In this document: one piece after another, positions 1-64,000 of the stretch
How positions within the stretch are numbered: position 1 is the stretch's first letter
How the letters are laid out: every line of letters begins with the position of its first letter
From: an uncultured Bacilli bacterium
Lineage (GTDB): Bacteria; Bacillota_I; Bacilli_A; RF39; UBA660
Assembly (NCBI GenBank): GCA_963929435.1
Contig: CAWVIV010000014.1
Span: 40,349 to 104,348 of the forward strand
DNA: 64,000 bases
Direction of reading: 5' to 3'
Made by a program: the position numbers and the translations under genes
The notes under the pieces: model-generated
Database searches by the model: none
Seen by the model: the letters and a program-made list of their open reading frames with translations, nothing else
What the model was told of the DNA's origin: nothing

Positions 1-1944
1 AGTCTTTTATTTAATTCAGATGGGACTCTTGAAAATCGTGAGAAGGGTAGTTTTGATATATATGTATTTATGTATAAAGATGATTTTGAACTTGCTATGA
101 AGGATTATTTTCATCTTACTGGTAATCCTGAACTTATACCTCGTTATGCTTTAGGTAATTGGTGGAGTCGTAATACTACTTATAATGAAGAATCAGTTAA
201 AGAGTTAGTAGGAAACTTTGAAAGACGTAATGTTCCTTTAGCAGTACTTCTTTTAGATAAAGATTGGCATTATAGGAATATTGGTAATGCTAAAGATTTA
301 CATACTGGTTTTACTTTTAATAAAGAGTTATTTCCAAATCCTAATGAAATTTCTAAGTTTTTACATGGCCATAATATAAGGTTAGGCCTTGAAATTGATC
401 CTACCGAGGGAATTTATCCTCATGAAACATATTATGCTCAAGCCTGTTCTTATTTAGGTATTAATGGTAATAAGATAATTGTTTTTGATCCATTGAATCC
501 TAAGTTACTTGATGTTTACTTTAAACTTTTTTTACATCCTTTAGAATCTTTAGGTGTTGACTTTTTTTGGCATGATTATAAGGGAGATAATAATCCTTTA
601 AAATTACTTGCCTATAATCATTTTAATTATAAAGATATAGGTAGGAATCCTGCTAAAAGAAATATTATGTTAAGCCGTAATGGTATTTATGCTCCTCATC
701 GGTATCCTATTCTTTATGCTGGAGAGACTGAGGTATCTTGGGAAGGCTTAAAAGAGATATCTTCTAGTATGATGGCTGCTGCTAACATAGGAGTATCATT
801 TTGGTCTCATGACGTGGGTGGTAATCATGGCGGTATAGAAGAGAGTGAACTTTATATTAGATATGTAGAGCTTGGTACTTTTAGTCCTATTCTTAGATTT
901 CATGCAGCGAGGGGTAATTATTATAAAAGAGAACCTTGGAGATGGGATATTAAGACTGAGACTATCGCTAATGATTACTTGCGTTTAAGACATAGATTGA
1001 TTCCTTATTTGTATACAGAAAGTTATAGATATTATAAAGAAGCGAAGATGTTGATAGAGCCATTTTATTATAAATATAAATGGGTAATAGATGATAATAA
1101 TTATAAATATCAATACCTTTTAGGGAGTGAATTTCTTGTATGCCCTATCTTAACTAGAAAAGATACAGTAATGAATAGGACAATACATCGCTTTTATATA
1201 CCAGATGGAGTTTGGTATGATTTTAAGACTGGTAAGAAGTTTCCTGGTAATAAAAAGTATGTATCATTCTATAAAGAAGAGGATTATCCTGTTTTTGCGA
1301 AAGCTGGTTCTGTTATACCTTTGTCTAATAGAAGTGATGTTAATAACGTAGGTCTTCCTTTAGACATGGAAATTCATATATTTCCTGGAGTATCTAATAC
1401 ATATACCCTTTATGAAGATGATGGGCTTACATCTTTATATAAAGAGGGTTATTACTTAAAGACAGATATTGATTATAACTATATGCAGAATAACTATACA
1501 GTAATTATAAGGTCAGTTGAAGGTAAAAGTGGTATTGCTCCTATGAGACGTAATTATAAGTTTAGATTTAGAAATACTAAGAAAGCTGAGTCTGTAACTG
1601 CTCATTATAATGACAAAGAAATTAAAATAGAGTCAATGTATGTAGAAGAAAATGACTTTGTTGTGGAAGTTAATAATGTTAATACTATTGGACAGTTAAC
1701 TATTAATTGTAAAGGTAAAGATATTGAGATTGATGCAGTTAGACTTATTAATGAAGATATTGATAGTATCTTAATGGATTTACAGATTAGTACTTATTTA
1801 AAAGAAAAACTTGCTGCTATTATCTTTTCTGATTTACCTATTAAGAAAAAAAGAATTGCTATTCGTAAACTTAGAAAAGAGGGACTATCTAAAGAACATA
1901 TGAAGTTATTCTTAAAACTTATGGAATATATAGAGAGTGTGTAA
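1..1944 (+). CDS. Glycoside hydrolase family 31 (alpha-glucosidase/alpha-xylosidase-like), 5' end outside window
   Basis: Reading frame is open from nt 1 (no stop before the ATG at 70). GH31 motifs in translation: LLLDKDWH, GVDFFWHDYKGD, FWSHDVGG. Confidence 0.85.
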   Translation, partial: SLLFNSDGTLENREKGSFDIYVFMYKDDFELAMKDYFHLTGNPELIPRYALGNWWSRNTTYNEESVKELVGNFERRNVPLAVLLLDKDWHYRNIGNAKDLHTGFTFNKELFPNPNEISKFLHGHNIRLGLEIDPTEGIYPHETYYAQACSYLGINGNKIIVFDPLNPKLLDVYFKLFLHPLESLGVDFFWHDYKGDNNPLKLLAYNHFNYKDIGRNPAKRNIMLSRNGIYAPHRYPILYAGETEVSWEGLKEISSSMMAAANIGVSFWSHDVGGNHGGIEESELYIRYVELGTFSPILRFHAARGNYYKREPWRWDIKTETIANDYLRLRHRLIPYLYTESYRYYKEAKMLIEPFYYKYKWVIDDNNYKYQYLLGSEFLVCPILTRKDTVMNRTIHRFYIPDGVWYDFKTGKKFPGNKKYVSFYKEEDYPVFAKAGSVIPLSNRSDVNNVGLPLDMEIHIFPGVSNTYTLYEDDGLTSLYKEGYYLKTDIDYNYMQNNYTVIIRSVEGKSGIAPMRRNYKFRFRNTKKAESVTAHYNDKEIKIESMYVEENDFVVEVNNVNTIGQLTINCKGKDIEIDAVRLINEDIDSILMDLQISTYLKEKLAAIIFSDLPIKKKRIAIRKLRKEGLSKEHMKLFLKLMEYIESV

Positions 1945-1968
1945 AGAGAACTAGTATTCTCTTTTTTT
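1945..1968 (+). terminator. Rho-independent terminator after GH31 gene
   Basis: AGAGAA-ctagta-TTCTCT hairpin followed by a T6 run. Confidence 0.6.
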
Positions 1969-2008
1969 CTGTGTTAAAATAAAATTAGACAAGACGGAGG
2001 TGGTTTAG

Positions 2009-2767
2009 TTGAAGGCTATGGTAACAGGGGCAAGTAGTGGTATTGGACGTGATATCGCTCTTAATCTTGCTAAATTAGATTATGATTTAATACTTGTTGG
2101 TAGAGATAAAGAAGCTTTAGAGAGTGTTAAATCTACTATAAATGGGAAAGTTAAAGTTAAGATAGTTGTTGTTGATTTATCTAATTTACAGAAAGTTAAA
2201 GAGCTTTATGTCTTAACTAAGAACGATGATATTGATATACTTGTTAATAATGCAGGTTTTGGAGTATTTGGAGAGTTTTCTGATATTGACCTTAATAGTG
2301 AACTTAATATGTTAGATGTTAATATTAGAGCGGTTGATATGTTATGTAAGTTTTATTTAAAAGATATGATAAAAAAAGATAGGGGCATTATTCTTAATGT
2401 TTCTTCAAGCGCTGCTTTTATGTCAGGACCTTTAATGAGTAGTTATTATGCATCTAAAAGTTATGTGTATCGCCTTAGTTTAGCGATTAGAGAAGAGTTA
2501 AGAAGACGTAAGAGTAAAGTGCAGATATCAGTTTTATGTCCAGGGCCTGTTAAGACTAAATTTAATGATAGGGCAGGAGTAGAGTTCGGTGTTAAAGCTT
2601 TAAGTAGTAGTTATGTAGCAAGGTATGCAGTAGAGAAGATGTTTAGTGGTAAGACTATAATTATTCCTGGGTTTAAGATGAAATTTGTTAAATTTATAGT
2701 GAGATTTTTACCTGATAAGTTTGTTACACGTATTAATTATAATATTCAAAAGAAGAAGGGAAAGTAA
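2009..2767 (+). CDS. Short-chain dehydrogenase/reductase (SDR) family oxidoreductase
   Basis: TTG start after GGAGGTGG RBS. TGASSGIG Rossmann motif, NNAG, and YxxxK (YYASK). Confidence 0.85.
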   Translation: MKAMVTGASSGIGRDIALNLAKLDYDLILVGRDKEALESVKSTINGKVKVKIVVVDLSNLQKVKELYVLTKNDDIDILVNNAGFGVFGEFSDIDLNSELNMLDVNIRAVDMLCKFYLKDMIKKDRGIILNVSSSAAFMSGPLMSSYYASKSYVYRLSLAIREELRRRKSKVQISVLCPGPVKTKFNDRAGVEFGVKALSSSYVARYAVEKMFSGKTIIIPGFKMKFVKFIVRFLPDKFVTRINYNIQKKKGK

Positions 2768-2768
2768 G

Positions 2769-3539
2769 ATGAGCAGTTTGGTTTCGGTTGATAATCTTAT
2801 GTTAGGGCCTTTTACGAAGTTTAGTATAGAGATACCTTTAAATTCTTTAGTCTTTGTTACAGGTTCTAATAATAGTGGAAAGAGTTTGTTACTTAAAGTA
2901 CTAGCAGGACTTGTTAATGTTAAAAATAAAATTACTTATGATAAAGAGATAATTAAAAGTGATAATGATATTTCTTATATGGCTAGTTTAACCTTTAACT
3001 ATGATACAGTCTTAAAAAATATTAGATATAGTGTAGAGAGATTAGGATATGATGATGATAAAATTAATGTGTTAGTTAGAGATATTGCTAAAGACTTGCA
3101 TATTACTAATTTACTTAATAAAAATATTAAAGATTTAAATGAATATGAAAAGCTTAGAGTCTGTTTGGCATCTAAAATCGTTAGTAATCCTAAACTATTA
3201 TTATTAGATGACCCTTGTCTTTTTTTGTCTCCTATAGAAAAAGAAGAGTTTATGGGGTTTTTAGAACAGTTAAGGACAAGAGGAATTACTATTATAATAT
3301 CTACTTCTACTTTAGAAGAAGTAATATACACAATTAATAGTATTATATATGTACTTGATAAAGGAGAAATAGTTAGTAGTGGCGAGATGTTAGAGGTTTT
3401 ATCTAATGATAGCCTATTAAATAAAATAGGTTTGGAATTACCTTTTATGGTAGATTTATCTGTGAAATTAGAGTATTATAATCTTACCGACAAAATTAAT
3501 ATGAGTCCTTTGGGGATGGTGGAGAGTTTATGGAAATAA
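2769..3539 (+). CDS. EcfA-like ABC ATPase with degenerate catalytic motifs
   Basis: Start moved to ATG 2769 (M17 of the listed ORF), 1 nt after the SDR stop. Walker A GSNNSGKS is present. Signature is LNEYE instead of LSGGQ, Walker B is LLLLDDP (Glu to Asp), and the H-loop His is replaced (ISTST). The EcfA-type C-terminus is present (LLNKIGLELPFMVDL). Confidence 0.7.
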   Translation: MSSLVSVDNLMLGPFTKFSIEIPLNSLVFVTGSNNSGKSLLLKVLAGLVNVKNKITYDKEIIKSDNDISYMASLTFNYDTVLKNIRYSVERLGYDDDKINVLVRDIAKDLHITNLLNKNIKDLNEYEKLRVCLASKIVSNPKLLLLDDPCLFLSPIEKEEFMGFLEQLRTRGITIIISTSTLEEVIYTINSIIYVLDKGEIVSSGEMLEVLSNDSLLNKIGLELPFMVDLSVKLEYYNLTDKINMSPLGMVESLWK

Positions 3540-4316
3540 AGTTTTCTCATGTTAATAGTAAATATTTTTCTGATATATCTTTTGTTATACCTAAAGGAGA
3601 AGTTACTGGTATATATGGAAAGAATGGGGATAAACTACTTAGATTAATATCATTAGATGATGATAGTAGAGGGATTATTTACTTTAATAAGATTAGAAAG
3701 TTAAGACGTAATTATTATTTGTTTAGAAATGATATGGAACTTGTGGAGAAAAGATTTGTTAATCTTTTTGATATAGATAATATTTATGAGTATTTTAGAG
3801 AATATATTAGATATAAAAAAAGTAGAAGTAGATGACATTGATAAAAAGATAAAAGACTCCTTAAGAATAGTTGGTCTTAAATTAGATATCTTAGATAGAC
3901 GTATATCTACTTTGACTGGAAGTGAAGTAAAACTACTTCAGTTTGCTCTTGCCTTTATAACAAATCCTAAAGTAATACTGTTAGATGAGCCTTTTAGAGG
4001 ACTTGATTTGAATGTTAGGAAAAAGCTTATTAGAATTATTACAAGATTAAAAGATAAGTTTTCTAAGACTATTGTTATATATAGTAATAATCCTAATTAC
4101 TTATATCAATATACTGATTATTTAATTGTACTTAGTAATAATACAGTTTTAGGAGAAGGGAATACTAGTGATATTTTCTTTGATAGTAAATATAATATTA
4201 AAAGACCTGATATAGTAGATTTTATACTATTAGTTAAAGATAAGAAGAATGTTAAATTACCTAGAAGGAAAAGTGTTATGGACCTTATTAAAGATATATA
4301 TTGGAATGTGAAGTGA
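3530..4316 (+). pseudogene. Second EcfA-like ABC ATPase, split by a +1 frameshift (ORFs 3530-3835 and 3786-4316)
   Basis: The N-terminal ABC half (IKFSHVN..GEVTGIYGKNGDK, degenerate Walker A) and the C-terminal half (LTGSEVKLL signature-like, ILLDEP Walker B) lie in different frames and overlap by 50 nt near 3786-3835. Confidence 0.6.
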
Positions 4317-4320
4317 GATT

Positions 4321-5064
4321 ATGAGATTTTTAATTAGATTTAGTTATGATGGTAGTAATTTTAAAGGATATCAAAAACAAGAGGGGTATAGGACTATACA
4401 GGGAGAGTTAGAAGAGGCTCTTTATAAGATTAATAATAATACTAAAGTAAAGGTAGTGGCAGCGGGAAGAACTGATAAAGGGGTACATGCAGTTGACCAA
4501 GTCGCTCATTTAGATTTAGATGTTAATATTACTCCTTATAAATTAAAAAGGGCGATGAATAGTTATTTACCAGATGAGATACATATAAATTCGGCGATGG
4601 AAGTTCCTGATGATTACTTTGTTAGGTATCATGTCTTAAGAAAAGAATATCATTATTATATAAATATGAAGGAATATAATCCTGTGATGAGAAATTATGT
4701 CTATCAGCATGGGCATTTACTTAATGTTAGTAGAATGAGAAAGTCAATACATTTTTTTGAAGGTGAACATGACTTTAGAGCCTTTGTTACTGAGAATAAC
4801 GTTAAGGAAAATTGTGTTAGAACTATCTATGAAGCATCTATTACTAGAAAAAAAGATGTTTTAGATATTAAGTTTGTAGGTAGTGGCTTTTTAAGATATC
4901 AAGTTAGAAATATGGTAGGAGCCTTAATTAAGGTTGGTACTGGTAAGATAGAGCCTTATGAAGTTAAGAGAATACTTGAAAGTAAAGTAAGAGGCAAAAA
5001 TGGGGCGACGGCGAAAGCTTGTGGACTTTATCTTGTTAAAACTACTTTGGAGAGTGATATATGA
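4321..5064 (+). CDS. truA: tRNA pseudouridine(38-40) synthase TruA
   Basis: Size of 247 aa. GRTDKGVHA catalytic-Asp motif and FLRYQVRNMVG. Sits after the ecfA genes, as in Bacillus-type clusters. Confidence 0.9.
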   Translation: MRFLIRFSYDGSNFKGYQKQEGYRTIQGELEEALYKINNNTKVKVVAAGRTDKGVHAVDQVAHLDLDVNITPYKLKRAMNSYLPDEIHINSAMEVPDDYFVRYHVLRKEYHYYINMKEYNPVMRNYVYQHGHLLNVSRMRKSIHFFEGEHDFRAFVTENNVKENCVRTIYEASITRKKDVLDIKFVGSGFLRYQVRNMVGALIKVGTGKIEPYEVKRILESKVRGKNGATAKACGLYLVKTTLESDI

Positions 5065-5801
5065 TAGGTGTTTTAGATTCAGGAATTGGTGGGGTTACTG
5101 TTTTAAGAGAGATTTTAAAACGAAGGATTAATGCTAAATTTATATACTACTCTGATTCTAAAAATAATCCCTATGGAGATAAGAGTGAAGATGAAGTTTA
5201 TAGTATTGTTAAAGGAATAGTAGATTTTCTTTTAGACAAGGGTTGTATTGCCATAGTTATCGCTTGTAATACGGCTAGTGCAATATGTGTTAAAGGATTA
5301 AGAGAAGAATACCCTGATACCTTATTCATTGCTATAGAACCTGCTTATAAGATGGTACATGACTATAATCCTGAAGGTAAGACTTTAGTTATGGCTACAG
5401 AAGGGACGATAAAGAGTGAGAAGTTTCTTACTTTATTTAATAAATATGATAATCATAAGACAATACTCCTTCCTTGTAAGGGACTTGCAGAACTAATAGA
5501 AGAAGGTAATGAAGATGAAATAAATCAATATTTGGAAAGTAATCTTAGTAGGTATAAAGATATAGATAATGTTGTCTTAGGTTGTACTCATTATCCTTTA
5601 ATTAAAGATAATATTAGAAGAGTTTTAGGTGATGTTAAGTTCTTTGATGGTTCTTTGGGTGTTAGTAAAGAGTTAGTTAGACAGTTAAACCTTAGAGGAA
5701 TAACTTTTGATAATAAGAGTTATAGGGTAGAGTTTATTGATTCTAGTAGTGATGCTAGTAAAGAAAAAAGATTTAGAGAGTTATTAATTAGTAGTGAATA
5801 A
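5061..5801 (+). CDS. murI: Glutamate racemase
   Basis: DSGIGG, ACNTAS and GCTHYP motifs. ATGA overlap with truA. Confidence 0.9.
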   Translation: MIGVLDSGIGGVTVLREILKRRINAKFIYYSDSKNNPYGDKSEDEVYSIVKGIVDFLLDKGCIAIVIACNTASAICVKGLREEYPDTLFIAIEPAYKMVHDYNPEGKTLVMATEGTIKSEKFLTLFNKYDNHKTILLPCKGLAELIEEGNEDEINQYLESNLSRYKDIDNVVLGCTHYPLIKDNIRRVLGDVKFFDGSLGVSKELVRQLNLRGITFDNKSYRVEFIDSSSDASKEKRFRELLISSE

Positions 5802-5831
5802 TTATTTTTAAATTATGAGGAGGAGTTTGAT

Positions 5832-6038
5832 ATGACTAGTTTAAATAATGTACATTTAGATAAGGAACAAGTGATTAATACTTGTGATGATTTACTATTT
5901 GAAGTTGAAAATCCTAAGCCTAATAAAGAATTGTTAGAAGCTTTAGAAGAAGGAGAGGAGATATTGTCTGGTAAGATAGATGCTAGAAAATATGATAGTG
6001 TTAAAGAATTAATTGATGATTTGGAGAAAGATGTTTGA
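5832..6038 (+). CDS. Small acidic hypothetical protein (68 aa)
   Basis: GAGGAGG RBS 7 nt upstream of the ATG. The tail LEALEEGEEIL..YDSVKELIDDL faintly resembles RelB/DinJ-type antitoxin tails, but there is no partner gene. Confidence 0.45.
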   Translation: MTSLNNVHLDKEQVINTCDDLLFEVENPKPNKELLEALEEGEEILSGKIDARKYDSVKELIDDLEKDV

Positions 6039-6079
6039 CTTAGTAGTTATTTTTTGGTATAGTTTATTTAGATTTTTCT

Positions 6080-6290
6080 TAGAAGTCTAAAAGTAGAAAT
6101 ATAATTATTTTAAAGAGACTTAGTGGAAGGTGGGAACTAAGATAGTTATATTTTGAAGTTACATAGATGGAGAAAAAACGTGACTTAAGCGTTAATTAGG
6201 TATGAGTGCATAGTTTCTAAGGATTAAGGATGGATACAGTGGTTTACCACGGGTTTGGCTCGTCCTTAGTTTATGGGAACTTTTTATTTT
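6080..6290 (+). promoter_or_regulatory. T-box leader (tyrosine specifier UAC) controlling two small ORFs plus tyrS
   Basis: Stem I candidates: AAATATAA (6096-6103) pairs with TTATATTT (6144-6151), and distal hairpin CTTAGT-ggaaggtggga-ACTAAG. Specifier-loop signature is AGUA on the 5' side and GAA-gt-UAC-A on the 3' side (6155-6164). F-box-like GCGTTA at 6189-6194. T-box-like AGTGGTTTACCACGGG (6238-6253) contains UGGU. CTAAGG/CCTTAG helix and a T-run (6281-6289) precede the RBS. Confidence 0.55.
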
Positions 6291-6304
6291 GTAGGAGTGG
6301 TAGT

Positions 6305-6682
6305 ATGAGTTTAAGCGAATTATATAGTGAAGAAGTTAATCAGTATAGAAAAACTGGCAAATTACAGGTTGAACCTAGTCAAGTTTTAGCAATGTTACTG
6401 TTAGAAAAGAAAAAGTATTTTTTTCCTACTGATGTAAATATTGAAACTTTTTGTCGTGATTATGAGGATGAAATAAAAGATGATGTTGTTAAAGTAGAAG
6501 AGGATTTTGATTTAGACTCTCCAAAAGATGCTGATGAATTTTGGCAGATTTATGGCGTGGCAATAGAAGTATTATTTGATGGAATTACTCAGATGTCTCT
6601 TATGAATGGGGAAGATGTTTATCAATATTGTTATGGTGAAGAGATAGGAAATAAAGTAAAGAAATTAGGAGGGATAAAATGA
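6305..6682 (+). CDS. Acidic hypothetical protein, paralog A (about 125 aa)
   Basis: Start moved to ATG 6305 (AGGAG RBS at about 6293), because the listed upstream part overlaps the T-box. Ends in KKLGGIK, with the next gene's SD embedded. Confidence 0.6.
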   Translation: MSLSELYSEEVNQYRKTGKLQVEPSQVLAMLLLEKKKYFFPTDVNIETFCRDYEDEIKDDVVKVEEDFDLDSPKDADEFWQIYGVAIEVLFDGITQMSLMNGEDVYQYCYGEEIGNKVKKLGGIK

Positions 6683-7113
6683 CATTAATAGAGTTTTATA
6701 ATGAAGAATTAGAAAATTATCATGATACAGGAGAAAGAAATCATCCTAGTAATTTACTTGCTCTTCTTCTTTTAGATAAAAAAGATGAGTTTGAATCTTT
6801 AAAAGTAGAAGAAGGAGAATTTTATGATGCCTATAAGGAAGAAATTGATAGAGAAATTGATAAGGTTACTAAAGACTTTAATTTATCTAAAGAAGACTTT
6901 ATTAATTATATTGAAGGAAACTTAGGTTTTTATGATGAAAAAGATTATGAAGAAGATAAGTTATGGCAAGTATTTGGTGAAGGATTTGGTGTTTTACATT
7001 GGGGATTAATGTATAGACCTGATTGTAGTGGGGAAGAAATTTATTTTGATTATTTTGGTGATACTAGAATTAAAGATAATAATCATGTTAAGAAAATAGG
7101 AGGGATAAAATGA
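6679..7113 (+). CDS. Acidic hypothetical protein, paralog B (144 aa)
   Basis: ATGA overlaps on both sides. Paralogous to 6305-6682 (LALLLLDKK / LAMLLLEKK, WQVFG / WQIYG, identical ..GGIK* end). Confidence 0.6.
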   Translation: MTLIEFYNEELENYHDTGERNHPSNLLALLLLDKKDEFESLKVEEGEFYDAYKEEIDREIDKVTKDFNLSKEDFINYIEGNLGFYDEKDYEEDKLWQVFGEGFGVLHWGLMYRPDCSGEEIYFDYFGDTRIKDNNHVKKIGGIK

Positions 7114-8369
7114 CATTATATGAAGAATTAAAATGGAGAGGACTAATTAAAGATATATCTAGTCCTGAACTTGTTGATAAACTAAATAAAGGAGGTCTTA
7201 CTTTTTATATTGGAACTGACCCTACAGCAGATAGTTTGCATATTGGACACTTTTCATCGTTTTTAATTGCAAGACGTTTGAAGGAAGCAGGACATCATCC
7301 AATACTTTTAGTAGGGGGAGCGACTGGCCTTATTGGTGACCCTCGTCCTACTAGTGAAAGACCTATGATAAGTAAGAATGAGTTAAATCATAACTTTCTT
7401 TGCTTGAAAGAACAAGCAGAGAGGATATTTGCAAGAGGAGATAAGGACTTTAGAGTTGTTAATAACTTTGATTGGACTAAAGATATTAATGTAATAGATT
7501 TCTTAAGAGATTATGGTAAATACTTTAATATCAACTATATGCTTGATAAAGATATTGTAAGAAGAAGACTTGATTCAGGTATTACTTATGCAGAGTTTTC
7601 TTATATGATATTACAGGCTTTAGATTATTTACATCTTAATAGGGAGTTTGACTGTACCTTACAAGTGGCTGGACAAGATCAATGGGGTAATATTACGGCA
7701 GGTATAGATTTAATACGTAAAAAGACTGGTAAAGAAGTATATGCTTTTACAATGCCTCTTTTAACAAAAGCAGATGGTACTAAGTTTGGTAAGAGCGAAG
7801 GTGGAGCGATTTGGTTAGATAAAGAGAAAACTACTCCTTATGAGATGTATCAATTCTTAATAAATGCAGAGGATAGTAAAGTAATTGATTATTTAAAATT
7901 CTTAACATTCTTAAGTAAAGAAGAAATAGAGAAGATAGAAAAAGAACAACTTGAGGCTCCAGAAAAACGTATTGCTCATAAAGCTTTAGCAAGAGAAGTT
8001 ATTACTTTTATACATGGAGAAGATGCTTATAATGAAGCTTTAAATATCAGTGAGGCATTGTTTAGTGGAGATATTAAGAATCTTACTAGTAAAGAGATAG
8101 AAATGGCTTTTAAAGGACTTGATAAGCTTGTTATAGATAAAGATATGAATATAGTAGATTTTCTTGTAGAGTTTAATATTTGTAGTAGTAAAAGAGAAGC
8201 TCGTGAGTTTGTTAATAATAATAGTATTAGTATTAATGGCGAGAAAATTAATGATTTAGAGTTTACTATTAATAAGTCTATTGCTATAGATAATAAATAT
8301 GTAGTAGTAAGACGTGGTAAGAAGAAATACTTTATTGCATGTTTTGGAGGAAAAGATGAAAAAGAATAA
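7110..8369 (+). CDS. tyrS: Tyrosine--tRNA ligase
   Basis: HIGH motif (SLHIGHF), KMSKS variant KFGKS, and a C-terminal S4-like domain. 419 aa. Confidence 0.95.
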   Translation: MTLYEELKWRGLIKDISSPELVDKLNKGGLTFYIGTDPTADSLHIGHFSSFLIARRLKEAGHHPILLVGGATGLIGDPRPTSERPMISKNELNHNFLCLKEQAERIFARGDKDFRVVNNFDWTKDINVIDFLRDYGKYFNINYMLDKDIVRRRLDSGITYAEFSYMILQALDYLHLNREFDCTLQVAGQDQWGNITAGIDLIRKKTGKEVYAFTMPLLTKADGTKFGKSEGGAIWLDKEKTTPYEMYQFLINAEDSKVIDYLKFLTFLSKEEIEKIEKEQLEAPEKRIAHKALAREVITFIHGEDAYNEALNISEALFSGDIKNLTSKEIEMAFKGLDKLVIDKDMNIVDFLVEFNICSSKREAREFVNNNSISINGEKINDLEFTINKSIAIDNKYVVVRRGKKKYFIACFGGKDEKE

Positions 8370-9654
8370 AACTAAAAAGGATTTAAGGGTAGAACAGAAA
8401 AGATTAGTTAAATGGTTAAGAGTAATTATCGTTCTTTGTATTGCAATTATTGCTATAGAAGTCTGCTATATAGGTTTATCTTATTATAATAGAAGTAAAT
8501 CTATTATTTATACTGATACTTTAAATAGTTTTAAAGAAACTAAAGATGGTTATTTAGTGGTTGGTAATAGTGATTTTAAGAAGAGTAAGTTTAATGATTA
8601 TCAGAAAGAGTATAATAAAGCTAAGTTTGCTAAATATAATAAAGACTTTGATGTAGAGTTTGAAAGTGCTTATACTAAGGGATATTCATCATATTTTAGT
8701 GATGTTATAGAATATAGTGATGGTTTTATTGCAGTAGGTGGTGCTCAGTATGATAAACAGCAAGTTGAAGATAATGCTACTGATGGGTTAATTGTTTTAT
8801 ATGATAAAGAAGGTAAGCAAGTTAAGACTAAGAGTGTACAAATAGCAGGGGATACAACTTTTAATAAAGTATTACTTGTTGATGATGGCTTTATTGTAGT
8901 TGGTCAAAGTATCTTACAAAATATGGTTATAGGTAGTGATCCAGATGGTGGTGCTTTGATAATTAAATATGATTTTAATTTAAAGGAGCAGTGGAGAGCT
9001 AACTTTGGAGGTAGTAAATCTGCAACATTTAATGATGCTATTATTGATGGAGATTATCTATATTTAGTTGGTAAAGATGCTACTCGTTATGGTATGATTG
9101 CTAAATATACTTTAGATGGGGAACAAGTTTATGCTAAGACTTATGAATATACTGATACTGTTGGTTTTAGTTCTATTGTAAAAGTAGGAGATGACTTCTT
9201 TGTTGCAGGTTCTAAGACTATAAATATTGATGCTAAAGATGCTGATAAAGTTACAGAAGGATTAATTCTTAAATATAATAGTGATGGTGAAGTTTTAGAT
9301 GAAGTTACTTTCAGTAGAAATAATGCTGCTAGGTTTAATAAGATAGTTAGTGATGGAGATAATTTAATTGTTGTTGGTCATACTTATAAGAAAGATGAAG
9401 ATAAGTCTACAGATACTTATAATTACTTAGATTATCGTGGTATTATTGTTAAATATAATACTGATTTAGAAAAGAAAGCTAATAATAAAGAGAATGGTGA
9501 AGGTATTGATTATTTTAGTGATGTTATAGTTACTAGTGATGGCTATTTAGTAGGTGGAGCATCTTCATCACGTGAACTCGGTAGTAATAATAAAGATTAT
9601 CGTACTTATTTCTTAAAATATAATAAAGACTTAGAGGGACAGTGGTATAAGTAA
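8356..9654 (+). CDS. Membrane-anchored repeat protein (beta-propeller-like), function unknown
   Basis: Start moved to ATG 8356 after GGAGGA. N-terminal TM helix, then recurring blades of the form DGF(I/L)VVG / DGDYLYLVG / DDFFVAG / DGDNLIVVG / DGYLVGG. Confidence 0.6.
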   Translation: MKKNKTKKDLRVEQKRLVKWLRVIIVLCIAIIAIEVCYIGLSYYNRSKSIIYTDTLNSFKETKDGYLVVGNSDFKKSKFNDYQKEYNKAKFAKYNKDFDVEFESAYTKGYSSYFSDVIEYSDGFIAVGGAQYDKQQVEDNATDGLIVLYDKEGKQVKTKSVQIAGDTTFNKVLLVDDGFIVVGQSILQNMVIGSDPDGGALIIKYDFNLKEQWRANFGGSKSATFNDAIIDGDYLYLVGKDATRYGMIAKYTLDGEQVYAKTYEYTDTVGFSSIVKVGDDFFVAGSKTINIDAKDADKVTEGLILKYNSDGEVLDEVTFSRNNAARFNKIVSDGDNLIVVGHTYKKDEDKSTDTYNYLDYRGIIVKYNTDLEKKANNKENGEGIDYFSDVIVTSDGYLVGGASSSRELGSNNKDYRTYFLKYNKDLEGQWYK

Positions 9655-10004
9655 TGATTTATCTAGTTAAGAGCTTTAGGGAGGACAAAGATACTAGTGG
9701 AAATAATAATCCTCCTTTATCAGAAGAAGGAGTAGAATTTGGTAAAAAGTTAAAACTAAGAAATAATGCTATTAAGTTTGATATGTGTTATACATCATTT
9801 AAGTTAAAAGACTTTGGTAGTGCTCTTATTCTTGTAGGAGATAAGTTAATAGTTCAGAGAACTCATAGTTTAGATAATAATGAAAAGGAAGAGATAGTTA
9901 GTTTTGTTAAATCTCTTCCAATGGATAAATCTATTTTAATAGTAGCAGATGATGAAGTTATTTCTGTTATTAAAAGTAGTTTTGATTGTATAGAGTTAAA
10001 ATAG
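9654..10004 (+). CDS. Hypothetical protein (116 aa)
   Basis: Start overlaps the upstream stop (TAATG). The N-terminus faintly recalls the histidine-phosphatase fold but lacks RHG. Confidence 0.4.
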   Translation: MIYLVKSFREDKDTSGNNNPPLSEEGVEFGKKLKLRNNAIKFDMCYTSFKLKDFGSALILVGDKLIVQRTHSLDNNEKEEIVSFVKSLPMDKSILIVADDEVISVIKSSFDCIELK

Positions 10005-10050
10005 ATGTTATATTATATACATAAATATATTTAATGAGAGGTGTTCGGTA

Positions 10051-11478
10051 ATGAAATATAAGAGTATAAGTTTAAATGGAACAGATAATTACCAGTATAG
10101 TTTAGTTAAATACGAAGATAAATATAAAGATATTTTGGGTTCTATGAAAGAAATTGATGTTAATTTAATTGACTCTGTTATAACGTGTCCTAGGATTTAT
10201 AGTGTTGATAGTGACCATCAGGCCTATATGCTTGTTAAGGATGATGATATAGGCGTTGGTGCTACTTATATTGGTACTAGTACTGATGAAAAAGACTTAG
10301 AAGTAACATTACAACTTGATGAAGATAAGTTTGATGATGAAGTTGATATGTATAAACTTATTAATCAGTTAGTAGATTCTTTAGGACTTTATTGTTATGA
10401 ACGTGAAAATATTTATATTTGTTTAAAAAATAAGATAAATTTATCTAAATATAATAGTCTTAAGTATAAAGAAGTGTATTTGCTACCAAATATTTCTACT
10501 TATATTTGTAGTAATAAGAAATATAATACTTTGATACCTTTATTATTAAAAGAAATTAAGAGCTGTGAAGATACTTTAATTTCTTGGAAACAGACTTGGT
10601 GGCAAGAGATTCAACACAGAACTTTAAGTGATTTACATGAAATATTTGATGATGGTTTTTTTAAAGATAGTGATATTCCTTTAAATGAAATATTTAATAA
10701 AAGTGAATCTATTAATTGGTCTAATATTAATTCTAATACTAGTGAAAGAGAGATAACTTTTAATATAGATGGTGATATTAGTTTTTCTAAAATATCTAAG
10801 AAAAAAGATGGTATTAAATATAGTTTTAACTATAATGTGTTAAGAGATGGTTTTTGTTTTGAAACTTCTGATTTTTCACTTGTAGATAATAGATTTTATA
10901 CTAAAATAAAAACTCCTAATGAAGAGGTAATTAAAAATAAAAGTACAGGGATGAAAAGAGTTCTTTATCAAAGTGATGTTGTTGATAAATCTTCTATTTA
11001 TGCTGAAGTTAAACTTGATGATAATGATGATATTGATAAATGCTATATTGATTTTAGAACACATAAAAATAGTAATAAAATTTGGTATAAAAATAAAGCT
11101 AAGATTACTGGTATGTACCTTATAAGAATTAATAATAAAGATAAAAACTTTTCTTTTAGTTATCGAACTAGGAAAGGTGATATCTGTAAGTATGATGATA
11201 ATATTTATTATGATGATGAAAGTCTTTCTATGGATACTTTAAAAGATAGAATAAAGTTTTTTATTGATACCATTAATAGTTGTTATAGAAATGGTAGGGG
11301 AGCGATTTCTTCTGATATTAATATTAGTGATTTAGTTAATACTGAAAAAGATGTGGTTAATTTTATGAAGCAGATAAAGAGTGAAATACCTTTACCTTAT
11401 TTACAAGAACAAATAGATAAATTTATTTTAGAATATAGTAATTCTAAAAGTAATGATAAAGTAAAAAAACTGCAGTAG
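10051..11478 (+). CDS. Hypothetical protein (475 aa)
   Basis: Long ORF with GAGAGGTG RBS. No motif I recognise. Confidence 0.55.
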   Translation: MKYKSISLNGTDNYQYSLVKYEDKYKDILGSMKEIDVNLIDSVITCPRIYSVDSDHQAYMLVKDDDIGVGATYIGTSTDEKDLEVTLQLDEDKFDDEVDMYKLINQLVDSLGLYCYERENIYICLKNKINLSKYNSLKYKEVYLLPNISTYICSNKKYNTLIPLLLKEIKSCEDTLISWKQTWWQEIQHRTLSDLHEIFDDGFFKDSDIPLNEIFNKSESINWSNINSNTSEREITFNIDGDISFSKISKKKDGIKYSFNYNVLRDGFCFETSDFSLVDNRFYTKIKTPNEEVIKNKSTGMKRVLYQSDVVDKSSIYAEVKLDDNDDIDKCYIDFRTHKNSNKIWYKNKAKITGMYLIRINNKDKNFSFSYRTRKGDICKYDDNIYYDDESLSMDTLKDRIKFFIDTINSCYRNGRGAISSDINISDLVNTEKDVVNFMKQIKSEIPLPYLQEQIDKFILEYSNSKSNDKVKKLQ

Positions 11479-11490
11479 TTGCAGTTTTTA

Positions 11491-12162
11491 TTATAAGCTA
11501 GTTAATGATACGTCATCTAGGTCTAATGATTGATTACCATTAGCATTAACTATGAATTCTATTCTAATTCCTGTAGTTCCAGCTGGTGCTTGTGATGTAA
11601 TTAATCTATAATATGCAAAATCACGATTACTATTAGTTATGTCTTGTTCTCTTATCATAATATTACCACCAATAATATCTCCAGAATTAGTTATGAATAT
11701 TACATTGGCATTAAGTGATACTTGATCTCCTTCGCCTCTTGCAAAGAAGCTTAATTCATAAAAACAACCTGGTTCTATATTGTTTATTACTTGAGATAGT
11801 GTTGCATCATCTTCTATGTTAACAGACCAATTTCCTGAATGAACTCTTCCTTGACTGTTTTCTGATGTGATATTATCAGGATTAGTGAAAAGCCATCCAG
11901 TTGGTTTATCATCGATAATGTTTTCCATTCCGCCATTTACTACTAGTTCTCCTCTAGATACACAAGAACATGTACAGTTTCCTGTAGGACCTGTTGGACC
12001 AGTAGCCCCTGTTGGCCCAGTAGGTCCTTGTATACCAGTAGCTCCAGTAGGGCCAGTAGGCCCTGTTGGCCCTGTGCAGTTTTTAGCTAGACATTTAACA
12101 ACTTCGCAAAGGCAGTTATCTTTGTTATCTTTATAATCTTTGTTTTCATTATTAAAAATCAT
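11491..12162 (-). CDS. Collagen-like triple-helix repeat protein with C-terminal CBM4_9-like/BclA-like globular domain
   Basis: [31 protein letters not shown] (G-X-Y repeats), flanked by Cys-rich segments ([20 protein letters not shown]). C-terminal NGGMENI...W motif is typical of CBM-like jelly rolls. Confidence 0.75.
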
Positions 12163-12274
12163 ATTTACCTCCTTCGCTATATATTATGAGGTAGAATAAA
12201 ACTTAAATAATTAATGTGCTTAATCTTTTAATAATAAAAAAATCAAGGGGGTTAATCCTTGACTTTTTCATTTC

Positions 12275-12877
12275 CTATTTGTTATAGAATTCAACGATTA
12301 GTGACTCATTGATATCCATGTTAAGTTCGCCTCTTTCAGGATATCTTACATAAGTACCTTCTTTTTTATTTTCATCAAAAGTTACATATTCCACACGTTT
12401 ATTAACTTTAGCTAGTGCTTCATTAGCAGCTTTATGATCTTTAGAATTCTCTTTTAAAGCGATAACACTTCCTGGTTTAACTCTGTATGATGGAATATCT
12501 ACTTTCTTACCATTTACAGTAATGTGTCCATGGTTTACAAGTTGTCTTGCTCCACGACGAGTAGTAGCAAATCCCATACGATATACTAAGTTATCTAGAC
12601 GAGACTCTAATAAGATTAAGAAGTTAGTACCATGTACACCTGGCATTTTACCAGCTTCTTTAAATGTCTTTTTAAATTGCTTTTCGTTAACACCATACAT
12701 AAAACGTAATTTTTGTTTTTCTTTTAATTGGTTACCATAATCACTTGGTTTACCATGTCTAGCATTTCCATGTTGTCCTGGTCCATATGGTCTTTTTGCA
12801 AGTTCTTTACCAGTTTCAGTTAAAGAAAAACCAACACGTCTTGATTGTTTGTAACTTGGTCCTGTATATCTTGCCAT
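12275..12877 (-). CDS. rpsD: 30S ribosomal protein S4
   Basis: [14 protein letters not shown]... N-terminus, S4 RNA-binding domain, 200 aa. Confidence 0.97.
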
Positions 12878-13033
12878 GTATTTTCTCCTTTCCTTATATT
12901 TGCATTTTCTTGATTTGTCTTCACCATTTATTCAGGGAGTATTTCTTTCACCTTCCAGCACAAAAGTTACTAAAACTTTCGAAAACACATTGAATAAAGT
13001 AAGACATTGCTGTTTCAAGTAAATTGCTCTAAT

Positions 13034-13062
13034 ATCATATTATGAAAATTTCTTTTTGTCAA
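13034..13062 (-). promoter_or_regulatory. Sigma-A-type promoter of rpsD with about 150-nt leader
   Basis: On the minus strand: TTGACA (13062-13057), 17 nt, TATGAT (13039-13034). The long untranslated leader is consistent with S4 autoregulatory leaders. Confidence 0.55.
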
Positions 13063-13119
13063 GTTTTTGTAGCATAAAATGTTAGTTTATGTTATGATGT
13101 TATAGTAGAGGTGATAGTA

Positions 13120-14835
13120 ATGGGACATACACTTTTATTTATAATCTGTGTTATCATTGTAGTTTTAATTTTAGTAATTACTATTATCACTATCTTGAAA
13201 AGAAGACAAAAGAGGTATTACCAAGATATATACGACAATTTAGAGCGAGAGAAAAACTTAATTGGAAGTACACCTGTGCTTTTAGAACTTTCTAAGTTAG
13301 AACCAATTATTAAAAATGAAAAGATGGAAGAGAAGTATCAAAAGTGGGAAGAGAGATTTGATACTATTAAAAATGTTGATATTCCAAAGATAGATGATAT
13401 GCTTATAGAGTTAGATACTTTATTAGATAAGAAAGAATATAAGACGGCTAAATTTAGAATTGCAAAGTGTGAGATGGAAGTCTATAAAGTTAGAGAGCAA
13501 GCGGATGATTTACTTGACCAGATAAAAGAGATAACTTTGAGTGAAGAGAAATATCGTAGTATTATTAGTAAACTTAAGACTAAGTATAGAGCATTAAATA
13601 AAGAATATAATGACCATAAAAATCTTTATGAAGAGATGGCAGAAGCGATAGAGTTACAACTTGAAAATATAGAGAAACGTTTCTTAGAGTTTGAGAAGGC
13701 TATGGATGATAATATGTATAGCGATGTGGTACATATTGTTAAAGCTTTGGATACTATGATAGAGCATATGGAGATAGTGGTAGAAGAAGTTCCTGATTTA
13801 ATGCTTATGTGTAAACAGATGATACCTAAGAGAATTAAAGAGATTGAAGATACTGCTAAAGATATGACAGAGAAAGGTTATCCTATTGAATATTTAAATC
13901 TTGATTATAACTTAGAAGAGTCTCGTAAGAATGTGGGAACTATTTTAGATAGAATTAAAGTTTTAAATCTTGAAGATTGTATGTTTGAGTTAAAAACTAT
14001 TCTTGATTATTTAGATAGTATCTTTGTTGATTTTGAGAAAGAGAGACTTTCAAGAAAAGTATATGAAGAAGGTATTAGAGATTTTGCTAAGAAGTTAAAG
14101 AAAACTGATAAGGTAGTTAGTGATATTTATGACCAGTTAGATGATATTAAAAATATGTATGATCTTAATGAGGAAGATGTTAATATTATTAATGAAGTTA
14201 ATAAAGACTTGACTTCTATTAAAGATGAATATAAAAATCTAGTAGATAGAGTTAAGAATAAAGCGACTCCTTATTCCTTAGTAACTAAAGAAGTAGATGA
14301 ACTTACATTAAAACTTAAACAAACAGAGTCTACTTTAGATGTGGCTTTGAAGAGTCTTGGTAATATGTATGAAGATGAACAAAGAGCGAGAGAACAGTTA
14401 GGTGAAATAGATAAATTACTAAGAGAATGTAAAGAGAAGATGAGAGAGTTTAAACTACCTATAATAAGTGATAATTATTTTGTGGAACTTAATGAAGCGA
14501 ATGAAGCGATAGAAGAGGTAGTTAAAGAATTATCTCGTAAACCTATTGTTATTAAAACTCTTAATACTAGAGTTGATACGGCTAGAGATTTAGTGTTAAA
14601 ACTTTATAATACAACTTTAAATATGATAAATAAAGCTAAGTTAACAGAAGCTTTAATTGTCTATGGTAATAGATATAGAAGTTTACATGAAGATATTAAT
14701 AATGGCCTTGATAGAGCTAGTTCCCTATTCTATAAAGGTAATTATGATAGTGCTTTAAAATTATGTGTTGATACTGTTAAATTAGTAGATGATACGATAG
14801 AAGGAAAGATTAAAGCTTATGAAAGTAAGATTTAA
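13120..14835 (+). CDS. ezrA: Septation ring formation regulator EzrA
   Basis: Single N-terminal TM helix followed by about 540 aa of coiled coil, the EzrA size and architecture. ATG 13120 is preferred over GTG 13111 because of RBS spacing. Confidence 0.85.
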   Translation: MGHTLLFIICVIIVVLILVITIITILKRRQKRYYQDIYDNLEREKNLIGSTPVLLELSKLEPIIKNEKMEEKYQKWEERFDTIKNVDIPKIDDMLIELDTLLDKKEYKTAKFRIAKCEMEVYKVREQADDLLDQIKEITLSEEKYRSIISKLKTKYRALNKEYNDHKNLYEEMAEAIELQLENIEKRFLEFEKAMDDNMYSDVVHIVKALDTMIEHMEIVVEEVPDLMLMCKQMIPKRIKEIEDTAKDMTEKGYPIEYLNLDYNLEESRKNVGTILDRIKVLNLEDCMFELKTILDYLDSIFVDFEKERLSRKVYEEGIRDFAKKLKKTDKVVSDIYDQLDDIKNMYDLNEEDVNIINEVNKDLTSIKDEYKNLVDRVKNKATPYSLVTKEVDELTLKLKQTESTLDVALKSLGNMYEDEQRAREQLGEIDKLLRECKEKMREFKLPIISDNYFVELNEANEAIEEVVKELSRKPIVIKTLNTRVDTARDLVLKLYNTTLNMINKAKLTEALIVYGNRYRSLHEDINNGLDRASSLFYKGNYDSALKLCVDTVKLVDDTIEGKIKAYESKI

Positions 14836-15442
14836 TGAGAATGGAAGGGGAACATATGAGTTTTTAACAGTAGCGGTTACATGTTTAATACTTAGTGCGA
14901 TACTTTTGTTTATAGTTGTTAACAATAATCAAAAAGAAAGATATCAAGTGTTTAGATATAATGCTAAGATTGTTGGTATTAATGCTGTTAATTATAATAA
15001 TGAGACAAGTGAGAATGTTGTTTATTTATATGAATTAATTAATACTAATTTAGTAACAAGAATTAAAAATAATTTCTCTGGTGATGAGTACTGTGATATG
15101 TATGAGTCTAAAGTAGTTTTTTCTAATGATAATAAAAAAGTAACATTAAAATGTGGAGATTATTTAATTTATAATCAAGATGTTACTGCTAAAGACTATA
15201 GTATTTATAAAGTAAGTAATTGGTCTTTTGATAAAATCAGTGGTAATAATGTTGATACTGTAAAAGTGTATGGATTAATGAAAAATGGTAAGAATTTGCT
15301 TGATGGTTATTATGAAGAAGAGTTATTTATTAAATTAGTTGCTGCTAATTATGGGGGTAAATATAATAGTCTTAAAGCGATTAAGAAGAACTATGATGTA
15401 GATGAGAAAACTGCTTATAGGAAAAGGACATTAGTTAGTTAA
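14819..15442 (+). CDS. Membrane-anchored hypothetical protein
   Basis: Overlaps the ezrA end. One N-terminal TM segment. Confidence 0.5.
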   Translation: MKVRFNENGRGTYEFLTVAVTCLILSAILLFIVVNNNQKERYQVFRYNAKIVGINAVNYNNETSENVVYLYELINTNLVTRIKNNFSGDEYCDMYESKVVFSNDNKKVTLKCGDYLIYNQDVTAKDYSIYKVSNWSFDKISGNNVDTVKVYGLMKNGKNLLDGYYEEELFIKLVAANYGGKYNSLKAIKKNYDVDEKTAYRKRTLVS

Positions 15443-15508
15443 ATTAATGTTCTTTTCTTAAAAACTATGCTATAATTATAATGGAGTAAGTGTAAGGAGG
15501 TATGTTAG

Positions 15509-16270
15509 ATGAATAAGAGTAAGGAAAGAGATTTCTTTGATAGTCCTAGTATGATTACTTATATTTTGATTGGACTTTTAGTTGTGTTAATAATTTTATC
15601 ACAGTCTTTTGCTATTCAAAGTCATATGGAAGCAGGGGATATATTTAGATCTATTATTAATCATAATAGTATTTATTTAGTTAGCTTAATCTATTTTATT
15701 TTAATTAGAGTTAAGTTTGGTAAAAAGTATTTTGATTATTTGAATGTAATTATATTTGCATTTTATTTACTTACTACTTTTGCTAGTTTATTTACAATAT
15801 TTCAATCTTTTGGATTTGATTCTATTTTAAATTTGGCTTTTAATGTGTTAATTACATTATATTTTGGATATTCATTCTTTACTAGAACTGTTATAGGTAA
15901 AGACTTAAAACTTTCTGATAGTCCTTTAGCAGAGATTAATAATGGACAGTATTATTATTTATTGATTGGTATTATTGCTATTAGTTTGATAGTATCTTTA
16001 GTTTCAGTTAATAGTTTTGAGGATGTAGTTGTTTATTTATTAGAAGCGTTATACCATTTTATGTTTGTTAGATATATTTATCTATATAAAGAATATGTGG
16101 AAAGAAAAGAGTTAGATATTGCTAAAGAAAAAGAGCATGAGAAAGAGAAAACTGTAGATAAAGTAGAAGAAGTTAAAGAAGATGAAACTACTAAGAATGA
16201 AGAGAAGCCTAAAGAGGTTAAAAGACGTGGTAGACCTAAAAAGAATAAAGATGAGGAGGCTTTGAAATGA
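15509..16270 (+). CDS. Polytopic membrane protein with Lys/Glu-rich tail containing an AT-hook-like RGRPKK
   Basis: AAGGAGG RBS. About 6 TM segments. Tail is ...EVKRRGRPKKNKDEE. Confidence 0.6.
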   Translation: MNKSKERDFFDSPSMITYILIGLLVVLIILSQSFAIQSHMEAGDIFRSIINHNSIYLVSLIYFILIRVKFGKKYFDYLNVIIFAFYLLTTFASLFTIFQSFGFDSILNLAFNVLITLYFGYSFFTRTVIGKDLKLSDSPLAEINNGQYYYLLIGIIAISLIVSLVSVNSFEDVVVYLLEALYHFMFVRYIYLYKEYVERKELDIAKEKEHEKEKTVDKVEEVKEDETTKNEEKPKEVKRRGRPKKNKDEEALK

Positions 16271-16608
16271 GAGATTTGTTTGATGAGATTGATGAAGAAA
16301 GAGAAGAATTACCTAAGTTAAAGAAGATAAGTAAGGAAGTACAGAAGAAAAGAAATTATAACTTCTATCAACAATTAGCGGTATGTTTGTTTATATTCTT
16401 GTTTATAGTAGGGGTACTTGTTGGTAATTTGTTCCCTGCTTGTAGTGAAACATCAGAGTTATTTGCTACTTGTACAAAAACAGAATATAATTTATCATTA
16501 ACATTAATATTTTGGATTGCTAGTTTTGTTTTTTGCAGTATGATTTATGGACTTGGAGAAATGATTAGATTACTTAATATTATTGCTAATAATACTAGTA
16601 GAAAGTAG
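16267..16608 (+). CDS. Small membrane protein
   Basis: ATGA overlap with the upstream gene. Two TM segments. Confidence 0.5.
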   Translation: MRDLFDEIDEEREELPKLKKISKEVQKKRNYNFYQQLAVCLFIFLFIVGVLVGNLFPACSETSELFATCTKTEYNLSLTLIFWIASFVFCSMIYGLGEMIRLLNIIANNTSRK

Positions 16609-16616
16609 GTTTTATT

Positions 16617-17561
16617 ATGAGTGAGAGAAGAGTTGTTAATAATTTTAGAGCTACTCCTGAAATGATAAGAGAAGCTAGAATGAAAAGATTACGTGCTAAA
16701 AGAAGAAGAGTGATTGGAGGTATTATTGGGATTACAGCAGGTGTTTCTGCTTTAGGTGTTGGATGTAGTAATATTATGGGAGGTGGTTCTAGCGATGGCC
16801 CTATTGTAGAACCAAAACCAATAGAGGAACCATATTCTATTACTACTAGTACTGATGATTTATCATCATTAAATGTAGTACTCGTTAATGATGGTATTAG
16901 TGCTGAACAGATGAAGCAGGCAGAAGATTCTTTGGAGTCGACAGGACTTGATGTTGAAGTTAGAGATATAAACGAATTAAATAAAGATGGAACAGAATGT
17001 TTTGTAGCATTAACTAATTATAAAGGTGATGACTATAAAGTAATAGGTAATTATAATAAAGGTAATAATCATGCTGATTTACTTGCTATTGGAATGAAAG
17101 ATGCTTTTGGAGGAGATATTCAAAAAGGTGTTTATGATAAAAGCGTAGCAGAGTCAACTTTAATTCCTTCAGATATTGAAGTGGCAGTAGGGGATCAGAT
17201 TATGCCTAATGTTACTATCGCTGTGCCAGAAGGAGCAGATTTAGAAGATTATGGTGAAGTTAAAGTTGATACTGGATTAAATGAAAGTTTTACCGATAGC
17301 CTTTTAGAGGGACTAGCTAGATATAATGATTCATTAAAATATGTTGATATTCATAATAGTGAATTTTTACTAAGACCTAGTGATGCTGCTGATTATCAAC
17401 AGAGTGTAGATCCAGATGTTCTTAATTTAAATGGCTTAGATGATAGTTATAAGGTACAGAAAGATAGTATTTTGTTGAATAATGGACTTCCTAAGAGTTT
17501 TGATAAAAGTACTACTGTTAATGTAGAGATGGTAAATGTTAAAGGTAATTCATTAAATTAA
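16617..17561 (+). CDS. Membrane-anchored hypothetical protein (314 aa)
   Basis: N-terminal basic region plus TM (IGGIIGITAGVSALGVG), then an extracytoplasmic domain. Confidence 0.55.
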   Translation: MSERRVVNNFRATPEMIREARMKRLRAKRRRVIGGIIGITAGVSALGVGCSNIMGGGSSDGPIVEPKPIEEPYSITTSTDDLSSLNVVLVNDGISAEQMKQAEDSLESTGLDVEVRDINELNKDGTECFVALTNYKGDDYKVIGNYNKGNNHADLLAIGMKDAFGGDIQKGVYDKSVAESTLIPSDIEVAVGDQIMPNVTIAVPEGADLEDYGEVKVDTGLNESFTDSLLEGLARYNDSLKYVDIHNSEFLLRPSDAADYQQSVDPDVLNLNGLDDSYKVQKDSILLNNGLPKSFDKSTTVNVEMVNVKGNSLN

Positions 17562-17562
17562 A

Positions 17563-17593
17563 ATAAGAACTTAGTATTGTGCTAAGTTCTTAT
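17563..17593. terminator. Bidirectional terminator between convergent genes
   Basis: ATAAGAACTTAG-tattgtg-CTAAGTTCTTAT perfect 12-bp stem, with A-run and T-run flanks. Confidence 0.7.
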
Positions 17594-17871
17594 TTTTGGT
17601 TGTATTGTCTTTTATTATTCATTTTATCGATGATGGTTTTATCTCTATCTATATTCATAAATAAAATATGTGGTTCAACATTTAAAGATTTAGCGATGTT
17701 TTCAAGTTTAGGAATAGTTGGACAATGTAGTCCTCTTTCTACATCTGTTATATATCTTGGACTTAATTTTGATAGTTCTGCTAATTTTTCTTGAGAATAA
17801 TTATTAACGTAGCGATAGTACTTTATGTTATAGATGAGTAAATCTTTTAGATTATTAAATTTTAATTTCAT
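17590..17871 (-). CDS. XRE-family HTH transcriptional regulator
   Basis: NNYSQEKLAELSKLSPRYITDVERG helix-turn-helix. Confidence 0.8.
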   Translation of the reverse strand: MKLKFNNLKDLLIYNIKYYRYVNNYSQEKLAELSKLSPRYITDVERGLHCPTIPKLENIAKSLNVEPHILFMNIDRDKTIIDKMNNKRQYNQK

Positions 17872-17898
17872 ACATACCTCCTAATATAGGTATGATAT

Positions 17899-17937
17899 TA
17901 TTTACTGCAAAATATTCACACGAACTATTTACTGCAA
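17899..17937. promoter_or_regulatory. Direct-repeat operator candidates in divergent promoter region
   Basis: TATTTACTGCAA occurs twice (17899-17910 and 17926-17937), between the XRE gene and the divergent membrane-protein gene. Confidence 0.4.
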
Positions 17938-17976
17938 GATTATTTTATTATATAATAGTGGTGGAAAGGAGTAAAT

Positions 17977-18594
17977 ATGGATGAAGATTTTAAAGACTTA
18001 AAAGAAAAAAGAAGTGGTTTTGCTACTGCTGCTTTAGTACTTGGTATTATTGGTATTTGCTTATCTTTTATTCCAATTTTAAATAATGCTTCATTTTTCT
18101 TAGGAATACTTGCAGTTATATTTTCTATTGTTTCTTTAATTAAGAAGGCAAGTAAAGGTAAAGCGATAGCAGGTTTAATTTTGGGAATTTTATCTGTTGT
18201 TATTACATTATCTTTACAAAGTAGTTGGGCTGAGTCTTTAGATAAAGTATCTGATGATTTAGATAATGCTGCTGGTAATAATACTGAAGAGATTCTTGGC
18301 AAGGATGTTGATGTTAGTATTGGTACTTTTGAAGGTAGTTTAGGTGATTATGGATTAGTTGATTCTAAATTAACTGTTACTGTTACCAATAAGACAGATG
18401 ATGTTAAATCATTTACTATTCAAATTGAAGCGGTTGATGCAAATGGTAGTAGGATTGATACTGATTATGTTTATGCTAATAGTTTAGGTGCTAATCAGAG
18501 TCAAGATTTTGATATCTTTACTTATGTTAGTAGTGAAGATTTAGAAGCGATGCAAAATGCTACTTTTAATGTTGTAGAAGTATCTATGTATTAG
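17977..18594 (+). CDS. Membrane protein (DUF4190-like N-terminus) with extracytoplasmic beta-rich domain, paralog 1
   Basis: Two TM helices, then a domain shared with 18683-19135. Confidence 0.6.
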   Translation: MDEDFKDLKEKRSGFATAALVLGIIGICLSFIPILNNASFFLGILAVIFSIVSLIKKASKGKAIAGLILGILSVVITLSLQSSWAESLDKVSDDLDNAAGNNTEEILGKDVDVSIGTFEGSLGDYGLVDSKLTVTVTNKTDDVKSFTIQIEAVDANGSRIDTDYVYANSLGANQSQDFDIFTYVSSEDLEAMQNATFNVVEVSMY

Positions 18595-18619
18595 AAAAGA
18601 TCTACTTAATTTTGTAGAT
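18520..18619. repeat. 100-bp near-identical repeat (3' end of paralog 1 plus terminator)
   Basis: Matches 19061-19160 with 2 mismatches. Includes the ATCTAC..GTAGAT terminator hairpin. Confidence 0.85.
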
Positions 18620-18682
18620 TTTTTCTTAAACTTTATTTCTTAATTATCATCTGTATAATGAGCATGGAAAGGAGCAAAAAAT

Positions 18683-19135
18683 ATGGAAAATATAAAAAAA
18701 GGAACAGGTGGATTAGTAATATTTTTAGTATTTTTGGGAGTAATCAATTTTGCTGCGTCTATGAATAGAGCTGATTCTTATACTGATGAAATATCTAAAG
18801 ATATGGATAATGCAACTGGTGAAAATACTGAAGAAGTTTTAAAAAATGTTGATATCGATATGGGCTCTTTTGAGGTTATAACAGACGAATATGGGTTTAG
18901 TGAAACTAAATTAGTAGTAAATGTAACAAATAAAGCTAATGAAAGGAAGTCTTATAATATTGAAATAGAAGCTGTTGCAACTGATGGGAGCAGAATCGAT
19001 ATTGATTATATTTATGCAAATAATTTAGGTGCTGGACAAAGCCAAAATTTTGATATTTTCACTTATGTTAGTAGTGAAGATTTAGAAGCAATGCAAAATG
19101 CTACTTTTGATGTTGTAGAAGTATCTATGTATTAG
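18683..19135 (+). CDS. Secreted/membrane-anchored paralog 2 of the same extracytoplasmic domain
   Basis: GAAAGGAG RBS. The C-terminal 100 aa is highly similar to the upstream gene. Confidence 0.6.
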   Translation: MENIKKGTGGLVIFLVFLGVINFAASMNRADSYTDEISKDMDNATGENTEEVLKNVDIDMGSFEVITDEYGFSETKLVVNVTNKANERKSYNIEIEAVATDGSRIDIDYIYANNLGAGQSQNFDIFTYVSSEDLEAMQNATFDVVEVSMY

Positions 19136-19160
19136 AAAAGATCTACTTAATTTTGTAGAT
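19061..19160. repeat. 100-bp near-identical repeat (3' end of paralog 2 plus bidirectional terminator)
   Basis: Matches 18520-18619. The AGATCTAC-ttaatttt-GTAGATCT hairpin loop contains the stop codon of the convergent PASTA gene. Confidence 0.85.
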
Positions 19161-19995
19161 CTTTTTCTTGGCTTTGATTTACTTCATCAGTAGAAGTAGA
19201 ACTTTCTTTATCTTCGTTAGATGTTTCATTATCGTTATTAGTGTTATTGTCAGTTTCGTTATTGTTATTTCTTGCAATTGTAATAGTTAATATTTCTGTA
19301 TTTTCTATTTTTTTATTTGCTTTGATACTTTGTTTTATGACTGTATTATCTTTTTCGTCGTTAGTATCTTTATATTCTATTCTGTAAGATACACTGCTTT
19401 TATTTAATGTGCTAGTTGCTTCTTCCAAAGCCATACCTACAACGTTTGGAACAGTAACATGATTATCTAAAATTCCTACTGTTAAAGTAATAACGGCATT
19501 TTCATGAGTCTTAGAACCAGCTTTTTTACTCTGCTTTAGGACAATACCAACTTCATCTTTGTTTGTAGTTTCTTGTTCTTTTCTTTCATAACTAAGGTTT
19601 GCAGTATTAAGTAAAGCCGTTGCTTCTTCATAAGTGTATCCTGTGACATTAGGTACTTCTATATTGTTTTCTAGATAGTAATTATATCCTAGGATGCTTG
19701 CTATTACTAATAATCCTATAGATAAGAGAATGAAGAATAGTAAAAGTATTTTTGTAAAGATACTTGATTTTGGTTTATCACTTGATTGTTTATATCTTGG
19801 TGTCTTTGCTTTTTCCTTCTTTATTTTCGTCTTGTTTTTTGTTTTTGTTTTGTGTTTAACTTTGTCTTTCTTTTTATGTTCTTTTTTATTATTATCTTGG
19901 TTATTACTATTTTCTTCTAAAAAATAATATCCACAGTTTTTACAGAATTTAGCATCTTCATCATTTTCTGTTTTGCAGTTTGGACATATAATCAT
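19147..19995 (-). CDS. Zinc-ribbon / TM / double PASTA-domain protein
   Basis: CPNCKTEN..FCKNCG zinc ribbon, Lys-rich linker, TM helix, and two PASTA-like modules (VPNVTGYTYEEATALL, VPNVVGMALEEATSTL). Confidence 0.75.
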   Translation of the reverse strand: MIICPNCKTENDEDAKFCKNCGYYFLEENSNNQDNNKKEHKKKDKVKHKTKTKNKTKIKKEKAKTPRYKQSSDKPKSSIFTKILLLFFILLSIGLLVIASILGYNYYLENNIEVPNVTGYTYEEATALLNTANLSYERKEQETTNKDEVGIVLKQSKKAGSKTHENAVITLTVGILDNHVTVPNVVGMALEEATSTLNKSSVSYRIEYKDTNDEKDNTVIKQSIKANKKIENTEILTITIARNNNNETDNNTNNDNETSNEDKESSTSTDEVNQSQEKDLQN

Positions 19996-20074
19996 TGTAT
20001 CACCTCGTTAATATTATACATCTATAATGTATTTCTTTCAAATGTGATATAATTAGTATTAGGAGATGATTTTT

Positions 20075-20698
20075 TTGAAAGTATTAATTTTAAATGGTAG
20101 CCCTAGAGTTAATGGATGTACGGCAAGAGCCTTAGAAGAAGTTAGTAAGACTCTTAATGAAGAAGGAATTGAAACAGAAACTATTGTAGTTGGTAATAAA
20201 GATGTTAGAGGTTGTATAGCATGTAACTCTTGTGCTAAAACAGGTAAATGTGTTTTTAATGATATAGTAAATGATATTGCAGTAAAGTTTGAAAAGTCTG
20301 ATGGTATTATTATCGGTAGTCCTGTTTACTATGCAGGTAGTAATGGGACAATTATATCTTTATTAGATAGATTATTTTATAGTACACATTTTGATAAGAC
20401 TATGAAAGTAGGGGCTGCTGTTTTATCATCTAGAAGAGCAGGTTCTACTTCGGCAATGGATGAGATTAATAAATACTTTACTATTTGTAGTATGCCTATT
20501 GTTTCTAGTAGTTATTGGAATGAAGTGCATGGGTTTACTGCAAGTGATGTGGAAAAAGATAAAGAAGGGTTACAGACTATGAGAAATTTAGGTAGGAATA
20601 TGGCTTTTATGATTAAAGCGATTAAATTAGGTAAAGAAAAATATGGACTACCTAAAATAGAAAAAGGTGAGTTTACTAGCTTTAGTGATGGACTATAG
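20075..20698 (+). CDS. Flavodoxin-like fold NAD(P)H-dependent FMN reductase / iron-sulfur flavoprotein
   Basis: LILNGSPR, Cys cluster CIACNSCAKTGKC, and GSPVYY. TTG 20075 is preferred (9 nt after AGGAG), because ATG 20066 is only 1 nt from the RBS. Confidence 0.75.
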   Translation: MKVLILNGSPRVNGCTARALEEVSKTLNEEGIETETIVVGNKDVRGCIACNSCAKTGKCVFNDIVNDIAVKFEKSDGIIIGSPVYYAGSNGTIISLLDRLFYSTHFDKTMKVGAAVLSSRRAGSTSAMDEINKYFTICSMPIVSSSYWNEVHGFTASDVEKDKEGLQTMRNLGRNMAFMIKAIKLGKEKYGLPKIEKGEFTSFSDGL

Positions 20699-20706
20699 AG
20701 CTTTAT

Positions 20707-20735
20707 TTGACAATGATTTATCTGTATGATATTAT
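20707..20735 (+). promoter_or_regulatory. Promoter of leader peptide / ABC exporter operon
   Basis: TTGACA, 17 nt, TATTAT, with a TGa extended -10. Confidence 0.55.
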
Positions 20736-20764
20736 TATGTCACTTGAAAGGAAGAGTGATTAGG

Positions 20765-20848
20765 ATGAGACTTTTAGTTACTTGTGTAAATAAAACTATT
20801 TATGACATATTTTACAGTGGTAGTTTAAAAGAAGTCTTATCCTTTTAA
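20765..20848 (+). CDS. 27-codon leader peptide (MRLLVTCVNKTIYDIFYSGSLKEVLSF)
   Basis: An RBS-like GGAAGAGTGATTAGG lies upstream. The ORF 3' part (20813-20821) can pair with the 5' arm of the downstream terminator. Confidence 0.45.
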   Translation: MRLLVTCVNKTIYDIFYSGSLKEVLSF

Positions 20849-20863
20849 TGTAATATTTATGAG

Positions 20864-20887
20864 AACTACTGTAAAGTAGTTTTTTTT
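20864..20887 (+). terminator. Attenuator terminator upstream of ABC exporter
   Basis: AACTACT-gtaa-AGTAGTT (7-bp stem, GNRA loop) followed by a T7 run, ending 12 nt before the exporter start. Confidence 0.6.
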
Positions 20888-20898
20888 GTTGGAGGTGG

Positions 20899-22635
20899 AT
20901 GCTTTTGAAAAAGTTTAAACATTTTAAAATATTTTGGTACTATATTAAAGATGATAAATTAAGACTAGCTCTTTATATTATCTTAGTAGTATTATCTTAT
21001 TTACCTGCTTTAATATCTGTATATTTTTGGGGTGTTGCAGTGGAAGCTTTAACTGCTAAAGATATAAATTCATTTATCTTTTATCTTGCAATGTATGAGG
21101 GTATTTACATTATCTTCTACACTTTTTTACAGATACCAAGAGATGCTTTATATACATATTTTGAGATTAAGTTTACAAAAAATGTAAGTAAAGATCTATA
21201 TAAAAAGATAGATAAGTTACCTGCAATTGCCTTTGAAGAGATTGGTGTAGGTGAGTTTATTAACCGTTTATATACTGATCCTGATAGAGTAATGGAGTTG
21301 CTTTCTAAGATGGTTAGACTTATTTGTAAAGCAGTTGTTGTAATTATAGTTATTGTTATTGCGATTAGAATATCTTTTGTATTGTTCTTAGAAATCATGT
21401 TACTTGCAATTATTATGGGATTTATTTCGATGAAGTTCTTTCCTAGAATTAAGAAGAGTCAAGAGAACATTAAAAAAGAAAGTGATTCTTATGTAAAAGT
21501 TGCAACAGAAAATATTACAGGAATTAGAGAGATTAAGTCACTTGGTATTACTAGGATAATAGAGAGTAATATATTTAAAGTTATCGATAAGCTTTATAGT
21601 CATACGGCTAAGGTTAGAAAGTATGAGAGATGGTATTATGGGTTTAATAATCTTGCTTATTTCTTAATTCAGTTTTTAATTCTCTTTACGACTGGTAAGT
21701 GTTATTTGGATGGGGTTATTAGTTTAAGTGTGTTTTTAATGATGGAGTCTTATATCTGGAGAATTGATGAAGTAGTTGAGAGTATTAGTGACTTTGGGGT
21801 TAGTTTTAATAAAGTAACTGTATCTTTAAAAAGAATAGGAGAACTATTAAATAATGATTTATATAAAGATGAAGTATATGGAGAGAAAATACTTGATAAT
21901 ACTAAAGGGGTTATTAAATTTAATAATGTTAAGTTTAAATATAAAGAAGATGAAGATTATACTTTAAATGGTCTTGATTTAGAGATTGTCCCTAACAAGA
22001 AGATTGCTATTGTAGGACGTAGTGGTAATGGTAAGAGTACAATATTTAACTTGTTACTTAGATATTTTGATGCTAGCAAAGGTAGTATTACTATAGATGG
22101 TATTAATATTAAAGATTTAACAGAAGAGTCTTTGAGAGGTAATATTTCGATTATTAGACAGAGCCCATTTTTATTTAATTTATCAATACTTGATAATTTT
22201 AGATTAGTTAAGGAAGATGTTAGTTTAGAGGAAGTGCGAAAGTACTGTAAAAGGGCTTATATAGATGATTATATTATGAGTCTTCCTAAAGGATATGATA
22301 CTATTATTGGTGAAGGTGGTATTAACTTATCAGGGGGACAAAAACAAAGACTTGCAATTGCTAGAACACTTCTTTTAAATACAAAGATAATCCTTTTTGA
22401 TGAGGCGACTAGTGCACTTGACAATGAGTCTCAAGAGTATATTAAGAGAACTATTGATGACTTAGTTAAAGACCATACAGTTATTATAGTTGCCCATAGA
22501 TTATCTACTATTGTTGATGCTGATACTATTCATGTAATAGAGAAAGGTAAATTAGTTGGTAGTGGTACTCATAAAGAGTTGTTAAAGGAGTGTAAACAAT
22601 ATCAACATTTATATACTGCGGAAAGTGAAAATTAA
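20899..22635 (+). CDS. ABC transporter, fused permease/ATP-binding (type I exporter, MsbA/LmrA-like)
   Basis: Six TM helices, Walker A GRSGNGKST, signature LSGGQKQR, Walker B ILFDEATSALD. The start could instead be TTG 20905. Confidence 0.9.
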   Translation: MLLKKFKHFKIFWYYIKDDKLRLALYIILVVLSYLPALISVYFWGVAVEALTAKDINSFIFYLAMYEGIYIIFYTFLQIPRDALYTYFEIKFTKNVSKDLYKKIDKLPAIAFEEIGVGEFINRLYTDPDRVMELLSKMVRLICKAVVVIIVIVIAIRISFVLFLEIMLLAIIMGFISMKFFPRIKKSQENIKKESDSYVKVATENITGIREIKSLGITRIIESNIFKVIDKLYSHTAKVRKYERWYYGFNNLAYFLIQFLILFTTGKCYLDGVISLSVFLMMESYIWRIDEVVESISDFGVSFNKVTVSLKRIGELLNNDLYKDEVYGEKILDNTKGVIKFNNVKFKYKEDEDYTLNGLDLEIVPNKKIAIVGRSGNGKSTIFNLLLRYFDASKGSITIDGINIKDLTEESLRGNISIIRQSPFLFNLSILDNFRLVKEDVSLEEVRKYCKRAYIDDYIMSLPKGYDTIIGEGGINLSGGQKQRLAIARTLLLNTKIILFDEATSALDNESQEYIKRTIDDLVKDHTVIIVAHRLSTIVDADTIHVIEKGKLVGSGTHKELLKECKQYQHLYTAESEN

Positions 22636-22642
22636 AAAGAGG

Positions 22643-23728
22643 TTAGCTAGCCTCTTTTACTGTTTCTAAAAATAATCTTTTTTGAAATCCTCCATTTGTT
22701 TCTTTCTTCTTATCTGCTTGTTTTATTACATCATCTAATGTAAAACCATGATATTCTGCCATGGCTCTAATGAGTTCTATTTTATCTCCTAGTTCTTTTA
22801 ATACCTCTTTTTTACTTTCAGATTCTTTTACTTCCTCTAATTCTTCATTATCTTTTCTTAATAGAGCATCCCAGTATTCATTATCATTTAAAGTGTGATA
22901 TATAGGTTCTTCACCATTTGCTTTAATAATATCTGGAATATTATCACGAACTAATTTGTGATATTTATCTGTATTATATTTTCTATTATATTTAAGAGCT
23001 TCTTTAGGGAAATCTTTATCAAAGTCAAGTAATGTACCATTAACTTTTTGATTATGCATTTCGATAGCGAATGATTTTATAGTGTTAACAATAGTATCTG
23101 CTTCATTTCTTGTAATATTATATTTTTTACATTCTTCATCTGTGATATTCACGGCTTTTAGGTGGAACTCGAAAAAAATATCCGCTAAGTCTTTTCCTTC
23201 ATTTATTTTTTCTACTACAAAAGGATGATATCTTAAATCTTTAATAATTCTAGAATCATTCATATTAACATTTTGTTCACTTTGGTATTTGATAAAAGTA
23301 GTAGAAGAGTGTACTTTATCTATCATATTAACTATTTTAGATTCTAAATCAACTCTATTATCATAATTATTCAAAATATTATTAAAATCAATAATTTCAT
23401 TAAATTTATTTATTAGATAGTTCTTGGTAATAGTTGTTACTCTTTCTCTTTCTTCTTTAGGTACTCCTTCAAATTTTGTTATGTCTCCTGTAATTGCTTC
23501 AGGTAAATCGTGGCATAGTATGTAGTCAAATATTTTGTTTCTATCTATATTTTTAGGAAAGTTTTTTTCTAATATTCTAAATATTATCATTAAATCTAAA
23601 GTGTGATTTTTAACATCTTCTATTCTTTTTCTATCAATATACCAAAGATTTGGTCCTGTTCTTTCGGTATCTCCTAATACATCAAAAATCATAAAAAGTT
23701 TTATGGCTTTATTAAAGTTATATTTCAT
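22643..23728 (-). CDS. Fusion of HD-domain (YfbR-like 5'-nucleotidase) and MazG-like NTP pyrophosphohydrolase
   Basis: N-terminal half: H..L (KNHTLDLM) and HDLPEAITGD. C-terminal about 110 aa: KLVRDNIPDII...ELGDKIELIRAMAEYHGFTLDDV...NGGFQKRLFLE, typical of the small KLVRD-type MazG family. Confidence 0.7.
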   Translation of the reverse strand: MKYNFNKAIKLFMIFDVLGDTERTGPNLWYIDRKRIEDVKNHTLDLMIIFRILEKNFPKNIDRNKIFDYILCHDLPEAITGDITKFEGVPKEERERVTTITKNYLINKFNEIIDFNNILNNYDNRVDLESKIVNMIDKVHSSTTFIKYQSEQNVNMNDSRIIKDLRYHPFVVEKINEGKDLADIFFEFHLKAVNITDEECKKYNITRNEADTIVNTIKSFAIEMHNQKVNGTLLDFDKDFPKEALKYNRKYNTDKYHKLVRDNIPDIIKANGEEPIYHTLNDNEYWDALLRKDNEELEEVKESESKKEVLKELGDKIELIRAMAEYHGFTLDDVIKQADKKKETNGGFQKRLFLETVKEAS

Positions 23729-23789
23729 TTTTTCCTCCTTAAAATCTAGTTATTATTATATAGTAAGTTATTAAAAAAAGTAATACTTT

Positions 23790-24127
23790 TATAGTTTATT
23801 ATGTAATTTTAATATTTCTATTAGAATTTTGTTAAGATATGTGGCAAGGGATTCATCATCATTACCTATTTCTTTAGGTTTATTTTTAAGGCTTCTTCCA
23901 TTGATGTGGTATAACTAATTCTATTTTCTATTTCTTCATCTGTTACAACATTGTTTTTCTTTAAGTTAAGTAGACTTTAATGAATTCGTATTTTTACTAG
24001 ATTTAAAGCATCATCAGTTATATTATAGACATTTACTGGTAGTTTCTTTAGTGAATAATATAAAGCCTAGTTATAACCAATTACACCGCTCCAACACAGG
24101 CAACTTTTTTTATATTTTTCGTTTCCA
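23790..24127 (-). pseudogene. Remnant of an NAD-binding 3-hydroxyacyl-CoA dehydrogenase-like gene
   Basis: The minus strand from 24127 reads METKNIKKVACVGAV*. A frameshift gives GVIGYN.., and later ..VVTDEEIENRISYTTSMEEAL. Several stops and frameshifts are present. Confidence 0.4.
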
Positions 24128-24327
24128 TATTTTACCTCTACCTTAATTGTAGTTTTTAGATAGGTAAATGCAAGTTAGTTGACATTATTTTGTATTGAGT
24201 TGTTGTAAAAAAATCAATTATCTTTTTGTTTTGCTAATTTGAAAAAGTGTTTTGACTATGATATAATTTTTTCGTTGGAAATAAATTGACGTATAAAAGT
24301 TAAGAAAATCAGGGAGGATGAAAATAA

Positions 24328-24975
24328 ATGGATTTAATTTCTTTGTTACAAAATCGGCAAGAACTATTATCTTTTGAACCTTTGGTGTCATATTTACAAG
24401 AAATAGAAGGACTTAATGCAGACGTTATTTTTCAAAATAAGAAATATTGTTATTTAAAAGATGATGAGCATTATTATAAGATTAAATATCGTTTATCAGA
24501 TGGACCTTTGTGTAATGATATTGTTGAAATAGGTATTACTGATATAAACTTCTTCGCAGTAAGACATACTACTTTTTTCATTACGAATCCTGATAATAAT
24601 CTTGATATTCCTAATATGCCTGAAAAATGTATAGATGATGAATTCTTAGTTTGTGATGATAGTTCTTGTAATGCTATAAGAAGATTATATTCTTATGAAA
24701 ATAATAATATAGAAGTATTATCTGGTAAATTAATGGAATTATCACTTTCAGAAATGCAGGAGATTTTTGAGCCTGATAACTTTTTGGATAGAGATGGATT
24801 ATTAGTATTAAACGATGCTAAAAAGAGTGGTGATAAGGTAACAGAACTTCGAATTATGATTGATACGGGTGCTAGTGGGAATGCATTTTCTCGTTTAGCA
24901 TTTGGACCATTAAGACATCGTTTTGTTCCTGAAACTTCAGAGGATAAAACATTTACGTATACGTTAAAAAAGTAA
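24328..24975 (+). CDS. Hypothetical protein (215 aa)
   Basis: GGGAGGATG RBS. TTGAAA-17-TATAAT promoter about 60 nt upstream. No recognisable motif. Confidence 0.55.
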   Translation: MDLISLLQNRQELLSFEPLVSYLQEIEGLNADVIFQNKKYCYLKDDEHYYKIKYRLSDGPLCNDIVEIGITDINFFAVRHTTFFITNPDNNLDIPNMPEKCIDDEFLVCDDSSCNAIRRLYSYENNNIEVLSGKLMELSLSEMQEIFEPDNFLDRDGLLVLNDAKKSGDKVTELRIMIDTGASGNAFSRLAFGPLRHRFVPETSEDKTFTYTLKK

Positions 24976-24994
24976 GTTAGAGTCTGTAAATAAA

Positions 24995-25028
24995 AAAACT
25001 TTCAATTATGTAAAGAAAGTTTTTATTT
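24995..25028. terminator. Bidirectional terminator
   Basis: AAAACTTTC-aattatgtaaa-GAAAGTTTT with an A-run before and a T-run after. Confidence 0.6.
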
Positions 25029-25130
25029 GCATTTTTTTACTTCTTTTTCCTCATAAGTTTCTAATGTTTTTAAAAGAAGCATTCTATATATTTCTAATTT
25101 TTCTTTTTTGCCTAGTAAAGACTCATGATA

Positions 25131-25328
25131 TTAATCTAATGTAAGTAAAGTTTCAATATCTAAATCTAATCCTTTACTTAGCTTATTTAATATATCATTA
25201 GATGGCGTTTTCTTTCCTTTTTCTATTTCAGTAATGTATGACTTTGATACTTGTGATTTTTTAGATAAGTCGTTGATAGTCATATCATTTTTGGCTCTTC
25301 TAGTAACTCTTATTACTTCTCCTATCAT
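25131..25328 (-). CDS. Small XRE-family HTH protein (65 aa)
   Basis: MTINDLSKKSQVSKSYITEIEKGKKTP helix-turn-helix. The in-frame TAA is followed by 35 more open codons (see findings). Confidence 0.7.
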   Translation of the reverse strand: MIGEVIRVTRRAKNDMTINDLSKKSQVSKSYITEIEKGKKTPSNDILNKLSKGLDLDIETLLTLD

Positions 25329-25382
25329 TTTTTCCCCCTTTAAAATTATAAAAACTCCTAAACGGAGTTTATGAACATATTA

Positions 25383-25456
25383 TGGCAGGGGCGGAGAGAA
25401 TCGAACTCCCATCAAAAGTTTTGGAGACTCCTATGCTACCATTATACCACGCCCCT
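25383..25456 (-). tRNA. trnW: tRNA-Trp (anticodon CCA)
   Basis: The reverse complement reads AGGGGCG-TG-GTAT..-GGAGT-CTCCAAA-ACTTT-..-GGGAG-TTCGATT-CTCTC-CGCCCCT-G-CCA. It has a 7-bp acceptor stem, a T-loop TTCGATT, an anticodon loop CU-CCA-AA and an encoded CCA. Very similar to B. subtilis tRNA-Trp. Confidence 0.9.
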
Positions 25457-25481
25457 ATGGGTTCTTTTTTAGAACACATTA

Positions 25482-25567
25482 ATTATAGCATAGTTTACTA
25501 TGATTTGACAATATATTTTCAATTTGAGTTTCGGTTTTTTATGAAAAATTTAAATTACTTAAATCTC
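25482..25567. repeat. 86-bp direct repeat, copy 1 (target duplication of IS1634-family element; contains the tRNA-Trp promoter)
   Basis: Identical by eye to 27524-27609. On the minus strand it contains TTGTCA-18-TATAAT about 20 nt upstream of the tRNA. Confidence 0.85.
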
Positions 25568-27523
25568 CCTAGTTTGACAGTTTTGATATAAAAATCCTTG
25601 CAACCCTAGATAAAATCTAGTTTTTTTATATTTTAGTACTTGCGTATGTATTCGTATGTATGATAAAATAGTAATAGTAAGGTGGGATTTAGATGAGACT
25701 AAACATTAGAAAGATAAATAATTATTCCTATTATTCTATTATTCAAGACTATACAAATTTAAAAGGAAAACGAACTACTAGAATATTTGAAAAATTAGGA
25801 AATCAACAACAAGTTGAAGAAAGATTTGGTAAAACAGATACAATTAATGAAATAAAAAAATATATTTCTAAACTTAATAATATTGATAAAGAAGAGATAA
25901 TAAAAAAAGAGTTTAATCCTAATAAAAAAATATTACCTGGCATAAAAAGAGAATTTAATGTTGGATATCTATTTTTAGAAAAAATATATAATGAATTAAA
26001 TATTAAAAATATATGTGAGAATATAAAAAGTAAATATCAATTTCATTTTGACTTAAACGAAATATTGTCTTATTTAGTCTATGCTAGAATTATTTATCCA
26101 TCATCTAAATTGGAAACCTTTAAACAATGTCAAAACTTTATTGAACAGCCTAACTTTAAACTTCATGATGAATATAGAGCCTTAAGTTATATTGCCGATA
26201 ACATGGACTATATCCAAGAGAATTTATTTAACAATAGTAAAAAAGTAATAGATCGAAATTCTAGAGTTATATATTATGATTGTACTAATTATTTTTTTGA
26301 AATTGATGATGAAGATGACATTAGAAAATATGGTATTAACAAACAACATCAACCAAAACCTCAAGTTGGCATGGGATTATTCATGGATGGTGATGGTCTA
26401 CCTTTATCTTGTAATATATATCCTGGAAATATGAATGAACAAAAGACTTTAATTCCAGAAGAAAACAAAATTGTTAATAACTTTAAGTTAGATAATACTA
26501 AAATTATTTTATGTACTGATGCAGGTCTTGCATCTGATGAAATAAAAAGTTTTAATATTAAGAATGGACGTGGTTTTGTTATTACCCAATCCTTAAAAAA
26601 ACTAAAAGAAAGTTATAAAGAAAAAATATTTGATAAAAATGGATGGAGAATGCCAAATGATTTAAGAAATGTTTATAACTTAGAAACTATAGAAAACGAT
26701 GAAGTATTAAGAGAAAAATATTATGAAACTTTATTTTATAAAATTATAGAAACTGAAACTAAGTCTGTTAAACAAGATTTAATAGTTACTTTCTGTTTTA
26801 AATACTTTGACTATAACAGAAGTATTAGAAATAATCAAATAGAAAGAGCGAAAAAAAGTATTGAAACTAATCAAGTTACTAGGAAAGGTAAAAATCAAAA
26901 TGATTATAGAAGATTTATTAATTCTTTAAACTCTACTGATAATGGTGAAGTTGCAGAAAATATAACCTATTCTATTAATCAAGATGTTATAGATGAAGAA
27001 GAAAAATATGATGGTTATTATGCACTTACAACAAACCTAATTGGTGATATTAATGAAATACTTAAAATAGTTAAAGGTAGATGGGAAATTGAAGAATCTT
27101 TTAGAATTATGAAAAGTGACTTTCTTGCAAGACCTGTTAATCTATCTAGAGAAGATCGAATAAAAGCACACTTTATGACTTGCTTCATATCACTATTTAT
27201 TTACAGACTATTAGAAAAGAAACTTAACTACAAATATACTACATCACAAATTTTAGAAACTTTAAGAAATATGAATATGGTTGAACATAAAGGCTGCGGC
27301 TATGAACCAGTTTATGAGAGAACTATAATAACTGATGATTTACACAACACATTTAAATTTAATACCGATTTTGAAATATTAAGTTATAAAAAAATCAAAA
27401 AAATTTTAAATAACAAATAATAAGCATCAACGTACGCATTTTTTTGCAACAAAAAAATCTCTCTAAATCCTTATAAAATAAGGGTTGGAGAGATTTTGAC
27501 TTTATAAAACTGTCAAAGTCAGG
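25568..27523 (+). mobile_element. IS1634-family insertion sequence (1956 bp)
   Basis: Terminal inverted repeats are CCTAGTTTGACAGTTTT.. (left) and ..AAAACTGTCAAAGTCAGG (right). It has a single transposase ORF and is flanked by an 86-bp direct duplication. Confidence 0.8.
25693..27420 (+). CDS. IS1634-family DDE transposase
   Basis: 575 aa. DDE candidates are YYDCTNYFFE, LCTDAGLAS and GRWEIEESFRIMKSDF. Confidence 0.8.
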   Translation: MRLNIRKINNYSYYSIIQDYTNLKGKRTTRIFEKLGNQQQVEERFGKTDTINEIKKYISKLNNIDKEEIIKKEFNPNKKILPGIKREFNVGYLFLEKIYNELNIKNICENIKSKYQFHFDLNEILSYLVYARIIYPSSKLETFKQCQNFIEQPNFKLHDEYRALSYIADNMDYIQENLFNNSKKVIDRNSRVIYYDCTNYFFEIDDEDDIRKYGINKQHQPKPQVGMGLFMDGDGLPLSCNIYPGNMNEQKTLIPEENKIVNNFKLDNTKIILCTDAGLASDEIKSFNIKNGRGFVITQSLKKLKESYKEKIFDKNGWRMPNDLRNVYNLETIENDEVLREKYYETLFYKIIETETKSVKQDLIVTFCFKYFDYNRSIRNNQIERAKKSIETNQVTRKGKNQNDYRRFINSLNSTDNGEVAENITYSINQDVIDEEEKYDGYYALTTNLIGDINEILKIVKGRWEIEESFRIMKSDFLARPVNLSREDRIKAHFMTCFISLFIYRLLEKKLNYKYTTSQILETLRNMNMVEHKGCGYEPVYERTIITDDLHNTFKFNTDFEILSYKKIKKILNNK

Positions 27524-27609
27524 ATTATAGCATAGTTTACTATGATTTGACAATATATTTTCAATTTGAGTTTCGGTTTTTTATGAAAAATTTAAATTAC
27601 TTAAATCTC
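27524..27609. repeat. 86-bp direct repeat, copy 2
   Basis: Identical by eye to 25482-25567. Confidence 0.85.
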
Positions 27610-29177
27610 TTTTTTATTAAGACACACAAAAACAATGTAATTATTGATTTACATTTTGTTTACTAAAATTATATTTAAGTTGACACTATATATAGTCTAA
27701 GATTTATGTTTGTTTTTTAAATTGCTAATTTAAATGATAACTGTTTATCTTTTTCTTTATGCTTTATATGTTTCCATTCAGATATACCATTTCTAGCATA
27801 TTTTAATATGTTATAAATTCCTTTAGATATTATTCCAAACATAATAATTAAATCTTCCTTTAGTGCCATTGCTCTTTCTACAATAATATTGCAAAAATAA
27901 TTAGTATCAAGTTTTTCTACTATTGTAGCCATATAAAACATTACTAGTGTTAAAAACATATTAAAATTATTCATTGATTTTAATGTTCTAAGTAATGAAT
28001 TTTCCCAACCAAATTCTTCTTTTTTAGTTTTAAAATATTCCTCTATTCTCCATCTCAAAAAATATAACTTTGCTATTTTTCTCGCAGTATTTGCATCTTC
28101 TATTTCTATATTAGTTAACAACATCATTGGTAAGTCATCGTCAGTATTAAGACCATGTATTGTTAATAATGTTAATTGTTTCTCTTTCATACAAGGAAGA
28201 GATACTTTAGTATAACTAATATAACACTCTCTATTTTCTCCTTTATACATTAACGTTGTTAAAACTTTTCCTTTTCTTTCTAATGCTACTTCTTTTACGA
28301 GTCTCAATTTATCTTTAAATCTCAAATTTCTATTACCTTTTAATCTAGTTACAAACTTATTATCTTCTTTTATATCTTTCTTAAAAAACTCATTTGCATC
28401 ATAGCCTCTATCTCTTATAAAAATAGGTGTTTTATTATTTTCGTTTAATAAGTTGACAACATAATCTTCACCATTAATAGTCTCATCATTCTCACTTTTA
28501 AACTCATCACTCTTTGTAGAATAAATTTTTGAATACAAACTTATTGGAGTTTTACTTTTTCTACTTAATGCTGTGTATTCACATACTTTATAGCCATTAA
28601 CATATTTTTCTGTTTGACTACTTGCATCTCTAACAGTGCAAAGATCTTCAAGCTTTTTACTATATTCTTTATTTAAGTCTGTATCATCATTTAAAACTAT
28701 TACTTCATTATCTGGTAATAATTTCATTATTTCTTTTTGGCAATTTTGAATTAGCATTCTTTTCATATAATCATCTAAATCTGCTAAGCCACTAGATAAT
28801 CTATCTATTGTATATGGTAATTTAGTATTTTCTTTTAATGTTCTTGCTATCTCACTCAAATGAGAACTTCTACTGGCAGATATTCCATAAATAACATCTT
28901 TACATAAATTTTTAACAGATTTACACGTTCCTTCTGAAATTTTTTCTGAAAATTTTAAAATATCTCTTTTCATACTATATGTTTCTGTAGTAAAATAACT
29001 CATAGGAAAACACCTCCAATTGTTGTTTAGTAATATTTCATTACTATGGTTATTTTATTAATATTATTATACTACAATTCTTGAGGATTTTCCTTATTTT
29101 ATGCCTAAAAAAGTGAATCTGTGGATAACACATTTTCACTTTTTTCTTGTCAACTATTTTTTTCACCGAAACTCAAA
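27565..29177 (-). mobile_element. IS4-family-like insertion sequence (ends approximate)
   Basis: TTTGAGTTTCGGT (27565-27577) is inverted at 29165-29177 (ACCGAAACTCAAA). These enclose one transposase ORF. The left end lies inside the IS1634 duplication. Confidence 0.5.
27717..29003 (-). CDS. IS4-family DDE transposase
   Basis: YFLRWRIEEYFKTKK matches the Y-x2-R-x3-E-x6-K IS4 signature. 428 aa. Confidence 0.8.
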   Translation of the reverse strand: MSYFTTETYSMKRDILKFSEKISEGTCKSVKNLCKDVIYGISASRSSHLSEIARTLKENTKLPYTIDRLSSGLADLDDYMKRMLIQNCQKEIMKLLPDNEVIVLNDDTDLNKEYSKKLEDLCTVRDASSQTEKYVNGYKVCEYTALSRKSKTPISLYSKIYSTKSDEFKSENDETINGEDYVVNLLNENNKTPIFIRDRGYDANEFFKKDIKEDNKFVTRLKGNRNLRFKDKLRLVKEVALERKGKVLTTLMYKGENRECYISYTKVSLPCMKEKQLTLLTIHGLNTDDDLPMMLLTNIEIEDANTARKIAKLYFLRWRIEEYFKTKKEEFGWENSLLRTLKSMNNFNMFLTLVMFYMATIVEKLDTNYFCNIIVERAMALKEDLIIMFGIISKGIYNILKYARNGISEWKHIKHKEKDKQLSFKLAI

Positions 29178-29372
29178 ATTTTTAATAGTAGAGTGTTATG
29201 TTAATTGGTACTGGTAAATCCTTTAGGTTTCTATTGGTTAGTATCATATAAGTTTTTTTCTATTCTTGTTTTTTATAATTGGGTATTATAAGCTTTTTCT
29301 TTGACATAAAATAACATGTTTCTTGATTTTAATAAATTAATTTGTTCATCTCTTGTTTTATAAAATTAAAAG

Positions 29373-29399
29373 TCTTCAGTCCACACGGGATACTGAAGA
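29373..29399 (-). terminator. Candidate terminator downstream of the SleB-like gene
   Basis: TCTTCAGT-11 nt-ACTGAAGA hairpin. On the minus strand it is followed by a U-rich CTTTTAATTTTAT. Confidence 0.4.
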
Positions 29400-29523
29400 T
29401 CACTTACAATTTAATATTATATATAAATTGAAGTGATTGTCAATATCCTCAAAACTTTTTGTTTCCTATTAACTATATATTAGAAGATAATAAAAATAAT
29501 GTTAATATAAAATAAGGATATTT

Positions 29524-29955
29524 TTAATGAAGGGGTGGACATACACTAGGATCTGGGGCATAGAAACAATGATTTTTAAATCTTCCTGCTAGAGCTTGGT
29601 CATACCAAGTACTAATACAGTTGTTATTTCTTCCAGGTGCATAGAACCATAAGGCATTAGTAGCTGGGTAGTAATATTCTCCTTTTAATGTTCTTTCTGC
29701 TAGTTCTCTTTCTTTGATAGTAGAACCTGATGTAAATTGAGGGCTGTTAATTCCGGCAAACCCTCCTGGATTTTGGTAAACCATTTGGGTAACAGTATTT
29801 ATATTTCTAAAGGTATAACAGTAAGCTAGGACTCTATTAACACCGACATTTCCTACCATAAGCATACCATAATCTCCTTCACCTACAGCTTCAGCTCTCA
29901 TTAGTCTTGCTAATAGGTCTAATTCTTTACTTGTATATTGAACTACTTGAGACAT
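29524..29955 (-). CDS. Cell-wall hydrolase, SleB/Hydrolase_2 family
   Basis: LLARLMRAEAVGEG..GMLMVGNVGVNRV is the core motif of spore-cortex-lytic SleB-type enzymes. Confidence 0.75.
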   Translation of the reverse strand: MSQVVQYTSKELDLLARLMRAEAVGEGDYGMLMVGNVGVNRVLAYCYTFRNINTVTQMVYQNPGGFAGINSPQFTSGSTIKERELAERTLKGEYYYPATNALWFYAPGRNNNCISTWYDQALAGRFKNHCFYAPDPSVCPPLH

Positions 29956-30049
29956 ATAATCACCTAATATAATTTATGATTTTTTATAGTAAATTGTTCT
30001 ACTAAGTTAAAGGAATCTGTGATAAGATTGTAGTAGGTAGGTGAAACGT

Positions 30050-31093
30050 ATGAAGAGGAAAAGAAAAAGAAGAGTTGCTATTATTATATTTATTATTCTT
30101 TTATTAGCTTTAGCAGGTGGTGCTTATTATTATTTTATTTATCTTGGTAATGATATTTCTTTAACCCAAAAGAAGGAAGAGTTGAGTGTTTATGATGTTA
30201 ATAGTAATAAACGTCCTATTGCCGTAATGATTGATAATAATGTTGATAATGATGAACAAGTAGGGTTACAAGATGCTTATTTAACTTATGAAATAATTGT
30301 AGAAGGTGGTTTAACTAGAATAATGGCTATTTATAAAGATGTTGATACTAGTGTTATTGGACCAGTTAGAAGTAGTAGGCATTACTTTTTAGATTATGCA
30401 CTTGAAAATGATGCTATTTATGCTCATTATGGATGGAGTACTTATGCTGAGAATGATATTAAAGCTTTAGGTGTTGATAATATTAATGGACTTTATGATG
30501 ATGCTTTTTATAGAGATAGTAGTATAGCAGCACCTCATAATGTCTTTACTAGTATTGATAATTTATATTTAATGGCAGAAGAGCTTGGTTATGATACTAC
30601 ATCTAGCGACTATGAAAACTTAAATTATGTTACTAAAAAAGTAAATTTAGAGAAGAAAGATAACTCATTAAACTGTGATAGTGATAATTGTAGTTTAGAA
30701 GGTAGAGTTTTAACTAGTATTGAGATACCTTATTCTAATAGTGAGGTTAGAAGTTATACTTATGATAGTGAGAAAGGTTATTATTTACGTTATATGAATG
30801 GTATTCCTCATACTGATAGAGATAGTGGAGAACAATATCATTATAAAAATATAATTATTATGAAAGTAGATAATAGTACTCTTGATGATTATGGTAGGCA
30901 AGATTTAGATACAGTTGGTAGTGGGGAAGGTTATTATATTACTAATGGTTATATGATGCCTATTACTTGGGAGAAAGATTCTAGAAGTGGTAAGACATAT
31001 TATTCTTATAGTAATGGTGATGAGATAGAAGTTAGTGATGGGAATACTTTTATACAAGTAATGCCTAGTGATAGAGATATAGTAGTAAGTTAA
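30050..31093 (+). CDS. DUF3048 (YerB-like) domain protein, paralog 1
   Basis: N-terminal basic region plus TM, then PIAVMIDN..GLQDAYLTYEIIVEGGLTRIMAIY and SSRHYFLDY. ATG 30050 is preferred over GTG 30041. Confidence 0.7.
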   Translation: MKRKRKRRVAIIIFIILLLALAGGAYYYFIYLGNDISLTQKKEELSVYDVNSNKRPIAVMIDNNVDNDEQVGLQDAYLTYEIIVEGGLTRIMAIYKDVDTSVIGPVRSSRHYFLDYALENDAIYAHYGWSTYAENDIKALGVDNINGLYDDAFYRDSSIAAPHNVFTSIDNLYLMAEELGYDTTSSDYENLNYVTKKVNLEKKDNSLNCDSDNCSLEGRVLTSIEIPYSNSEVRSYTYDSEKGYYLRYMNGIPHTDRDSGEQYHYKNIIIMKVDNSTLDDYGRQDLDTVGSGEGYYITNGYMMPITWEKDSRSGKTYYSYSNGDEIEVSDGNTFIQVMPSDRDIVVS

Positions 31094-31108
31094 AATATAA
31101 AAATAAAA

Positions 31109-32874
31109 GGGGCTGTTGGGAAATTAAATAATTGATTTCTTGACAGTCTCTTTTTTTTGCTTTACATATGGAAAGGTCTCTTTATGTAAATTATTAGGTG
31201 TGTCCCAATAATTATCCTTAAACTTACTCTTTTCAAAAGAATCGAGCAATCTTCTTATGTTAACACTCAAGCATCACTTCACAAGAAACATTTTTTAACC
31301 CGCGTCTTCTTATTCTTTCATAATTCATATTGTTCTTAATTTGGCCAAATGTTCCTTCAACTTGAATACTTCTATTTATTCTTATTTCAATTCCTTTTGG
31401 ACTCAATAGGTTATTTCTTGCCTGTTCTTTCAATAACTCATAGTCGGGATTTAATTCGACTTTTCTAAAGTTTTCATCTTTATTTTTTATATTTTTTTTG
31501 CATACATATGAATAGTTACAGTTATTGCAACCTTCAAATATATAGAGTTTTGTATCTTTGACTCTTTGATGAGCGGTATTGGTTTTAAATGATATTTCTT
31601 TTCCAATATTAGTATTTAAACACATTATACCATCATCAAATGTATAAAAAAGTTGAGGCCTTTTGCCACTAGATTCACCACTCCATTGTTGAAACTTCAA
31701 ATAGTTACCTATGTTGTGCTCCCTAAGATATTTGTAATTGGTATAAATACCATAACCAGAATCTCCAACTGCATTTTTTGGATAAGTTCCATAATATTTA
31801 TAATAATTATCATATAAAGGCGTAAATGTATAATAATCTGTTCTATCTTGATATACCCCATACATTACAATTAGTAGATTAGATACTAATACTTGAACAT
31901 TATATGCTGCATGAAAATCATGACTAAGTTTAGAATAATAATCCTCTTTTAACATCATTGCAGTTGCATCTTTATCTGTTTTAAAATATGAATTTCTATT
32001 TTCTCCACATATATGTTCTTTCTCTTCATACTCTAATAGCTTAATTAAATATTGATATGCAAGTTTATAATTTTTAATTTCTTTAGTAGTTCTAACACCT
32101 TTACCACTTGGTAAATTATAGATATCAATATTATTCCTATATACATAATCTTTTAATATTGAATTGAATTTACCAGTTTTAATTAAGTCTTTATTATTAG
32201 CTTCATCAATATATCCCATTTCTCCTAATAGACTTTTTATTTTTATATCTAGTTTTTGGTGGAATTTAGTAGGCTTCCAAACAAATTTATATTTATTAGC
32301 ATTAGCTTCTAATTTGCTTCCATCAATATAAGCATCTGTAATAATTAAATTAAATCTTTTGATTATATGTTTAACAATAGTTGTAAATATTTCGTATTGA
32401 TATGGGACTATATAATTATTGATGAAGTCACCAATAGTTGAATAATCAGGAACTTCTCCTTCCATAATATATAATACCCTTATATCAAATATGCATTTAT
32501 CTTCTATGTCTCTTAAAGATGCTTTGAATTTTGCAAAACAATATATAATTACAGCGAGTAGTTTATATGGATCATAACCTTTTCGTCCTTTACACACACT
32601 TCTTTTTAACTTTACACTTTTTATTATTTTCCAGACACCTGATTCTTCTAAAAAAGTTAAAAATTTATCAATTTTCTCAAATTCCTCATTACATTTATCT
32701 GAGGGTACTAGAAAAATAGGCCTTTTTGTAGTAAAATATTCCATGTGATACAACTCCTTAAGCAAGATAATTGTATCACATATCCCTTAAAACTTTCATG
32801 TTTTAAGGGGACTTTTTGTTTTATACGAAAAAAAGACTGTCAAGAAATCAATTACTTAATTTCCCAACAGCCCC
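31109..32874 (-). mobile_element. IS1182-family insertion sequence (1766 bp)
   Basis: 40-bp terminal inverted repeats: GGGGCTGTTGGGAAATTAAATAATTGATTTCTTGACAGTC (31109-31148) against 32835-32874, with 1 mismatch. Confidence 0.85.
31260..32765 (-). CDS. IS1182-family transposase
   Basis: 501 aa. N-terminal GRKGYDPYKLLAVIIYCFAKFKASLRDIE (InsH-type N-domain). DDE region has DSGYG and a C-terminal RRGLKNV. Confidence 0.8.
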   Translation of the reverse strand: MLKELYHMEYFTTKRPIFLVPSDKCNEEFEKIDKFLTFLEESGVWKIIKSVKLKRSVCKGRKGYDPYKLLAVIIYCFAKFKASLRDIEDKCIFDIRVLYIMEGEVPDYSTIGDFINNYIVPYQYEIFTTIVKHIIKRFNLIITDAYIDGSKLEANANKYKFVWKPTKFHQKLDIKIKSLLGEMGYIDEANNKDLIKTGKFNSILKDYVYRNNIDIYNLPSGKGVRTTKEIKNYKLAYQYLIKLLEYEEKEHICGENRNSYFKTDKDATAMMLKEDYYSKLSHDFHAAYNVQVLVSNLLIVMYGVYQDRTDYYTFTPLYDNYYKYYGTYPKNAVGDSGYGIYTNYKYLREHNIGNYLKFQQWSGESSGKRPQLFYTFDDGIMCLNTNIGKEISFKTNTAHQRVKDTKLYIFEGCNNCNYSYVCKKNIKNKDENFRKVELNPDYELLKEQARNNLLSPKGIEIRINRSIQVEGTFGQIKNNMNYERIRRRGLKNVSCEVMLEC

Positions 32875-33046
32875 ACTTTTTTTATTCCAGTTTTTTGGTA
32901 GGAAACATCACTTTTTAATTATGGTTATAATGTATCATATTTTTCGTTGCTTTGTAAATAGTATATTTTTTGTCAAGTATTGGAAACTTTAAGGGAAAAG
33001 TTTAATTATTCTCTATTATATGGTAAAATTTAGGTGGGTGGTAGTC

Positions 33047-34126
33047 GTGAGAAAGTTAAAGTCTTTAGGAGATGCTAGAATTAAGCCTAAGAGTAATAAA
33101 AAGAAAATAATTATAATTAGTGTTATTAGTGTTGCATTACTTTTAATATTTGTTGGACTTTTCTATTTTTTGTTATCTATGAATGATAGTGGGCCTAAGA
33201 AAAAAGATAAGGTAAAAATAGATGACGCTAGTACTATAGAGAAGAAAGATTTAACTGTTTATGATGTTAATAGTAATAAGCGTCCTATCGCTATTATGAT
33301 TGATAATAATGTGGGTAATAATGCTCATGTAGGATTACAAGATGCTTATTTAACTTATGAAATAATTGTAGAAGGTGGACTAACTCGAATAATGGCTATT
33401 TTTAAAGATGTTAATACTAGTGTAATTGGTCCTGTTAGAAGTAGTAGACATTATTTTTTAGATTATGCTCTTGAGAGTGATGCTATATATGCTCATTATG
33501 GATGGAGTACATATGCTGAAAATGATATTAGAGCTTTAGGGGTTAATAATATAAATGGACTTTATGATAATGGCTATTATCGTAACTATAATATTGCGGC
33601 ACCTCATAATGTTTTTACTAGTATAGAAGATTTATATAATGTGGCAACTAGTAAAGGCTATAGTACGACTAGTGATAATTACAATCTTTTAAATTATACT
33701 ACTGATGATATTGCTTTTAATGATACAAGTGATTTATTAACTGCTAATAACATTACTATGACATATTCTTATAGTGAGGTTAGAAGTTATACTTATGATG
33801 CTACTAATAGGTATTATTTACGTTATATGAATAATAGTCCACATACTGATAGAGATAGTGGATTACAATATCATTATAAGAATATAATTATTATGAAAGT
33901 TAATAATCATACATTAGACAGTTATGGTAGACAGGATTTAGATACTGTAGGTACTGGGGAAGGCTATTATATTACTAATGGATATGCTATTCCTATTACT
34001 TGGAGTAAAGCTTCTAGAAGTGATAAAACTCATTATTATTATAAGAGTGGTAATGAGTTAGTAGTTGCAGATGGTAATACAATGATACAAGTAGTACCAC
34101 TTAATAGTAATATTGTATTTAGTTAG
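33047..34126 (+). CDS. DUF3048 (YerB-like) domain protein, paralog 2
   Basis: About 75% identical by eye to 30050-31093 over the conserved core. GTG 33047 is preferred (after AGGTGGGTGG). Confidence 0.7.
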   Translation: MRKLKSLGDARIKPKSNKKKIIIISVISVALLLIFVGLFYFLLSMNDSGPKKKDKVKIDDASTIEKKDLTVYDVNSNKRPIAIMIDNNVGNNAHVGLQDAYLTYEIIVEGGLTRIMAIFKDVNTSVIGPVRSSRHYFLDYALESDAIYAHYGWSTYAENDIRALGVNNINGLYDNGYYRNYNIAAPHNVFTSIEDLYNVATSKGYSTTSDNYNLLNYTTDDIAFNDTSDLLTANNITMTYSYSEVRSYTYDATNRYYLRYMNNSPHTDRDSGLQYHYKNIIIMKVNNHTLDSYGRQDLDTVGTGEGYYITNGYAIPITWSKASRSDKTHYYYKSGNELVVADGNTMIQVVPLNSNIVFS

Positions 34127-34134
34127 GGGGACTT

Positions 34135-36651
34135 ATGAAAAGTTTAAGTAAACATAAAAATGATATTATAAATATTTTAACTTTAATTATAATTAGTTTA
34201 GTTATTGTATTAGTACTTGTTAACTTTACTAATTTTTTTGGCTCTAAGAAAGATTGGATAAGTCAACATATTATGTTTCCTGATTATTTAAGAAAGTTAT
34301 TTTATGATACAGGTGATATTTTTCCTAATTTTGCCCTTAACCTTGGAGGGGGACAAAATATCTATAATATTTCTTATTATGGGCTTTTTAATCCAATTAT
34401 TTTAATTTCTTATTTATTACCTTTTGTATCTATGATTACTTATATACAGTTTAGTATGATTATCTGTTTAATAGTAAGCATTATTTTAATGTATTATTTT
34501 TTAAGAAGAAGATTTGATTTGAAAGTTAGTTTTGTTAGTACTTTATTATTTTTAACATCAGGATGTTTTATCTTTCATTTACATAGACATATTATGTTTG
34601 CAGATTATATGCCTTTTTTACTTATGGCATTAATTGGGGTTGATAAGTATTTTGATAAGAAGAAAATATCTTTATTAGTTACATCTATTTTCTTAATGAT
34701 TTTAACTAGTTATTACTTTAGTGTTGTTGGATTAGTTTGTATTTTACTTTATGGTATTTTTAGATATATAGAAGATAAAAGGAATGATAAAATTACAGTA
34801 AAAGATTTCTTTAGGGAAGGCTTTAAGTTTATCTTTATAATGTTAATACCAGTGCTTCTTAGTTGTTTTCTTTTACTTCCAACAGTTTATTCATTACTCG
34901 ATGGTAGAACTGCGACTAATAAAAGTATTTCATTACTTGGATTATTTATTCCTAACTTTGATATTTCTAATACTTTGTATTCATCTTATTCTTTGGGATG
35001 TAGTGCTATCTTTATAATTGCTTTAATATATGGTGTTGTAACTAAAAAACGTGAAGTTAAGGTTATTAGTATAATCTTTAGTATTTTGCTAGTTTTTCCT
35101 ATCTTTGATTATGTGTTTAATGGAGGAATGTATCTAAATGGTAAAGCATTTATACCACTCTTACCTCTTGCAATTCTTTTAATTGGTTATTTCCTTATGA
35201 ATATTTTTAATAATAAAAGTAAGTTAAAGATTAGTATTATTATCTCTTTAATAATTGCAGTTATTAATCTTCTTGTTTTCATTTATAAGAGGGAATACTT
35301 ATGTTTATTATTTTGTGTTGATATGGTTCTCTTAATTATCTTTTTACTTATTAGTTATAAGCTAGAAAAAAAATATGTTTTTTATATTTATCTTGGAGTT
35401 ATGTCATTAGTCTTAGTTATTCCTACTAACTTTTCTGATATCTTTGTAACTAAAGAGTTTTATGATACTTTAGATTATGAAGAGACTAGCGATAAAGTAA
35501 AGAAAGTATTAGATAATGATAATAGCTTTTATAGAATGAGTGATCAAAGTGTTAAGTTAGATAAATCTAATTATATTTATGATGTGGATTATTATACTGG
35601 TAGTATTTATTCTTCTTTATCTAACTCTTATTATAAAGATTTCTATAATAATTTAATTAATAATGAATTTATTTATAGAAGTTATGGTATGCTTACTGGT
35701 AATAATAATATTTTCTATAACTTTTATATGGGTAATAAGTATTTACTTAATAGTAGTAATAATATGTTAGGCTATAAAAAAATTGCTGATGGTATTTATA
35801 GGAATGAAGATGTCCTACCTATAGGATATAGTACTAATAAGATAATGAGTTTAGATGAGTATAATAGTTTATCTTATTTTGAGAAGTTAGATGCTTATTT
35901 GAATTATGCTATTGTTGATGGAGATTATAGTGATAGTTATGTTAAGAAAGTTAAAGATTATGTTCCTAGTTATGATGTTTTAGAAAGTAAGAACTTAAAG
36001 ATAGAAGAAGATAGTGGTAAATATTTTGTTAAAGCTTCTAAAGATAATAAACTAGTTATTAAATTAAATAATATTAGTGATAGTGATATTTTACTTTTAA
36101 AGTTTAAGATGCTTTATAATAGTAAATGTAGTGTGGGGGACTCTTATATTACTATTAATGGAGTTAGTAATAAACTTAGTTGTAGAAAATGGAAGTATCA
36201 TAATAATAATTATAACTTTGAATATTCTTTGAGTGGTAAAGATACTTTAGAGATTACTTTTAGTGAAGGTAAATTTAAGTTATCTAATCTTTCTTTTGCT
36301 ATCTATAATTATAATGATTTAGTGTCTATTAATGATGAAATATCTCCTTTTATTATTGATAGAGATAAGACTAAAGGTGATGTTATAGAAGGTAGTATTG
36401 ATGTTAAGAATGATGGTTACTTTAAACTATCTATTCCTTATGATAAAGGTTTTGAAGTTTATGTAGATGGTGAAAAGACTCCTTATGAAGTTGTTAATAA
36501 GAGTTTTATTGGCTTTAAGATAAATGAAGGTAATCATAATATTAAATTAGTTTATGTCTCTCCTTTATTTAAAGAAGGATTAGCCTTATCTTGTGTTGGC
36601 TTAGTGTTGTTTGTAGGAAGTGTTGTTTATTATAGAAATAAAAAATGTTAA
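34135..36651 (+). CDS. YfhO-family polytopic membrane protein (putative glycosyltransferase for cell-envelope polymers)
   Basis: 838 aa with more than 12 TM helices and a large C-terminal extracytoplasmic domain. The N-terminal KDWISQHIMFPDYLRKLF..GGGQNIYN pattern is typical of YfhO. Confidence 0.7.
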   Translation: MKSLSKHKNDIINILTLIIISLVIVLVLVNFTNFFGSKKDWISQHIMFPDYLRKLFYDTGDIFPNFALNLGGGQNIYNISYYGLFNPIILISYLLPFVSMITYIQFSMIICLIVSIILMYYFLRRRFDLKVSFVSTLLFLTSGCFIFHLHRHIMFADYMPFLLMALIGVDKYFDKKKISLLVTSIFLMILTSYYFSVVGLVCILLYGIFRYIEDKRNDKITVKDFFREGFKFIFIMLIPVLLSCFLLLPTVYSLLDGRTATNKSISLLGLFIPNFDISNTLYSSYSLGCSAIFIIALIYGVVTKKREVKVISIIFSILLVFPIFDYVFNGGMYLNGKAFIPLLPLAILLIGYFLMNIFNNKSKLKISIIISLIIAVINLLVFIYKREYLCLLFCVDMVLLIIFLLISYKLEKKYVFYIYLGVMSLVLVIPTNFSDIFVTKEFYDTLDYEETSDKVKKVLDNDNSFYRMSDQSVKLDKSNYIYDVDYYTGSIYSSLSNSYYKDFYNNLINNEFIYRSYGMLTGNNNIFYNFYMGNKYLLNSSNNMLGYKKIADGIYRNEDVLPIGYSTNKIMSLDEYNSLSYFEKLDAYLNYAIVDGDYSDSYVKKVKDYVPSYDVLESKNLKIEEDSGKYFVKASKDNKLVIKLNNISDSDILLLKFKMLYNSKCSVGDSYITINGVSNKLSCRKWKYHNNNYNFEYSLSGKDTLEITFSEGKFKLSNLSFAIYNYNDLVSINDEISPFIIDRDKTKGDVIEGSIDVKNDGYFKLSIPYDKGFEVYVDGEKTPYEVVNKSFIGFKINEGNHNIKLVYVSPLFKEGLALSCVGLVLFVGSVVYYRNKKC

Positions 36652-36842
36652 ATTATTTTGTATTGGTTCTTGGAACATAGCCCTATTGTTAGTAAAAAGA
36701 ATATATAAGTAGTCAAATGGAGGATGAATTATGGAAAATATAAGAATTAGTGAAACGTGTAGTTTTGGTGATGAAAGTATAGAAATTAAGTGCGAAGGTA
36801 TTCCTTTGAGAAAAAAATATTGATGAAGAAGAAGTTAGACGT

Positions 36843-37691
36843 ATGATAACTGATTTTGTGTATAATCATAAGCATGATAATATGTTAGAAAATGTAACGA
36901 TTTTATATACAATATTAACAGATTATACGGTACTATCACTTGAAGTTAAAGTTAGTAAGGGAACCGACTCAGAAACTGTTATTTATAATAATATATATGG
37001 TTCCCGTCTTACTGAATGGTTTGTTTTTATAAAAGATTCGTTAAATTGTAAAATAAAATATGATTCTTTTTTAGGATTAAAATTAAATTATTTTAATGAA
37101 GCAGGTAATATAAAAAAATATACTGATGATTTAAGTGGAATTATGAAATATATTTATGCTTTATCTAATGCAAAATCTATTATAATTAATGACAATGATA
37201 AAACACTAATAGAGATATATAAGTTATTTTATAAAGAAAATCCTGACTTTAGTAGTAAAGATATTAATGTTAAAGTACAAAATATGATGTCTATATTAGC
37301 AGAGTTTGGTATAACTTTGGATTGTGATTATACTTTTGATTTAATAGGAAAGAAAAAAATGCCAGTGTCTTTAAAGCTTGAAGAGATGGTTCATAAGATG
37401 TATCCATTAGGTTTGGTTAACGATGTTAAAGATAATGTTAAATTGGCAGAAGAACCTAAGAAAATAATTGAAATTGTTGGTGATAGTATTAGAGATGTAA
37501 TTCATGATGAAGATGATATGAATGAAGCTTTGATAACTATTAGTAAAGTTATTCATGCAAGTAGGTATAATCTTTCATCTGATGCTAATGTTAGTGAAAT
37601 AGCAGAATTTACTAATCGTAGTGTTGATGAAGTAGAAGCTAGTATGCAGTTAGTAAAACGTATCGAGCATAAAATAAATAAAGAAAATTAA
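36843..37691 (+). CDS. Hypothetical protein (282 aa), possibly N-terminally extended to 36731 through an A7 frameshift
   Basis: A long ORF. The upstream 30-codon ORF (36731-36823, GGAGGATGAATT RBS) would join in frame if one A of the A7 run (36811-36817) were removed. Confidence 0.55.
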   Translation: MITDFVYNHKHDNMLENVTILYTILTDYTVLSLEVKVSKGTDSETVIYNNIYGSRLTEWFVFIKDSLNCKIKYDSFLGLKLNYFNEAGNIKKYTDDLSGIMKYIYALSNAKSIIINDNDKTLIEIYKLFYKENPDFSSKDINVKVQNMMSILAEFGITLDCDYTFDLIGKKKMPVSLKLEEMVHKMYPLGLVNDVKDNVKLAEEPKKIIEIVGDSIRDVIHDEDDMNEALITISKVIHASRYNLSSDANVSEIAEFTNRSVDEVEASMQLVKRIEHKINKEN

Positions 37692-37699
37692 ATAGAATT

Positions 37700-38962
37700 C
37701 GCTGTGTATTAGATTATAGGGGGTAAAGGTATTTTCAAATACAAGGTTATATAGTATAATGAATATGTCGAAGATGAATATGGAAAGGAAATATCTCTAA
37801 TTAGCCAGTCACTTCTGTATTCATCTTCGACAAATGAATATTTACTTGGCTGGCTAATTAGAGATATTTTTTTGGAAATGTTATGGAACATATAGAAAAT
37901 ATTTATGATTTATTACCTGAAGAAATTGAAGAATTAATTAACAAAATAGTTGAAGCTTTAAATATTGTTAAAGATAGAAAGAACACAAATTCTAGATTTG
38001 TTGATAGTGAGAAAACTTTAATTTTATGTCCAAAATGTAATTCAGAACACGTAATTAAAAATGGGCATGATAAAAATAAAGTTCAATCTTATCAATGCAA
38101 AGATTGTAGTAAAAAATTTAATGCTTGTACTAATACTCTAGTATCACACCTAAAATTAACATATGAACAATTATTGATTTTTTTCGAGTGTATGGATGAT
38201 AAATTATCAATTAGAAAAACAGCAGCTAAAATGAATGTTAATAAGAATACAGTATTTTTGTTACGTCACAAAGTTTTAGATTGCATATCAATAATAAGAG
38301 AAAATATTAAATTAAGAGGTATTGCTGAAGGTGATGAAACATATGAATCTATAAATTTAAAAGGTACAAAGAAAGAAAATATGCCACGTTTTTCTAAACC
38401 TCGTTCATCTAATAATGGAAATTCAAAAAGAGGTATAAATGACCATCAAGTATGTATTGCTTCAGTTATTGACGAAGATGATAATTTCTTTTTAGAAATC
38501 GTTGGTACTGGTCCCATAACTTCATTAGAAGTAGAGAAAGCATTTTCTAATAGATTAAATGATGTAACTTGTTTAATTACAGATTGTAAGACTTCTTATG
38601 AAAAATTCGCTAAAGATAATTCTATAAGATTAGAACAAGTTAAATCAGGAACTTACAAAAATATTAACGGATATAGTTTAGGAAATATTAATTCTTTACA
38701 TTCAGAATGGGCTACGTTTATTTCTAGCTTTAGAGGTGTTTCAACAAAACATTTACAACATTATTTAGATTGGTTTAGTTTTCAAAAAATTATTAGTTAT
38801 ACTACTGAAACATTAAAAAGGCCTTTAACTATGATGAAAAAGGCTACTATTAATAAATGTAATATTAATTCAAATAATGTTTATGATAATTCTTCTGGTA
38901 TTGACTTCAATGAAGTATATGCTGAGTATAACTATTCACCCCTTACAAACTAGTACACAGCG
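37700..38962 (+). mobile_element. IS1595-family insertion sequence (1263 bp) with 8-bp target duplication
   Basis: Ends are CGCTGTGTA... and ...TACACAGCG (inverted). It is flanked by direct ATAGAATT at 37692-37699 and 38963-38970. Confidence 0.85.
37883..38953 (+). CDS. IS1595-family transposase (N-terminal zinc ribbon plus DDE)
   Basis: CPKCNSEH..YQCKDCSKKF zinc ribbon. EGDETY, HQVCIASVIDEDDN and LITDCKTSY form the DDE region. Confidence 0.8.
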   Translation: MEHIENIYDLLPEEIEELINKIVEALNIVKDRKNTNSRFVDSEKTLILCPKCNSEHVIKNGHDKNKVQSYQCKDCSKKFNACTNTLVSHLKLTYEQLLIFFECMDDKLSIRKTAAKMNVNKNTVFLLRHKVLDCISIIRENIKLRGIAEGDETYESINLKGTKKENMPRFSKPRSSNNGNSKRGINDHQVCIASVIDEDDNFFLEIVGTGPITSLEVEKAFSNRLNDVTCLITDCKTSYEKFAKDNSIRLEQVKSGTYKNINGYSLGNINSLHSEWATFISSFRGVSTKHLQHYLDWFSFQKIISYTTETLKRPLTMMKKATINKCNINSNNVYDNSSGIDFNEVYAEYNYSPLTN

Positions 38963-39073
38963 ATAGAATTTATTGATTTATAAAGTTCAAGTGTGATATA
39001 TTATAGTTGTAATGAAGTTTTAGTGGGCGTGTTTTTTAATACGTCCTTTTTTATTTTTAAGCGGGGTGATTAA

Positions 39074-40090
39074 ATGGTTGAATTAGAAGATAAAAGTCGG
39101 TTAAAACCTATGTTATTTGTTGATGAAATGATTTCTTATTTAAAAAATAAGAATATAAAGTTTAATTATATTAGTGAAAACGATGCTCTTAAGTATTTGA
39201 AAAGCAATAATAATTATTATAATTTAACATCATATAAACATAATTTTGAAAAATATATGTTTGATGGAAGATTTGTTGATAAATATATTGATTTAGATTT
39301 TGCATATTTAAAAGACTTGTCTATTATTGATTACAGAGTTAGATTAGTTTTGTTTAAGATGATTATAAATATAGAACATTATTTAAAAATGAAAATATTA
39401 AATACTATTGAAAATATAGATGAAGAGGATGGTTATAGAATAGTTAATTTATATTTAGATAAGGATTTTAATAGTGACAAATTTCCTAAAAAACTACATA
39501 ATAGTATTTTTAAAAAAGTTGGAAGTGAATACTATCAAAAGATATTTTCTAAATATGATATTGATAAAGATAAGAAACTTGAAAATATTCCTATATGGGA
39601 GTTTCTTGAGATTATTACTTTTGGAGAACTTGTGAATTTTTATGAATTTTATACTAAAGAATATGGTTTAAGAGAAGAAAGTAAAGATGTATATATACTT
39701 CGGGATATTGTTAAGTTAAGAAATGCAGTTGCTCATAATTCTTGTATTTTAAGTGATTTAGGAAATAAAAATAATAATTATCCTATATCATATAAAATAA
39801 TTAATTTTTTAGAATCTTGTGATGTTGGTAAAAAAATGAGAATTAAAAAGTTAAGTAATTCAAGAATTAAGCAAATTACATATACACTATATATGTTTAA
39901 TAAAATTGTAACAAGTGATGGTATTAAAGAAAATGTTATAAATGAGATTAATGATTTGTTTTATAATAGAATAATTTATCATAAAGAGTATTATAATAAT
40001 AATGAACTATTAAAATCAGTATATGCTTATTTTGAAAAAATAATTGAAAAATTTTATGTTACAGTTCAGATAGAACATGACAAAAATTAG
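39074..40090 (+). CDS. Abi_2 family (AbiD/AbiF-like) abortive-infection protein; last 10 codons supplied by the IS66-like insertion
   Basis: IDLDFAYLKDLSIIDYRVRLVLFKMIINIEHYLK and the hallmark KLRNAVAHNSCI. The IS left end begins at 40058, inside the ORF. Confidence 0.75.
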   Translation: MVELEDKSRLKPMLFVDEMISYLKNKNIKFNYISENDALKYLKSNNNYYNLTSYKHNFEKYMFDGRFVDKYIDLDFAYLKDLSIIDYRVRLVLFKMIINIEHYLKMKILNTIENIDEEDGYRIVNLYLDKDFNSDKFPKKLHNSIFKKVGSEYYQKIFSKYDIDKDKKLENIPIWEFLEIITFGELVNFYEFYTKEYGLREESKDVYILRDIVKLRNAVAHNSCILSDLGNKNNNYPISYKIINFLESCDVGKKMRIKKLSNSRIKQITYTLYMFNKIVTSDGIKENVINEINDLFYNRIIYHKEYYNNNELLKSVYAYFEKIIEKFYVTVQIEHDKN

Positions 40091-41714
40091 GTAGAACTAT
40101 CAAGTTCTATCTATTTTTATACCCGAACTGTTTTATTACTAAAAACCTCTTTTAAAGAAGAATTTAATGATTTTTTATTTTTAGAACATGTAGATGCAAA
40201 ACTTCTTATAACTACAAAGTTATTCGCTCCTTCAATACTTCTAAACTTACCAATCTTTTGTCTAATCTTTGCAAATCTTAAATCTGCTTCCGCTCTGTTA
40301 TTAGAAAATGGAACATAAAACTTCTTCAAAAATAGTAAATGATTATCTACATATTTTTCTAAACGATTTAGTAATCTTCTCTCATCTTTTTTATAAGAAT
40401 TTGTTTTCAAATCTTTTTTATATTCAAGATTACCTTCTTTTAAGATTTCTAAATATCTATTTTTAAAGCTTTCATATTCTGTATCAGAAATTCTTTCTAT
40501 ACCAGATGCTATTAATTCTTCTTTTCTATTCTTCATTTCTATTAACAATGAAGAAAGTTTCTTAGCCCATTTATGTTCAGTAAAATCTGTAACTCCTTTT
40601 AAATATCTTAAAGCATGAACATTACATTCTGCATTTCCACTTCCATAATTGTAATACATGATAAAGTGGTCATGGACTAATATACCATTAAATTGCTTTA
40701 AAAGTCCAAAGTCCTTTATCGCTTTTTCACCTCTTTTTTTACTAACATATTGTAAAGTATACTTATCATTTGAAATATTATGTATGTAATACTGTTCTCC
40801 ATTAATTTTGATTGGAGTTTCATCAACATGTAAAACGAGACTATTTAATAATTCTTTTTTGATTTTTTCATATTCTGTATTAGATAGTACATCTGATAGT
40901 CCATGAATCCAACTGTATATAGAACCTTTTGATGGAATTAATTTATTATCAGTAAATTCACCAAGTAGTGATTTTATTGCATCTAAAGAAGAACCTTTCA
41001 TATACATTAAGGCACTTATTGATTTTATATTATTTCCATATATTACCGGACTAGAAGTAATGTTTTGAGGAGTAGTTGGATAGTAAACATGTTTTATTAA
41101 GACTTTTTCTACTTTAATATCTATTTCATAAGTTACAATTGGTGTATTATTTTCTGTTAATTTATTTTTATTTTCTTCTACTATTATTATTCTATCAATT
41201 TCTTTATTTTCTATCATTTTATCTATTTTTTCTTTAGTTAAGGTTTCTCCTTTATGACCAACTTGACCACCTTGTTTTTTACCTGATTTCTCGCGGTTAT
41301 TGGTAATTACTTTTTTATATCCATTAGTAGAAGAAGGCTTACTAGAGTTAGAACTATCTTTATCATTATTATTTTTTAATCTTTCAATTTCAAGTAATAA
41401 TTTTTGATTTTTTTTATTTACCTTTTCTAGTTCTTTTGTAAGTTTCTTATTATTCTCATTTAATTCAGATATTATTAATGACATATTAAAGATAGTACTA
41501 TTTGCTTTATCTAACTTTTTATTTAATTCTTCAAATTGTTTATAAAAATCATTTACATATCCTTTTGTTGTCATATCAAATACCTACCTTTGTTTTAATT
41601 ATAAATAAATTGTGTTTTAATTAACAGTCTATTATTTTCTTTTATCTTCTAGTAAAATAGTAATAAAAAAGATAGATTTGACTTTTATTTAGTCTTTTCT
41701 ATCTGAACTGTAAC
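40058..41714 (-). mobile_element. IS66-family (single-ORF, ISBst12-like) insertion sequence (1657 bp) with 8-bp target duplication
   Basis: 18-bp inverted repeats: GTTACAGTTCAGATAGAA (40058-40075) and TTCTATCTGAACTGTAAC (41697-41714). Direct AATTTTAT at 40050-40057 and 41715-41722. Confidence 0.85.
40117..41574 (-). CDS. IS66-family transposase
   Basis: N-terminal leucine-zipper-like coiled coil, HVDETPIKING, AECNVHALRYLK and FSNNRAEADLRFAKIRQKI. Confidence 0.85.
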   Translation of the reverse strand: MTTKGYVNDFYKQFEELNKKLDKANSTIFNMSLIISELNENNKKLTKELEKVNKKNQKLLLEIERLKNNNDKDSSNSSKPSSTNGYKKVITNNREKSGKKQGGQVGHKGETLTKEKIDKMIENKEIDRIIIVEENKNKLTENNTPIVTYEIDIKVEKVLIKHVYYPTTPQNITSSPVIYGNNIKSISALMYMKGSSLDAIKSLLGEFTDNKLIPSKGSIYSWIHGLSDVLSNTEYEKIKKELLNSLVLHVDETPIKINGEQYYIHNISNDKYTLQYVSKKRGEKAIKDFGLLKQFNGILVHDHFIMYYNYGSGNAECNVHALRYLKGVTDFTEHKWAKKLSSLLIEMKNRKEELIASGIERISDTEYESFKNRYLEILKEGNLEYKKDLKTNSYKKDERRLLNRLEKYVDNHLLFLKKFYVPFSNNRAEADLRFAKIRQKIGKFRSIEGANNFVVIRSFASTCSKNKKSLNSSLKEVFSNKTVRV

Positions 41715-41742
41715 AATTTTATAAAAAAATACTGAAAATAGT

Positions 41743-41771
41743 TTGACATAGATAGTAACATATGGTATATT
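41743..41771 (+). promoter_or_regulatory. Promoter upstream of pta
   Basis: TTGACA, 17 nt, TATATT, with a TGg extended -10. Confidence 0.5.
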
Positions 41772-41911
41772 ATTTATGCAAGAAAAAAATGTTGAATCAT
41801 TTTTGCAAGGGCACTGTCTTTAGATGGAGCCCTATTTTTCTTTTGTAATAAATCGTATTTGATATAGACTTAAATCTTTTGCTTTGATAAAATGTTAATG
41901 GAGATGATTTG

Positions 41912-42916
41912 ATGGAATTTATTGATAGAATAAAGATGAGAGTTAAAGATGATTTTAAGAAAATAGTTTTACCTGAATCTAATGATGTTAGAGTTTTAGA
42001 GGCTGCTTCTACTATTAAAAAAGAAGCTTTCGCTGATATTATTTTAGTGGGTAAGGAAAGTGAGATAGAAAGTCTTGCTAAAGATAATAATATTGATATT
42101 AATGGTGTTACTATTATTAATCCTGACACTTTTAGTGACAGTGAAAAGTTAATTAATGATTATTATGAACTTAGAAAACATAAAGGTATTAGTTTAGAAG
42201 ATGCTAAGAATACTATTTTAAATGATTATGTTTATTTTGCTAATATGTTAGTTAAAGATGGCTATGCTGATGGTGTTGTGTCTGGAGCATGTCATAGTAG
42301 TGCTGATACATTAAGACCTGCTTTACAGATAATTAAGACTAGTAAAGATACAAAAGTTGCTTCTGCTTTCTTTTTAATGGTTGTTCCTAATTGTGAATAT
42401 GGTTCTAATGGAGTGTTTGTTTATTCTGATTGTGGAATGATTCAAAATCCTAGTAGTGAAGAGTTAGTAGAGATTGGAAAAGAGAGTGCTAAAACATTTA
42501 AATTATTAGTAGAAGAGGAGCCTGTAGTTGCCTTTTTATCTCATTCTACTTTTGGTTCTTCTAAATGTGCTGATGTTGATAAAGTAGTGAAGGCAGTTGA
42601 GATCGCTAAGAAAGAGTATCCTGATATTAATTTAGATGGAGAGTTACAATTTGATGCTGCTGTCGTTCCAGAGGTTGCTAAGAGTAAAGCTCCTAATAGT
42701 AAAGTAGCAGGTAAAGCTAATGTCTTGATATTTCCAGATTTAGATGCAGGAAACATTGGTTATAAAATTACAGAGCGTCTTGCTCATGCTAAAGCATATG
42801 GGCCTGTTACCCAAGGCCTTGCTAAACCTGTTAATGATTTATCACGTGGTTGCAATGCTAATGATATAGTAGGCGTTGTGGCAATTACGGCTTTACAAGC
42901 GATGAATAGTAAGTAG
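41912..42916 (+). CDS. pta: Phosphate acetyltransferase
   Basis: About 334 aa. IVLPESNDVRVLEAA, SGACHSSADTLRPALQIIKT and a Pta-type C-terminus. Confidence 0.9.
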   Translation: MEFIDRIKMRVKDDFKKIVLPESNDVRVLEAASTIKKEAFADIILVGKESEIESLAKDNNIDINGVTIINPDTFSDSEKLINDYYELRKHKGISLEDAKNTILNDYVYFANMLVKDGYADGVVSGACHSSADTLRPALQIIKTSKDTKVASAFFLMVVPNCEYGSNGVFVYSDCGMIQNPSSEELVEIGKESAKTFKLLVEEEPVVAFLSHSTFGSSKCADVDKVVKAVEIAKKEYPDINLDGELQFDAAVVPEVAKSKAPNSKVAGKANVLIFPDLDAGNIGYKITERLAHAKAYGPVTQGLAKPVNDLSRGCNANDIVGVVAITALQAMNSK

Positions 42917-42923
42917 GTGGGTT

Positions 42924-43676
42924 ATGAAGATAGTATCTTTTAATGTGGCAGGTTTTAGAGCATGTTTAAAGAAAGGTTTTGAAGATTTCTTTAAAGAAAG
43001 TAATGCTGATGTTTATTGCCTACAGGAAGTAAAAGCAGTTGAAAGTGAGATTCCATTTAGACCGGAGGGGTATAACTTTTATTTAAATACTGCTGATAAG
43101 AAAGGTTATTCTGGGGTGGCTGTTTATTCTAGAGTTAAACCTCTTGACGTGGCATATGGAATTGATGTTGATATTCATGACCATGAAGGAAGAGTTATAA
43201 CACTTGAATACGATAACTTTTTCTTAGTTTGTGTATATGTTCCTAATGTAAAGCGAGACTTGTCAAGACTTGATTATCGAATGACTTGGGAAAAAGACTT
43301 CCTTAAATATTTACAGAGTCTTGATAAGAAGAAACCTGTTATTGTTTGTGGAGACTTTAATGTTGCTCATAAAGAAATAGATCTTGCTAATCCTAAAGGT
43401 AATGTTGGTAATGCTGGTTTTACTATTGAAGAACGAGATGCTTTTACAAGACTATTAGATGGAGGCTTTACTGATGTTTATCGTTATTTATATAAAGATA
43501 AAACAGATGCTTATACTTGGTGGAGTTATATGGGTAGAGCAAGAGAGAAAAATATAGGTTGGAGAATTGACTATTTTCTAGTGTCAAACAGATTTATAGA
43601 TAATGTAAAGGATATGAGAATTGACAGTGATGTGTTTGGAAGTGATCACTGTCCAATAGAGTTAGAAGTTAAATAA
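42924..43676 (+). CDS. xth: Exodeoxyribonuclease III
   Basis: MKIVSFNVAGFRA, LQEVK, GDFNVAH and SDHCPI motifs. 250 aa. Confidence 0.9.
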   Translation: MKIVSFNVAGFRACLKKGFEDFFKESNADVYCLQEVKAVESEIPFRPEGYNFYLNTADKKGYSGVAVYSRVKPLDVAYGIDVDIHDHEGRVITLEYDNFFLVCVYVPNVKRDLSRLDYRMTWEKDFLKYLQSLDKKKPVIVCGDFNVAHKEIDLANPKGNVGNAGFTIEERDAFTRLLDGGFTDVYRYLYKDKTDAYTWWSYMGRAREKNIGWRIDYFLVSNRFIDNVKDMRIDSDVFGSDHCPIELEVK

Positions 43677-43805
43677 AAAGTTTATATTTTGATAATTTAG
43701 AAAAATAAATGCTAATGTACTTAGGAAAAGCTATCACGAAAATGTAGATAGTTTTTCTTTTGGTGTGATATAATATATTTGTATTTGCAAGAAAGTAGTG
43801 ATGCT

Positions 43806-44516
43806 ATGGATCAAGAGAAAATTGGTAAATTTATAAAGAAACTTAGAAAAGATAATAATTTAACTCAAGATGAACTTGCTAAGAAGTTAGGAGTTACTTA
43901 TCAAGCGGTTAGTAAATGGGAGAATGGGAAAAGTATCCCTGATATCGCTATCCTTAAAACTATTAGTGAGATATTTAATGTTAATATAGATGAGTTGTTA
44001 GAGGGAACTGTTAAAGATAGGAAGAAGTTAAATAAGAAAATACTTATTCCAATATCAGTTTTAGGTATTTGTCTTATAGGAATATTGGTGTTTTTTGTCG
44101 CTCATAAAGAAACTTATGAATTTAAAGTGTTAGAGACTGATTCTAATGATTTTGATGTTAGTGGAGTACTTGCCTTTTCGCCTGATAAGTCATCTATTTA
44201 TATATCTAGTATTAACTATAATAATAGTGATGATGATACAGAATATAAGAGTTTAAGTTGTAATCTTTATGATGTTAATGGTGATGCTAAGACTAAGATT
44301 AGTAGTTGTAAAAGTGATAATAGTGATGTAGAGACTCTTAAAGATTTACTTAGTAATATAGATTTTACAGTAGATGATTATGCTAGTAGTTGTAAGTTGT
44401 TTAAAGATAATCAGTTAGTATTAGAGATTAATGCTACTAGTCTTGACGATAAGATTGTTACTTATGAAATTCCTTTAAGTTTTGATGATAATTGTTTAGA
44501 CTCAACTGATAGTTGA
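43806..44516 (+). CDS. Membrane-anchored XRE-family HTH regulator
   Basis: LTQDELAKKLGVTYQAVSKWENG helix-turn-helix, then a TM helix and an extracytoplasmic domain. An extended -10 (TGATATAAT) at 43766-43774 excludes the TTG 43779 start. Confidence 0.75.
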   Translation: MDQEKIGKFIKKLRKDNNLTQDELAKKLGVTYQAVSKWENGKSIPDIAILKTISEIFNVNIDELLEGTVKDRKKLNKKILIPISVLGICLIGILVFFVAHKETYEFKVLETDSNDFDVSGVLAFSPDKSSIYISSINYNNSDDDTEYKSLSCNLYDVNGDAKTKISSCKSDNSDVETLKDLLSNIDFTVDDYASSCKLFKDNQLVLEINATSLDDKIVTYEIPLSFDDNCLDSTDS

Positions 44517-44586
44517 GTTTTTTCAACTGCTGTTTTATTTACTTAGTGGTTTTTTAAAAGTAAAATGAAAATGTGGAGGAGATTTT

Positions 44587-46533
44587 ATGAAGAAGAAAAT
44601 TGTTATTATAGTTATTATAATTATTTTAGTGTTAGTTTTAGGAACTTTTTTAGTCTTGAATGATTTAAGTACTAATAATAAAGAAGTAGAACTTGTTAGT
44701 AGCTTAATAGATAAGGAAAGTAAATTAGAGGATGATTTTCCTACGGAACTTAAGGATATTGATAATGCTGATGTTATAGTTAATCCTTATGAGATATCAC
44801 CTTTAACGGCATTAATTATCTTTAAGACTGAGAAGTCCGTTAGTCCTAAAGTTACTATAGAAGGCGATGATGAACTTACGACATTTACTCATACTTTTGA
44901 TGAGGGGAATGAACATTATTTACCTATTTATGGACTTTATCCTGATAGAGATAATAGAGTAGTTGTAGAATATGGTGATGTAAGAAAAGAGTTTACTATT
45001 ACTACGGAAGCTTTACCAGATGATTTTATATTACCAACTAGTGTTGATGCTGATAAAAGTGAACTTTCTAATGATTTATATTTCTTTACACCATCTAGTA
45101 ATGGTTATACTTGTGCTTATGATGTTAATGGTGATGTGAGATGGTATTTAACTACTAATGCTATTTGGGAGATTAATAGACTTGATAATGGACATTTAAT
45201 GGTTAGTACGGAAAGATTAGTTAATAGTCCTTATTATATGACTGGTTTATATGAGATGGATATGTTAGGTAAGATATATAAAGAGTATAGTTTACCGGGA
45301 GGGTATCATCATGATTATTATGAAATGCCTAATGGTAATTTATTAGTCGCTAGTGATGACTTTAATAGTGGTGAAGGTACGGTTGAAGATTATGTTGTGG
45401 AAATAGATAGAGAAACTGGAGATATTGTTAAACATTTTGATTTAAAAGATATCTTAAATATGGAAGATGGTAAGAGTGAAAACTGGACACAGTATGACTG
45501 GTTCCATAATAATTCTGTTTGGTATGATGAAAAGACTAATTCCATAACATTATCTGGAAGACATCAAGATGCTGTTATTAATATAGATTATGATAGTGGG
45601 GATTTAAACTGGATAATAGGTGATTCTACTAATTGGAGCGAAGAATATCAGAAGTATTTCTTTAAACCTGTAGGTGCTAATTTTGAATGGCAATGGAGTC
45701 AACATGCTGCGATGATTACTCCAGAAGGCTATGTGTTCTTATTCGATAATGGTAATAATAAGTCTAAAATTAAAGATGAATATGTTCCTGCAGATAAGAG
45801 TTATTCACGTGGAGTTATGTATAAGATAGATACAGATAATATGACTATTGAACAAGTCTTTGAATATGGAAAAGAACGTGGTAGTGAATTTTATTCTCCT
45901 TATATTTCTGATGTTGATTACTTAGATAGTGACCATTATATAATTCATTCTGGTGGTATAGTTTATGTAGATGGAAAGAATTCTAATCAACCTGCAGGAA
46001 TTGGTGGAGCGGATAAGTTAGTAAGCGATACAGTGGAATATAAGGATGGTGAAGTTATTTTTGAAATAGTTTTACCTACTAATAATTATCGAGTAGAAAA
46101 GATGAGTTTATATCCAGAAGATGAAAACTTTACTTTAGATAAGGTAAAGCGAGTTGGTAGTTTAGGAGAAACTCCTGTTACTAGTAGTGAGTTAGGTTTT
46201 GTTTTAAATAGTAAAGATTTTAAGGATATAGAAAAAGAACATAATATTAGTATTACTAAAGAGGTTGATAGATTAGTATTTACTGGTAAATTTAAAAGAG
46301 GTACTGATGTTAATGTTATTCTTTATAAAAATGGTACTAAAAATATTTATAATGTTCCTATAAGTAAGAAGCCTTATACTGCTTTATGTGTTGATATATT
46401 TACAGAAGAAGAGACTAAAGAAGGAATTAGTGTTACTAAATATATTAATGAAGATGGACTAAGTGGAAAATATTCTATTTATGTAGATGTAGATGGTATT
46501 ATTTATAATACTAATAGATATGTAGAATTTTAA
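44587..46533 (+). CDS. Arylsulfotransferase (ASST)-family beta-propeller protein, signal-anchored
   Basis: N-terminal TM/signal. GGYHHDYYEMPNGNLLV, WFHNNSVWYD and WSQHAAMITPEGYVFLFDNGN resemble ASST repeats. Confidence 0.55.
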   Translation: MKKKIVIIVIIIILVLVLGTFLVLNDLSTNNKEVELVSSLIDKESKLEDDFPTELKDIDNADVIVNPYEISPLTALIIFKTEKSVSPKVTIEGDDELTTFTHTFDEGNEHYLPIYGLYPDRDNRVVVEYGDVRKEFTITTEALPDDFILPTSVDADKSELSNDLYFFTPSSNGYTCAYDVNGDVRWYLTTNAIWEINRLDNGHLMVSTERLVNSPYYMTGLYEMDMLGKIYKEYSLPGGYHHDYYEMPNGNLLVASDDFNSGEGTVEDYVVEIDRETGDIVKHFDLKDILNMEDGKSENWTQYDWFHNNSVWYDEKTNSITLSGRHQDAVINIDYDSGDLNWIIGDSTNWSEEYQKYFFKPVGANFEWQWSQHAAMITPEGYVFLFDNGNNKSKIKDEYVPADKSYSRGVMYKIDTDNMTIEQVFEYGKERGSEFYSPYISDVDYLDSDHYIIHSGGIVYVDGKNSNQPAGIGGADKLVSDTVEYKDGEVIFEIVLPTNNYRVEKMSLYPEDENFTLDKVKRVGSLGETPVTSSELGFVLNSKDFKDIEKEHNISITKEVDRLVFTGKFKRGTDVNVILYKNGTKNIYNVPISKKPYTALCVDIFTEEETKEGISVTKYINEDGLSGKYSIYVDVDGIIYNTNRYVEF

Positions 46534-46657
46534 AAATAAAAATTTGCATAAATGTAATAATTATGATATGATGTATATGTAAGAAGAAATTTCATACAAT
46601 ATAAAAAGAGGAACAATTCAATTTATCGAGTGAATGTCGCCTCCAAAGATTGGTTTT

Positions 46658-46690
46658 GACACTCAAACATATTTGTTGAGTGTCGTTTTT
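46658..46690 (+). terminator. Plus-strand rho-independent terminator overlapping the stop codon of the minus-strand small ORF
   Basis: GACACTCAAaCAtatttgTTGAGTGTC hairpin followed by GTTTTT. Confidence 0.6.
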
Positions 46691-46781
46691 ATATTTTAAT
46701 GGCTATTACCAATATGGCAAGGCTTAAAATAATAAAAGCAAGAGACTTTAAAAGTCTTAATATAAAAGTTTTGATTTTCAT
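46689..46781 (-). CDS. 30-aa hydrophobic peptide, candidate type I toxin (MKIKTFILRLLKSLAFIILSLAILVIAIKI)
   Basis: GAAAGGAGG SD 10 nt upstream. Its own TTGCTA-17-TAATAT promoter lies at 46875-46847. A single TM helix has Lys-rich ends. A 5'-UTR anti-SD (CUCCUU) is present. Confidence 0.5.
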   Translation of the reverse strand: MKIKTFILRLLKSLAFIILSLAILVIAIKI

Positions 46782-46939
46782 ATTTTTCAAGCCTCCTTTC
46801 ATAAATTGGAAGGAGACGACACTCATATTGAAATGTTCCTATAAATATATTATCAAATTAAATTTTATATAGCAAGAGAAAATGTAATAAATTAGTTACG
46901 AATTTTCGTAATATTAAATGTATTAAGGCAGTGATATTT

Positions 46940-47827
46940 ATGATTCTTTTTGTAAGTGGTAGATGTGATATAGTCGCTTTCTATACTCCTTGGTTTATGA
47001 ATAGATTAAAAGAAGGATATGTTGATGTTAGGAATCCTTTTTATAAGAAACAAGTGAGTAGAATATACTTTGATGATGTAGATTTAATATATTTTTGTAC
47101 TAAAAATCCTAGACCTATTGTTCCTTATTTAAAAGAGATAAAGAAACCTATTTTATTTAATGTAACTATTACTCCTTATAAAAGAGATATTGAACCTAAT
47201 GTATTTAATAAAGATAAGATAATTGAAAGTGTTATAGAGATATCTAAAATAATAGGAAGTGGCAATATTTATGTTAGATATGACCCTATCTTTTTAAGTG
47301 ATAAATATAATTTAGATTATCATATTAAAGCTTTTTCTAGACTTTGTAGTTTACTTAATGGTTATGTTAAACATATTATTGTTTCTTTTATAGATGATTA
47401 TAAAAATGTAAGAAAGAATATGGGAGTACTTAGAGTTAAACCTTTTACTAGTAATGACTTAAAAGAAATAGGAATATCTTTTAGTTCTATTGCAAGTAGT
47501 TATAATATGACAGTACAAACTTGTTTTGAAAAAGAAAATTTAGTAGAATATGGATTTATTAAAGGAGATTGTTTAGGAGTAGAACTTGCTAAAAGACTTA
47601 CTGGTAAGACTAAATTTAAGAAAAGTAGGATTAGAAAAGGTAATCTTTGTAATTGTGTAGAAATGGTTGATATTGGTTATTATAATTCTTGTAAACATTT
47701 TTGTAAGTATTGTTATGCTAATTATAGTGAGGATGAAGTAATTAGTAATTCTATGAAACATAATGTAAATTCATCTTTGCTTATTGGTGAATTAGAAAAA
47801 GATGATATAATAAAAGTGAGAAGGTGA
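46940..47827 (+). CDS. DUF1848 domain protein
   Basis: MILFVSGRCDIVAFYTPWFMNRLKEGYV..VRNPF N-terminus and a C-terminal Cys cluster CNCVEMVDIGYYNSCKHFCKYCYA. ATG 46940 is preferred over GTG 46931. Confidence 0.65.
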   Translation: MILFVSGRCDIVAFYTPWFMNRLKEGYVDVRNPFYKKQVSRIYFDDVDLIYFCTKNPRPIVPYLKEIKKPILFNVTITPYKRDIEPNVFNKDKIIESVIEISKIIGSGNIYVRYDPIFLSDKYNLDYHIKAFSRLCSLLNGYVKHIIVSFIDDYKNVRKNMGVLRVKPFTSNDLKEIGISFSSIASSYNMTVQTCFEKENLVEYGFIKGDCLGVELAKRLTGKTKFKKSRIRKGNLCNCVEMVDIGYYNSCKHFCKYCYANYSEDEVISNSMKHNVNSSLLIGELEKDDIIKVRR

Positions 47828-48318
47828 TAGTTGTGAGAATTAATTATTCTGATGAAAAAATTGTTGATAGTGATAAGTCTATATTTTTAGCAGGTCCTAC
47901 ACCAAGAGGGGAAAATGCTAAGTCTTGGAGAGTAGATGCTTGTAAAAAATTAGAGGAGTTAGGCTTTGATGGTGTTGTTTATGTTCCTGAATATTCATCT
48001 TGGAAGCATAAAGAAGATTATGTAGATCAAGCAATGTGGGAAAGAGAAGGATTAACTAAAGCTTCTATTATAGTATTTTGGATACCTAGAAGTTTACCTG
48101 ATATGCCTGCATTTACTACTAATGTAGAATTTGGATATTGGTTGCACTCAAAAAAGGTGATTTATGGAAGACCAGATGATGCAGTTAAAATTAAATATTT
48201 AGACTGGTTATATGAGGTGGATTATAATGAGAAACCTTTTAACAATTTAGATGATTTGTTGAAGAATGCGATTAAAAAGGTAAATGATAAAGAGAAAATT
48301 TTATCTAAGGATAAATAG
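47824..48318 (+). CDS. Nucleoside 2-deoxyribosyltransferase-like protein
   Basis: IFLAGPTPRGENAKSWR...GFDGVVYVPE pattern of the Nuc_deoxyri_tr2-type family. GTGA overlap with the DUF1848 gene. Confidence 0.55.
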   Translation: MIVVRINYSDEKIVDSDKSIFLAGPTPRGENAKSWRVDACKKLEELGFDGVVYVPEYSSWKHKEDYVDQAMWEREGLTKASIIVFWIPRSLPDMPAFTTNVEFGYWLHSKKVIYGRPDDAVKIKYLDWLYEVDYNEKPFNNLDDLLKNAIKKVNDKEKILSKDK

Positions 48319-48321
48319 TAG

Positions 48322-49533
48322 GTGGTGATGCTTCCTGTGAAAAAGAAAATTATTATAATATCTATTATAGTTTTAGGTATTCTTGTTGTGTCATTAATAA
48401 TTTATTTTAATACGAGGATAGTTGTTGATAATAGTGGTTTTACTTTAAAAGATGATTTAACTGTTAACGTTTATAGTGATGTTAAAGTGAAAGATTTTAT
48501 TAAAGATATAGATGGTAAAGTTGTTGATAATAAAAGAATTAATACTGATAAGTTAGGTACAGTTGATGTAGAGTTTATCTATTTAAATAAAGATAATAAA
48601 AAAAGAAAAGGAACATTTGAAGTTACTGTTAAAGACTTAGAAGAACCTTTAATATGGTTATCTAATAGTTATAGTGTTAGAGTTGGTGACGATGTTAATT
48701 TAGAAGATGAGATACTTTGTGCTGATAATTATGATAGTAATCCTAGTTGTAAAATTAAAGGTGATTACGACTTAAATACAGCAGGGGACTACTCTTTAGT
48801 TTATGTTGCAGAAGATAGTAGTGGTAATAAAGAGAGTGTTGATTTTACTTTGCATGTTTATGAACCTAAAAGTGTAACTGGTGGAGGAAGTAGTGAAGAA
48901 GTTACTAGTACTGATTTTAATGGTGTATTAGAAGAACATAAAAATAAAGATACTTTAGTTGGTATAGATGTTTCTAAATGGCAAGGAGTGATAGATTTTT
49001 CTAAAGTAAAAGAAGCAGGGGCTGAGTTTGTTATTATTCGTGTAGGGCATCAAAATGGTGTTGGTGGAGAATATGTTCTTGATCCTTACTTTAAAAGAAA
49101 TATTAAAGAAGCATTAGAGAATAAGCTTAAAGTTGGTATTTACTTTTATTCTTATGCAGATAATAAGATGGAAGCTAGGAAGCAGGCAGAGTGGGTAATT
49201 AAACAGATAAAAGACTATGATATTACTTTGCCTATAGCTTTTGACTTTGAGTGTTTTTCATCATTTAACACTATGAACCTTAGTCTGCATGATTTAAATG
49301 AAGTAGCAGAAACTTATTTTTCTACTTTAGAAGATAAAGGTTATGATACTATGCTTTATGGTAGTAAGAATTACTTAAATGCTATTTGGAAATATAATAC
49401 TAATAAAGTATGGCTTGCTCATTATACAGATAAAACTGATTATGATAAAGATTATATGATGTGGCAGTTATGTCAAGATGGGGTTATTGATGGTATCAAT
49501 GGATTTGTTGATATAGATATTTTGTATAAATGA
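48322..49533 (+). CDS. GH25 muramidase (lysozyme) with N-terminal TM and Ig-like domain
   Basis: GIDVSKWQGVIDFSKVKEAGAEFVIIRVG and a DxE-type GH25 core. The true start is uncertain (ATG 48328 or GTG 48337). Confidence 0.8.
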   Translation: MVMLPVKKKIIIISIIVLGILVVSLIIYFNTRIVVDNSGFTLKDDLTVNVYSDVKVKDFIKDIDGKVVDNKRINTDKLGTVDVEFIYLNKDNKKRKGTFEVTVKDLEEPLIWLSNSYSVRVGDDVNLEDEILCADNYDSNPSCKIKGDYDLNTAGDYSLVYVAEDSSGNKESVDFTLHVYEPKSVTGGGSSEEVTSTDFNGVLEEHKNKDTLVGIDVSKWQGVIDFSKVKEAGAEFVIIRVGHQNGVGGEYVLDPYFKRNIKEALENKLKVGIYFYSYADNKMEARKQAEWVIKQIKDYDITLPIAFDFECFSSFNTMNLSLHDLNEVAETYFSTLEDKGYDTMLYGSKNYLNAIWKYNTNKVWLAHYTDKTDYDKDYMMWQLCQDGVIDGINGFVDIDILYK

Positions 49534-49575
49534 TTTTAGTAATTTGTGTTATACTAAAATAGGAAAGGATGATTT

Positions 49576-50955
49576 ATGTTGAAAGAGAATATTTGGAAGA
49601 AGTATGATGCAGTAGAAATTTCTAAAGTTTTTGAGATGGGTGAAGACTATAAAGAGTTTTTATCTTTATCTAAGACTGAAAGAGAAGGGAATAAGGAAAT
49701 TATTAAACGTGCAGAAGGTAAAGGTTTCCACAATATTGTGGATTATATTAATGGGAATAAGTCTTTAAAACCAGGAGATAAGATTTATGCTGATAATAGA
49801 GGTAAAGCAGTTATTTTATTTATAATTGGAAAAGACTCTATTACTAAGGGTATGAATATATTAGGGGCTCATATTGATTCTCCTAGACTTGATTTAAAAG
49901 CTAATCCTTTATATGAAGATACTGATTTTGCTTATTTTGATACACATTACTATGGTGGTATTAAGAAATATCAATGGACTACTATTCCTTTAGCACTTCA
50001 TGGTGTTATTGTTAAGAAGGATGGTACTAAGATAGATGTTAATATAGGGGAAAGTGATGATGATCCTGTATTTTGTGTAACTGATTTACTTCCTCATTTA
50101 GCAGGGGAACAAATGAAGAAGAATGCTAGTAATTTAATAGAAGGTGAAGCTTTAGATGTTTTAATTGGTAATATGCCTTTAAAAGGAGAAGATAAAGAGG
50201 GGGTAAAAGCTAATGTACTTTCTATATTAAAAGAGAAATATGATATATCTGAAGATGACTTCTTATCTAGTGAAATAGAAGTAGTTCCTGCAGGTAAGGC
50301 TCGTGATATGGGATTTGATAAGAGTATGGTTCTATCTTATGGACAAGATGATAGAAGTTGTGCTTATTCATCACTTATGGCAATACTAAGCTCTGAAGTT
50401 ACTGATAAGACTCTATGTTGTATTTTAGTTGATAAAGAAGAGATAGGTAGTGTTGGTTCTACTGGAATGGGCTCTCGTTTCTATGAAAATACTATAGCAG
50501 AGATTTGTCATTTGTTAGGTGAAGATAGTTTTGTTAGTGTTAGAAGAGTTTTATCTAATTCTCGGATGTTAAGTAGTGATGTTAATGCAGCATATGATCC
50601 ACTTTATGCTAGTGTTATGGATAAACGTAATTCATCTTATCTAGCTCGTGGTTTAGTATTCTGTAAATATACAGGTTCTCGTGGTAAGAGTGGTAGTAAT
50701 GATGCTGATGCTGAGTTTATTGCAGAGCTTAGAAATATTTTAGATAGTGATAATGTAAGTTATCAAATATCTGAACTTGGTAAAGTAGATGCTGGTGGTG
50801 GTGGTACTATTGCCTATATCCTTGCTAACTATGATGTTAAAGTAATAGATGCAGGAGTTGGAGTTTTAAATATGCATGCACCATATGAAGTTACTAGTAA
50901 AGTAGATATATATGAAGCATATCGTGGCTATTTAGCATTTTTGATGAAAGCATAG
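49576..50955 (+). CDS. M18-family aminopeptidase
   Basis: GAHIDSPRLDLK, YGGIKKYQW, DKEEIGS and NMHAPYE motifs. 459 aa. Confidence 0.8.
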   Translation: MLKENIWKKYDAVEISKVFEMGEDYKEFLSLSKTEREGNKEIIKRAEGKGFHNIVDYINGNKSLKPGDKIYADNRGKAVILFIIGKDSITKGMNILGAHIDSPRLDLKANPLYEDTDFAYFDTHYYGGIKKYQWTTIPLALHGVIVKKDGTKIDVNIGESDDDPVFCVTDLLPHLAGEQMKKNASNLIEGEALDVLIGNMPLKGEDKEGVKANVLSILKEKYDISEDDFLSSEIEVVPAGKARDMGFDKSMVLSYGQDDRSCAYSSLMAILSSEVTDKTLCCILVDKEEIGSVGSTGMGSRFYENTIAEICHLLGEDSFVSVRRVLSNSRMLSSDVNAAYDPLYASVMDKRNSSYLARGLVFCKYTGSRGKSGSNDADAEFIAELRNILDSDNVSYQISELGKVDAGGGGTIAYILANYDVKVIDAGVGVLNMHAPYEVTSKVDIYEAYRGYLAFLMKA

Positions 50956-50980
50956 AGTATTGTTTATACAATGCTCTTTT
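50954..50980 (+). terminator. Terminator of aminopeptidase gene
   Basis: AGAGTATTG-tttata-CAATGCTCT followed by a T-rich run. Confidence 0.65.
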
Positions 50981-50990
50981 ATATTTTTTG

Positions 50991-51166
50991 TAGCAAAATA
51001 GGCCTTTTTACATATTTTAATGTAGAGGTGAATATTATGAATGAGCGAAGAGTAACTGGTGTGGTGGTTGATGCTGGACATGGAGGAATAGGAGTATCCC
51101 AAAAATAGGGAAATGACTATGAATGCTGATAAATACAAGGAAAAGAGATACTTTAGTAAGAAAAGT
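50991..51166 (+). repeat. att-like repeat copy 1: 96-bp amidase 5' segment (50991-51086) plus 80-bp conserved island left end (51087-51166)
   Basis: The 96 bp is identical by eye to 62585-62680. The whole 176 bp matches 59051-59226 with 4 mismatches. The truncated ORF reads MNERRVTGVVVDAGHGGIGVSQK*. Confidence 0.9.
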
Positions 51167-51209
51167 GTCTTTTTTAGTGGTATAATAGCTTGTGAGGTGA
51201 AATTAATTA

Positions 51210-51779
51210 ATGGATGAAAGAACATTTGTGGAATTAGGAGTAAAATTAACTGAAGTTGCTACAAGAAATGGCGCAGCTTTAATTACAGATAGAATTCGTA
51301 CTGCGAAAGCAAAAAAGGAAAGTAAAGAAATAATTAATGAACTAGAAGAAATTATATCAGATTTATTATCGGACAAATCTGAAATTCAAAGAATAGCTCA
51401 GGCTTATGAACAAGAACTAGTTTCTCAAAAGATTACAGAGGAAGATATAAGGTATATTACAGATAATTTATTACCACTATTTACTGAATTTATTCCTGAT
51501 AAAGATAAAAATCAAATCGAACAATTAAAGAAAATTTTATCTGTAGAAACTTTAACAATTATGCAATTAATTGGTTTTAATTACAAACATGCTATTGGAG
51601 AGCCTTTAACTTTACTTTGTAGAAAGTATATTGAATCCAATATTCCTATGGATTCAAAAATAAATGTTGATTATACAATGGCTATGGCAACACTTGCTAA
51701 AGATAAAGAAGCTACAAAAAGATTTTACAATTTACTTGGTAGAGAAATGCCTGAAGAGAATAATTCAGATGAAATATGA
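51210..51779 (+). CDS. Hypothetical helical protein (189 aa), first gene of island A
   Basis: Extended -10 TGGTATAAT at about 51177 and GTGAGGTGA RBS. A terminator CACCAT-aaataata-ATGGTG plus T-run follows. No motif recognised. Confidence 0.55.
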   Translation: MDERTFVELGVKLTEVATRNGAALITDRIRTAKAKKESKEIINELEEIISDLLSDKSEIQRIAQAYEQELVSQKITEEDIRYITDNLLPLFTEFIPDKDKNQIEQLKKILSVETLTIMQLIGFNYKHAIGEPLTLLCRKYIESNIPMDSKINVDYTMAMATLAKDKEATKRFYNLLGREMPEENNSDEI

Positions 51780-51897
51780 TAAAAAGTTTTGATTTTGAGC
51801 ACCATAAATAATAATGGTGTTTTTATTTTAAATGAAAGCGAGGTAGATATTTATAAATTTAAATTATGCAATATTTAGAAGTGAACCTATTTTTACA

Positions 51898-53130
51898 TTG
51901 AATGATTTAGCACAGATAGGTTCTCATAATAAAAGGGAGAAGAAAGCTTATAATTCTAATCCTGATATAAATAAAAATTTAAGTAAAAATAATATAGAAT
52001 TAGTACCCTTGACAGATAAATATGTTAAGGGTTTTTATAATTTAACTAAAGAATATAAAAAAGAATATGATGAGAGAATGAAAACAGAACGTGAAGATAG
52101 AAAGAAAAATTTAAAACAGATGTTAGATAAGTCAAGAAATGTAGTTGCAGATGAATTATTATTTACTGCTAAATTTGAATTTTTTGATAATATAACAATA
52201 GATGATATAAAAGAGTGGTCTAATACTTGTATGGAGTTTGTTTATGAAGATTTGGGTTATAAAAAAGAACAAGTTTTGCATAGTGTAATTCTTTTAGATG
52301 AAAAGACACCACATATTCATTGTGTAGTTGTTCCTTTAGTTAGAAAGTTTTATAATAGAACTAAAACAGAAAGATATACTATATCTAAGAAACAATACAT
52401 TAAAAATAATATTCATTTATCAGAATTATAAGATAAATACTATCAAAGACTAACTAGTAAAGGTTATGATTTAGAACTAGGTATTAAAGGAAGTATAGCT
52501 AAACATCAAAAAGTCAGAGAGCTTAAAAAAACTACTAGATATTATGAACAGAAAGTAGATGTTTTAAACTCTAAAATAGATGAAACTATGAAGGAATTTA
52601 ACGAGAAAAAAAACTACCCAAAAATATTCCTTTTAATAAAACTCATGGTCTAGTAGAAAAGGAAACTTTTGATAGTATGAATAAAGTAATTAAAGAAACA
52701 AAAAAACGATATATTTAGAGCCAAAAATTAAAACTCTTTTTAATGAAGTAGATAGTTTTACCAAAAGCCATCAGAGTTTAGAAAAAGAAAATCAATATAT
52801 GAAAAGGAGATTAAAGCATTGACTACTAGAAATCAAAATCTTACAAAAGAAAATAATACTTCAAAATCCTACATTAAAGCCATATTATAGGCAATAAAGC
52901 ACTTTTTTAGGTATTTATTACAAATTGGTAATGAACCTACAAAAGAAACTACTGCACGCGAGATAAAGTAATATTATGATAATAAAGATTTTGATAGTAA
53001 TGATGCTTATGATATTTCAAATGACACTACTAAAGAAGATGAACTATTTGATTATGATAATATAGCTTGTTATTATAAAGCAAAAAAAGATAACGTTGGA
53101 GATAAAGATGATTTTGAGTTAACAAGGTAG
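51898..53130 (+). pseudogene. Decayed MobV/Pre-family relaxase
   Basis: The N-terminal 177 codons have MobV features (NPDINKNLSKNN, HIHCVVVPL). An in-frame TAA at 52429 interrupts ..LSEL*DKYYQRLTSKGYDLELGIKGS.., and the rest continues in other frames after A-run frameshifts. Confidence 0.6.
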
Positions 53131-53193
53131 ATAGAATTATGGTATACTAGTGATATAAAGATTGGTTTAAGTGTCAGAAGTGGAGTGAATTTA

Positions 53194-56100
53194 ATGAATC
53201 AAGAAATTTCTAATAAGGAGAAAATAATATCACTATATAAATTTATTATAGAGTTTTGTAAGAGCAAACAAAAAATTATATGTAACGACAATGATTATTT
53301 ATGGAAATATCAGATTAGTAATGTTCCACAAGATAATGAAAATATTAGTATATTGTATAAGGACAAAGTCGAATTGGAAGATGAGATACTTGATGATAAT
53401 AGTTTGGATTACTTATTAAAAGTTCATAAGCCTGAATTTGAAAAATGTCCTGAACCTGATGCATCTTTTAAAAAGTGGCTTGTAAAAGGTTGGGATTCTT
53501 ATAGAAATATTGTTCAAGTTAAAGAGAAAATAGAATATGAAAATAATCAGAACAATTCTGAAAAAGTAATAGAAATGTTTACAGATGATTTGGAACGTGT
53601 GAGTGCATATAAAGTATGGCTTGAAAAAAGAAAACAATGGGTTGAAAGGCAATTAAAAATAGAAAGGACTAGAGATTTCTTTACTATTTTATATATGAGG
53701 TATGTAGACTTACAACGCGATTCTGAAACTACTGAGTTAGTACTTGCTAATGGTTATATAACTGATAAGAATAACGAAAATATATGTCATCCTGTGTTGA
53801 CAAAAAGACTAAACATGAATTTTGATGCTAATGAAAATACTATATATGTAATGGACACTGACGCTAGAACTGAATTATACTCTGAACTGTTTCAAGTTAT
53901 GGATGATATTGATCTTGATTCATTAACTACATTAAATTCTGATTTGATGGTACATGATTATCATCCAATGGATAGAAATGATACACCAAACTTTTTAAAA
54001 ATACTTGTTCATAACTTGAGTTCTGACAGTAAATATGTAGATGGTCAAGATGATATTTCTGAAAATAGAATTAATATGTTTTATAGACCATGTTTAATTA
54101 TGCGAAAAAGAATGGATGGAACAATAAAAACTACTGAACAGATTATTAAAAATATAGAAGAAACTGGTTTTATTCCAAGCCATTTGATAGATATCATTAG
54201 TGGTGGCAAATTAGAAAAACCTGAGGAAACTGAAGAAACTATTGAGGAATCGTTAGCTAAAGTCGGTGGAGAGAGTGTTGATATATTATTATCTAAAGAA
54301 GCAAATAGGGAACAGTTAGAAATTGCAAAAAGAATAGGTAAATACAATGCAGTATTGGTGCAAGGGCCTCCTGGTACTGGGAAAACGCATACAATAGCAA
54401 ATTTAGTTGGACACTTTTTGGCTCATGGGGAAAGTGTTTTGGTTACTAGTTATACAAAAAAAGCTTTAACTGTTTTAAAAGACAAATTGCCAAAAAACAT
54501 TCAAAGTTTATGTGTGTCTGTTTTAGATGATTCAAATGAAGATATGGAAGACTCTATTGATGGTATAACGGATTATATGTCTAGGACCACTTCATTTGAA
54601 TTAAAACATAAAATGGAAGAATTGAAAGAAAGTCGATTAAATGTTATTAAGGAATTGGCTTCTGTAAGAAGAAAAATATTTAATATTATTAATAGTGAAT
54701 ATAGAAGTATTGTTTTAGATGGCGAAGAAATTTCTCCTATAGATGCGGCTTGCTTTGTTCAACAAAATAAAGAAAGATTGTCTTATATTGATGGTAGAGT
54801 AAAATTGTATTCTCCATTACCGTTAACAATAAATGAGTTTAATTATTTATATGGAACAAATTCTAAAATTTCTTATGATGAAGAAAAAGAACTTAATTAT
54901 AAATTGCCAGCTCCAGCAAAATTAATTCATCCTGATAAATTTGAAAAATTATTAGCAATAATTGATAATTCAAAGAAGAAAATTGAGGAAATTGGAAATT
55001 TAAAAAAATGGACTATACAGATTAATGATGATTTGTTTTTTGAAACTAATTTTGGTAATTTTTATATTACAAATTATAATGCTAGTGATATAACTGAATT
55101 GAAAAATTATATTGATGGTTTTTCTAATTTTGATAATTGGGTAAAAGCAGTTTGTTGTGATGGAAAAAGAGGTGGTGCTCATAAAAAGAGATGGCTAGAT
55201 TTAATTAATGAGATAAAAACTACTTCAAAAATAAGTGAAGATTTTATATATAATCATTTTGGTAAAAAAGTTTCTACAAAAAATAATAGTAATGTTTGTG
55301 ATTATAAAATAGGTTTGCGAAAATTAAAAAAAATCTTGGATAGAAAAGGGAAAATTGGTAAAATCGATTTAATTTTAAATAATGAATTTAATTTATTGCT
55401 ATCAGAAGTTCAAGTTAATGGTAAACAAATTACAACAAAAGAAGAATGTGATTATGTACTTGATTATATTGATTTAATAGAAGCGAGAAGTAAACTTGCT
55501 AATTTATGGGATAATCTGTTATCTTGCTATGGAGTTACAAAATTTTATGATTTAGATAATTCAGAGCCGGAAAGAGTTGCTGAAAAATGGATTGATATTA
55601 TAGTTAAATATCTAAATTGGTATGATAAGGAATATAAGAATTTAACTAAATACTTGGAAAAAGCCAATTTTCCTTATCAAATTATATTACAATTGAATGA
55701 TTTAGATAAAGATATTGATCATATAAATAAAATATTTGATTCTTTACAAAATGTAATTCCTTATTTGTTGAATATATGCGAAGCAAAAATTGCTATTGAT
55801 AACGCCAATCAAGAAATAGAAAATTCAGTAACTGTTTTGGATGACAACGGTTTAATAAATTCTTCAGTTTGTATTAATTTAAAAAAATCATTGAAGAATT
55901 ATGATAATGAAAAATATTTAGAGTTTTTTAGACAATTAGAAGATTTATATCAAAAATACGAAATTTTAAGTAAAAGAAATTCTTTATTGGAAAAATTAGA
56001 ATCAGTTGCACCACAATGGGCAAGCGATATTAGAAACAGGCGTGGTATTCATGGTTTAAGTGAAACTCCTACTAATATTCAAGACGCTTGGAAATTTAAA

Positions 56101-58419
56101 CAATATTTAAGTATTTTAGATGATATGACAAAAGAGTCATTAGATGATTTGCAAAAAACGAGTCAACGGTTAAGTTCAAACTATAGGAAAATCACTGAAA
56201 AATATGCAGGGATATGTGCTTGGTATAATTTGTTGGCAAGAACTGAATGTGATATTGATATGAAACAAGCGTTGAAAGGATGGGAGCTAACAATTAAAAA
56301 AATTGGTAAAGCTACTGGGAAAAACGCTCCTAAATATAAAGCAAAGGCTCGTGAATTAATGGCAAAATGTCAAAATGCTGTTCCTTGTTGGATAATGCCT
56401 ATGAATAAAGCTATTGAATCTTTAAAACCTGGTGAAAACGAATTCGATGTTATTATCATTGATGAAGCGAGTCAATCAGATACATCTTCTTTAGCAATAG
56501 CTTATTTTGCAAAAAAAATGATAGTTGTTGGAGATGATAAACAAGTAAGTCCTATGGCAGTTGGTGTAGAAGTTGATAAGATTAATGCCTTAGAAAAAAT
56601 GTTTATTAAAGATAAAATTCCAAATTCTCATTTATATAGTGCTAAAACTTCATTATATGATATTGCTGCTACAACTTTTCAACCATTAATGTTAAAAGAG
56701 CACTTTAGATGTGTGCCAGAAATAATTGGATTTAGTAATATGCTTTCATACGATTTTAAAATAAAACCACTAAGAGATTCGAATGATACTGATTTATTGC
56801 CTTCTGTTATAAATTATAGAGTACAGGGTAAGAGAATTGGAAAAACTAATAGAGTAGAAGCTGAAACTATTATTTCATTTATAAAAGGTTGTTTAAATAT
56901 TAAAGAGTATGAAGGTAAAACCTTTGGGGTAATTTCATTATTAGGTGATGAACAGGTTAGATTAATTGAACAGTTATTATATCAATATATTGATATACGT
57001 GATATTGAAGAAAGAAAGATTTTGGTTGGAAACGCTTCTAATTTTCAGGGAGATGAACGAGATGTTATTTTCTTATCAATGGTAGATAGTAGCTCAGATA
57101 AAGGTCCATTACCTTTGCAAGGAAATGGAGTTGAAGATTCAGTTAAAAAGAGATACAACGTTGCTGTTAGTAGAGCACGTGATCAAGTATGGGTGGTTAA
57201 TTCATTAGATTCAGCAAATGATTTAAAATCGCTGGATATTAGGAAAAAATTATTAGATTATGCCACAAATCCTAAGGCATTTTTATTACAGTCAGATGAA
57301 GTAAAAAACAAATCTGATTCAGTTTTTGAAGAGCAAGTTGCAAAAAAATTGATATCTCAAGGTTATCATATTGTTCAACAATATCCAGTTGGAGCCTATA
57401 GGCTAGATATAGTTGTAATATGTGAAAATAGAAAGATTGTAATAGAATGTGATGGAGAAAGGTATCACACTGGCGAAGAAAAAATCAAGGAAGATATGCA
57501 ACGTCAAGCTATTTTGGAACGTATTGGTTGGAGATTTATAAGAATAAGGGGAAGTCAATTTTTTAAAAACCCTGAAGCTACAATGAATCAAGTTTTTGAA
57601 GAATTAGAATCATATAAAATTTATCCAGAAAGTATAAATATAAGTAATGAAGAAAGAACAAGTGAACTGTTTGAAAAAGTAAAAAATGAATCTTCAAAGT
57701 TTTTATTAGAAATACATCAAAAGGATAATGATGGCAATTTGGATGATATATTGTATGCTTTGGATAATAAATCTTATAAAGTTTCTGATAGTCAAAAAAA
57801 TAATGATACTTTATTAAAAAACAAAATTGATTCAATTAGTATAAAGCAAAATAAGCAAGTTAATGAAACCATATTTGATAAAGATAGTGATTTATTAGAT
57901 TTAGAGTTTGGTGAGAGTCAATTTAAATATATGGTTTTATTTAGTGAGGGAGTAAGTAGAAAGGATATTTCATTATATTATAATGTTGCCTATGATACGG
58001 TAAAGAAATCTTTGCAGACGGTTTCTGAAAAATATCATCAACCTTATGTTGAAAAATGTATAAGTAGCTTTATTGAAAAATATAAAGGTAGTACTGAATA
58101 TGATGAAATAATTAATATGTATTTGAAGTGGAATCAAAATAGAGAAAATGAAAAGTTTAATGATAATGTTTTTTCGACAACTTCTAATTTAGAATTAAAA
58201 CATGATAATGATGATTTTATAACTGATTTAAAGAAAAATAATTTTAAATACATTGATAATAGAGAAAAATCTGGAATTGTTTGGATTATTCATAATGATT
58301 CAACTTCTGAATTAATAAAGAGTGTTTTAAGTAAATATAAGTATCCATATACATTTGAGCGAAGAGGCTCAATTGTTACTGAAAATAAACCTGCATGGAG
58401 AGTAATGTTTAAGTATTAG
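53194..58419 (+). CDS. Giant (about 1741 aa) DUF4011-type SF1B (Upf1/Mov10-like) helicase fused to a Vsr/DUF559-like PD-(D/E)xK endonuclease and a C-terminal extension
   Basis: Walker A GPPGTGKTH (about nt 54364) and motif II VIIIDEASQ (about nt 56449) are separated by about 700 aa. Further motifs: VGDDKQVSP, LKEHFRCVPEIIGFSN, FQGDERDVIFLSMV, NVAVSRARDQVWVV. Nuclease module: YRLDIVVICENRKIVIECDGERYH..GWRFIRIRG. ATG 53194 is preferred (8 nt after GGAG); GTG 53185 is possible. Confidence 0.85.
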   Translation: MNQEISNKEKIISLYKFIIEFCKSKQKIICNDNDYLWKYQISNVPQDNENISILYKDKVELEDEILDDNSLDYLLKVHKPEFEKCPEPDASFKKWLVKGWDSYRNIVQVKEKIEYENNQNNSEKVIEMFTDDLERVSAYKVWLEKRKQWVERQLKIERTRDFFTILYMRYVDLQRDSETTELVLANGYITDKNNENICHPVLTKRLNMNFDANENTIYVMDTDARTELYSELFQVMDDIDLDSLTTLNSDLMVHDYHPMDRNDTPNFLKILVHNLSSDSKYVDGQDDISENRINMFYRPCLIMRKRMDGTIKTTEQIIKNIEETGFIPSHLIDIISGGKLEKPEETEETIEESLAKVGGESVDILLSKEANREQLEIAKRIGKYNAVLVQGPPGTGKTHTIANLVGHFLAHGESVLVTSYTKKALTVLKDKLPKNIQSLCVSVLDDSNEDMEDSIDGITDYMSRTTSFELKHKMEELKESRLNVIKELASVRRKIFNIINSEYRSIVLDGEEISPIDAACFVQQNKERLSYIDGRVKLYSPLPLTINEFNYLYGTNSKISYDEEKELNYKLPAPAKLIHPDKFEKLLAIIDNSKKKIEEIGNLKKWTIQINDDLFFETNFGNFYITNYNASDITELKNYIDGFSNFDNWVKAVCCDGKRGGAHKKRWLDLINEIKTTSKISEDFIYNHFGKKVSTKNNSNVCDYKIGLRKLKKILDRKGKIGKIDLILNNEFNLLLSEVQVNGKQITTKEECDYVLDYIDLIEARSKLANLWDNLLSCYGVTKFYDLDNSEPERVAEKWIDIIVKYLNWYDKEYKNLTKYLEKANFPYQIILQLNDLDKDIDHINKIFDSLQNVIPYLLNICEAKIAIDNANQEIENSVTVLDDNGLINSSVCINLKKSLKNYDNEKYLEFFRQLEDLYQKYEILSKRNSLLEKLESVAPQWASDIRNRRGIHGLSETPTNIQDAWKFKQYLSILDDMTKESLDDLQKTSQRLSSNYRKITEKYAGICAWYNLLARTECDIDMKQALKGWELTIKKIGKATGKNAPKYKAKARELMAKCQNAVPCWIMPMNKAIESLKPGENEFDVIIIDEASQSDTSSLAIAYFAKKMIVVGDDKQVSPMAVGVEVDKINALEKMFIKDKIPNSHLYSAKTSLYDIAATTFQPLMLKEHFRCVPEIIGFSNMLSYDFKIKPLRDSNDTDLLPSVINYRVQGKRIGKTNRVEAETIISFIKGCLNIKEYEGKTFGVISLLGDEQVRLIEQLLYQYIDIRDIEERKILVGNASNFQGDERDVIFLSMVDSSSDKGPLPLQGNGVEDSVKKRYNVAVSRARDQVWVVNSLDSANDLKSLDIRKKLLDYATNPKAFLLQSDEVKNKSDSVFEEQVAKKLISQGYHIVQQYPVGAYRLDIVVICENRKIVIECDGERYHTGEEKIKEDMQRQAILERIGWRFIRIRGSQFFKNPEATMNQVFEELESYKIYPESINISNEERTSELFEKVKNESSKFLLEIHQKDNDGNLDDILYALDNKSYKVSDSQKNNDTLLKNKIDSISIKQNKQVNETIFDKDSDLLDLEFGESQFKYMVLFSEGVSRKDISLYYNVAYDTVKKSLQTVSEKYHQPYVEKCISSFIEKYKGSTEYDEIINMYLKWNQNRENEKFNDNVFSTTSNLELKHDNDDFITDLKKNNFKYIDNREKSGIVWIIHNDSTSELIKSVLSKYKYPYTFERRGSIVTENKPAWRVMFKY

Positions 58420-58517
58420 AGTTGTATTACTACTTGTATTTTAGCATAGTGAAGATTTAAAAATTACAGAGTTTTTATTAAGTGATTGACTTTATTATGA
58501 GAGGAATGAATTTTATA

Positions 58518-58769
58518 ATGAAACAAGATTTTAAATATGAGATTATAAATAATATAGGAGTTATTTCTGAAAATAATACGTGGGCAAAGGAATTAAATCG
58601 TGTTAGTTGGAATGGTAATGAACCAAAATATGATATTAGAGATTGGTCAAAAAATCATGAAAAAATGGGCAAGGGCATTACTTTATCTGAAGAAGAACTT
58701 AGAAGTTTAAAAAAAATATTGGATGAAGAAATAAAACTATTGGACGAAGAGGCTAGTAACGACGATTAA
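58518..58769 (+). CDS. PC4/YdbC-like ssDNA-binding protein
   Basis: MKQDFKYEIINNIGVISENNTWAKELNRVSWNGNEPKYDIRDWSKNHEKMGKGITLSEEE closely parallels my recollection of Lactococcus YdbC (FKFEIVEHL..KEINRVSFNG..KFDIR.WS..H.KMGKGITLS.EE). Confidence 0.7.
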   Translation: MKQDFKYEIINNIGVISENNTWAKELNRVSWNGNEPKYDIRDWSKNHEKMGKGITLSEEELRSLKKILDEEIKLLDEEASNDD

Positions 58770-59050
58770 ACTAAAATTCCATTTTAGTAACACGCTATGA
58801 TATTGGCAGAGCTAATAACGCTGTGTGCAAAGGAAGTTCCCTTTTGACTCCTAAATTAACGACAAATTATAAAGTGCTATAATATAATTCTGTTGAATAA
58901 AAATAGCCTTATTGCCTAAAAAGCAAAAAGGTTATTTTTTATTAAATTTTAGGTTTTATTGTTGTTAATATTTTACTTAGATTTTCTAATGTTTTATAAT
59001 TAGAAAGTCTTTTATTTTTTTTAGATATTAAGCTTAATGCTTATAAATAG

Positions 59051-59226
59051 TAGCAAAATAGGCCTTTTTACATATTTTAATGTAGAGGTGAATATTATGA
59101 ATGAGCGAAGAGTAACTGGTGTGGTTGTTGATGCTGGACATGGAGGAATGGGATTATCCCAAAAATAGGGAAATGACTATGAATGCTAATAAATACAAGG
59201 AAAAGAGATACTTTAGTAAGAAAAGT
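59051..59226 (+). repeat. att-like repeat copy 2: 96-bp amidase 5' segment (59051-59146) plus 80-bp conserved island left end (59147-59226)
   Basis: One mismatch (59126) against copies 1 and 3 in the 96-bp core. It is preceded by AAATAG, as copy 3 is. Confidence 0.9.
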
Positions 59227-59286
59227 ATATTTTATTATAAAAATATTAGCACTAATCTATATTAGGTAACTATTTGTAAAAATATG

Positions 59287-59329
59287 TTGACAACCCTAAA
59301 TATTAGTGATAAATTAATTACTAATATTT
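59287..59329 (+). promoter_or_regulatory. Promoter with overlapping inverted-repeat operator at the head of island B
   Basis: TTGACA (59287), 17 nt, TAAATT (59310), with a TGa extended -10. AAATATTAGT (59298-59307) is inverted as ACTAATATTT (59320-59329). Two more ATATTAG half-sites lie at about 59243 and 59262. Confidence 0.5.
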
Positions 59330-59343
59330 GAAGAGGTGGAGTT

Positions 59344-59433
59344 ATGAGTGTGATTTTTAAAGGAAAATACAATATTAAAACTATTATTATGATTACAGTA
59401 TTTTCTTTAATCATGCTTTTTATTTTTAAATGA
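59344..59433 (+). CDS. 29-aa hydrophobic peptide (MSVIFKGKYNIKTIIMITVFSLIMLFIFK)
   Basis: GAGGTGGAG RBS 4 nt upstream. Single TM segment. A terminator follows. Confidence 0.45.
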   Translation: MSVIFKGKYNIKTIIMITVFSLIMLFIFK

Positions 59434-59443
59434 CATTAATATT

Positions 59444-59472
59444 GAAGCTTATAATAGCTTCTGTTTTTGTTT
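59444..59472 (+). terminator. Terminator after small peptide gene
   Basis: GAAGCT-tataat-AGCTTC followed by TGTTTTTGTTT. Confidence 0.55.
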
Positions 59473-59551
59473 AGTAAGAGATATTTAGGTAATTGCATTA
59501 ATAGTTGGTTAAGTTTACATCTTAACGAATATATAAATGGAGGTGATTAAT

Positions 59552-60766
59552 TTGAAAAAATGTAATTTTGATTATTTATTTAATACTCCTAATATTGAGA
59601 ATATAGAGACTTTTATTAATCAACTTACTAATAAGTATATCTTTGAATTAAAAAAAATAGAATTGTTAAATAGTAAGATTTTATTAAGCTACGATAAAGA
59701 TAAATATATTGAATTAATAAAGAAACATAAAAATATTGTATTGTCACTTATTAAAGAAGTTATCAACTTTTTTCCACAGTTATCTAATGTGCCTCATATT
59801 GTTTTTATACATGGTAGTTTTGCTAAAACTTTAAACAGGATTAATAGCGATATAGATTTAAATATTTTATATCCTAATAATTTTAAAAGTGAAATATTGC
59901 CAATCGAAGAAATAATTTCAATTATTTTGCAAAAAGTTGTTGGATATAGTGGTAGGGATAAAATACATACTATGATGCTTTATACATGTAATGATTTGAA
60001 TGATAGTTTGGTTGAATCTACTGAAGAATGTACTATTTCGTTTCCAAACAAACAAATTTATAAGTATTACTGTCGACCAAATTATGATGAAATAATGTAT
60101 AAAATAAAAAATTCTTCTAGAGATTATAATGATTTTTTAAATTATATAAGAAATAATATTACTACTGGTAAGTGTGAAGAATGGTGTTATTCTTATGAAC
60201 AATTAATTACTAATTGTGAGGACTGCAATATATATGATGCGTTAAATAGTATTGATGAAGATAATGTAGAAAGAACGAATTATATTAATTATAATAAGTT
60301 AATAGAAAAATTAAAGAAGAAAATGGATGAATATAGTTTTGATATTAATAACGTAGATACAATTAGTGATGTTAATCATAATTTAAAGGTTAAAAATTTA
60401 GGATTTATATACAAAACATTATCATTAATAAGAAGATATTTATTTATTAATGAAAATCCAGTAAATGGTTTGGATTTCTTTGAAATATTCGATAAACAAG
60501 AATTTATTAAGTTATTTTCTAGCGAAGAGTTGGAGAATATAAAAACTAATATTTTTAGATATCTTTGGCAACTTTCAAGACTGGAAAATTTGTTTATAAG
60601 TAGGAATATTAATTTTAGTTCTAGAAATTATGATAGTTTTGAAACTGAATTTGTTTGTCAATTATATAATAATTTATATAATGAAGATTTAATTTGTGTT
60701 CAAAATGAATCTACTGATAATCTTCATAAATCTTTGAAAAAAGTATTAACAAGAATTGAAATATAG
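59552..60766 (+). CDS. Pol-beta-superfamily nucleotidyltransferase with long helical C-terminal region
   Basis: FIHGSFAKTLNRINSDIDLNILY matches G-S-x10-D-x-D. TTG 59552 is preferred (6 nt after GGAGGTG); the listed ATG 59537 is the alternative. Confidence 0.7.
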   Translation: MKKCNFDYLFNTPNIENIETFINQLTNKYIFELKKIELLNSKILLSYDKDKYIELIKKHKNIVLSLIKEVINFFPQLSNVPHIVFIHGSFAKTLNRINSDIDLNILYPNNFKSEILPIEEIISIILQKVVGYSGRDKIHTMMLYTCNDLNDSLVESTEECTISFPNKQIYKYYCRPNYDEIMYKIKNSSRDYNDFLNYIRNNITTGKCEEWCYSYEQLITNCEDCNIYDALNSIDEDNVERTNYINYNKLIEKLKKKMDEYSFDINNVDTISDVNHNLKVKNLGFIYKTLSLIRRYLFINENPVNGLDFFEIFDKQEFIKLFSSEELENIKTNIFRYLWQLSRLENLFISRNINFSSRNYDSFETEFVCQLYNNLYNEDLICVQNESTDNLHKSLKKVLTRIEI

Positions 60767-60774
60767 GAGGAAAT

Positions 60775-61860
60775 ATGAGTAAAATAGTAATGACGATGCC
60801 AATAAAGCCACAGAAAGAAACTAATATAGGTATGTATATTGCTCCAACATTGATGAATGTTTTGAGTGATATTCTATCATGTGATAGTGTGATGGCTATT
60901 AATCTATTAAATACATATAAAGATAAGGATTCAGAATTAAAAACTTTTATAGATGATTTAGATCGTCAAGGAATAATATATAATAATTTATTTATTGATA
61001 AAGATCATGCCTGTGAAATATTATCTTTAATTCAAGAATTAGTATATGATGGTTTTGTGAAAAAATCGAATGAAGAAATTTTTAGATGTGATTGTGGTAA
61101 AGTTGATATTTTGAAACAAGGAATTAACTCTAATATAAGTAAATTATACTATGAAAAAAATGGTACATATTATTGTAAAGAGTGTGGAAGTGAATGTAAA
61201 TCTTTTAGAGAAGAGGTATTGACGCTTGAATTGTCAAAAGATATTGATGATTCAATATTAATAGTACCAACATTTTTAAAAAATGATGTTAAGCATTTGA
61301 GTAAAACTTTTAAAGGTGGCAAATTACTTATTTCAAAGCAACGCGATACAGGTTATCAACTAATGGTTGATAATAAAAAATTTAATATTGATATTGATTT
61401 TCTTTGGACTAATTATTTTAGGCTTTTTGATAACGAACAGATTATAATGCTTGCTAGTAATCATCAAATATATCAAATGTATTTATTAAATTATTTAAAT
61501 AAAATTATTTCTGGCAATGAGATTTGTTTTGTAGCTAATCCTTATATGAATAAATCAAATGTTATGAATCCGTTAGCAGAATATGAAAAAACAGAAGATA
61601 GTATTTATAAAAAATTGTTTATTCTATATAATTTAAAGTGGAGAAACAAAAATTGTGATTGGTCACCTAGTATAATAGATTTTTTAAGTAATATAAGTAC
61701 TACAAGAAGAAATAATTTATATAGAGTTATAGAGAGTTGTGGAAAGAAAATTGATGAAAGTAGGCTACCTTTAGATTTATATTTAGAAAGTATTTTACAA
61801 AAGGAAATAAATATGCAACGAAATATTCCTGAATCAAAAAAGTTAGTTAAAAAAATGTAA
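60775..61860 (+). CDS. Zinc-ribbon protein resembling a degenerate class Ia aminoacyl-tRNA synthetase catalytic core (MetRS/IleRS-like), HIGH/KMSKS absent
   Basis: AGGAGG RBS. Motif order: ELVYDGFVKKSNEEIFRCDCGK, YYCKECGSEC, LLISKQRDTGY (cf. ISRQR.WG), DIDFLWTNYF (cf. YVWFDA). The HIGH position reads NIGMYIAP. Similarity was judged by eye only. Confidence 0.45.
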   Translation: MSKIVMTMPIKPQKETNIGMYIAPTLMNVLSDILSCDSVMAINLLNTYKDKDSELKTFIDDLDRQGIIYNNLFIDKDHACEILSLIQELVYDGFVKKSNEEIFRCDCGKVDILKQGINSNISKLYYEKNGTYYCKECGSECKSFREEVLTLELSKDIDDSILIVPTFLKNDVKHLSKTFKGGKLLISKQRDTGYQLMVDNKKFNIDIDFLWTNYFRLFDNEQIIMLASNHQIYQMYLLNYLNKIISGNEICFVANPYMNKSNVMNPLAEYEKTEDSIYKKLFILYNLKWRNKNCDWSPSIIDFLSNISTTRRNNLYRVIESCGKKIDESRLPLDLYLESILQKEINMQRNIPESKKLVKKM

Positions 61861-61893
61861 TAGTATTAAAATAGTTATGGAGATGGTGATATT

Positions 61894-62493
61894 ATGTATA
61901 GTGTGTTATTTAGTAAAATTGAATTTGGTATGGATTTAGTAGTAGAACGGTTAAAAGAGTTTGTTAAACCTGATTATAAAGTAGCAATTTTTCCATGGGC
62001 TTTTCCTGTCGAGATAACAAGTGAAGAATTTGAGAAAGAGTATTTTCCTATAGATGGTAGAAGATATAATAAATACTATACTGAATTAAAAAAAATAGGT
62101 ATTAGTAAAGAAAATATTAGAGTATGTAACCCTTATAAAGATACTAGAAATGATCTTATTGAAATTATCCAAAATAGTGATATTTTACTTTTGCCAGGTG
62201 GAAATCCTGAAATGTTTTTTAAAAAAGTTTTACATGATACGGAATTAATATATTATATTAAACATTTTAAAGGAATAATTATTGGTGAGAGTGCAGGGTG
62301 TGAGTTACAATTAAAAAGATATTTTATTACTGCTAAAAATAATTATTATAAGTACTTTGCATTTTATGATGGATTTGGAGTGTTAGATGATCCTTTTTAT
62401 ATGGATGTCCATTCAATAAACAATAAGAGATATTTAGCAAAATTACAAGAAGTTGCTAATGATAAAAATAAAACGTGTATATGCTATTTTTGA
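61894..62493 (+). CDS. Peptidase S51 (dipeptidase E/cyanophycinase-like) family protein, 3' end frameshifted
   Basis: ILLLPGGNPEMFFKK and IIIGESAGCE (nucleophile elbow). The family-typical C-terminus RVYAIFDDGALIYNRDS..FK* is in another frame up to 62584. One extra A in GATAAAAATAAAACG (62461-62475) explains this. Confidence 0.7.
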   Translation: MYSVLFSKIEFGMDLVVERLKEFVKPDYKVAIFPWAFPVEITSEEFEKEYFPIDGRRYNKYYTELKKIGISKENIRVCNPYKDTRNDLIEIIQNSDILLLPGGNPEMFFKKVLHDTELIYYIKHFKGIIIGESAGCELQLKRYFITAKNNYYKYFAFYDGFGVLDDPFYMDVHSINNKRYLAKLQEVANDKNKTCICYF

Positions 62494-62584
62494 TGATGGT
62501 GCACTTATTTATAATAGAGATTCTAGTAAATTAGAAATATTTGGTAATGTATTAACTTTTGTACCAAAATGTAATTTTAAATAG

Positions 62585-62680
62585 TAGCAAAATAGGCCTT
62601 TTTACATATTTTAATGTAGAGGTGAATATTATGAATGAGCGAAGAGTAACTGGTGTGGTGGTTGATGCTGGACATGGAGG
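62585..62680 (+). repeat. att-like repeat copy 3 (native 5' end of the intact amidase gene)
   Basis: Identical by eye to 50991-51086. It continues into the intact ORF. Confidence 0.9.
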
Positions 62681-64000
62681 TGCGGACCCTGGTGCTGTAA
62701 GTGGTGGTTTACAAGAGAAAGATTTTACATTAGAAGCTTCTTTATATATGGCTGATAGATTAAAAGAGTTAGGTATACCTGTTGTTTTAACTAGAGATTA
62801 TGATGAGAATATAAGTAGAACAGAAAGACTTAGACGTGCTAATGAAGCTTTTGGTGGTAGTCCTAATGCTATACTTATATCTAATCATATAAATGCTGGA
62901 GGTGGAGAAGGGGCTGAAGTTATTTATGCTTTACGTAATAATTCTACTTTAGCACAATCTATCTTGGAAGAAATAGGTAGTGAAGGACAAATTATGCGTA
63001 AATACTATCAAAGAAGACTTCCTGAAGATCCATCAAAAGACTACTATTACATTATTAGAGAAACTACTCCTATGCAGTCAGTGTTAGTAGAATATGGTTT
63101 TATTGATAATGCTAATGATAGAGTTAAATTACAAAATGATTTATTAAACTATGTGGAAGCGGTAGTTAGAGCGATAGCAGAGTATGCTGGTGTTCCTTAT
63201 ACTCCTCCTGAGGGTAGTGGTAATAATTTCTATACTGTAGTAAAAGGTGATAGCTTATGGAGTATTGCTAATCGTTTCGGGGTTACAGTCCAAGCTTTAA
63301 GAGATGCTAATAACTTAACTAGTGATGTGTTAAGTGTAGGACAAATTTTAAGAATACCTGGTAGTAATGAAGGTGATGAAATTGTTCCTCCAAGTGGTAA
63401 TGTCACTTATACTGTGCAAAGAGGAGATAGCCTTTGGAGCATAGCAAGTCGTTATGGAATAAGTGTTAATGATTTAAGACGTGCCAATAATCTTACTAGT
63501 GATACTTTAAGTATAGGGCAAGTTTTAATAATCCCAGGAGTAGGTAGTGGTAATGATAATATTACAGGACCATCTACTACTTATACTGTTGTAAAAGGTG
63601 ATAGCTTGTGGAGCATTGCCAATCGTTTTGGAGTTACAGTCCAAGCTTTAAGAGATGCTAATATTTTAACTAGTGATGTGTTAAGTGTAGGGCAGGTATT
63701 AACTATACCAGGTGTTAGTGGAGAAGAAGATAATGGTGAAGATGAGGATAATGGAGCAGTCTTTTATTATACTGTAGAGCGGGGAGATAGTCTTTGGAGT
63801 ATAGCAAGACGTTTTGGCGTTACGGTTCAAGAAATAAGAGATGCTAATGATTTAACGAGTGATACTTTAAGTGTTGGACAATCTTTAATAATTCCAGGGA
63901 TTAGTGCAGGAGATGACTTAGAAGATAATGAAGAAAATGATACAGTTCCTACTACTTATACAGTAGCCTCTGGTGATAGTCTATGGAGCATTGCTAATCG
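62631..64000 (+). CDS. N-acetylmuramoyl-L-alanine amidase (Amidase_3) with at least 5 C-terminal LysM repeats, 3' end outside window
   Basis: Not in the ORF track because no stop lies inside the window. AGAGGTGA RBS. VVVDAGHGGADPGA, NHINAGGGEGAEV, then repeated Y(T/Y)V(V/Q/E)(K/R)GDSLWSIA.R(F/Y)G modules from about 63231. Confidence 0.9.
   Translation, partial: MNERRVTGVVVDAGHGGADPGAVSGGLQEKDFTLEASLYMADRLKELGIPVVLTRDYDENISRTERLRRANEAFGGSPNAILISNHINAGGGEGAEVIYALRNNSTLAQSILEEIGSEGQIMRKYYQRRLPEDPSKDYYYIIRETTPMQSVLVEYGFIDNANDRVKLQNDLLNYVEAVVRAIAEYAGVPYTPPEGSGNNFYTVVKGDSLWSIANRFGVTVQALRDANNLTSDVLSVGQILRIPGSNEGDEIVPPSGNVTYTVQRGDSLWSIASRYGISVNDLRRANNLTSDTLSIGQVLIIPGVGSGNDNITGPSTTYTVVKGDSLWSIANRFGVTVQALRDANILTSDVLSVGQVLTIPGVSGEEDNGEDEDNGAVFYYTVERGDSLWSIARRFGVTVQEIRDANDLTSDTLSVGQSLIIPGISAGDDLEDNEENDTVPTTYTVASGDSLWSIAN

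Follow-up and report, generated by a model that had tools for sequence, protein, structure and literature searches.

Two recombinase-less islands stacked at the probable amidase attachment site of an IME family from uncultured gut Bacilli

Results

The window analysed here is a 64,000-nucleotide stretch from an uncultured Bacilli bacterium, in which two islands lie in tandem between an aminopeptidase gene and a cell-wall amidase gene (genes, repeats and modules are on the + strand unless stated). The chromosomal left flank is a Peptidase_M18 aminopeptidase gene (49576..50955; Pfam 3.8e-80) with a hairpin identified in a terminator scan (50954-50977), and the gene is syntenic at 92-95% nucleotide identity in L007 and L012, two close relatives with intact sites. 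The target gene encodes a cell-wall hydrolase with Amidase_3 and five LysM domains (Pfam); it begins at ATG 62631 and continues past the window end (62631..64000), and its first 200 amino acids are 100% identical in L007. L007 and L012 each hold one amidase gene, while extra tandem or fragmentary copies occur in L033, L034, L048 and L065.

A repeat search, three-way alignment and self-BLAST of the window located three direct copies of the amidase 5′ segment (5′ UTR and RBS plus codons 1-17) at 50990..51086 (copy 1), 59050..59146 (copy 2) and 62584..62680 (copy 3). Alignment set the length of the segment at 97 nt, compared with 96 bp in an earlier sequence-only reading, which had correctly placed the single mismatch: copies 1 and 3 are 100% identical, and copy 2 has T at 59126 in place of G. 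One 45-nt sub-pattern of the repeat occurred exactly three times in the window, against 0.00 expected from 100 shuffles. As that reading had also proposed, translation showed that only copy 3 runs into an intact ORF, that of the Amidase_3/LysM gene, whose 5′ end is thereby regenerated; copies 1 and 2 are short stubs, each reading MNERRVTGVVVDAGHGG plus six codons and then a stop. Beyond the repeat, copies 1 and 2 remain alike for another ~87 nt (previously given as 80 bp), a total of 184 nt at 97% identity. The hexamer AAATAG reported before copies 2 and 3 is indeed seen 5′ of both. The sequences immediately upstream of copies 1 and 3 are unrelated, and identity between these copies is confined to the exact core.

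Neither island encodes a recombinase or transposase, in agreement with the earlier account: Pfam returned none, and tblastn with the large serine recombinase (LSR) of the element family described below gave a best E of 0.06. No LSR ORF (Resolvase + Recombinase + zinc-ribbon) was detected by Pfam or tblastn anywhere in the 64-kb window.

Island A begins with a Y module (51081..51175) comprising the attP P′ half-site TGGAGGAATAGGAGTATCCCAAA, a conserved stretch, a 14-bp hairpin (fold z = -4.2) and a U tract. The Y profile matches only at the attL of family elements, and the module, situated upstream of mob, is a candidate terminator and/or candidate oriT. When the P arm of L008 was combined with the P′ arms of the window, 18 of 30 positions were palindromic (8.9±2.6 for random sequence). 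Next come an ORF of 189 aa (51210..51779), which had no Pfam or PADLOC match and no homologue in the fetched loci, and a MobV (Mob_Pre) relaxase pseudogene (51859..53127). Pfam Mob_Pre covers the first 177 aa of the latter, and in tblastn the intact L074 Mob matches over its full 431 aa; compared with the L011 Mob it is 66% identical with many in-frame stops (94% over the first 177 aa), bearing out the decayed relaxase noted previously. The cargo includes a 1744-aa SF1 helicase (AAA_11/AAA_12) with a C-terminal REase_MTES_1575 nuclease (53185..58419; Pfam), a candidate defence gene matching PADLOC PDC-S37 (1.3e-61), MkoC (2e-42) and Hhe (1e-38), and a 95-aa PC4-like ssDNA-binding protein (58482..58769; Pfam PC4 3.4e-12). 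The sequence-only reading had described the cargo as defence or accessory genes; the defence part finds support for the helicase-nuclease only.

The right part of island A contains Xel (58784..58945), a conserved non-coding module of ~160 nt, which in intact elements separates the cargo from the XRE gene. Xel contains a perfect inverted repeat (TATTGGC-N3-GCCAATA), a promoter-like site (TGnTATAAT) and a terminator hairpin, and it is 80-84% identical in L004, L005, L006, L008, L016 and L017, with little covariation. It is followed on the - strand by the remnant of an XRE-type HTH gene (58945..59037; residues ~127-158; tblastn E = 3e-4). Alignment to the intact elements of L008 and L016 revealed that L004, L007 and L013 share this breakpoint, which is the point at which the recombination module (XRE, 86-aa ORF, HTH_36, LSR and P arm) was lost. 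The Mob gene, Xel and XRE remnant of island A are all homologous to their counterparts in intact elements, and the island is a decayed family member missing everything from the middle of the XRE gene through the P arm.

Island B has a Y module (59141..59233) with the P′ half-site, the conserved stretch and a weaker hairpin, followed by a 409-aa Pol-beta-type nucleotidyltransferase (59537..60766; Pfam Polbeta / NTP_transf_2), a 361-aa ORF with only a sub-threshold zinc-ribbon match (60775..61860) and a Peptidase_S51-like gene (61894..62583) that is frameshifted within an A run near 62465-62480. In the repaired S51 translation the Pfam match reaches profile position 202 of 206 with a score now above the cut-off, and the true stop (TAG, 62581-62583) abuts copy 3. 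No relaxase was found in island B, which is a family member keeping only the left (Y) end and cargo. On its right, each island is bordered by a copied host B arm, which continues into P′ after island A (the next attL) and into B′ after island B (attB).

The amidase gene at this locus contains the attachment site of a widespread family of integrative mobilizable elements (IMEs) in uncultured gut Bacilli. The hosts are gut MAGs of Candidatus Onthousia and other uncultured Bacilli, and a ~531-aa LSR with Resolvase, Recombinase, Zn_ribbon_recom and DUF4368 (7e-06) domains is encoded directly upstream of the amidase. Intact elements measure 8-11 kb and are ordered attL, Y, MobV, variable cargo, Xel, XRE (repressor-like, - strand), 86-aa ORF, HTH_36, LSR and attR. 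In L008, L010, L016, L065, L071 and L074 the amidase body directly follows the LSR gene; L009, L014 and L015 likewise have the P arm-CA-B′ junction. In an independent test, LSR homologues were collected by LSR sequence alone and 18 genomic places were inspected; the P arm-CA-amidase B′ junction directly followed the LSR in 15 of them, and Mob_Pre was located at the far left end wherever a locus extended that far. On the basis of these 15 places, the LSR appears to target a single site. No attL was found within 10 kb of the LSR in L008 and L016, indicating that not all family members are tidy elements bounded by attL and attR.

In the complete element of L093, the junctions (attL, GGTCA/TGAAGG...; attR, ...TTGACA/CGGAGG) confine the exchange to CA. 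An identical LSR protein (P0007) is joined to five different amidase alleles, always at CA, and reconstructed attP sites have 17-19 of 30 palindromic positions compared with 8.9±2.6 at random. Within the repeat, the predicted crossover lies at the right edge, on the CA of the DAGHGG His codon. Integration splits the gene there, leaving the promoter, RBS and 14-15 initial codons at attL on the left and the gene body at attR on the right.

Because complete elements in relatives cross over at CA, the three copies in the window are read as attL, attL and attB. Copy 1, which contains the attB-type host (B) half-site and has its CA at 51079-51080, would form the first attL together with the Y module of island A; copy 2 (CA at 59139-59140) would form the second with that of island B, each joining a host B arm to an element P′ arm. 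Copy 3 (CA at 62673-62674) is the predicted intact, vacant attB, and its B′ arm is identical to that at the L008 attR in 29 of 30 positions. The earlier claim that related elements have accumulated at a single site within the 5′ end of the amidase gene is upheld. The proposed attL/hybrid/attR arrangement around an unusually long 96-bp core gives way to an exchange at the 2-bp CA seen at the relatives' junctions: the 97 nt are no recombination core but consist mostly of ordinary sequence from the 5′ end of the amidase gene (UTR, RBS and codons 1-14), duplicated together with a host half-site of ~25 nt.

An IME has an LSR of its own, as do L008, L010, L016, L065, L071, L074 and L087-L104 but neither island, and an attL and attR sharing only the 2-bp crossover, whereas the window has attL twice and no attR. 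For relaxase and oriT, island A has the MobV pseudogene, island B has no relaxase, and both have a Y module with a hairpin. The missing recombinase is accounted for by the position of the LSR in intact relatives, where it adjoins attR, the end that the window islands have lost.

Occupancy of the site varies among close relatives, with six in the attR state and seven with an intact core, and their cargo differs. The sequence-only reading had named one arrangement common to all relatives as evidence against itself, and this variation speaks in its favour. Relative to the window, L018 is 97.6% identical over 80 nt left of CA and 75.7% over 300 nt to its right, and L027 is 89% identical to the left (95% over core positions 18-97) and 70.6% to the right, whereas relatives with native cores show 67-74% left and 70-76% right of CA. 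The native 5′ end of L027 (MDYRIVVDAGHGG) is located at its attL, adjoining Y. These identities mark L018 and L027 as fusions, exactly at CA, of a foreign core with a diverged amidase body, and show that the core travels apart from the body. Fusions between element and core have at least four breakpoints (copy 2/L004/L007/L013, L005/L006/L017, L011/L027 and island B).

Discussion

Taken together, these results favour a model, to which we assign a probability of about 0.72, in which the site is that of the IME family, the islands are defective members, the copies are attL, attL and attB, and the arrangement arose by steps of loss and re-entry. The precursor of each island would have been an intact element, whose recombinase end was lost and which acquired host DNA consisting of a short upstream stretch and the core. 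The likeliest route would be an aberrant, lambda-dgal-like excision, yielding a circle with a hybrid B-P′ as its sole attachment site; we infer such an excision as the source of the right-hand core from topology. The same end product would follow from tandem paralogues plus deletion, or from homologous repair with an intact allele. The circle could then re-enter by RecA recombination via the ~97-nt core or as a passenger, and RecA-dependent insertion and excision through the 97-nt repeats, already suggested from the sequence, is a plausible part of the model. An intact LSR element entering the vacant attB of copy 3 would create a new attR able to pair with any attL to its left, such that one or both islands may leave and transfer with the helper (accretion and cis-mobilisation); a helper later leaving alone would rebuild an attB from the travelling core and the gene body of the new host. 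The formation of CIMEs (cis-mobilizable elements, in the sense of Pavlovic, Bellanger and Guedon) and the accretion and cis-mobilisation of tandem elements are established, and LSRs of the TndX/TnpX type act without an RDF (PMC5704250). Counting against the model, the 64-kb window has no attR, LSR or P arm and the right end of island B has no family-specific sequence. A circular attP junction was not found in viral-contig scans or among the metagenome matches listed, and none of the contigs captured has a recombinase-less island followed on its right by an intact LSR element.

The window is metagenome-derived, and short-read assemblies do break at the repeat, as expected if mis-joining or collapsed strain variants had produced a chimeric tandem. 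An artefact is nevertheless unlikely as the source of the repeats, and a chimeric tandem is barely credible. The window belongs to a 109.8-kb contig reported in two samples, the flanks of copies 1 and 2 are distinct, and the gene content is consistent. Two independent short-read contigs with the identical aminopeptidase run into copy 1 and end there, one (a k87_ contig) after 87 nt and the other after 30 nt. We read these lengths as k and, if the Logan assembly used k = 31, as k-1, and the ends as de Bruijn breaks at a real repeat. Moreover, L011, an independent MAG of another species, has the same layout of stub, island, core and amidase on one contig. It is very improbable that an unseen tyrosine-type integrase, encoded elsewhere in the genome, uses the 96-97-nt repeat as its att core, with two complete elements in tandem bounded by attL, attI and attR. 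Direct repeats do flank both islands and the gene 5′ end is regenerated, a pattern typical of tyrosine integrases (PMC5704250). However, no tyrosine recombinase lies beside the site in the window or ~100 related loci, where the LSR is found repeatedly and the sole candidate was a 153-aa SAM-like fragment in the L004 cargo; complete-element junctions have CA alone in common rather than 97 nt; and the left and right 'repeats' of L027 are unrelated beyond ~20 nt upstream of CA. With exchange confined to CA and an LSR at the site, a tyrosine island with a long att core is largely refuted.

Homology offers another history, in which RecA alone spread the islands between strains via the flanking genes or the 97-nt repeats, site-specific recombination played no part in moving them in this lineage, and the stubs are inert scars. 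The identical repeats with the conserved amidase and M18 genes provide ample homology, the window has no recombinase and the islands are decayed, yet we consider this account rather unlikely. The stubs stop precisely at the LSR crossover with the matching P′ half-site present, indicating that at least their origin was site-specific, and in the L018 and L027 chimeras the break falls exactly at CA within only ~14 nt of sequence in common, too short for efficient RecA exchange. For the latest steps this history overlaps the favoured model, from which it differs mainly in denying LSR-dependent re-mobilisation. Quite improbable is a history of two tandem amidases with an LSR element in the upstream copy and a deletion from XRE to just before the second copy that would have removed the recombinase and spared the downstream amidase, repeated for island B. 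Simple deletions would suffice, and extra amidase copies do exist in the four loci named above, but the intact sites of L007 and L012 hold a single amidase, copies 1 and 3 show 100% identity within the core only, unlike diverging paralogues, and the foreign cores on the diverged L018 and L027 bodies would go unexplained. Such deletions would also have to recur at four or more breakpoints.

The intact elements resemble clostridial IMEs of the Tn4451/Tn4453 type (TnpX/TndX), which pair a MobV/Mob_Pre relaxase with an LSR ending in DUF4368, the same kit as here (PMC5704250, PMC10083194). Both are small mobilizable elements with a 2-bp crossover, very short true repeats and variable cargo. Most LSRs with DUF4368 are multi-targeting, and few site-specific LSRs (0.73%) have the domain (PMC10083194). 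In contrast, the family described here appears to target one amidase codon (15 of 18 independent places), and the window islands themselves have no LSR. Staphylococcal SCCmec composites and pseudo-SCC elements are cassette arrays at rlmH (orfX), the target of the LSRs CcrAB and CcrC, and some have no ccr. They differ in LSR clade, in a target at the gene 3′ end, in having no MobV relaxase, and in repeats that are integration-site sequences of ~15 bp rather than a regenerated 5′ end of 97 nt. In lambda dgal and dbio, illegitimate excision picks up neighbouring host DNA at the cost of one end, including int/xis or late genes; the product is defective, has a hybrid B-P′ site, integrates by homology or with a helper, and forms tandems. 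This is the topology we infer for islands A and B, as an analogy of mechanism only, since no phage is involved here and the recombinase is a serine enzyme.

CIMEs such as those related to ICESt1/ICESt3 of Streptococcus thermophilus, and streptococcal IME-CIME tandems, are likewise decayed, recombinase-less elements stacked at the att site of an active family, and by analogy the window islands would be expected to excise with an incoming helper (PMC5704250). The chimeric cores on the diverged amidase bodies of L018 and L027 lend such joint excision and transfer indirect support. Classical CIMEs depend on a tyrosine integrase, keep both attL and attR, and have a repeat that is the att core; here the enzyme is an LSR, a duplicated host arm forms the right border and rebuilds a full attB, and the intact element disrupts the target gene while the defective ones restore it. 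As only attL is retained, we call the islands CIME-like rather than members of the CIME class. Island B also resembles the iOriT or minimal hitcher islands, which are integrative, delimited by att sites and helper-dependent, have no relaxase or mating genes and may keep only oriT (bioRxiv 10.64898/2026.01.13.699239). It has no integrase either, and it keeps the Y module, the candidate oriT that lies upstream of mob in intact elements.

Three copies of the amidase 5′ end delimit two islands

Three 97-nt copies of the core, comprising the amidase 5′ UTR and RBS plus codons 1-17, lie at 50990-51086, 59050-59146 and 62584-62680 (copies 1 to 3), and the triplication noticed in the sequence-only reading proved real by repeat search, three-way alignment and self-BLAST of the window. 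Copies 1 and 3 show no differences and copy 2 carries one, at 59126, while a 45-nt sub-pattern of the repeat has three exact matches in the window versus 0.00 expected. Beyond the core, copies 1 and 2 stay alike for ~87 nt of element sequence (Y), the two Y copies differing at 51090, 51094 and 51128, and both stubs read MNERRVTGVVVDAGHGG plus six codons, then a stop. Copy 3 leads into an ORF with Amidase_3 and five LysM domains; four diverged ~154-nt units with ~177-nt spacing at 63231-63921 (repeat family D1) are ordinary LysM domain repeats of this amidase.

The window derives from a 109.8-kb metagenomic contig. Two short-read contigs whose aminopeptidase is identical to that of the window end inside copy 1, after 87 nt (a contig named k87_...) and after 30 nt. 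We attribute these ends to de Bruijn breaks, one at k = 87 and the other at k-1 (k = 31 assumed for Logan), as produced by a genuine repeat. The interior or edge of the core, or the attR junction, is likewise where many short-read contigs of the clade start or end (L018:1-98; L002:4305-4391; L003:4109-4138; contig ends of L013, L014 and L015; L numbers denote related loci from other genomes). Because the repeat breaks assemblies, arrays like that of the window are probably under-represented in MAGs.

The left flank is a Peptidase_M18 aminopeptidase gene (M18). Island A (51087-59049) encodes a 189-aa ORF without hits, a MobV relaxase pseudogene with many in-frame stops (51859-53127), whose first 177 aa match an intact relative at 94% identity, a 1744-aa SF1 helicase carrying an MTES_1575 nuclease (PADLOC PDC-S37, 1.3e-61) and a PC4-like protein. 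Island B (59147-62583) carries a Pol-beta-type nucleotidyltransferase, a 361-aa ORF and a Peptidase_S51-like gene with a frameshift; the true stop codon of the last adjoins copy 3. No serine or tyrosine recombinase related to the site is encoded in either island or in the rest of the window, and megablast found no match to the 11.7-kb region among PLSDB plasmids or INPHARED phages, identifying no free plasmid or phage source.

Just past the Y of island B, a 29-codon hydrophobic ORF (MSVIFKGKYNIKTIIMITVFSLIMLFIFK; 59345-59434) is a possible gene for a toxin or small membrane peptide, and the ~200 nt surrounding it match an internal part of the L011 island (L011:5987-6195) at 89% identity. In island B (61894-62583) as in L007 (8886-9599), the final gene ahead of the amidase upstream region encodes a Peptidase_S51, which may be coincidence or recurrent cargo. 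Its presence in L007 prompted the idea that the gene next to copy 3 is captured host DNA; the two proteins are only 26% identical, so no conclusion was drawn. Far upstream, an IS-rich stretch (25386-41574) contains three DDE_Tnp_1 transposases (25693-27420; 27717-29003, minus strand; 31260-32765, minus strand), an IS1595-like ORF (37883-38953), duplicated DUF3048 genes, a tRNA (25386-25456, minus strand) and an IS66 transposase (40117-41574, minus strand). The IS66 copy separates an Abi_2 gene from pta, two neighbours in L004. Since pta abuts attL in L093, the 42.9-50.9 kb interval was considered as older accreted DNA. This is not claimed: window-wide searches for additional remnants of the core or of Y detected none, L007 shares the DUF1848-M18 synteny, and GH25 and M18 are present in L012 too.

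An intact element family encodes a large serine recombinase

Relatives were collected by scanning metagenome contigs with a 28-mer of the core and by searching a single genome of each species, using the amidase catalytic domain as query, giving 83 loci from gut MAGs labelled Candidatus Onthousia, Ca. Scybalousia, uncultured Bacilli or 'Tenericutes'. When all their ORFs were clustered, a ~531-aa protein recurred directly 5′ of the amidase body in six loci (L008, L010, L016, L065, L071 and L074), in each of which the amidase lacks its first ~14 codons. Its Pfam domains (Resolvase, Recombinase, Zn_ribbon_recom and DUF4368) are those of a large serine recombinase (LSR), encoded in L008 at 8368-9960. 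With B and B′ as host arms and P and P′ as element arms, the attR junction (P-B′) in LSR-bearing loci reads ...TTTGGGACTTTCTGCTTCCTTCA-CA-TGGAGGTGCGG..., and the same P arm-CA-B′ junction lies at the contig ends of L009, L014 and L015. Two whole elements, of 9.6 kb (L074) and 8.3 kb (L093), have the order amidase 5′ end plus Y, Mob_Pre, cargo, XRE HTH (minus strand), 86-aa ORF, HTH_36, LSR and amidase body. The 86-aa and HTH_36 proteins are RDF candidates.

The specificity of this association was assessed using the LSR alone as query, which recovered at least 120 clusters at ≥67% identity, four of which were looked up in public assemblies. The P arm-CA-amidase B′ junction follows the LSR immediately in 15 of 18 places; in the other three a Bro-N gene follows, with an amidase fragment 1 kb beyond. 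Mob_Pre is the left end in all looked-up loci that reach that far. One LSR protein, P0007, is joined in identical form to five amidase alleles, each time at CA, which indicates recent movement of its element between hosts. A literature search for a serine recombinase IME targeting an amidase found nothing specific. We assign the site to an abundant, previously undescribed LSR and MobV element family from uncultured small-genome gut Bacilli, which resolves the paradox of att-like repeats without a recombinase: the islands lack one in cis, as first noticed, and the LSR exists in trans, in relatives.

Among close relatives, defined by an amidase body ≥73% identical to that of the window (mostly ≥82%), six loci are LSR-occupied (L008, L009, L010, L014, L015 and L016) and in seven the core is intact (the window, L007, L011, L012, L013, L017 and L018). 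A single arrangement common to all relatives would have told against the sequence-only reading, and this is not what the loci show. L007 in particular matches the window at 95% nucleotide identity in both the M18 and amidase genes, and the 3.4 kb between them holds entirely different genes (HTH, metallophosphatase/hydrolase, GNAT, S51 peptidase), followed by a ~160-nt non-coding module (Xel), core and amidase, without attL.

In L008 (3656-6292) and L016 (3653-6289) no attL lies within 10 kb of the LSR module. Both carry a NUDIX-like gene, then a 730-aa ORF, then Xel; in L012 the NUDIX-like gene borders the core. A deletion seems to have removed the left part of the element along with the amidase 5′ end, which would fix the LSR element in place. 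LSR-occupied genomes also keep an intact amidase body ORF of 543-549 codons, 85-98% identical to that of the window (L008:9953-11599, L009:659-2305, L014:22-1668, L016:9953-11581, L071:9992-11203). Upstream, the frame extends without a stop into the P arm, which in L071 contains an ATG in frame; in L008 a TTG overlaps the stop codon of the LSR. Expression of the 'disrupted' amidase may thus continue, with a new N-terminus.

Exchange is limited to a CA dinucleotide

The left junction of L093 joins GGTCA to TGAAGGACACGGAGTATCCCAAA and the right junction joins TTTGGGACTTTCCGATTCCTTGACA to CGGAGGTTC. The partners differ in the bases on both sides of CA, and therefore exchange is limited to the CA of the His codon in DAGHGG. 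The '96-bp att core' of the sequence-only reading is a duplicated host arm. Reconstructed attP sites are palindromic at 19/30 (L093) and 17/30 (L074) positions. Among relatives with an LSR, L008 is the closest (amidase body 96.6% identical to the window), and its P arm scores 18/30 when joined to either Y start of the window; random positions in the same DNA gave 8.9±2.6, maximum 19, in 5000 trials. This palindromy marks the first ~25 nt of Y as the predicted P′ half-site of the LSR family.

We accordingly assign copies 1 and 2 as putative attL sites (B-P′), with CA at 51079-80 and 59139-40, and copy 3 as a predicted intact attB (B-B′), with CA at 62673-74; the B′ arm of copy 3 is 29/30 identical to that of the L008 attR. 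There is no attR in the 64-kb window, and the order is attL-attL-attB rather than the attL-hybrid-attR pattern first envisaged. The accompanying idea of related elements in tandem at one site was supported. Neither the reconstructed attP junction nor Y had a match in IMG/VR (0 each). The attB, attP and crossover dinucleotide of the family are defined from sequence alone.

Recombinase ends were lost and cores gained repeatedly

Island A is homologous to intact elements at three places: the Mob gene, Xel (58784-58945) and the 3′ part of the XRE gene, of which the last ~30 codons remain (59037-58945, minus strand). Past this remnant the homology ends and ~35 nt of amidase-upstream DNA and the core follow; the rest of XRE, the 86-aa ORF, HTH_36, the LSR and the P arm are missing. 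The same breakpoint recurs in L004, L007 and L013. L005, L006 and L017 share a second type, L011 and L027 a third, and the breakpoint of island B is a fourth. These four distinct breakpoints argue for at least four separate events in which the recombinase end was lost and a core gained. A single-island version is present in L011 (Ca. O. faecavium), consisting of core plus Y, an intact Mob gene, cargo, Xel, core and intact amidase.

The right-hand cores also appear mobile. L018 is 97.6% identical to the window over 80 nt left of CA and 75.7% over 300 nt right of it; for L027 the values are 89% left (95% over core positions 18-97) and 70.6% right, as against 67-74% left and 70-76% right for relatives with native cores. 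The attL of L027 has its own, unrelated 5′ end (MDYRIVVDAGHGG) beside a Y 91% identical to that of the window. Its left and right copies have only ~14 nt around CA in common, which points to site-specific, not homologous, exchange as the source of this chimera.

Conserved non-coding modules

Past the P′ half-site, Y contains a conserved stretch, a hairpin and then a U tract. The position of the hairpin does not change between the window, L093 and L074, and in intact elements it is just 5′ of mob; the stem is 14 bp in copy 1 (z = -4.2) and weaker in copy 2. It could serve as a terminator of read-through from the amidase promoter, as oriT, or as both.

Xel (window 58784-58945) is also conserved in L004-L008, L011, L016 and L017. 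It contains a perfect inverted repeat (TATTGGC-N3-GCCAATA), a GGGAGTTCCC palindrome, a bidirectional terminator hairpin and an extended -10 promoter-like site, TGCTATAAT, at 58875-58883. RNAalifold on nine copies found two compensatory pairs and a covariation term of +0.43, almost nil, making no good case for a structured RNA; Xel is possibly a protein-binding site. In the window and L004-L006, an Rfam search at gathering thresholds matched only the tRNA at 25386-25456 and nothing at the locus, and a riboswitch or leader 5′ of the amidase, considered as the reason for Xel and core conservation, was rejected.

Further insertion sites in the same amidase gene

A second, independent breakpoint follows codon ~92 (..HINAGGGE) and leads into a ~55-nt module, Y2, beginning GTTTACTTACCATTACATAATTTGATTGGG (L004:746-805 and 4756-4814; L005:3628-3688, reverse strand; L091:11629-11910; L102:12631-12817; L048:7276-7569; L053:2429-2704). 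The cargo after Y2 varies (AbiEi/AbiEii, PHP plus AAA_21, AAA plus subtilase, type I/IIG R-M, DUF6119/Fic), and in L048 and L053 an island has the ~92-codon stub at one edge and an intact amidase at the other. The codon-92 site could be matched to no recombinase. A single enzyme for the codon-17 and codon-92 breaks, suggested by a common motif, ATGCTGGAnnTGGAG, was rejected, Y2 being unlike the P′ arm.

Deeper in the gene lies a second LSR type of 521-522 aa, without DUF4368 and accompanied by small ORFs and an ASCH protein (L088-L090 and L092: 14075-15802; L024:17090-18652; L026:14928-16490; L074:18704-20266). It splits the amidase at about aa 204-257, leaving the LysM remainder on its 3′ side. 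With this further inserted type, the amidase gene has at least three distinct insertion sites, a multi-site hot spot at which candidate defence genes accumulate.

A model for target restoration

The mobile right-hand cores are explicable by canonical LSR reactions only, by the following proposed route. An intact element would enter attB to the right of a recombinase-less island; the outer attL would recombine with the new attR to give a composite circle with an internal core-P′ junction; a new host would receive the composite by integration; and the helper would then excise alone (internal attL × attR), leaving the old core joined at CA to the amidase body of the new host. This is the accretion and cis-mobilisation scheme known for ICE/IME-CIME tandems (PMC5704250).

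As for the first right-hand core, illegitimate excision would, we infer, yield a circle with a hybrid B-P′ site, which would re-insert through the ~97-nt core by RecA to produce core-Y-island-core-amidase; the RecA-dependent insertion envisaged in the sequence-only reading thus survives as one step of the model. Alternatively, that core could have come from deletion between tandem amidase paralogues, or an intact allele could have repaired the gene by recombination. Selection is probably a factor: intact elements part the amidase from its promoter and start codon, and defective islands restore it. Intact 543-549-codon bodies nevertheless persist in the LSR-occupied L008, L009, L014 and L016.

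The fullest reading, that the recombinase-less islands are recurrent, selected 'target-restoring satellites' spreading via a helper LSR and relaxase, is an unlikely one, to which we give a probability of about 0.15. If true, the hybrid B-P′ site and the captured promoter and 5′ end would repair an amidase disrupted by intact elements, and a fresh attB would stay open for the next helper. The satellites would use the helper's relaxase and its TndX-like LSR, possibly in a non-canonical attL × attB reaction, and the amidase 5′ end would be a self-renewing landing pad gathering defence cargo.

Taken together, the locus is a well-resolved case, in an uncultured clade, of LSR-driven accretion with target-gene restoration, several steps of which we infer. 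LSR elements usually disrupt their target and leave 2-bp repeats; they can still yield long-repeat, gene-restoring islands without a recombinase, which genome-island finders would misread.

Relation to known systems

Like Tn4451-type IMEs, the helper elements combine an LSR and a Mob/Pre relaxase. DUF4368 marks a mostly multi-targeting TndX-like clade and is rare (0.73%) among site-specific LSRs (PMC10083194). The amidase-site family nevertheless looks site-specific, which is a modest surprise and of practical interest for integrase mining. The window islands are similar to CIMEs but lack the retained attR that is a defining CIME feature, their right borders being duplicated host arms. SCCmec composites include ccr-less cassettes, and these are a functional parallel to the window islands. 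By analogy, the topology would be that of lambda dgal, with DNA of the recombinase end lost and host DNA beside the opposite end gained.

Follow-up and report, generated by a model that had tools for sequence, protein, structure and literature searches.

The window, a stretch of 64,000 nucleotides from an uncultured Bacilli bacterium (contig CAWVIV010000014.1), carries a repeat-bounded cassette, island A, in which a gene for a very large helicase-nuclease is followed by a small gene for a YdbC/PC4-family single-stranded DNA (ssDNA)-binding protein. The features of the locus are listed below in window coordinates. Amino acids are numbered throughout from an alternative GTG start at 53185, which gives a protein of 1744 aa.

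50990-51173, + strand: left boundary repeat of island A, first of three direct copies (184 nt, sharing 97% identity with 59050-59233)
51823-53135, + strand: decayed Mob_Pre (MobV-type) relaxase pseudogene (Pfam Mob_Pre; many stop codons)
52992-58812, + strand: extent of a metatranscriptome contig over both genes (single 5840-nt contig, run X25, 95%-identical variant)
53119-53148, + strand: sigma-70-like promoter candidate, TTAACA-18-TATACT with TG (consensus scan; weak, the number of sites being that expected by chance)
53194-58419, + strand: helicase-nuclease gene (1741 aa)
53194-54300, + strand: conserved N-terminal domain, aa 1 to ~372 (family-specific; many invariant residues in the homologue alignment)
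54304-54648, + strand: N-terminal part of RecA1 with Walker A GPPGTGKT, aa 394-401 (Pfam AAA_11/AAA_30/AAA_19; DNA2, Upf1 and Sen1 matches)
54652-56364, + strand: ~570-600-aa insert separating Walker A from motif II, aa ~490-1060 (columns conserved within the family)
56416-57204, + strand: helicase motif II (DEAS, aa 1093-1096) to motif VI (AAA_12; Sen1 5mzn aligns to aa 1085-1341; invariant motifs)
57325-57609, + strand: Vsr/DUF559-type (MTES_1575) endonuclease domain, aa 1381-1475 (Pfam; invariant columns)
57913-58164, + strand: LuxR/GerE-type helix-turn-helix (HTH), aa ~1577-1660 (AlphaFold2 pLDDT ~93; Foldseek)
58207-58416, + strand: tail domain variant A, aa ~1675-1744 (..IDNR..SGIVWI...ERRGSIVTENKPAWRVM; AlphaFold2 pLDDT 89, pTM 0.78)
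58518-58769, + strand: YdbC/PC4-family ssDNA-binding protein gene, 83 aa (Pfam PC4; PDB YdbC matches)
59050-59233, + strand: direct repeat closing island A on the right and opening island B on the left (184-nt repeat comparison)
62584-62767: third repeat copy, 65% identical to 50990-51173, at the start of a LysM amidase gene

The helicase-nuclease is encoded by one intact open reading frame, as an earlier note on this DNA had described (a single frame of about 1741 codons): the probable start is the ATG at 53194, with a GGAG box 8 nt upstream, and translation from there to 58419 yields 1741 aa. The parse given in that note (an SF1B helicase, a Vsr/DUF559 nuclease and a C-terminal extension) agrees with our Pfam, structural and alignment results. 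More specifically, Pfam AAA_11 and AAA_12 match aa 374-488 and aa 1165-1339, and among solved structures the helicase cores of Sen1, DNA2, Upf1 and IGHMBP2 come closest, which places the motor in the Upf1-like SF1B group. The nuclease domain is matched by MTES_1575 (aa 1381-1474, E 7e-30) and DUF559 (aa 1392-1475, E 7e-11). The catalytic motifs of both enzymes are intact: Walker A (GPPGTGKT) and motif II (DEAS) are invariant in an alignment of 20 homologues, and D1408, E1421, D1423 and H1428 of the nuclease are invariant in the family alignment. The N-terminal 374 aa gave no Pfam match at E<=5 and no PDB sequence match with the family profile; likewise, the insert between Walker A and motif II gave no significant Pfam match in a search at E<=5 and no PDB sequence match with the family profile. 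Alignments to the PADLOC models PDC-S37 and MkoC start within this insert, at aa 836-871. The label 'DUF4011-type' used previously for the architecture does not apply, as neither DUF4011 nor DUF3320 has a Pfam match in the whole protein, including the N-terminal 374 aa at E<=5, and DUF4011 (PF13195) is absent from the precomputed Pfam domains of 120 homologues.

The extension after the nuclease is 269 aa long and contains a LuxR/GerE-type HTH followed by a 70-aa tail domain. In the AlphaFold2 model, aa ~1577-1660 has a tetra-helical HTH fold that superposes on LuxR/GerE/NarL-type HTHs over ~60 residues (TM 0.75-0.82, rmsd 1.1-2.2 A), with Foldseek matches to DosR (1zlj), DegU (7x1k), VraR (7ve5), GerE (1fse) and NarL at probability 1.0. 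The 'HTH-like stretch' reported earlier is thus real on structural modeling, and Pfam GerE has no match on the extension at E<=5. This HTH is confined to the sub-clade of the window protein, its place being taken by a low-complexity linker in other homologues with tail variant A. The tail domain is modeled with the topology alpha-beta-beta-alpha-beta-beta; its fold found no match in a Foldseek search of the PDB (best E 0.7, TM <0.5), and no Pfam model covers it. The idea that the tail is itself PC4-like was rejected, since its hhalign comparison with PC4 profiles returned a probability of 0.3%. The domain occurs in 1238 clusters (at least 1,200 at 50% identity), fused to Vsr, Mrr and NgoMIV nucleases, topoisomerase IA, ZorC-type EH-signature proteins and sigma factors. 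Within the helicase-nuclease family it exists as two variants, A and B, and some members are tail-less.

The partner gene has its probable start at ATG 58518, 98 nt past the helicase stop, where the earlier note had placed a PC4/YdbC-like gene about 100 nt downstream. Its product matches Pfam PC4 (PF02229) at E 3.4e-12 (46 bits against a cut-off of 25) and the solved structures of Lactococcus lactis YdbC (2ltd/2ltt, E 7.8e-23), 3pm7 (3.8e-23) and SP_0782 (2l3a, 1.3e-16). The conserved DNA-binding positions of YdbC are Asp/Arg/Trp of beta3 and Met/Lys/Gly/Thr of beta4, and YdbC is a dimer that binds ssDNA with nanomolar affinity (PMC3575825). The partner keeps all of these positions (motif ..PKYDIRDW..HEKMGKGIT..), and D39, R41, W43, K52 and G53 are invariant among 15 partners. 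Judged from these matches, the partner is most likely a YdbC/PC4-fold dimer that binds ssDNA non-specifically.

Next, we compared the occurrence of this small gene with the C-terminal form of the helicase. A PC4 gene lies directly downstream of the helicase in 15 of 15 loci with a variant-A or A-like tail (the window, L001, L002, L004, L006, L013, L014, L016, L027, L033, L034, L035, L110, L111 and L044), and is missing from all of the ~12 variant-B and ~50 tail-less ones (Fisher p ~7e-14 on collapsed lineages). One of the fifteen, L044, carries a frameshift. The gap between the two genes is 9-15 nt in the loci with called genes. In a tree built from the helicase core region alone, tail A together with PC4 appears at no fewer than 4-5 separate positions, interleaved with the other forms. 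The two proteins also co-diverge (Mantel r 0.74 for core versus PC4 and 0.65 for tail versus PC4, p=2e-4). L012, which has a PC4 gene and no recognisable tail, is an exception and counts against the rule. Given this strict co-occurrence with one tail variant, the ssDNA binder is a dedicated partner, in agreement with the earlier note, which had called it one. Two other arrangements were considered and set aside. In-frame read-through from helicase into PC4 was rejected as chance, as the stop-to-stop frames coincide in only five loci, the window not among them; and a ~125-aa gene, considered as a second small partner, is not general, being found after the variant-B helicases of L007 and L037 alone.

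Both genes also lie on one RNA contig. In a chicken-gut metatranscriptome, the X25 contig reaches a depth of 505 versus 9-25 for its flanks, and contigs from runs X26 and X27 likewise stop at 58812; the X25 contig represents a 95%-identical variant, and apparent transcript ends of this kind could also arise from DNA carry-over or from breakpoints in the assembly. Conservation with L001 begins at 53100, and the candidate promoter lies just inside that segment. These data bear on the view that the PC4/YdbC gene is simply a frequent passenger of defence islands and not a functional partner. YdbC genes are usually monocistronic with variable neighbours, as described for the family (PMC3575825), which is what such a view would lead one to expect; the linkage in 15 of 15 against 0 of ~60 loci, the short gaps, the co-divergence, the repeated joint gain and loss and the shared RNA contig all speak against it, and we strongly disfavor it as very improbable.

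Island A is a mobile cassette. It is bounded on both sides by 184-bp repeats, and upstream of the helicase lies a Mob_Pre frame full of stops: Pfam Mob_Pre matches a 177-aa fragment (51898-52431), and tblastn with an intact 441-aa relaxase relative aligns over 51823-53064. The suggestion of a mobile cassette with a dead relaxase is thus borne out. In relatives the relaxase is intact (441 aa in L103, ~410 aa in L006). At the same insertion site, other species of the genus carry DUF1186/SEC-C, PRiA4_ORF3, a CDF transporter, RsgA, island B or an intact Mob_Pre; this varied non-defence cargo indicates that the site is a general cassette hotspot and not defence-specific.

The helicase gene is absent from 23 of 23 congeneric genomes, as is ydbC, and genes for defence or mobile elements accompany 6 of 8 annotated homologues, so that the gene is accessory and not core; a mainly core-genome location of homologues is what the earlier note had named as fatal to its proposal. 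The remaining 2 of 8 contexts are plain housekeeping. Among the former, one context contains a Cap4 nuclease, PemK, Mrr/FokI, an SLFN helicase and Mob_Pre; another SNF2/DUF4391/KAP/MTase and HIRAN; another a type III RE, WYL and an integrase; another TIR/SEFIR and a relaxase; and another Zorya-like genes. The 109 neighbour proteins of 12 PC4-type loci, examined with PADLOC and Pfam, are heterogeneous, with only 2 type IIG RM, 2 SNF2 and 2 Mob_Pre proteins, a crude census that supports no quantitative claim of enrichment. No third gene is conserved in it, which argues that the module has no third component.

This distribution weighs on two further explanations. The pair could have a housekeeping function in DNA repair, as a Dna2-like helicase-nuclease and its SSB-like cofactor, since the motor resembles DNA2 and a helicase-nuclease with an ssDNA binder follows Dna2-RPA logic. 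Nevertheless, the gene is missing from all of the congeneric genomes, patchy across phyla and placed inside a repeat-bounded cassette, and its domain order and nuclease type are unlike those of Dna2, which leaves repair with very little probability. Alternatively, the pair may serve the mobile element and not host immunity, processing ssDNA in rolling-circle replication or mobilisation or taking part in competition between elements. Relaxases (Mob_Pre or MOB) and TnpV recur near the genes, which is in its favor, and an ssDNA binder with a 5'-3' helicase would fit transfer intermediates. However, the relaxase in the window is dead while both genes are intact, many homologues are chromosomal without relaxases, and a Vsr-type nuclease is outside known mobilisation machinery. 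The family is also rare among plasmid records (three near-full-length members, two of them on Mb-sized replicons), and a search of phage sequences found none carrying it. We therefore consider service to the element unlikely, if less so than a repair function.

On balance, we lean toward a self-contained, horizontally mobile two-gene module, an anti-phage or anti-plasmid helicase-nuclease that uses a separate ssDNA-binding subunit. Against this reading stand the two housekeeping contexts, the heterogeneous neighbourhoods, the non-defence cargo at the insertion site and the low, partial scores against Hhe and ProA given below. The defence role, a physical contact between YdbC and the tail, and triggering by ssDNA are all inferred, and a mechanism may be pictured as follows. 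The family-specific N-terminal domain would presumably act as regulator or sensor. A YdbC-like dimer would coat the ssDNA that foreign DNA exposes as it enters or replicates and, via the variant-A tail, would load or license the helicase-nuclease on the coated strand, functionally as RPA does with Dna2. The Upf1-like SF1B motor would translocate 5'->3' along single-stranded nucleic acid, the Vsr/DUF559-type endonuclease would nick or cut DNA, and together they would degrade the invader.

The roles of the two proteins could also be reversed, with the YdbC-like protein holding the nuclease in check through the tail, in the manner of an antitoxin, until it is titrated away by ssDNA or a protein of the phage, which would unleash the nuclease and possibly cause abortive infection. 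A small downstream gene held closely in one operon would suit such a brake, as would the conservation of the small protein (71%, versus 60% for the core and 43% for the tail) and the potential self-toxicity of a large nuclease; moreover, Hhe, a related protein discussed below, is toxic upon expression of certain phage genes in a PhageMaP screen. Yet most family members (tail-less or variant B) manage without the small protein, YdbC homologues bind ssDNA generically and are found on their own in many Firmicutes, and classical antitoxin genes usually lie upstream. A brake is accordingly improbable in our estimation, although it is the alternative to which we give the most weight.

The one-to-one linkage of partner and tail A implies an interface, sensor or adaptor, that can be put to the test, and it suggests that the signal being read is ssDNA. 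More tentatively, the tail may be a new accessory domain of DNA enzymes, with variant A docking a YdbC/PC4 dimer and the C-terminus of the family acting as an exchangeable sensor slot; we regard this as possible and rather less probable than the defence module itself. If variant A does dock the dimer in this way, the enzyme would be the first bacterial immune helicase-nuclease to rely on a separate PC4-fold subunit for sensing ssDNA, much as Dna2 relies on RPA, and the orphan YdbC family would gain a biological role as cofactor of defence nucleases. Helicase-nuclease fusions (Hhe, ProA, Mokosh) are common bacterial immune proteins, and the sub-clade offers a genetically defined handle on the triggers and mechanisms of this form of immunity. 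The analysis also brings out a small domain family lacking a Pfam model that is found in restriction nucleases, Zorya ZorC-like proteins and topoisomerases. Even if the module proves ordinary, an unnamed and very widespread family missed by current annotation tools is added to the candidate defence genes.

Sequence comparison relates the protein to several known systems. PADLOC matches are to PDC-S37 (1.3e-61), MkoC (2e-42), Hhe (1.1e-38) and MkoA (3e-27), and NCBIfam, which includes the models 'anti-phage protein ProA' and 'Hhe', gives 219 bits for ProA and 186 bits for Hhe, these two matches covering the C-terminal half of the helicase and the nuclease only. All 20 of 20 aligned family members behave like the window protein against these models. 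By these criteria the protein is a member of a large, unnamed sister family of Hhe, ProA and PDC-S37, found patchily in many phyla. Hhe (HheA; NF042953, PADLOC PDLC02194) is likewise a giant polypeptide in which an Upf1-like SF1 helicase precedes a Vsr/DUF559 nuclease; its C-terminal half is homologous to the window protein (E 1e-38 to 1e-55), and both are accessory, in defence or mobile contexts. However, the Hhe cut-off is missed by far (166-186 bits versus a curated 2000, with only model positions 344-391 and 1246-1754 of 1797 aligned), and the window protein lacks the N-terminal DUF4011 of Hhe as well as DUF3320, its N-terminal domain and insert being different. In contrast to single-gene Hhe, it adds a tail, in the sub-clade a LuxR HTH, and the YdbC-like gene. 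Hhe serves as a working single-gene anti-phage system with helicase and nuclease domains (10.1101/2024.10.10.617714) and has been grouped with MkoA/MkoC as SF1_Upf1 (10.1101/2024.02.29.582594). The earlier statement that such an architecture has no experimentally assigned role is therefore out of date, given the activity of Hhe against phage and the NCBIfam models for ProA and Hhe.

ProA (NF058533) has the same helicase-nuclease order and is, with PDC-S37, the best-scoring defence model, but its cut-off is also missed (185-219 bits versus 1500). Our literature search found no publication behind ProA. For PDC-S37 (PDLC05009), which has no curated cut-off, the match is partial, aa 871-1514 aligning to positions 728-1368 of 1550; the best score among the 20 family members is 5.6e-67. 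Mokosh (MkoA/MkoB; type II MkoC) has a homologous Upf1-like (COG1112-type) motor, and in both systems the helicase is coupled to a nuclease. That nuclease is a PLD in Mokosh, whereas the window protein has the Vsr/DUF559 type and no PLD Pfam match; the N-termini differ, and an ssDNA-binding partner is present only here. The parallel with Mokosh drawn in the earlier note, with a different nuclease, thus holds at the level of the MkoC and MkoA matches.

Beyond these relatives, Dna2 with RPA offers a functional analogy only: a 5'-3' SF1B helicase and a nuclease in one polypeptide, acting on ssDNA with a separate ssDNA binder. The helicase motor does match DNA2 by sequence, but the Dna2 nuclease is N-terminal, of PD-(D/E)xK type and with an Fe-S cluster, and RPA has an OB fold, so that the present components fall outside both families. 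Shedu likewise combines a PC4-fold module with a nuclease; its PC4/Whirly-fold domain has been proposed as a nucleic-acid sensor (10.1101/2023.08.10.552793) and so provides a precedent, although it belongs to the same polypeptide as a DUF4263 nuclease, without a helicase, whereas here the module is a separate subunit. Finally, the partner shares its fold family and DNA-binding residues with the bacterial PC4-fold ssDNA binders YdbC and SP_0782 (DUF2128) and is ~60% identical to L. lactis YdbC over 68 residues. YdbC itself is described as monocistronic, in contrast to the partner described here, which always shares an operon with a helicase-nuclease bearing one particular tail variant.

The helicase-nuclease gene lies in AT-rich DNA (about 27% GC over the window) from a 1.5-Mb genome built from metagenome data. 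Near-identical DNA is found mainly in chicken and bird gut metagenomes, and L006, a MAG labelled 'uncultured Tenericutes bacterium', carries the gene at 95% identity. The features of the locus are as follows, with aa numbers referring to the 1744-aa (GTG start) version.

50990-51173: 184-nt direct repeat, copy 1, left end of island A
53185/53194-58419, + strand: helicase-nuclease ORF, uninterrupted, 1744/1741 aa
aa 374-488: AAA_11 (Pfam)
aa 394-401: Walker A helicase motif, GPPGTGKT
aa 1093-1096: helicase motif II, DEAS
aa 1165-1339: AAA_12 (Pfam)
aa 1381-1474: MTES_1575 (Pfam, E 7e-30)
aa 1392-1475: DUF559 (Pfam)
58518-58769, + strand: YdbC-like/PC4 gene, 83 aa, beginning 98 nt past the helicase-nuclease stop
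59050-59233: direct repeat, copy 2, 97% identical
62584-62767: direct repeat, copy 3, 65% identical

The basic observation of the earlier note on this locus was confirmed: a single ORF of about 1741 codons, some 700 aa between Walker A and motif II, a Vsr/DUF559-type nuclease module and a PC4/YdbC-like gene about 100 nt downstream are all present. The start is probably the ATG at 53194, which has a GGAG box 8 nt upstream. An alignment of 20 homologues reaching down to 47% identity shows no variation in Walker A, in motif II or at the nuclease residues D1408, E1421, D1423 and H1428. Among solved structures, Sen1, DNA2, Upf1 and IGHMBP2 come nearest with their motor cores, and on sequence grounds we assign the motor to the Upf1-like SF1B group, as had been claimed. 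The proposed DUF4011-type label has to be dropped, as neither DUF4011 nor DUF3320 matched the protein in Pfam. The partner matches Pfam PC4 (E 3.4e-12) and the solved L. lactis YdbC (2ltd/2ltt; E 7.8e-23), with further matches to 3pm7 and SP_0782. It retains all the conserved residues highlighted in YdbC, namely beta3 Asp/Arg/Trp and beta4 Met/Lys/Gly/Thr (PMC3575825).

Three direct copies of the 184-nt repeat enclose two tandem inserts upstream of a LysM amidase gene. The first, island A, contains a 189-aa ORF without Pfam match, a Mob_Pre relaxase, the helicase-nuclease and the YdbC-like gene. The relaxase frame is riddled with stop codons and is intact in relatives (441 aa in L103, about 410 aa in L006), in keeping with the mobile cassette with a dead relaxase described earlier. 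Because the M18 peptidase/amidase junction holds different cargo in other species of the genus (island B only in one, unrelated genes plus an intact Mob_Pre in another), it is a hotspot for cassettes in general and not for defence in particular. Both the helicase-nuclease and the ydbC-like gene were absent from all 23 other searched genomes of the genus, and therefore came in together with island A. Island B (59537-62493) encodes a Pol-beta nucleotidyltransferase, a 361-aa protein without Pfam match and an S51-like hydrolase, and has no PADLOC match; at L106 (6628-9581), in another species of the genus, it occupies the same hotspot alone with 96-98% protein identity.

Elsewhere in the window, a DUF1848 gene (46931-48318; Pfam 6.6e-88, PADLOC 'RTasDUF1848', DRT-associated, 1.4e-32) overlaps a nucleoside 2-deoxyribosyltransferase-like gene, with no reverse transcriptase nearby. 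An AbiD/Abi_2-like gene (39074-40090; PADLOC AbiD 1.1e-19) is bordered by IS1595-like and IS66-family transposases, and this region (37883-41574) appears to be a second, small patch of defence or mobile genes.

Defence or mobile-element genes were found in six of eight annotated homologue neighbourhoods, as listed here; the other two are housekeeping.

L001: Cap4-type nuclease, PemK, Mrr/FokI, SLFN-type helicase, Mob_Pre
L002: HIRAN, DUF6361, SNF2-DUF4391-KAP-methylase
L004: TnpV, Mob_Pre, Fic
L110: type III restriction enzyme, two WYL regulators, integrase
L111: TIR/SEFIR protein, relaxase
L112: Zorya-like ZorA/OmpA/SNF2 genes, relaxase

That the helicase-nuclease is a housekeeping repair enzyme is contradicted by its distribution and is highly improbable. 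The pair might also serve the mobile element itself; relaxase genes recur in these neighbourhoods, few sequenced plasmids and no sequenced phages carry the family, and we regard this explanation as quite unlikely.

Most family members stop 50-90 aa past the nuclease (total about 1500-1550 aa), and longer forms carry an extension. AlphaFold2 modelling of aa 1476-1744 with a 22-sequence alignment gave two confident parts. The first (aa ~1577-1660) superposes on LuxR/GerE/NarL-type HTH domains (DosR, DegU, VraR, GerE; TM 0.75-0.82, rmsd 1.1-2.2 A), which bears out the HTH-like stretch noticed earlier; it occurs only in the window's sub-clade, and a low-complexity linker takes its place in the remaining long forms. 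The second, a C-terminal tail of about 70 aa (58207-58416), has alpha-beta-beta-alpha-beta-beta topology (pLDDT 89 and pTM 0.78 when modelled alone), with no fold match in PDB, no Pfam model and no profile similarity to PC4. Searching 1.84 billion representatives with a tail profile retrieved 1,238 clusters at E<=1e-3, in proteins of 62 to 1936 aa with the domain mainly C-terminal, at times tandem or stand-alone. Some proteins hold 2-4 tandem copies (P0123, 1410 aa), and stand-alone forms measure 62-86 aa. Pfam families co-occurring in 78 tail proteins were MTES_1575 (21), DUF559 (15), DUF4145 (4), topoisomerase IA, sigma-70 region 4 and EH signature of ZorC type (2 each), and NgoMIV, Mrr, LytTR and RNase_T (1 each); given these companions, the tail seems to be a so far undescribed accessory domain that DNA enzymes and defence nucleases carry.

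The tail exists in two variants, A ('..IDNR..S.IVWV....ERRG.IAT.N.PAWRVM') and B ('..IDKR...GALWIIGG.EL...F.FK..GG.ATKG.PGWW.K'). The YdbC-like gene lies directly downstream at every variant-A locus (the window, L001, L002, L004/L005, L006, L013, L014, L016, L027, L033, L034 and L035), including L110 and L111, which were looked up later as a test; at loci with called genes, 9-15 nt separate the two. At L044 tail A is out of frame and PC4 comes next, and L018 combines PC4 with a divergent tail. The gene was directly downstream at none of about 12 variant-B loci (the later test look-ups L112 and L113 included) and at none of about 50 tail-less loci. With lineages conservatively collapsed (12/0 vs 0/60), Fisher's exact test gives p ~7e-14, the sole exception being L012, with PC4 and no recognisable tail. 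The 'dedicated' partner of the earlier note is thus well documented, and that the small gene is a mere passenger is contradicted by these linkage statistics and hardly credible.

In a tree restricted to the core region, the combination of tail A and PC4 appears in at least 4-5 separate places, mixed among variant-B and tail-less forms: the sister of L002 (A, PC4) is L037 (B, no PC4), and that of the window's clade is the tail-less L003. Because of this scatter, we conclude that the 3' module of tail and partner is gained, lost or exchanged as one unit. Partner identities follow both the helicase core (Mantel r 0.74, p=2e-4) and the tail (r 0.65, p=2e-4), and mean pairwise identity is highest for the partner (71%; core 60%, tail 43%). 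No third conserved gene was found around the pair. At L022 (Oribacterium sp. KHPX15), a variant-B helicase-nuclease has a YdbC-like ORF (5732-5986) some 4 kb upstream and not directly downstream. Another conserved small gene of about 125 aa follows variant-B helicase-nucleases at L007 (12152-12571) and L037 (11570-11980), and was seen at no other loci; its pattern (..KVIHS..CG....HIEQA.KHGY..C.KC) is probably a zinc-binding motif, and it may be an alternative partner.

In the chicken-gut metatranscriptome X25, both genes and little beyond (52992-58812) are spanned by one 5,840-nt contig, which comes from a 95%-identical variant and has a depth of 505 vs 9-25 for flanking contigs; contigs of two more RNA runs also stop at 58812. 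The pattern fits a single bicistronic transcript that is well expressed, and falls short of proof, since contig ends may be assembly branch points and DNA carry-over is possible. The expressed variant (X25/X26/X27 contigs) has a 19-nt insertion at ~58402, close to where the helicase ORF stops, and strains therefore differ in the extreme C-terminus and in the intergenic spacer.

More than 3,100 relatives share the full-length architecture in a word-indexed protein search, and a scan of one genome per species confirmed 578 loci, the best 80 of which fall in Bacillota, Fusobacteriota, Bacteroidota, Acidobacteriota, Pseudomonadota, Saccharibacteria, Verrucomicrobiota, Planctomycetota and Chloroflexota. 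A PADLOC search, which the earlier note had proposed, returned partial matches to PDC-S37 (E 1.3e-61, aa 871-1514 only), MkoC (E 2e-42, helicase part) and Hhe (E 1.1e-38, C-terminal half). NCBIfam scores are far below cut-off for both Hhe (186 vs 2000 bits) and ProA (219 vs 1500 bits); when the Hhe model was run on the genome, only positions 344-391 and 1246-1754 of its 1797 aligned, and the ProA alignment is likewise partial. Since the known defence models match only in part, and all 20 aligned members score much alike against them, the family is, by sequence comparison, placed as a sister of Hhe, ProA and PDC-S37 and a member of none. What is new here is that a YdbC subunit is linked one to one with a swappable tail lacking Pfam model and PDB match. 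The large family concerned carries no name.

We lean towards reading the pair as an anti-phage or anti-plasmid system of the helicase-nuclease class, in a version with two components. The interpretation given in the earlier note thus finds partial support, and its suggestion of a defence role holds up. The YdbC-like dimer would bind ssDNA of entering or replicating foreign DNA and, via the variant-A tail, load or license the motor-nuclease. Alternatively, the partner could act as a brake that infection removes by titration, a reading that seems unlikely. The remark that such an architecture has no experimentally assigned role is out of date, because Hhe, in which one gene encodes helicase and nuclease domains, is already an established system (10.1101/2024.10.10.617714). 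Hhe belongs with MkoA and MkoC to the SF1_Upf1 class (10.1101/2024.02.29.582594), and the motor type of Mokosh is common to the window's family. For the proposed two-component system, Dna2 with RPA offers a functional analogue of the pairing, and the suggested role of the YdbC-like partner resembles that of the PC4/Whirly domain put forward as the sensor of Shedu (10.1101/2023.08.10.552793).

Follow-up and report, generated by a model that had tools for sequence, protein, structure and literature searches.

The three genes at 59537–62584 of the window (the whole 64,000-nt stretch of DNA analysed here) form one conserved enzyme module, in which a Pol-beta nucleotidyltransferase (NTase), a pseudo-synthetase modelled as a derivative of methionyl-tRNA synthetase (pseudo-MetRS) and a predicted serine hydrolase are encoded together. 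No described system corresponds to this combination and no counterpart was found in PADLOC, Pfam, NCBIfam or the literature, in keeping with the initial annotation, which could not assign the trio to a known defence system. We tentatively read the module as an aminoacyl-nucleotide make-and-cleave system used in conflict, a reading that we regard as possible and still short of probable.

Cassette layout

The trio lies on the + strand of a 3.4-kb cassette with the following features:

59050–59233, + strand: left border, a 97-nt copy of the amidase promoter and 5′ end (59050–59146), then an 87-nt segment
59344–59433, + strand: small hydrophobic ORF of 29 aa, MSVIFKGKYNIKTIIMITVFSLIMLFIFK, of doubtful module membership
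59444–59461, + strand: terminator-like hairpin, then a T-run, between the 29-aa ORF and the NTase gene
59537–60766, + strand: NTase ORF, 409 aa
60775–61860, + strand: pseudo-MetRS ORF, 361 aa
61894–62493, + strand: S51 ORF as annotated, 199 aa
61894–62584, + strand: predicted S51-type serine hydrolase, class I glutamine-amidotransferase-like, with a +1 frameshift
62584–62680, + strand: right border, the third 97-nt copy, which is the authentic Amidase_3/LysM promoter and 5′ end

The co-directional genes, their intergenic gaps of 8 nt and 33 nt and the motifs quoted for them in the initial annotation were all recovered in the ORFs. That annotation also took the trio for the entire cargo; the three genes stand, but the 29-aa ORF and the hairpin lie upstream of them as well. 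L012 and L013, nearly identical loci, are the only others with the 29-aa ORF; in the remaining loci no conserved small ORF precedes the NTase gene, and many of them have a gap of 3–17 nt to the upstream gene. The hairpin is the sole terminator-like site in 58700–62800, where 0.3 were expected.

The cassette limits of 59227 and 62584 agree with direct repeats at 59050–59233 and 62584–62767. Repeat search and alignment gave three copies of this repeat family (D2), starting at 50990, 59050 and 62584. The 97-nt direct repeats that flank the cassette correspond to the 5′ end of the amidase gene that follows it, which starts at ATG 62631 and encodes Amidase_3 and four LysM domains. The 87-nt segment of the left border is shared with the neighbouring island, at whose left end it lies (50990–51173). 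Within this window, a Hhe/ProA/PDC-S37-like helicase-nuclease island occupies the same att site.

The three proteins

Pfam matches to Polbeta (29.7 bits) and NTP_transf_2 (29.3 bits) bear out the identity first proposed for the NTase, and the motif HGSFAKTLNRINSDIDL is present in its sequence. The earlier length of 405–409 aa holds for the ORF from 59537, but the gene probably starts at TTG 59552 and encodes 404 aa, because GGAGGTG lies at 59540–59546, relatives of 404 aa (P0184–P0186) span 99% of the query and more distant homologues start with M-x-K-C-N-F in the alignment. N-terminal helices precede the NTase core (G93-S94, D105-x-D107) and a long helical domain follows it; G93, S94, S104, D105, D107 and W216 are invariant in the family alignment. 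For the AF2 model (pLDDT 92.3), the only significant Foldseek neighbours were both domains of GlnE (AT-N, 1v4a, E 2.4e-4; AT-C, 3k7d, E 5.6e-3) and DrrA (6yx5_B, E 2.6e-4), and the modelled architecture is GlnE/DrrA-like, not that of MenT, CD-NTases or ANT. An ANT/Lnu type was rejected, such Foldseek matches reaching a probability of only 0.1–0.3, and an AbiEii/MenT-like or CCA-adding-like type was unsupported by Pfam and by fold. The MenT/AbiEii analogy drawn initially thus gives way to a GlnE/DrrA-like fold, which is still compatible with a tRNA target. Matches to the MntA and MNT profiles were weak, with an MntA model score of 21.6 against a cutoff of 60. The NTase diverges fast (19–34% identity between clades), and short forms of 245 and 334 aa are missing much of the helical domain.

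The 361-aa protein was initially described as having a class Ia aminoacyl-tRNA synthetase (aaRS) core, and its AF2 model (pLDDT 93.3) upholds this: the best 50 PDB matches in Foldseek are MetRS in 50 of 50 cases (E 2.5e-13 to 2.7e-10, TM 0.55–0.68). Judged from the model, it is a MetRS-derived protein with a class Ia Rossmann core. The motifs NIGMYIAP, FRCDCGK, CKECGSEC, ISKQRDTGY and FLWTNYF are present. As had been noticed, HIGH and KMSKS are missing, with N/x-I-G-M and N-P-Y-x-N in their places, and the family alignment keeps one CxC...CxxC zinc knuckle. The N-terminus T-M-P-I-K-P-Q-K-E-T-N-I-G-M aligns to MetRS T-x-P-x...H-I-G-H and I-S-K-Q-R is the counterpart of the class Ia ISRQR motif. 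By hhalign, residues 57–106 pair with the equivalent MetRS segment; the hhalign probability is only 4%, and a profile search with the pseudo-MetRS found no aaRS among PDB sequences. The core is followed C-terminally by ~90 aa of helices only, and the protein matches no Pfam family, including Anticodon_1/3; anticodon recognition is therefore unlikely.

The pseudo-MetRS family comprises 377 clusters at 50% identity. Across the wider family P9, C105, C107, C134, C137 and D206 are invariant and N43, D75, P165, S187, R190, D208 and P256 nearly so; no Tyr is invariant. Model and alignment together place the invariants at the C-terminal ends of the Rossmann strands, lining the old active-site crevice: P9/K11 follow strand E3-7, N43 follows E37-42, D75 follows E71-74, N204/D206/D208 follow E201-205, N229/H230/Q231 follow E222-228 and P256 follows E249-255. 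This placement indicates that the re-tooled crevice is under selection despite the loss of HIGH and KMSKS, the two motifs with which class I synthetases handle ATP.

The third gene is predicted from its sequence to encode an S51-type Ser-His hydrolase. The Pfam match to Peptidase_S51 (E 8.8e-4) falls under the gathering score; GESAG is present in the ORF, and GGNPEM, G-x-S133-A-G and D-V-H173 are invariant in the family alignment. The initial assignment as an S51 peptidase with GESAG is thus sound as to type, but it had missed a frameshift caused by an extra C at 62474, which is absent from L012, L013 and L021 in the DNA alignment. The remainder, KRVYAIFDDGALIYNRDSSKLEIFGNVLTFVPKCNFK, is read in the +1 frame as far as TAG 62582–62584, and intact homologues have 221–234 aa versus 199 aa in this window. 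Conservation of the S51-like protein is unusually high, with a mean identity of 65% and an invariant Tyr-rich motif, RYFITAKNNYYKYFAFYDGFG.

Other branches replace S51 with an S66 peptidase of the MccF/LdcA family (L071–73), an alpha/beta Ser_hydrolase (L078–82) or an alpha/beta hydrolase matching S15/S33 only weakly (E 2e-4 to 4e-3; L084–85), and a RimJ/RimL-like GNAT is found, with S51 absent, in L042/44/46. Among the nearest GNAT profiles are those of antibiotic N-acetyltransferases and of an IleRS that carries a GNAT. These replacements are non-homologous and are always enzymes acting on an aminoacyl or amide bond.

Conservation and genomic context

Recurrence of the trio in other genomes, on which the initial proposal depended, is extensive: the three families sit side by side in 44 of the 58 species-level loci. 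When at least 2.5 kb of flank was required on both sides, 37 species-level loci were left, 35 with the NTase, 34 with S51 and 32 with both, an arrangement far beyond chance. Junctions from NTase to pseudo-MetRS gene overlap by 4–41 nt in 33 of 42 cases. The families are also fused, as NTase–pseudo-MetRS (P0122, hhalign 99.8%), in the opposite order (P0125) and as S51–pseudo-MetRS (P0116).

Further partners are a PRTase (P0105) and a HAD protein (P0054) fused to the pseudo-MetRS, a HAD gene downstream in 6 loci, and a sulfotransferase–NTase fusion adjoining CysD/CysNC/TauE in L005. Also found are a NodU-type carbamoyltransferase in the neighbourhood of L074, a ribokinase-like PfkB with an NPP phosphodiesterase (L077), glycerate kinase (L071), NUDIX (L059/61/68), GT2 (L042) and, between the pseudo-MetRS and S51 genes of L027/28/31/32, an RlmN/Cfr-like radical SAM adenine methylase without the N-terminal ~70 aa of RlmN. 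Genes fused with or inserted into the module encode nucleotide or tailoring enzymes. Across loci we found no conserved exporter or precursor peptide, no importer conserved with the module and no consistently linked tRNA gene.

Nearly all genome matches are to MAGs from a single group of uncultured, Bacilli/Tenericutes-like gut bacteria, the hosts being small-genome gut Bacilli, and phages, plasmids and IMG/VR lack the module; a defence system that is exchanged freely would not usually be so restricted. In the clade of the window type, the module sits in an integration hotspot that also gathers anti-phage genes, with Avs2 downstream in L018, DitA in L033, a PrimPol-helicase in L016 and MobL plus a resolvase in L008. 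Large serine recombinases occur near ~8 loci. In deeper clades, the module occupies stable chromosomal contexts, not defence islands.

Proposed function and alternatives

From these observations we infer a substrate, product, division of labour and biological role as follows. The pseudo-MetRS would bind an amino acid or an aminoacyl-adenosine-type ligand, free or brought as aminoacyl-tRNA (compare AcmF, SbzA and the cyclodipeptide synthases below), and the NTase would provide the nucleotidyl-transfer chemistry that the synthetase core has lost, the two jointly yielding an aminoacyl-nucleotide conjugate that mimics an aminoacyl-adenylate. The S51 hydrolase may cut the aminoacyl bond, for processing or self-protection; in other branches the S66 peptidase or alpha/beta hydrolase would cleave, or the GNAT acetylate the amino group. 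The product could be an antimetabolite directed at translation and acting against phage or competitors, and use in conflict seems most likely because the window-clade cassette moves in a hotspot that gathers anti-phage genes. Replacement of S51 by these enzymes lends circumstantial support to the MccF-like aminoacyl-nucleotide idea of the initial annotation, while the function itself stays inferential. Several points argue against this reading. The usual nucleophile in Pol-beta NTase reactions is a hydroxyl, no such enzyme is known to make aminoacyl-adenylates, and GlnE and DrrA AMPylate protein tyrosines, not small molecules. The stable chromosomal sites of the deeper clades, the restricted distribution and the lack of a conserved exporter or precursor peptide also count against it, and Rel, aaRS genes, the NYN RNase and the RlmN-like neighbours hint at RNA or translation. 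S51 as an indispensable antidote fits poorly, since it is frameshifted here with the NTase and pseudo-MetRS intact, unless this is an assembly error.

Those same neighbours bring in a tRNA-directed system, in which the pseudo-MetRS would dock the acceptor end of (aminoacyl-)tRNA, the hydrolase deacylate it or the GNAT acetylate it, and the NTase extend or cap the 3′ end, stopping translation as a toxin, in abortive infection or in regulation or quality control. Precedents for such steps are the acetylation of aminoacyl-tRNA by GNAT toxins and the extension of tRNA 3′ ends by MenT toxins. Rel (with a TGS domain) lies directly upstream, often overlapping, in 15 loci, the trio of L026 sits between Rel and HisRS, HisRS, AlaRS or MetRS genes are near some loci, L078/79 have an NYN RNase upstream, and the RlmN/Cfr-like methylase is within the operon in 4 loci; the scaffold, a MetRS catalytic core with the connective-peptide zinc knuckle, fits as well. 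Loss of HIGH and KMSKS is as in cyclodipeptide synthases, which bind aminoacyl-tRNA (PMC2922099, PMC12945691). We nevertheless consider this system unlikely, given the fold of the NTase, the short helical tail of the pseudo-MetRS, the inconsistent linkage to tRNA genes, the truncation of the RlmN-like protein and the Rosetta-stone fusions to PRTase, HAD and sulfotransferase, which are small-molecule enzymes.

A further reading is detoxification or salvage in place of production, whereby the pseudo-MetRS would bind an imported aminoacyl-nucleoside or adenylate mimic from other gut microbes, the NTase nucleotidylate it (compare ANT and Lnu), the hydrolase or GNAT cleave or acetylate it (compare MccF and MccE) and salvage enzymes recycle the pieces. 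MccF and MccE are resistance enzymes for aminoacyl-nucleotide antibiotics, and the hydrolase, S66 and RimJ-like GNAT variants match such enzymes; the nearest GNAT profiles, with antibiotic N-acetyltransferases among them, point the same way. Salvage typically employs enzymes such as PRTase, ribokinase-like kinase, HAD, NUDIX and NPP, and the small-genome gut hosts and lack of a conserved exporter are also consistent. However, anabolic tailoring is the function of the sulfotransferase with PAPS synthesis, the carbamoyltransferase, the radical SAM enzyme and GT2, three coupled or fused enzymes for a single detoxification would be unusual, the NTase is unlike ANT/Lnu and an importer is not conserved either, making this quite improbable. 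Slightly more doubtful still is a switch based on protein AMPylation, as in type VII toxin-antitoxin systems or GlnE. The NTase would then AMPylate either another member of the module (hydrolase or pseudo-MetRS) or a cellular protein, with the pseudo-MetRS as an amino-acid or nucleotide sensor and the hydrolase as regulated effector or toxin. The sole significant fold neighbours of the NTase are protein tyrosine AMPylators, MntA and MNT profiles match weakly, the genes overlap tightly, and the S51-like protein is far more conserved than the NTase and carries the Tyr-rich motif. A conserved AMPylation site on the third gene product cannot be general, however, because unrelated folds replace it; the wider pseudo-MetRS family lacks an invariant Tyr, a HEPN partner is absent, the MntA score is far under its cutoff, the short NTase forms lack much of the helical domain, and the nucleotide and tailoring accessory genes are left unexplained.

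Comparison with known systems

AcmF (AlaRS-like, ascamycin) and SbzA (IleRS-like, SB-203208) aminoacylate a nucleoside sulfamate or sulfonamide to give aminoacyl-adenylate mimics (PMC12945691). Like the pseudo-MetRS they are synthetase-derived and act outside translation, and the L005 variant here has its sulfotransferase–NTase fusion beside PAPS-synthesis genes; however, AcmF is class II, SbzA is a full-length IleRS keeping HYGH and AMSKA, and both belong to large actinomycete clusters with no Pol-beta NTase partner, in contrast to the 3-gene cassette here. Cyclodipeptide synthases have a class I aaRS-derived Rossmann core, have lost the ATP-binding signatures and use aminoacyl-tRNA in place of ATP and an amino acid (PMC2922099, PMC12945691), but their core is TyrRS/TrpRS-like (class Ic), with no zinc knuckle and no NTase or hydrolase partners, and the pseudo-MetRS model matches MetRS structures, not theirs.

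Microcin C also pairs a nucleotidyl-transfer enzyme (MccB) with a cleaving (MccF, S66) or acetylating (MccE, GNAT) enzyme, and S66 and RimJ/RimL-type GNAT take the place of S51 in other module branches; unlike microcin C, the module has no ThiF/MccB-type enzyme, conserved precursor peptide or exporter, and mostly S51 rather than S66. Type VII MNT antitoxins differ in their HEPN partner and in the low MntA score here. The NTase resembles GlnE and DrrA in overall architecture (Foldseek probability 1.0, TM 0.43–0.49) and G-S...D-x-D core, but at E ~1e-4 and 8–11% identity, and the glutamine synthetase/PII or Rab context is absent.

The cupin-linked paralogous MetRS, later named hydrazine synthetases, differ in that their adenylation residues, double zinc ribbon and cupin/N-hydroxylase link are all absent here. 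Aravind et al. (2010) recognised this MetRS paralogue in secondary metabolism through its gene neighbourhood with a cupin and a lysine N6-monooxygenase; it keeps the adenylation residues, an archaeo-eukaryotic double zinc ribbon and a strict cupin and N-hydroxylase linkage (PMC2922099). With MetRS itself the pseudo-MetRS has in common the catalytic-core fold, the single CxC...CxxC zinc knuckle of the connective peptide and, in the same order, echoes of T-x-P-I, I-S-K/R-x-R and F-L-W. It differs in lacking HIGH, KMSKS and a recognisable anticodon-binding domain, in its length of 361 aa and ~12% identity, and in having a new acidic pair, D206-x-D208, and a Pol-beta NTase partner.

Conservation of the Three-Gene Module

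The module consists of genes for a Pol-beta nucleotidyltransferase (NTase), a 361-aa protein apparently derived from methionyl-tRNA synthetase (pseudo-MetRS) and an S51-type hydrolase. The initial annotation had placed the three ORFs exactly, all on the + strand with gaps of 8 and 33 nt, and every motif that it quoted is found in the ORFs of the window.

59537-60766, + strand: NTase ORF, 409 aa as called
60775-61860, + strand: pseudo-MetRS ORF, 361 aa
61894-62493, + strand: S51 ORF, 199 aa, frameshifted

To survey homologous loci (L-numbers), one genome per species was used, which gave 59 loci, 58 of them with a callable pseudo-MetRS gene. Within 3.5 kb of this gene an NTase was found in 51/58 loci, an S51 gene in 49/58 and both in 44/58. 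When only the loci flanked by 2.5 kb or more on both sides are counted (37 in all), the corresponding figures are 35, 34 and 32, and the five exceptions comprise two truncated pseudo-MetRS genes and three loci with a GNAT instead of S51. These counts exclude chance adjacency of the trio. Gene order varies (NTase-pseudo-MetRS-S51, NTase-S51-pseudo-MetRS and pseudo-MetRS-S51-NTase), 33 of 42 junctions from NTase to pseudo-MetRS overlap by 4-41 nt, and no other gene family is common to more than 15 loci. Fusions were seen as NTase-pseudo-MetRS (homologous protein P0122, hhalign 99.8%; also in L069), pseudo-MetRS-NTase (P0125) and S51-pseudo-MetRS (P0116). The C-terminal half of P0084 (879 aa) showed no similarity to the NTase, and P0087 does not resemble S51 in its N-terminal part. 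The observation is real and recurs in dozens of species, has good structural support and has not been described before; full-text literature queries requiring all terms together returned no paper describing the combination.

A MetRS-Like Core Lacking HIGH and KMSKS

The aaRS-like fold that had been guessed for the 361-aa protein from its sequence was borne out by structure. When the AlphaFold2 (AF2) model (pLDDT 93.3, pTM 0.91, with a 23-sequence alignment as input) was compared with the PDB using Foldseek, the 50 best matches were all MetRS (E 2.5e-13 to 2.7e-10, query TM 0.55-0.68). The order of motifs is also MetRS-like, with T-M-P-I...N-I-G-M against T-x-P-x...H-I-G-H, CxC...CxxC, I-S-K-Q-R against ISRQR, and F-L-W. 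Pfam, NCBIfam and PADLOC hold no family for the protein, a search of all PDB sequences with the family profile retrieved no synthetase (best match UGPase, E 0.11), and hhalign aligned it to genuine MetRS over just a 50-column stretch at 4% probability. Its kinship with MetRS is visible only by structure and motif order.

The pseudo-MetRS shares with MetRS the catalytic core fold and the zinc knuckle of the connective peptide, but departs from a functional MetRS in HIGH, KMSKS and the anticodon-binding helical domain. After strand 1, the position of HIGH is taken by T-N-I-G-M, with no conserved His in 23 close or 36 distant members; after strand 5, where KMSKS would stand, the family has N-P-Y-x-N and then a variable segment past E249-255. 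Both signatures are missing in all members compared. C-terminal to the core the model places just ~90 residues, which are helical, and the Pfam models Anticodon_1 and Anticodon_3 do not match, whereas a genuine MetRS encoded in locus L005 carries both. The zinc knuckle (C105, C107, C134, C137) is invariant down to 18% identity, and over the same range P9, N43, D75, P165, S187, R190, D206, D208 and P256 are invariant or nearly so. By strand order in the AF2 model, the invariant residues map to the C-terminal ends of the Rossmann strands, which is the classical active-site crevice. With its crevice conserved in this way, the protein is not the product of a decaying pseudogene; it has been re-tooled as a binder or an enzyme and carries a new acidic pair, D-x-D (D206/D208).

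An exhaustive profile search expanded the family to 377 clusters at 50% identity, so that a new and sizeable synthetase-derived family without a Pfam model can be recognized, in which both class I signatures were lost and the crevice is strongly selected. The sole source name retrieved for it was 'hypothetical protein' (cluster member MFV0275147.1), and the other proteins looked up were unnamed. It is different from the MetRS paralogue of Aravind et al. (PMC2922099), which has kept its catalytic site intact and is linked with genes for a cupin and an N-hydroxylase.

The Nucleotidyltransferase

For the NTase the most likely start codon is TTG 59552, 5 nt past GGAGGTG, because relatives of 404 aa (P0184-P0186) cover 99% of the query and distant homologues begin with M-x-K-C-N-F. 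It matches PF18765 (Polbeta) at 29.7 bits (cutoff 26.9) and PF01909 (NTP_transf_2) at 29.3 bits (cutoff 21); the G-S...D-x-D signature and the minimal NTase fold that define the Pol-beta superfamily are both present, and G93, S94, S104, D105, D107 and W216 are invariant in a 33-sequence alignment. With the AF2 model (pLDDT 92.3), Foldseek against the PDB gave three meaningful matches at TM 0.43-0.49, namely the N-terminal domain of GlnE (1v4a, E 2.4e-4), DrrA (6yx5_B, E 2.6e-4) and the C-terminal domain of GlnE (3k7d, E 5.6e-3). ANT(4'), LinB and MNT were far weaker, no poly(A)/CCA-type or cGAS/DncV/CdnE-type enzyme scored in this search, and a fold search of BFVD found nothing significant. 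GlnE and DrrA are protein adenylyltransferases with a tyrosine acceptor, and the modeled NTase resembles them in whole-domain architecture; this is a lead for protein AMPylation, not a proof. The analogy to MenT/AbiEii toxins that had been drawn for the NTase is not supported, as there is no AbiEii match in Pfam or PADLOC and the structural neighbors are GlnE and DrrA. As for CBASS, no PADLOC model for it matches, and only the G-S/D-x-D stretch of the NTase matches ClCdnE (E 1.3e-4).

The Hydrolase, Its Replacements and Accessory Genes

In the window, an extra C at 62474, missing in the relatives L012, L013 and L021, frameshifts the S51 gene and cuts it short, and the conserved C-terminus (VYAIFDDGALIYNR...) runs on in the next frame to a TAG at 62582-62584; intact homologues have 221-234 aa. 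The insertion reflects either true pseudogenization in this genome or a mistake in the assembly. With the Pfam Peptidase_S51 model the frameshifted protein scores 19.4, short of the cutoff of 23.9; the fused homologue P0116 reaches 59.2, and most homologues have PF03575 on record. S133 (G-E-S-A-G), H173 (D-V-H) and G-G-N-P-E-M are invariant in 26 S51-type sequences. Judged by sequence the family is clearly S51-type, with weak similarity to Lmo0363 and PdxT. It is also strikingly conserved, with a mean column identity of 65% as against 19-34% for the fast-diverging NTase, the latter being identities to the window protein in other clades.

Several clades carry another enzyme where S51 would be expected.

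Enzymes found at loci without S51
L071-73: S66 peptidase (MccF/LdcA family), in place of S51
L078-82: 199-aa alpha/beta Ser_hydrolase, in place of S51
L084-85: 251-aa alpha/beta hydrolase, in place of S51; weak S15/S33 matches only (E 2e-4 to 4e-3)
L042/44/46: RimJ/RimL-like GNAT, no S51 present

The replacements are non-homologous enzymes of the same chemical kind. The GNAT at L042:9400-9957 has a further match in NCBIfam NF040702 ('isoleucine--tRNA ligase, N-acetyltransferase domain-containing', E 3.5e-8), so that a GNAT domain of similar type is known as a fusion with a true class Ia synthetase.

The genes fused to the module or intercalated in its operons code for nucleotide or tailoring enzymes. 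Pseudo-MetRS is found fused to a PRTase in one protein and to a Cof-type HAD phosphatase in another, and a HAD gene lies 3' of S51 in six loci. A sulfotransferase-NTase fusion directly follows CysD, CysNC and TauE; the full co-directional block (L005 358-11670, also L006 and L007) reads Rel, CysD, CysNC, TauE, sulfotransferase-NTase (681 aa), S51, pseudo-MetRS, a 310-aa protein and MetRS. The MetRS that ends the L005 block is complete, with HIGH, KMAKS and four Cys knuckles, and could be a resistant second copy or the housekeeping gene. Other intercalated genes encode a NodU-type carbamoyltransferase, glycerate kinase, NUDIX, a GT2 glycosyltransferase, and a ribokinase-like PfkB kinase with an NPP phosphodiesterase. 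In L027, L028, L031 and L032 an RlmN/Cfr-like radical SAM gene stands between pseudo-MetRS and S51; the 282-aa product at L032 2593-3438 matches RlmN 74-348 and is therefore without the N-terminal domain. Its presence in the operon hints at a substrate with an adenine ring. The extra proteins downstream of pseudo-MetRS in L005-7 (310 aa) and L045-49 (296 and 140 aa) have no Pfam or PDB match and are mutually unrelated.

Genomic Context and Distribution

Nearly all of the 59 loci belong to uncultured gut 'Bacilli/Tenericutes/Mycoplasmatota' MAGs, e.g., CAG:884, CAG:822 and Candidatus Coprosoma. One remote family member, at 26% identity, comes from L070, in a genome of Candidatus Absconditabacterales with an alternative genetic code. 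No match to the family was found by tblastn in 50,697 phage and 72,556 plasmid records, nor in IMG/VR.

In the window, the 3.4-kb cassette with the trio (island B) and its upstream neighbor (island A) are delimited by a 97-nt sequence made up of the promoter of an Amidase_3/LysM gene and the first 50 nt of that gene. Three copies start at 50990, 59050 and 62584; the genuine one is 62584-62680, with the amidase ATG at 62631, and copies 1 and 2 each precede an identical 87-nt segment (50990-51173, 59050-59233). From this layout (three copies of 97 nt, two of 87 nt) two unrelated islands were inserted in tandem at one att-like site. Neither island holds an integrase. The duplicated copies each leave a 23-codon remnant ORF (MNERRVTGVVVDAGHGGMGLSQK), and L013 and L021 likewise carry an insert at this site. 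The cassette has a GC content of 20-25%, the amidase gene one of 33-37%, and the genes around the islands are chromosomal (M18 aminopeptidase, GH25 lysozyme, arylsulfotransferase).

Within the clade nearest the window (75-98% identity), flanks vary by genome and hold mobile or defence genes. Besides the Hhe/ProA-like island at the same att site in the window, neighbors include Avs2 (L018), DitA (L033), a PrimPol-helicase (L016) and MobL with a resolvase (L008), and large serine recombinases lie near about eight loci. The deeper clades have stable chromosomal settings. In 15 loci Rel (HD-RelA_SpoT-TGS) is followed by the NTase, often overlapping, and in L026 the trio fills the interval from rel to hisS, which in Firmicutes normally holds dtd. 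Intact aaRS genes occur nearby, for MetRS (L005, L015), HisRS (L026), AlaRS (L030, L055) and IleRS (L077). Enrichment of such genes beside the module was considered and dropped, as by a rough estimate 3-4 were observed within two genes against about 2.4 expected, which was not taken as significant. No dedicated tRNA gene is consistently linked to the module.

Possible Functions

We place the trio beside known synthetase-derived proteins and nucleotidyl-transfer enzymes that make aminoacyl-nucleotide-type compounds with a hydrolase or acetyltransferase as partner. Its enzymology is unprecedented, in that the MetRS core has lost its signature motifs and has a Pol-beta NTase as obligate partner. 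Tentatively, and with a confidence that falls somewhat short of even, we read the pair as carrying out aminoacyl-nucleotide chemistry in split fashion. The synthetase remnant would give an amino-acid or aminoacyl-adenosine pocket, possibly fed by aminoacyl-tRNA on the model of AcmF, SbzA and CDPSs, the NTase would contribute nucleotidyl transfer, and the hydrolase or GNAT would act on the aminoacyl group. The interchange of S51, S66, alpha/beta hydrolase and GNAT argues for one common bond as the target and not for diverse toxic effectors. MccF and MccE are a parallel to the hydrolase and the GNAT, by analogy and not by homology of the system; the cassette has no ThiF/MccB-like match, and no conserved upstream small ORF that would supply a microcin C-type precursor peptide. 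Within this aminoacyl-nucleotide reading, we favour a use in conflict because the mobile clade sits in a hotspot and defence-island setting. A conflict system of a class so far unrecognized, in which the pseudo-synthetase and NTase make an aminoacyl-adenylate mimic or cap aminoacyl-tRNA, so as to stop translation in phage attack or competition, with the swappable hydrolase or acetyltransferase as antidote, is rather doubtful. The initial annotation could not assign the trio to a defence system, in agreement with PADLOC-DB v2.0.0, in which there is no significant match (best E-values 0.0065 for the NTase against PDC-M05A and 0.023 for S51; none for pseudo-MetRS).

A device directed at tRNA would draw on the MetRS scaffold, the Rel and aaRS neighborhoods and the RlmN-like and NYN genes, but the type of NTase, the absence of both an anticodon domain and linked tRNA genes, and the fusions to small-molecule enzymes speak against it, and we consider it unlikely. 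An AMPylation switch like GlnE or a type VII toxin-antitoxin system (MNT-HEPN) would suit the fold of the NTase and the high conservation and Tyr-rich motif of the hydrolase. That the hydrolase is replaced by non-homologous enzymes argues against such a switch, which is in our estimate very improbable; for the type VII system, no HEPN family matches in the cassette and NCBIfam MntA reaches 21.6 bits against a cutoff of 60. Scarcely more attractive is a detoxification or salvage module, which would explain the combination of hydrolase, GNAT and NTase together with the salvage enzymes, but into which the anabolic tailoring genes do not fit.

The pairing of pseudo-MetRS with a Pol-beta NTase suggests a split form of aminoacyl-nucleotide chemistry for which biochemistry offers no precedent. 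Should the module make an aminoacyl-adenylate mimic, it would provide new aaRS inhibitors of uncultured gut bacterial origin in compact form. If phage defence is its role, it would represent a new principle in bacterial immunity, with the synthetase fold itself as a weapon-making scaffold, and a trio that acts on tRNA or as an immune system would be categorically new. Either way, it documents another exit of aaRS from translation, and one that is testable with three small genes.

Other Features of the Insertion Hotspot

Further elements of the hotspot are the following.

About 51174-59049: island A, with genes within 51210-58769
59344-59433: small ORF, 29 aa, strongly hydrophobic, good SD (GAGGTGGAG)
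59444-59461: terminator-like hairpin between the 29-aa ORF and the NTase, sole such site of the region

Island A encodes a 189-aa protein without known family, a 177-aa fragment of a Mob_Pre relaxase, a 95-aa PC4-like ssDNA-binding protein and a 1744-aa SF1 helicase that ends in an MTES_1575/DUF559 nuclease domain. The helicase matches PADLOC PDC-S37 (1e-61), MkoC and Hhe as well as NCBIfam ProA and Hhe, all below full-length cutoffs and the two NCBIfam models by a wide margin. Island A may serve against phage and be carried by a mobilisable element.

The 29-aa ORF is preceded by a promoter-like TTGACA-17-TAAATT at 59287; a promoter scan is uninformative in such AT-rich DNA (36 found versus 34.9 expected). 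Its product resembles a small membrane peptide or type I toxin. As a microcin C-style precursor it was rejected from the module, being kept only in the near-identical loci L012 and L013, and no small ORF is conserved upstream of the NTase in other loci.

In L012, two tandem S51-like genes (11120-12548; 230 and 234 aa) lie 3' of pseudo-MetRS, and in L013 a 74-aa S51 fragment (8213-8437) lies upstream of the NTase, which suggests that the ends of the cassette have recombined more than once. In the window, a short way upstream of the hotspot (46931-48318), genes for a DUF1848 protein (298 aa) and a nucleoside 2-deoxyribosyltransferase-like protein (164 aa) overlap by 4 nt and are a possible nucleotide- or DNA-modification pair.
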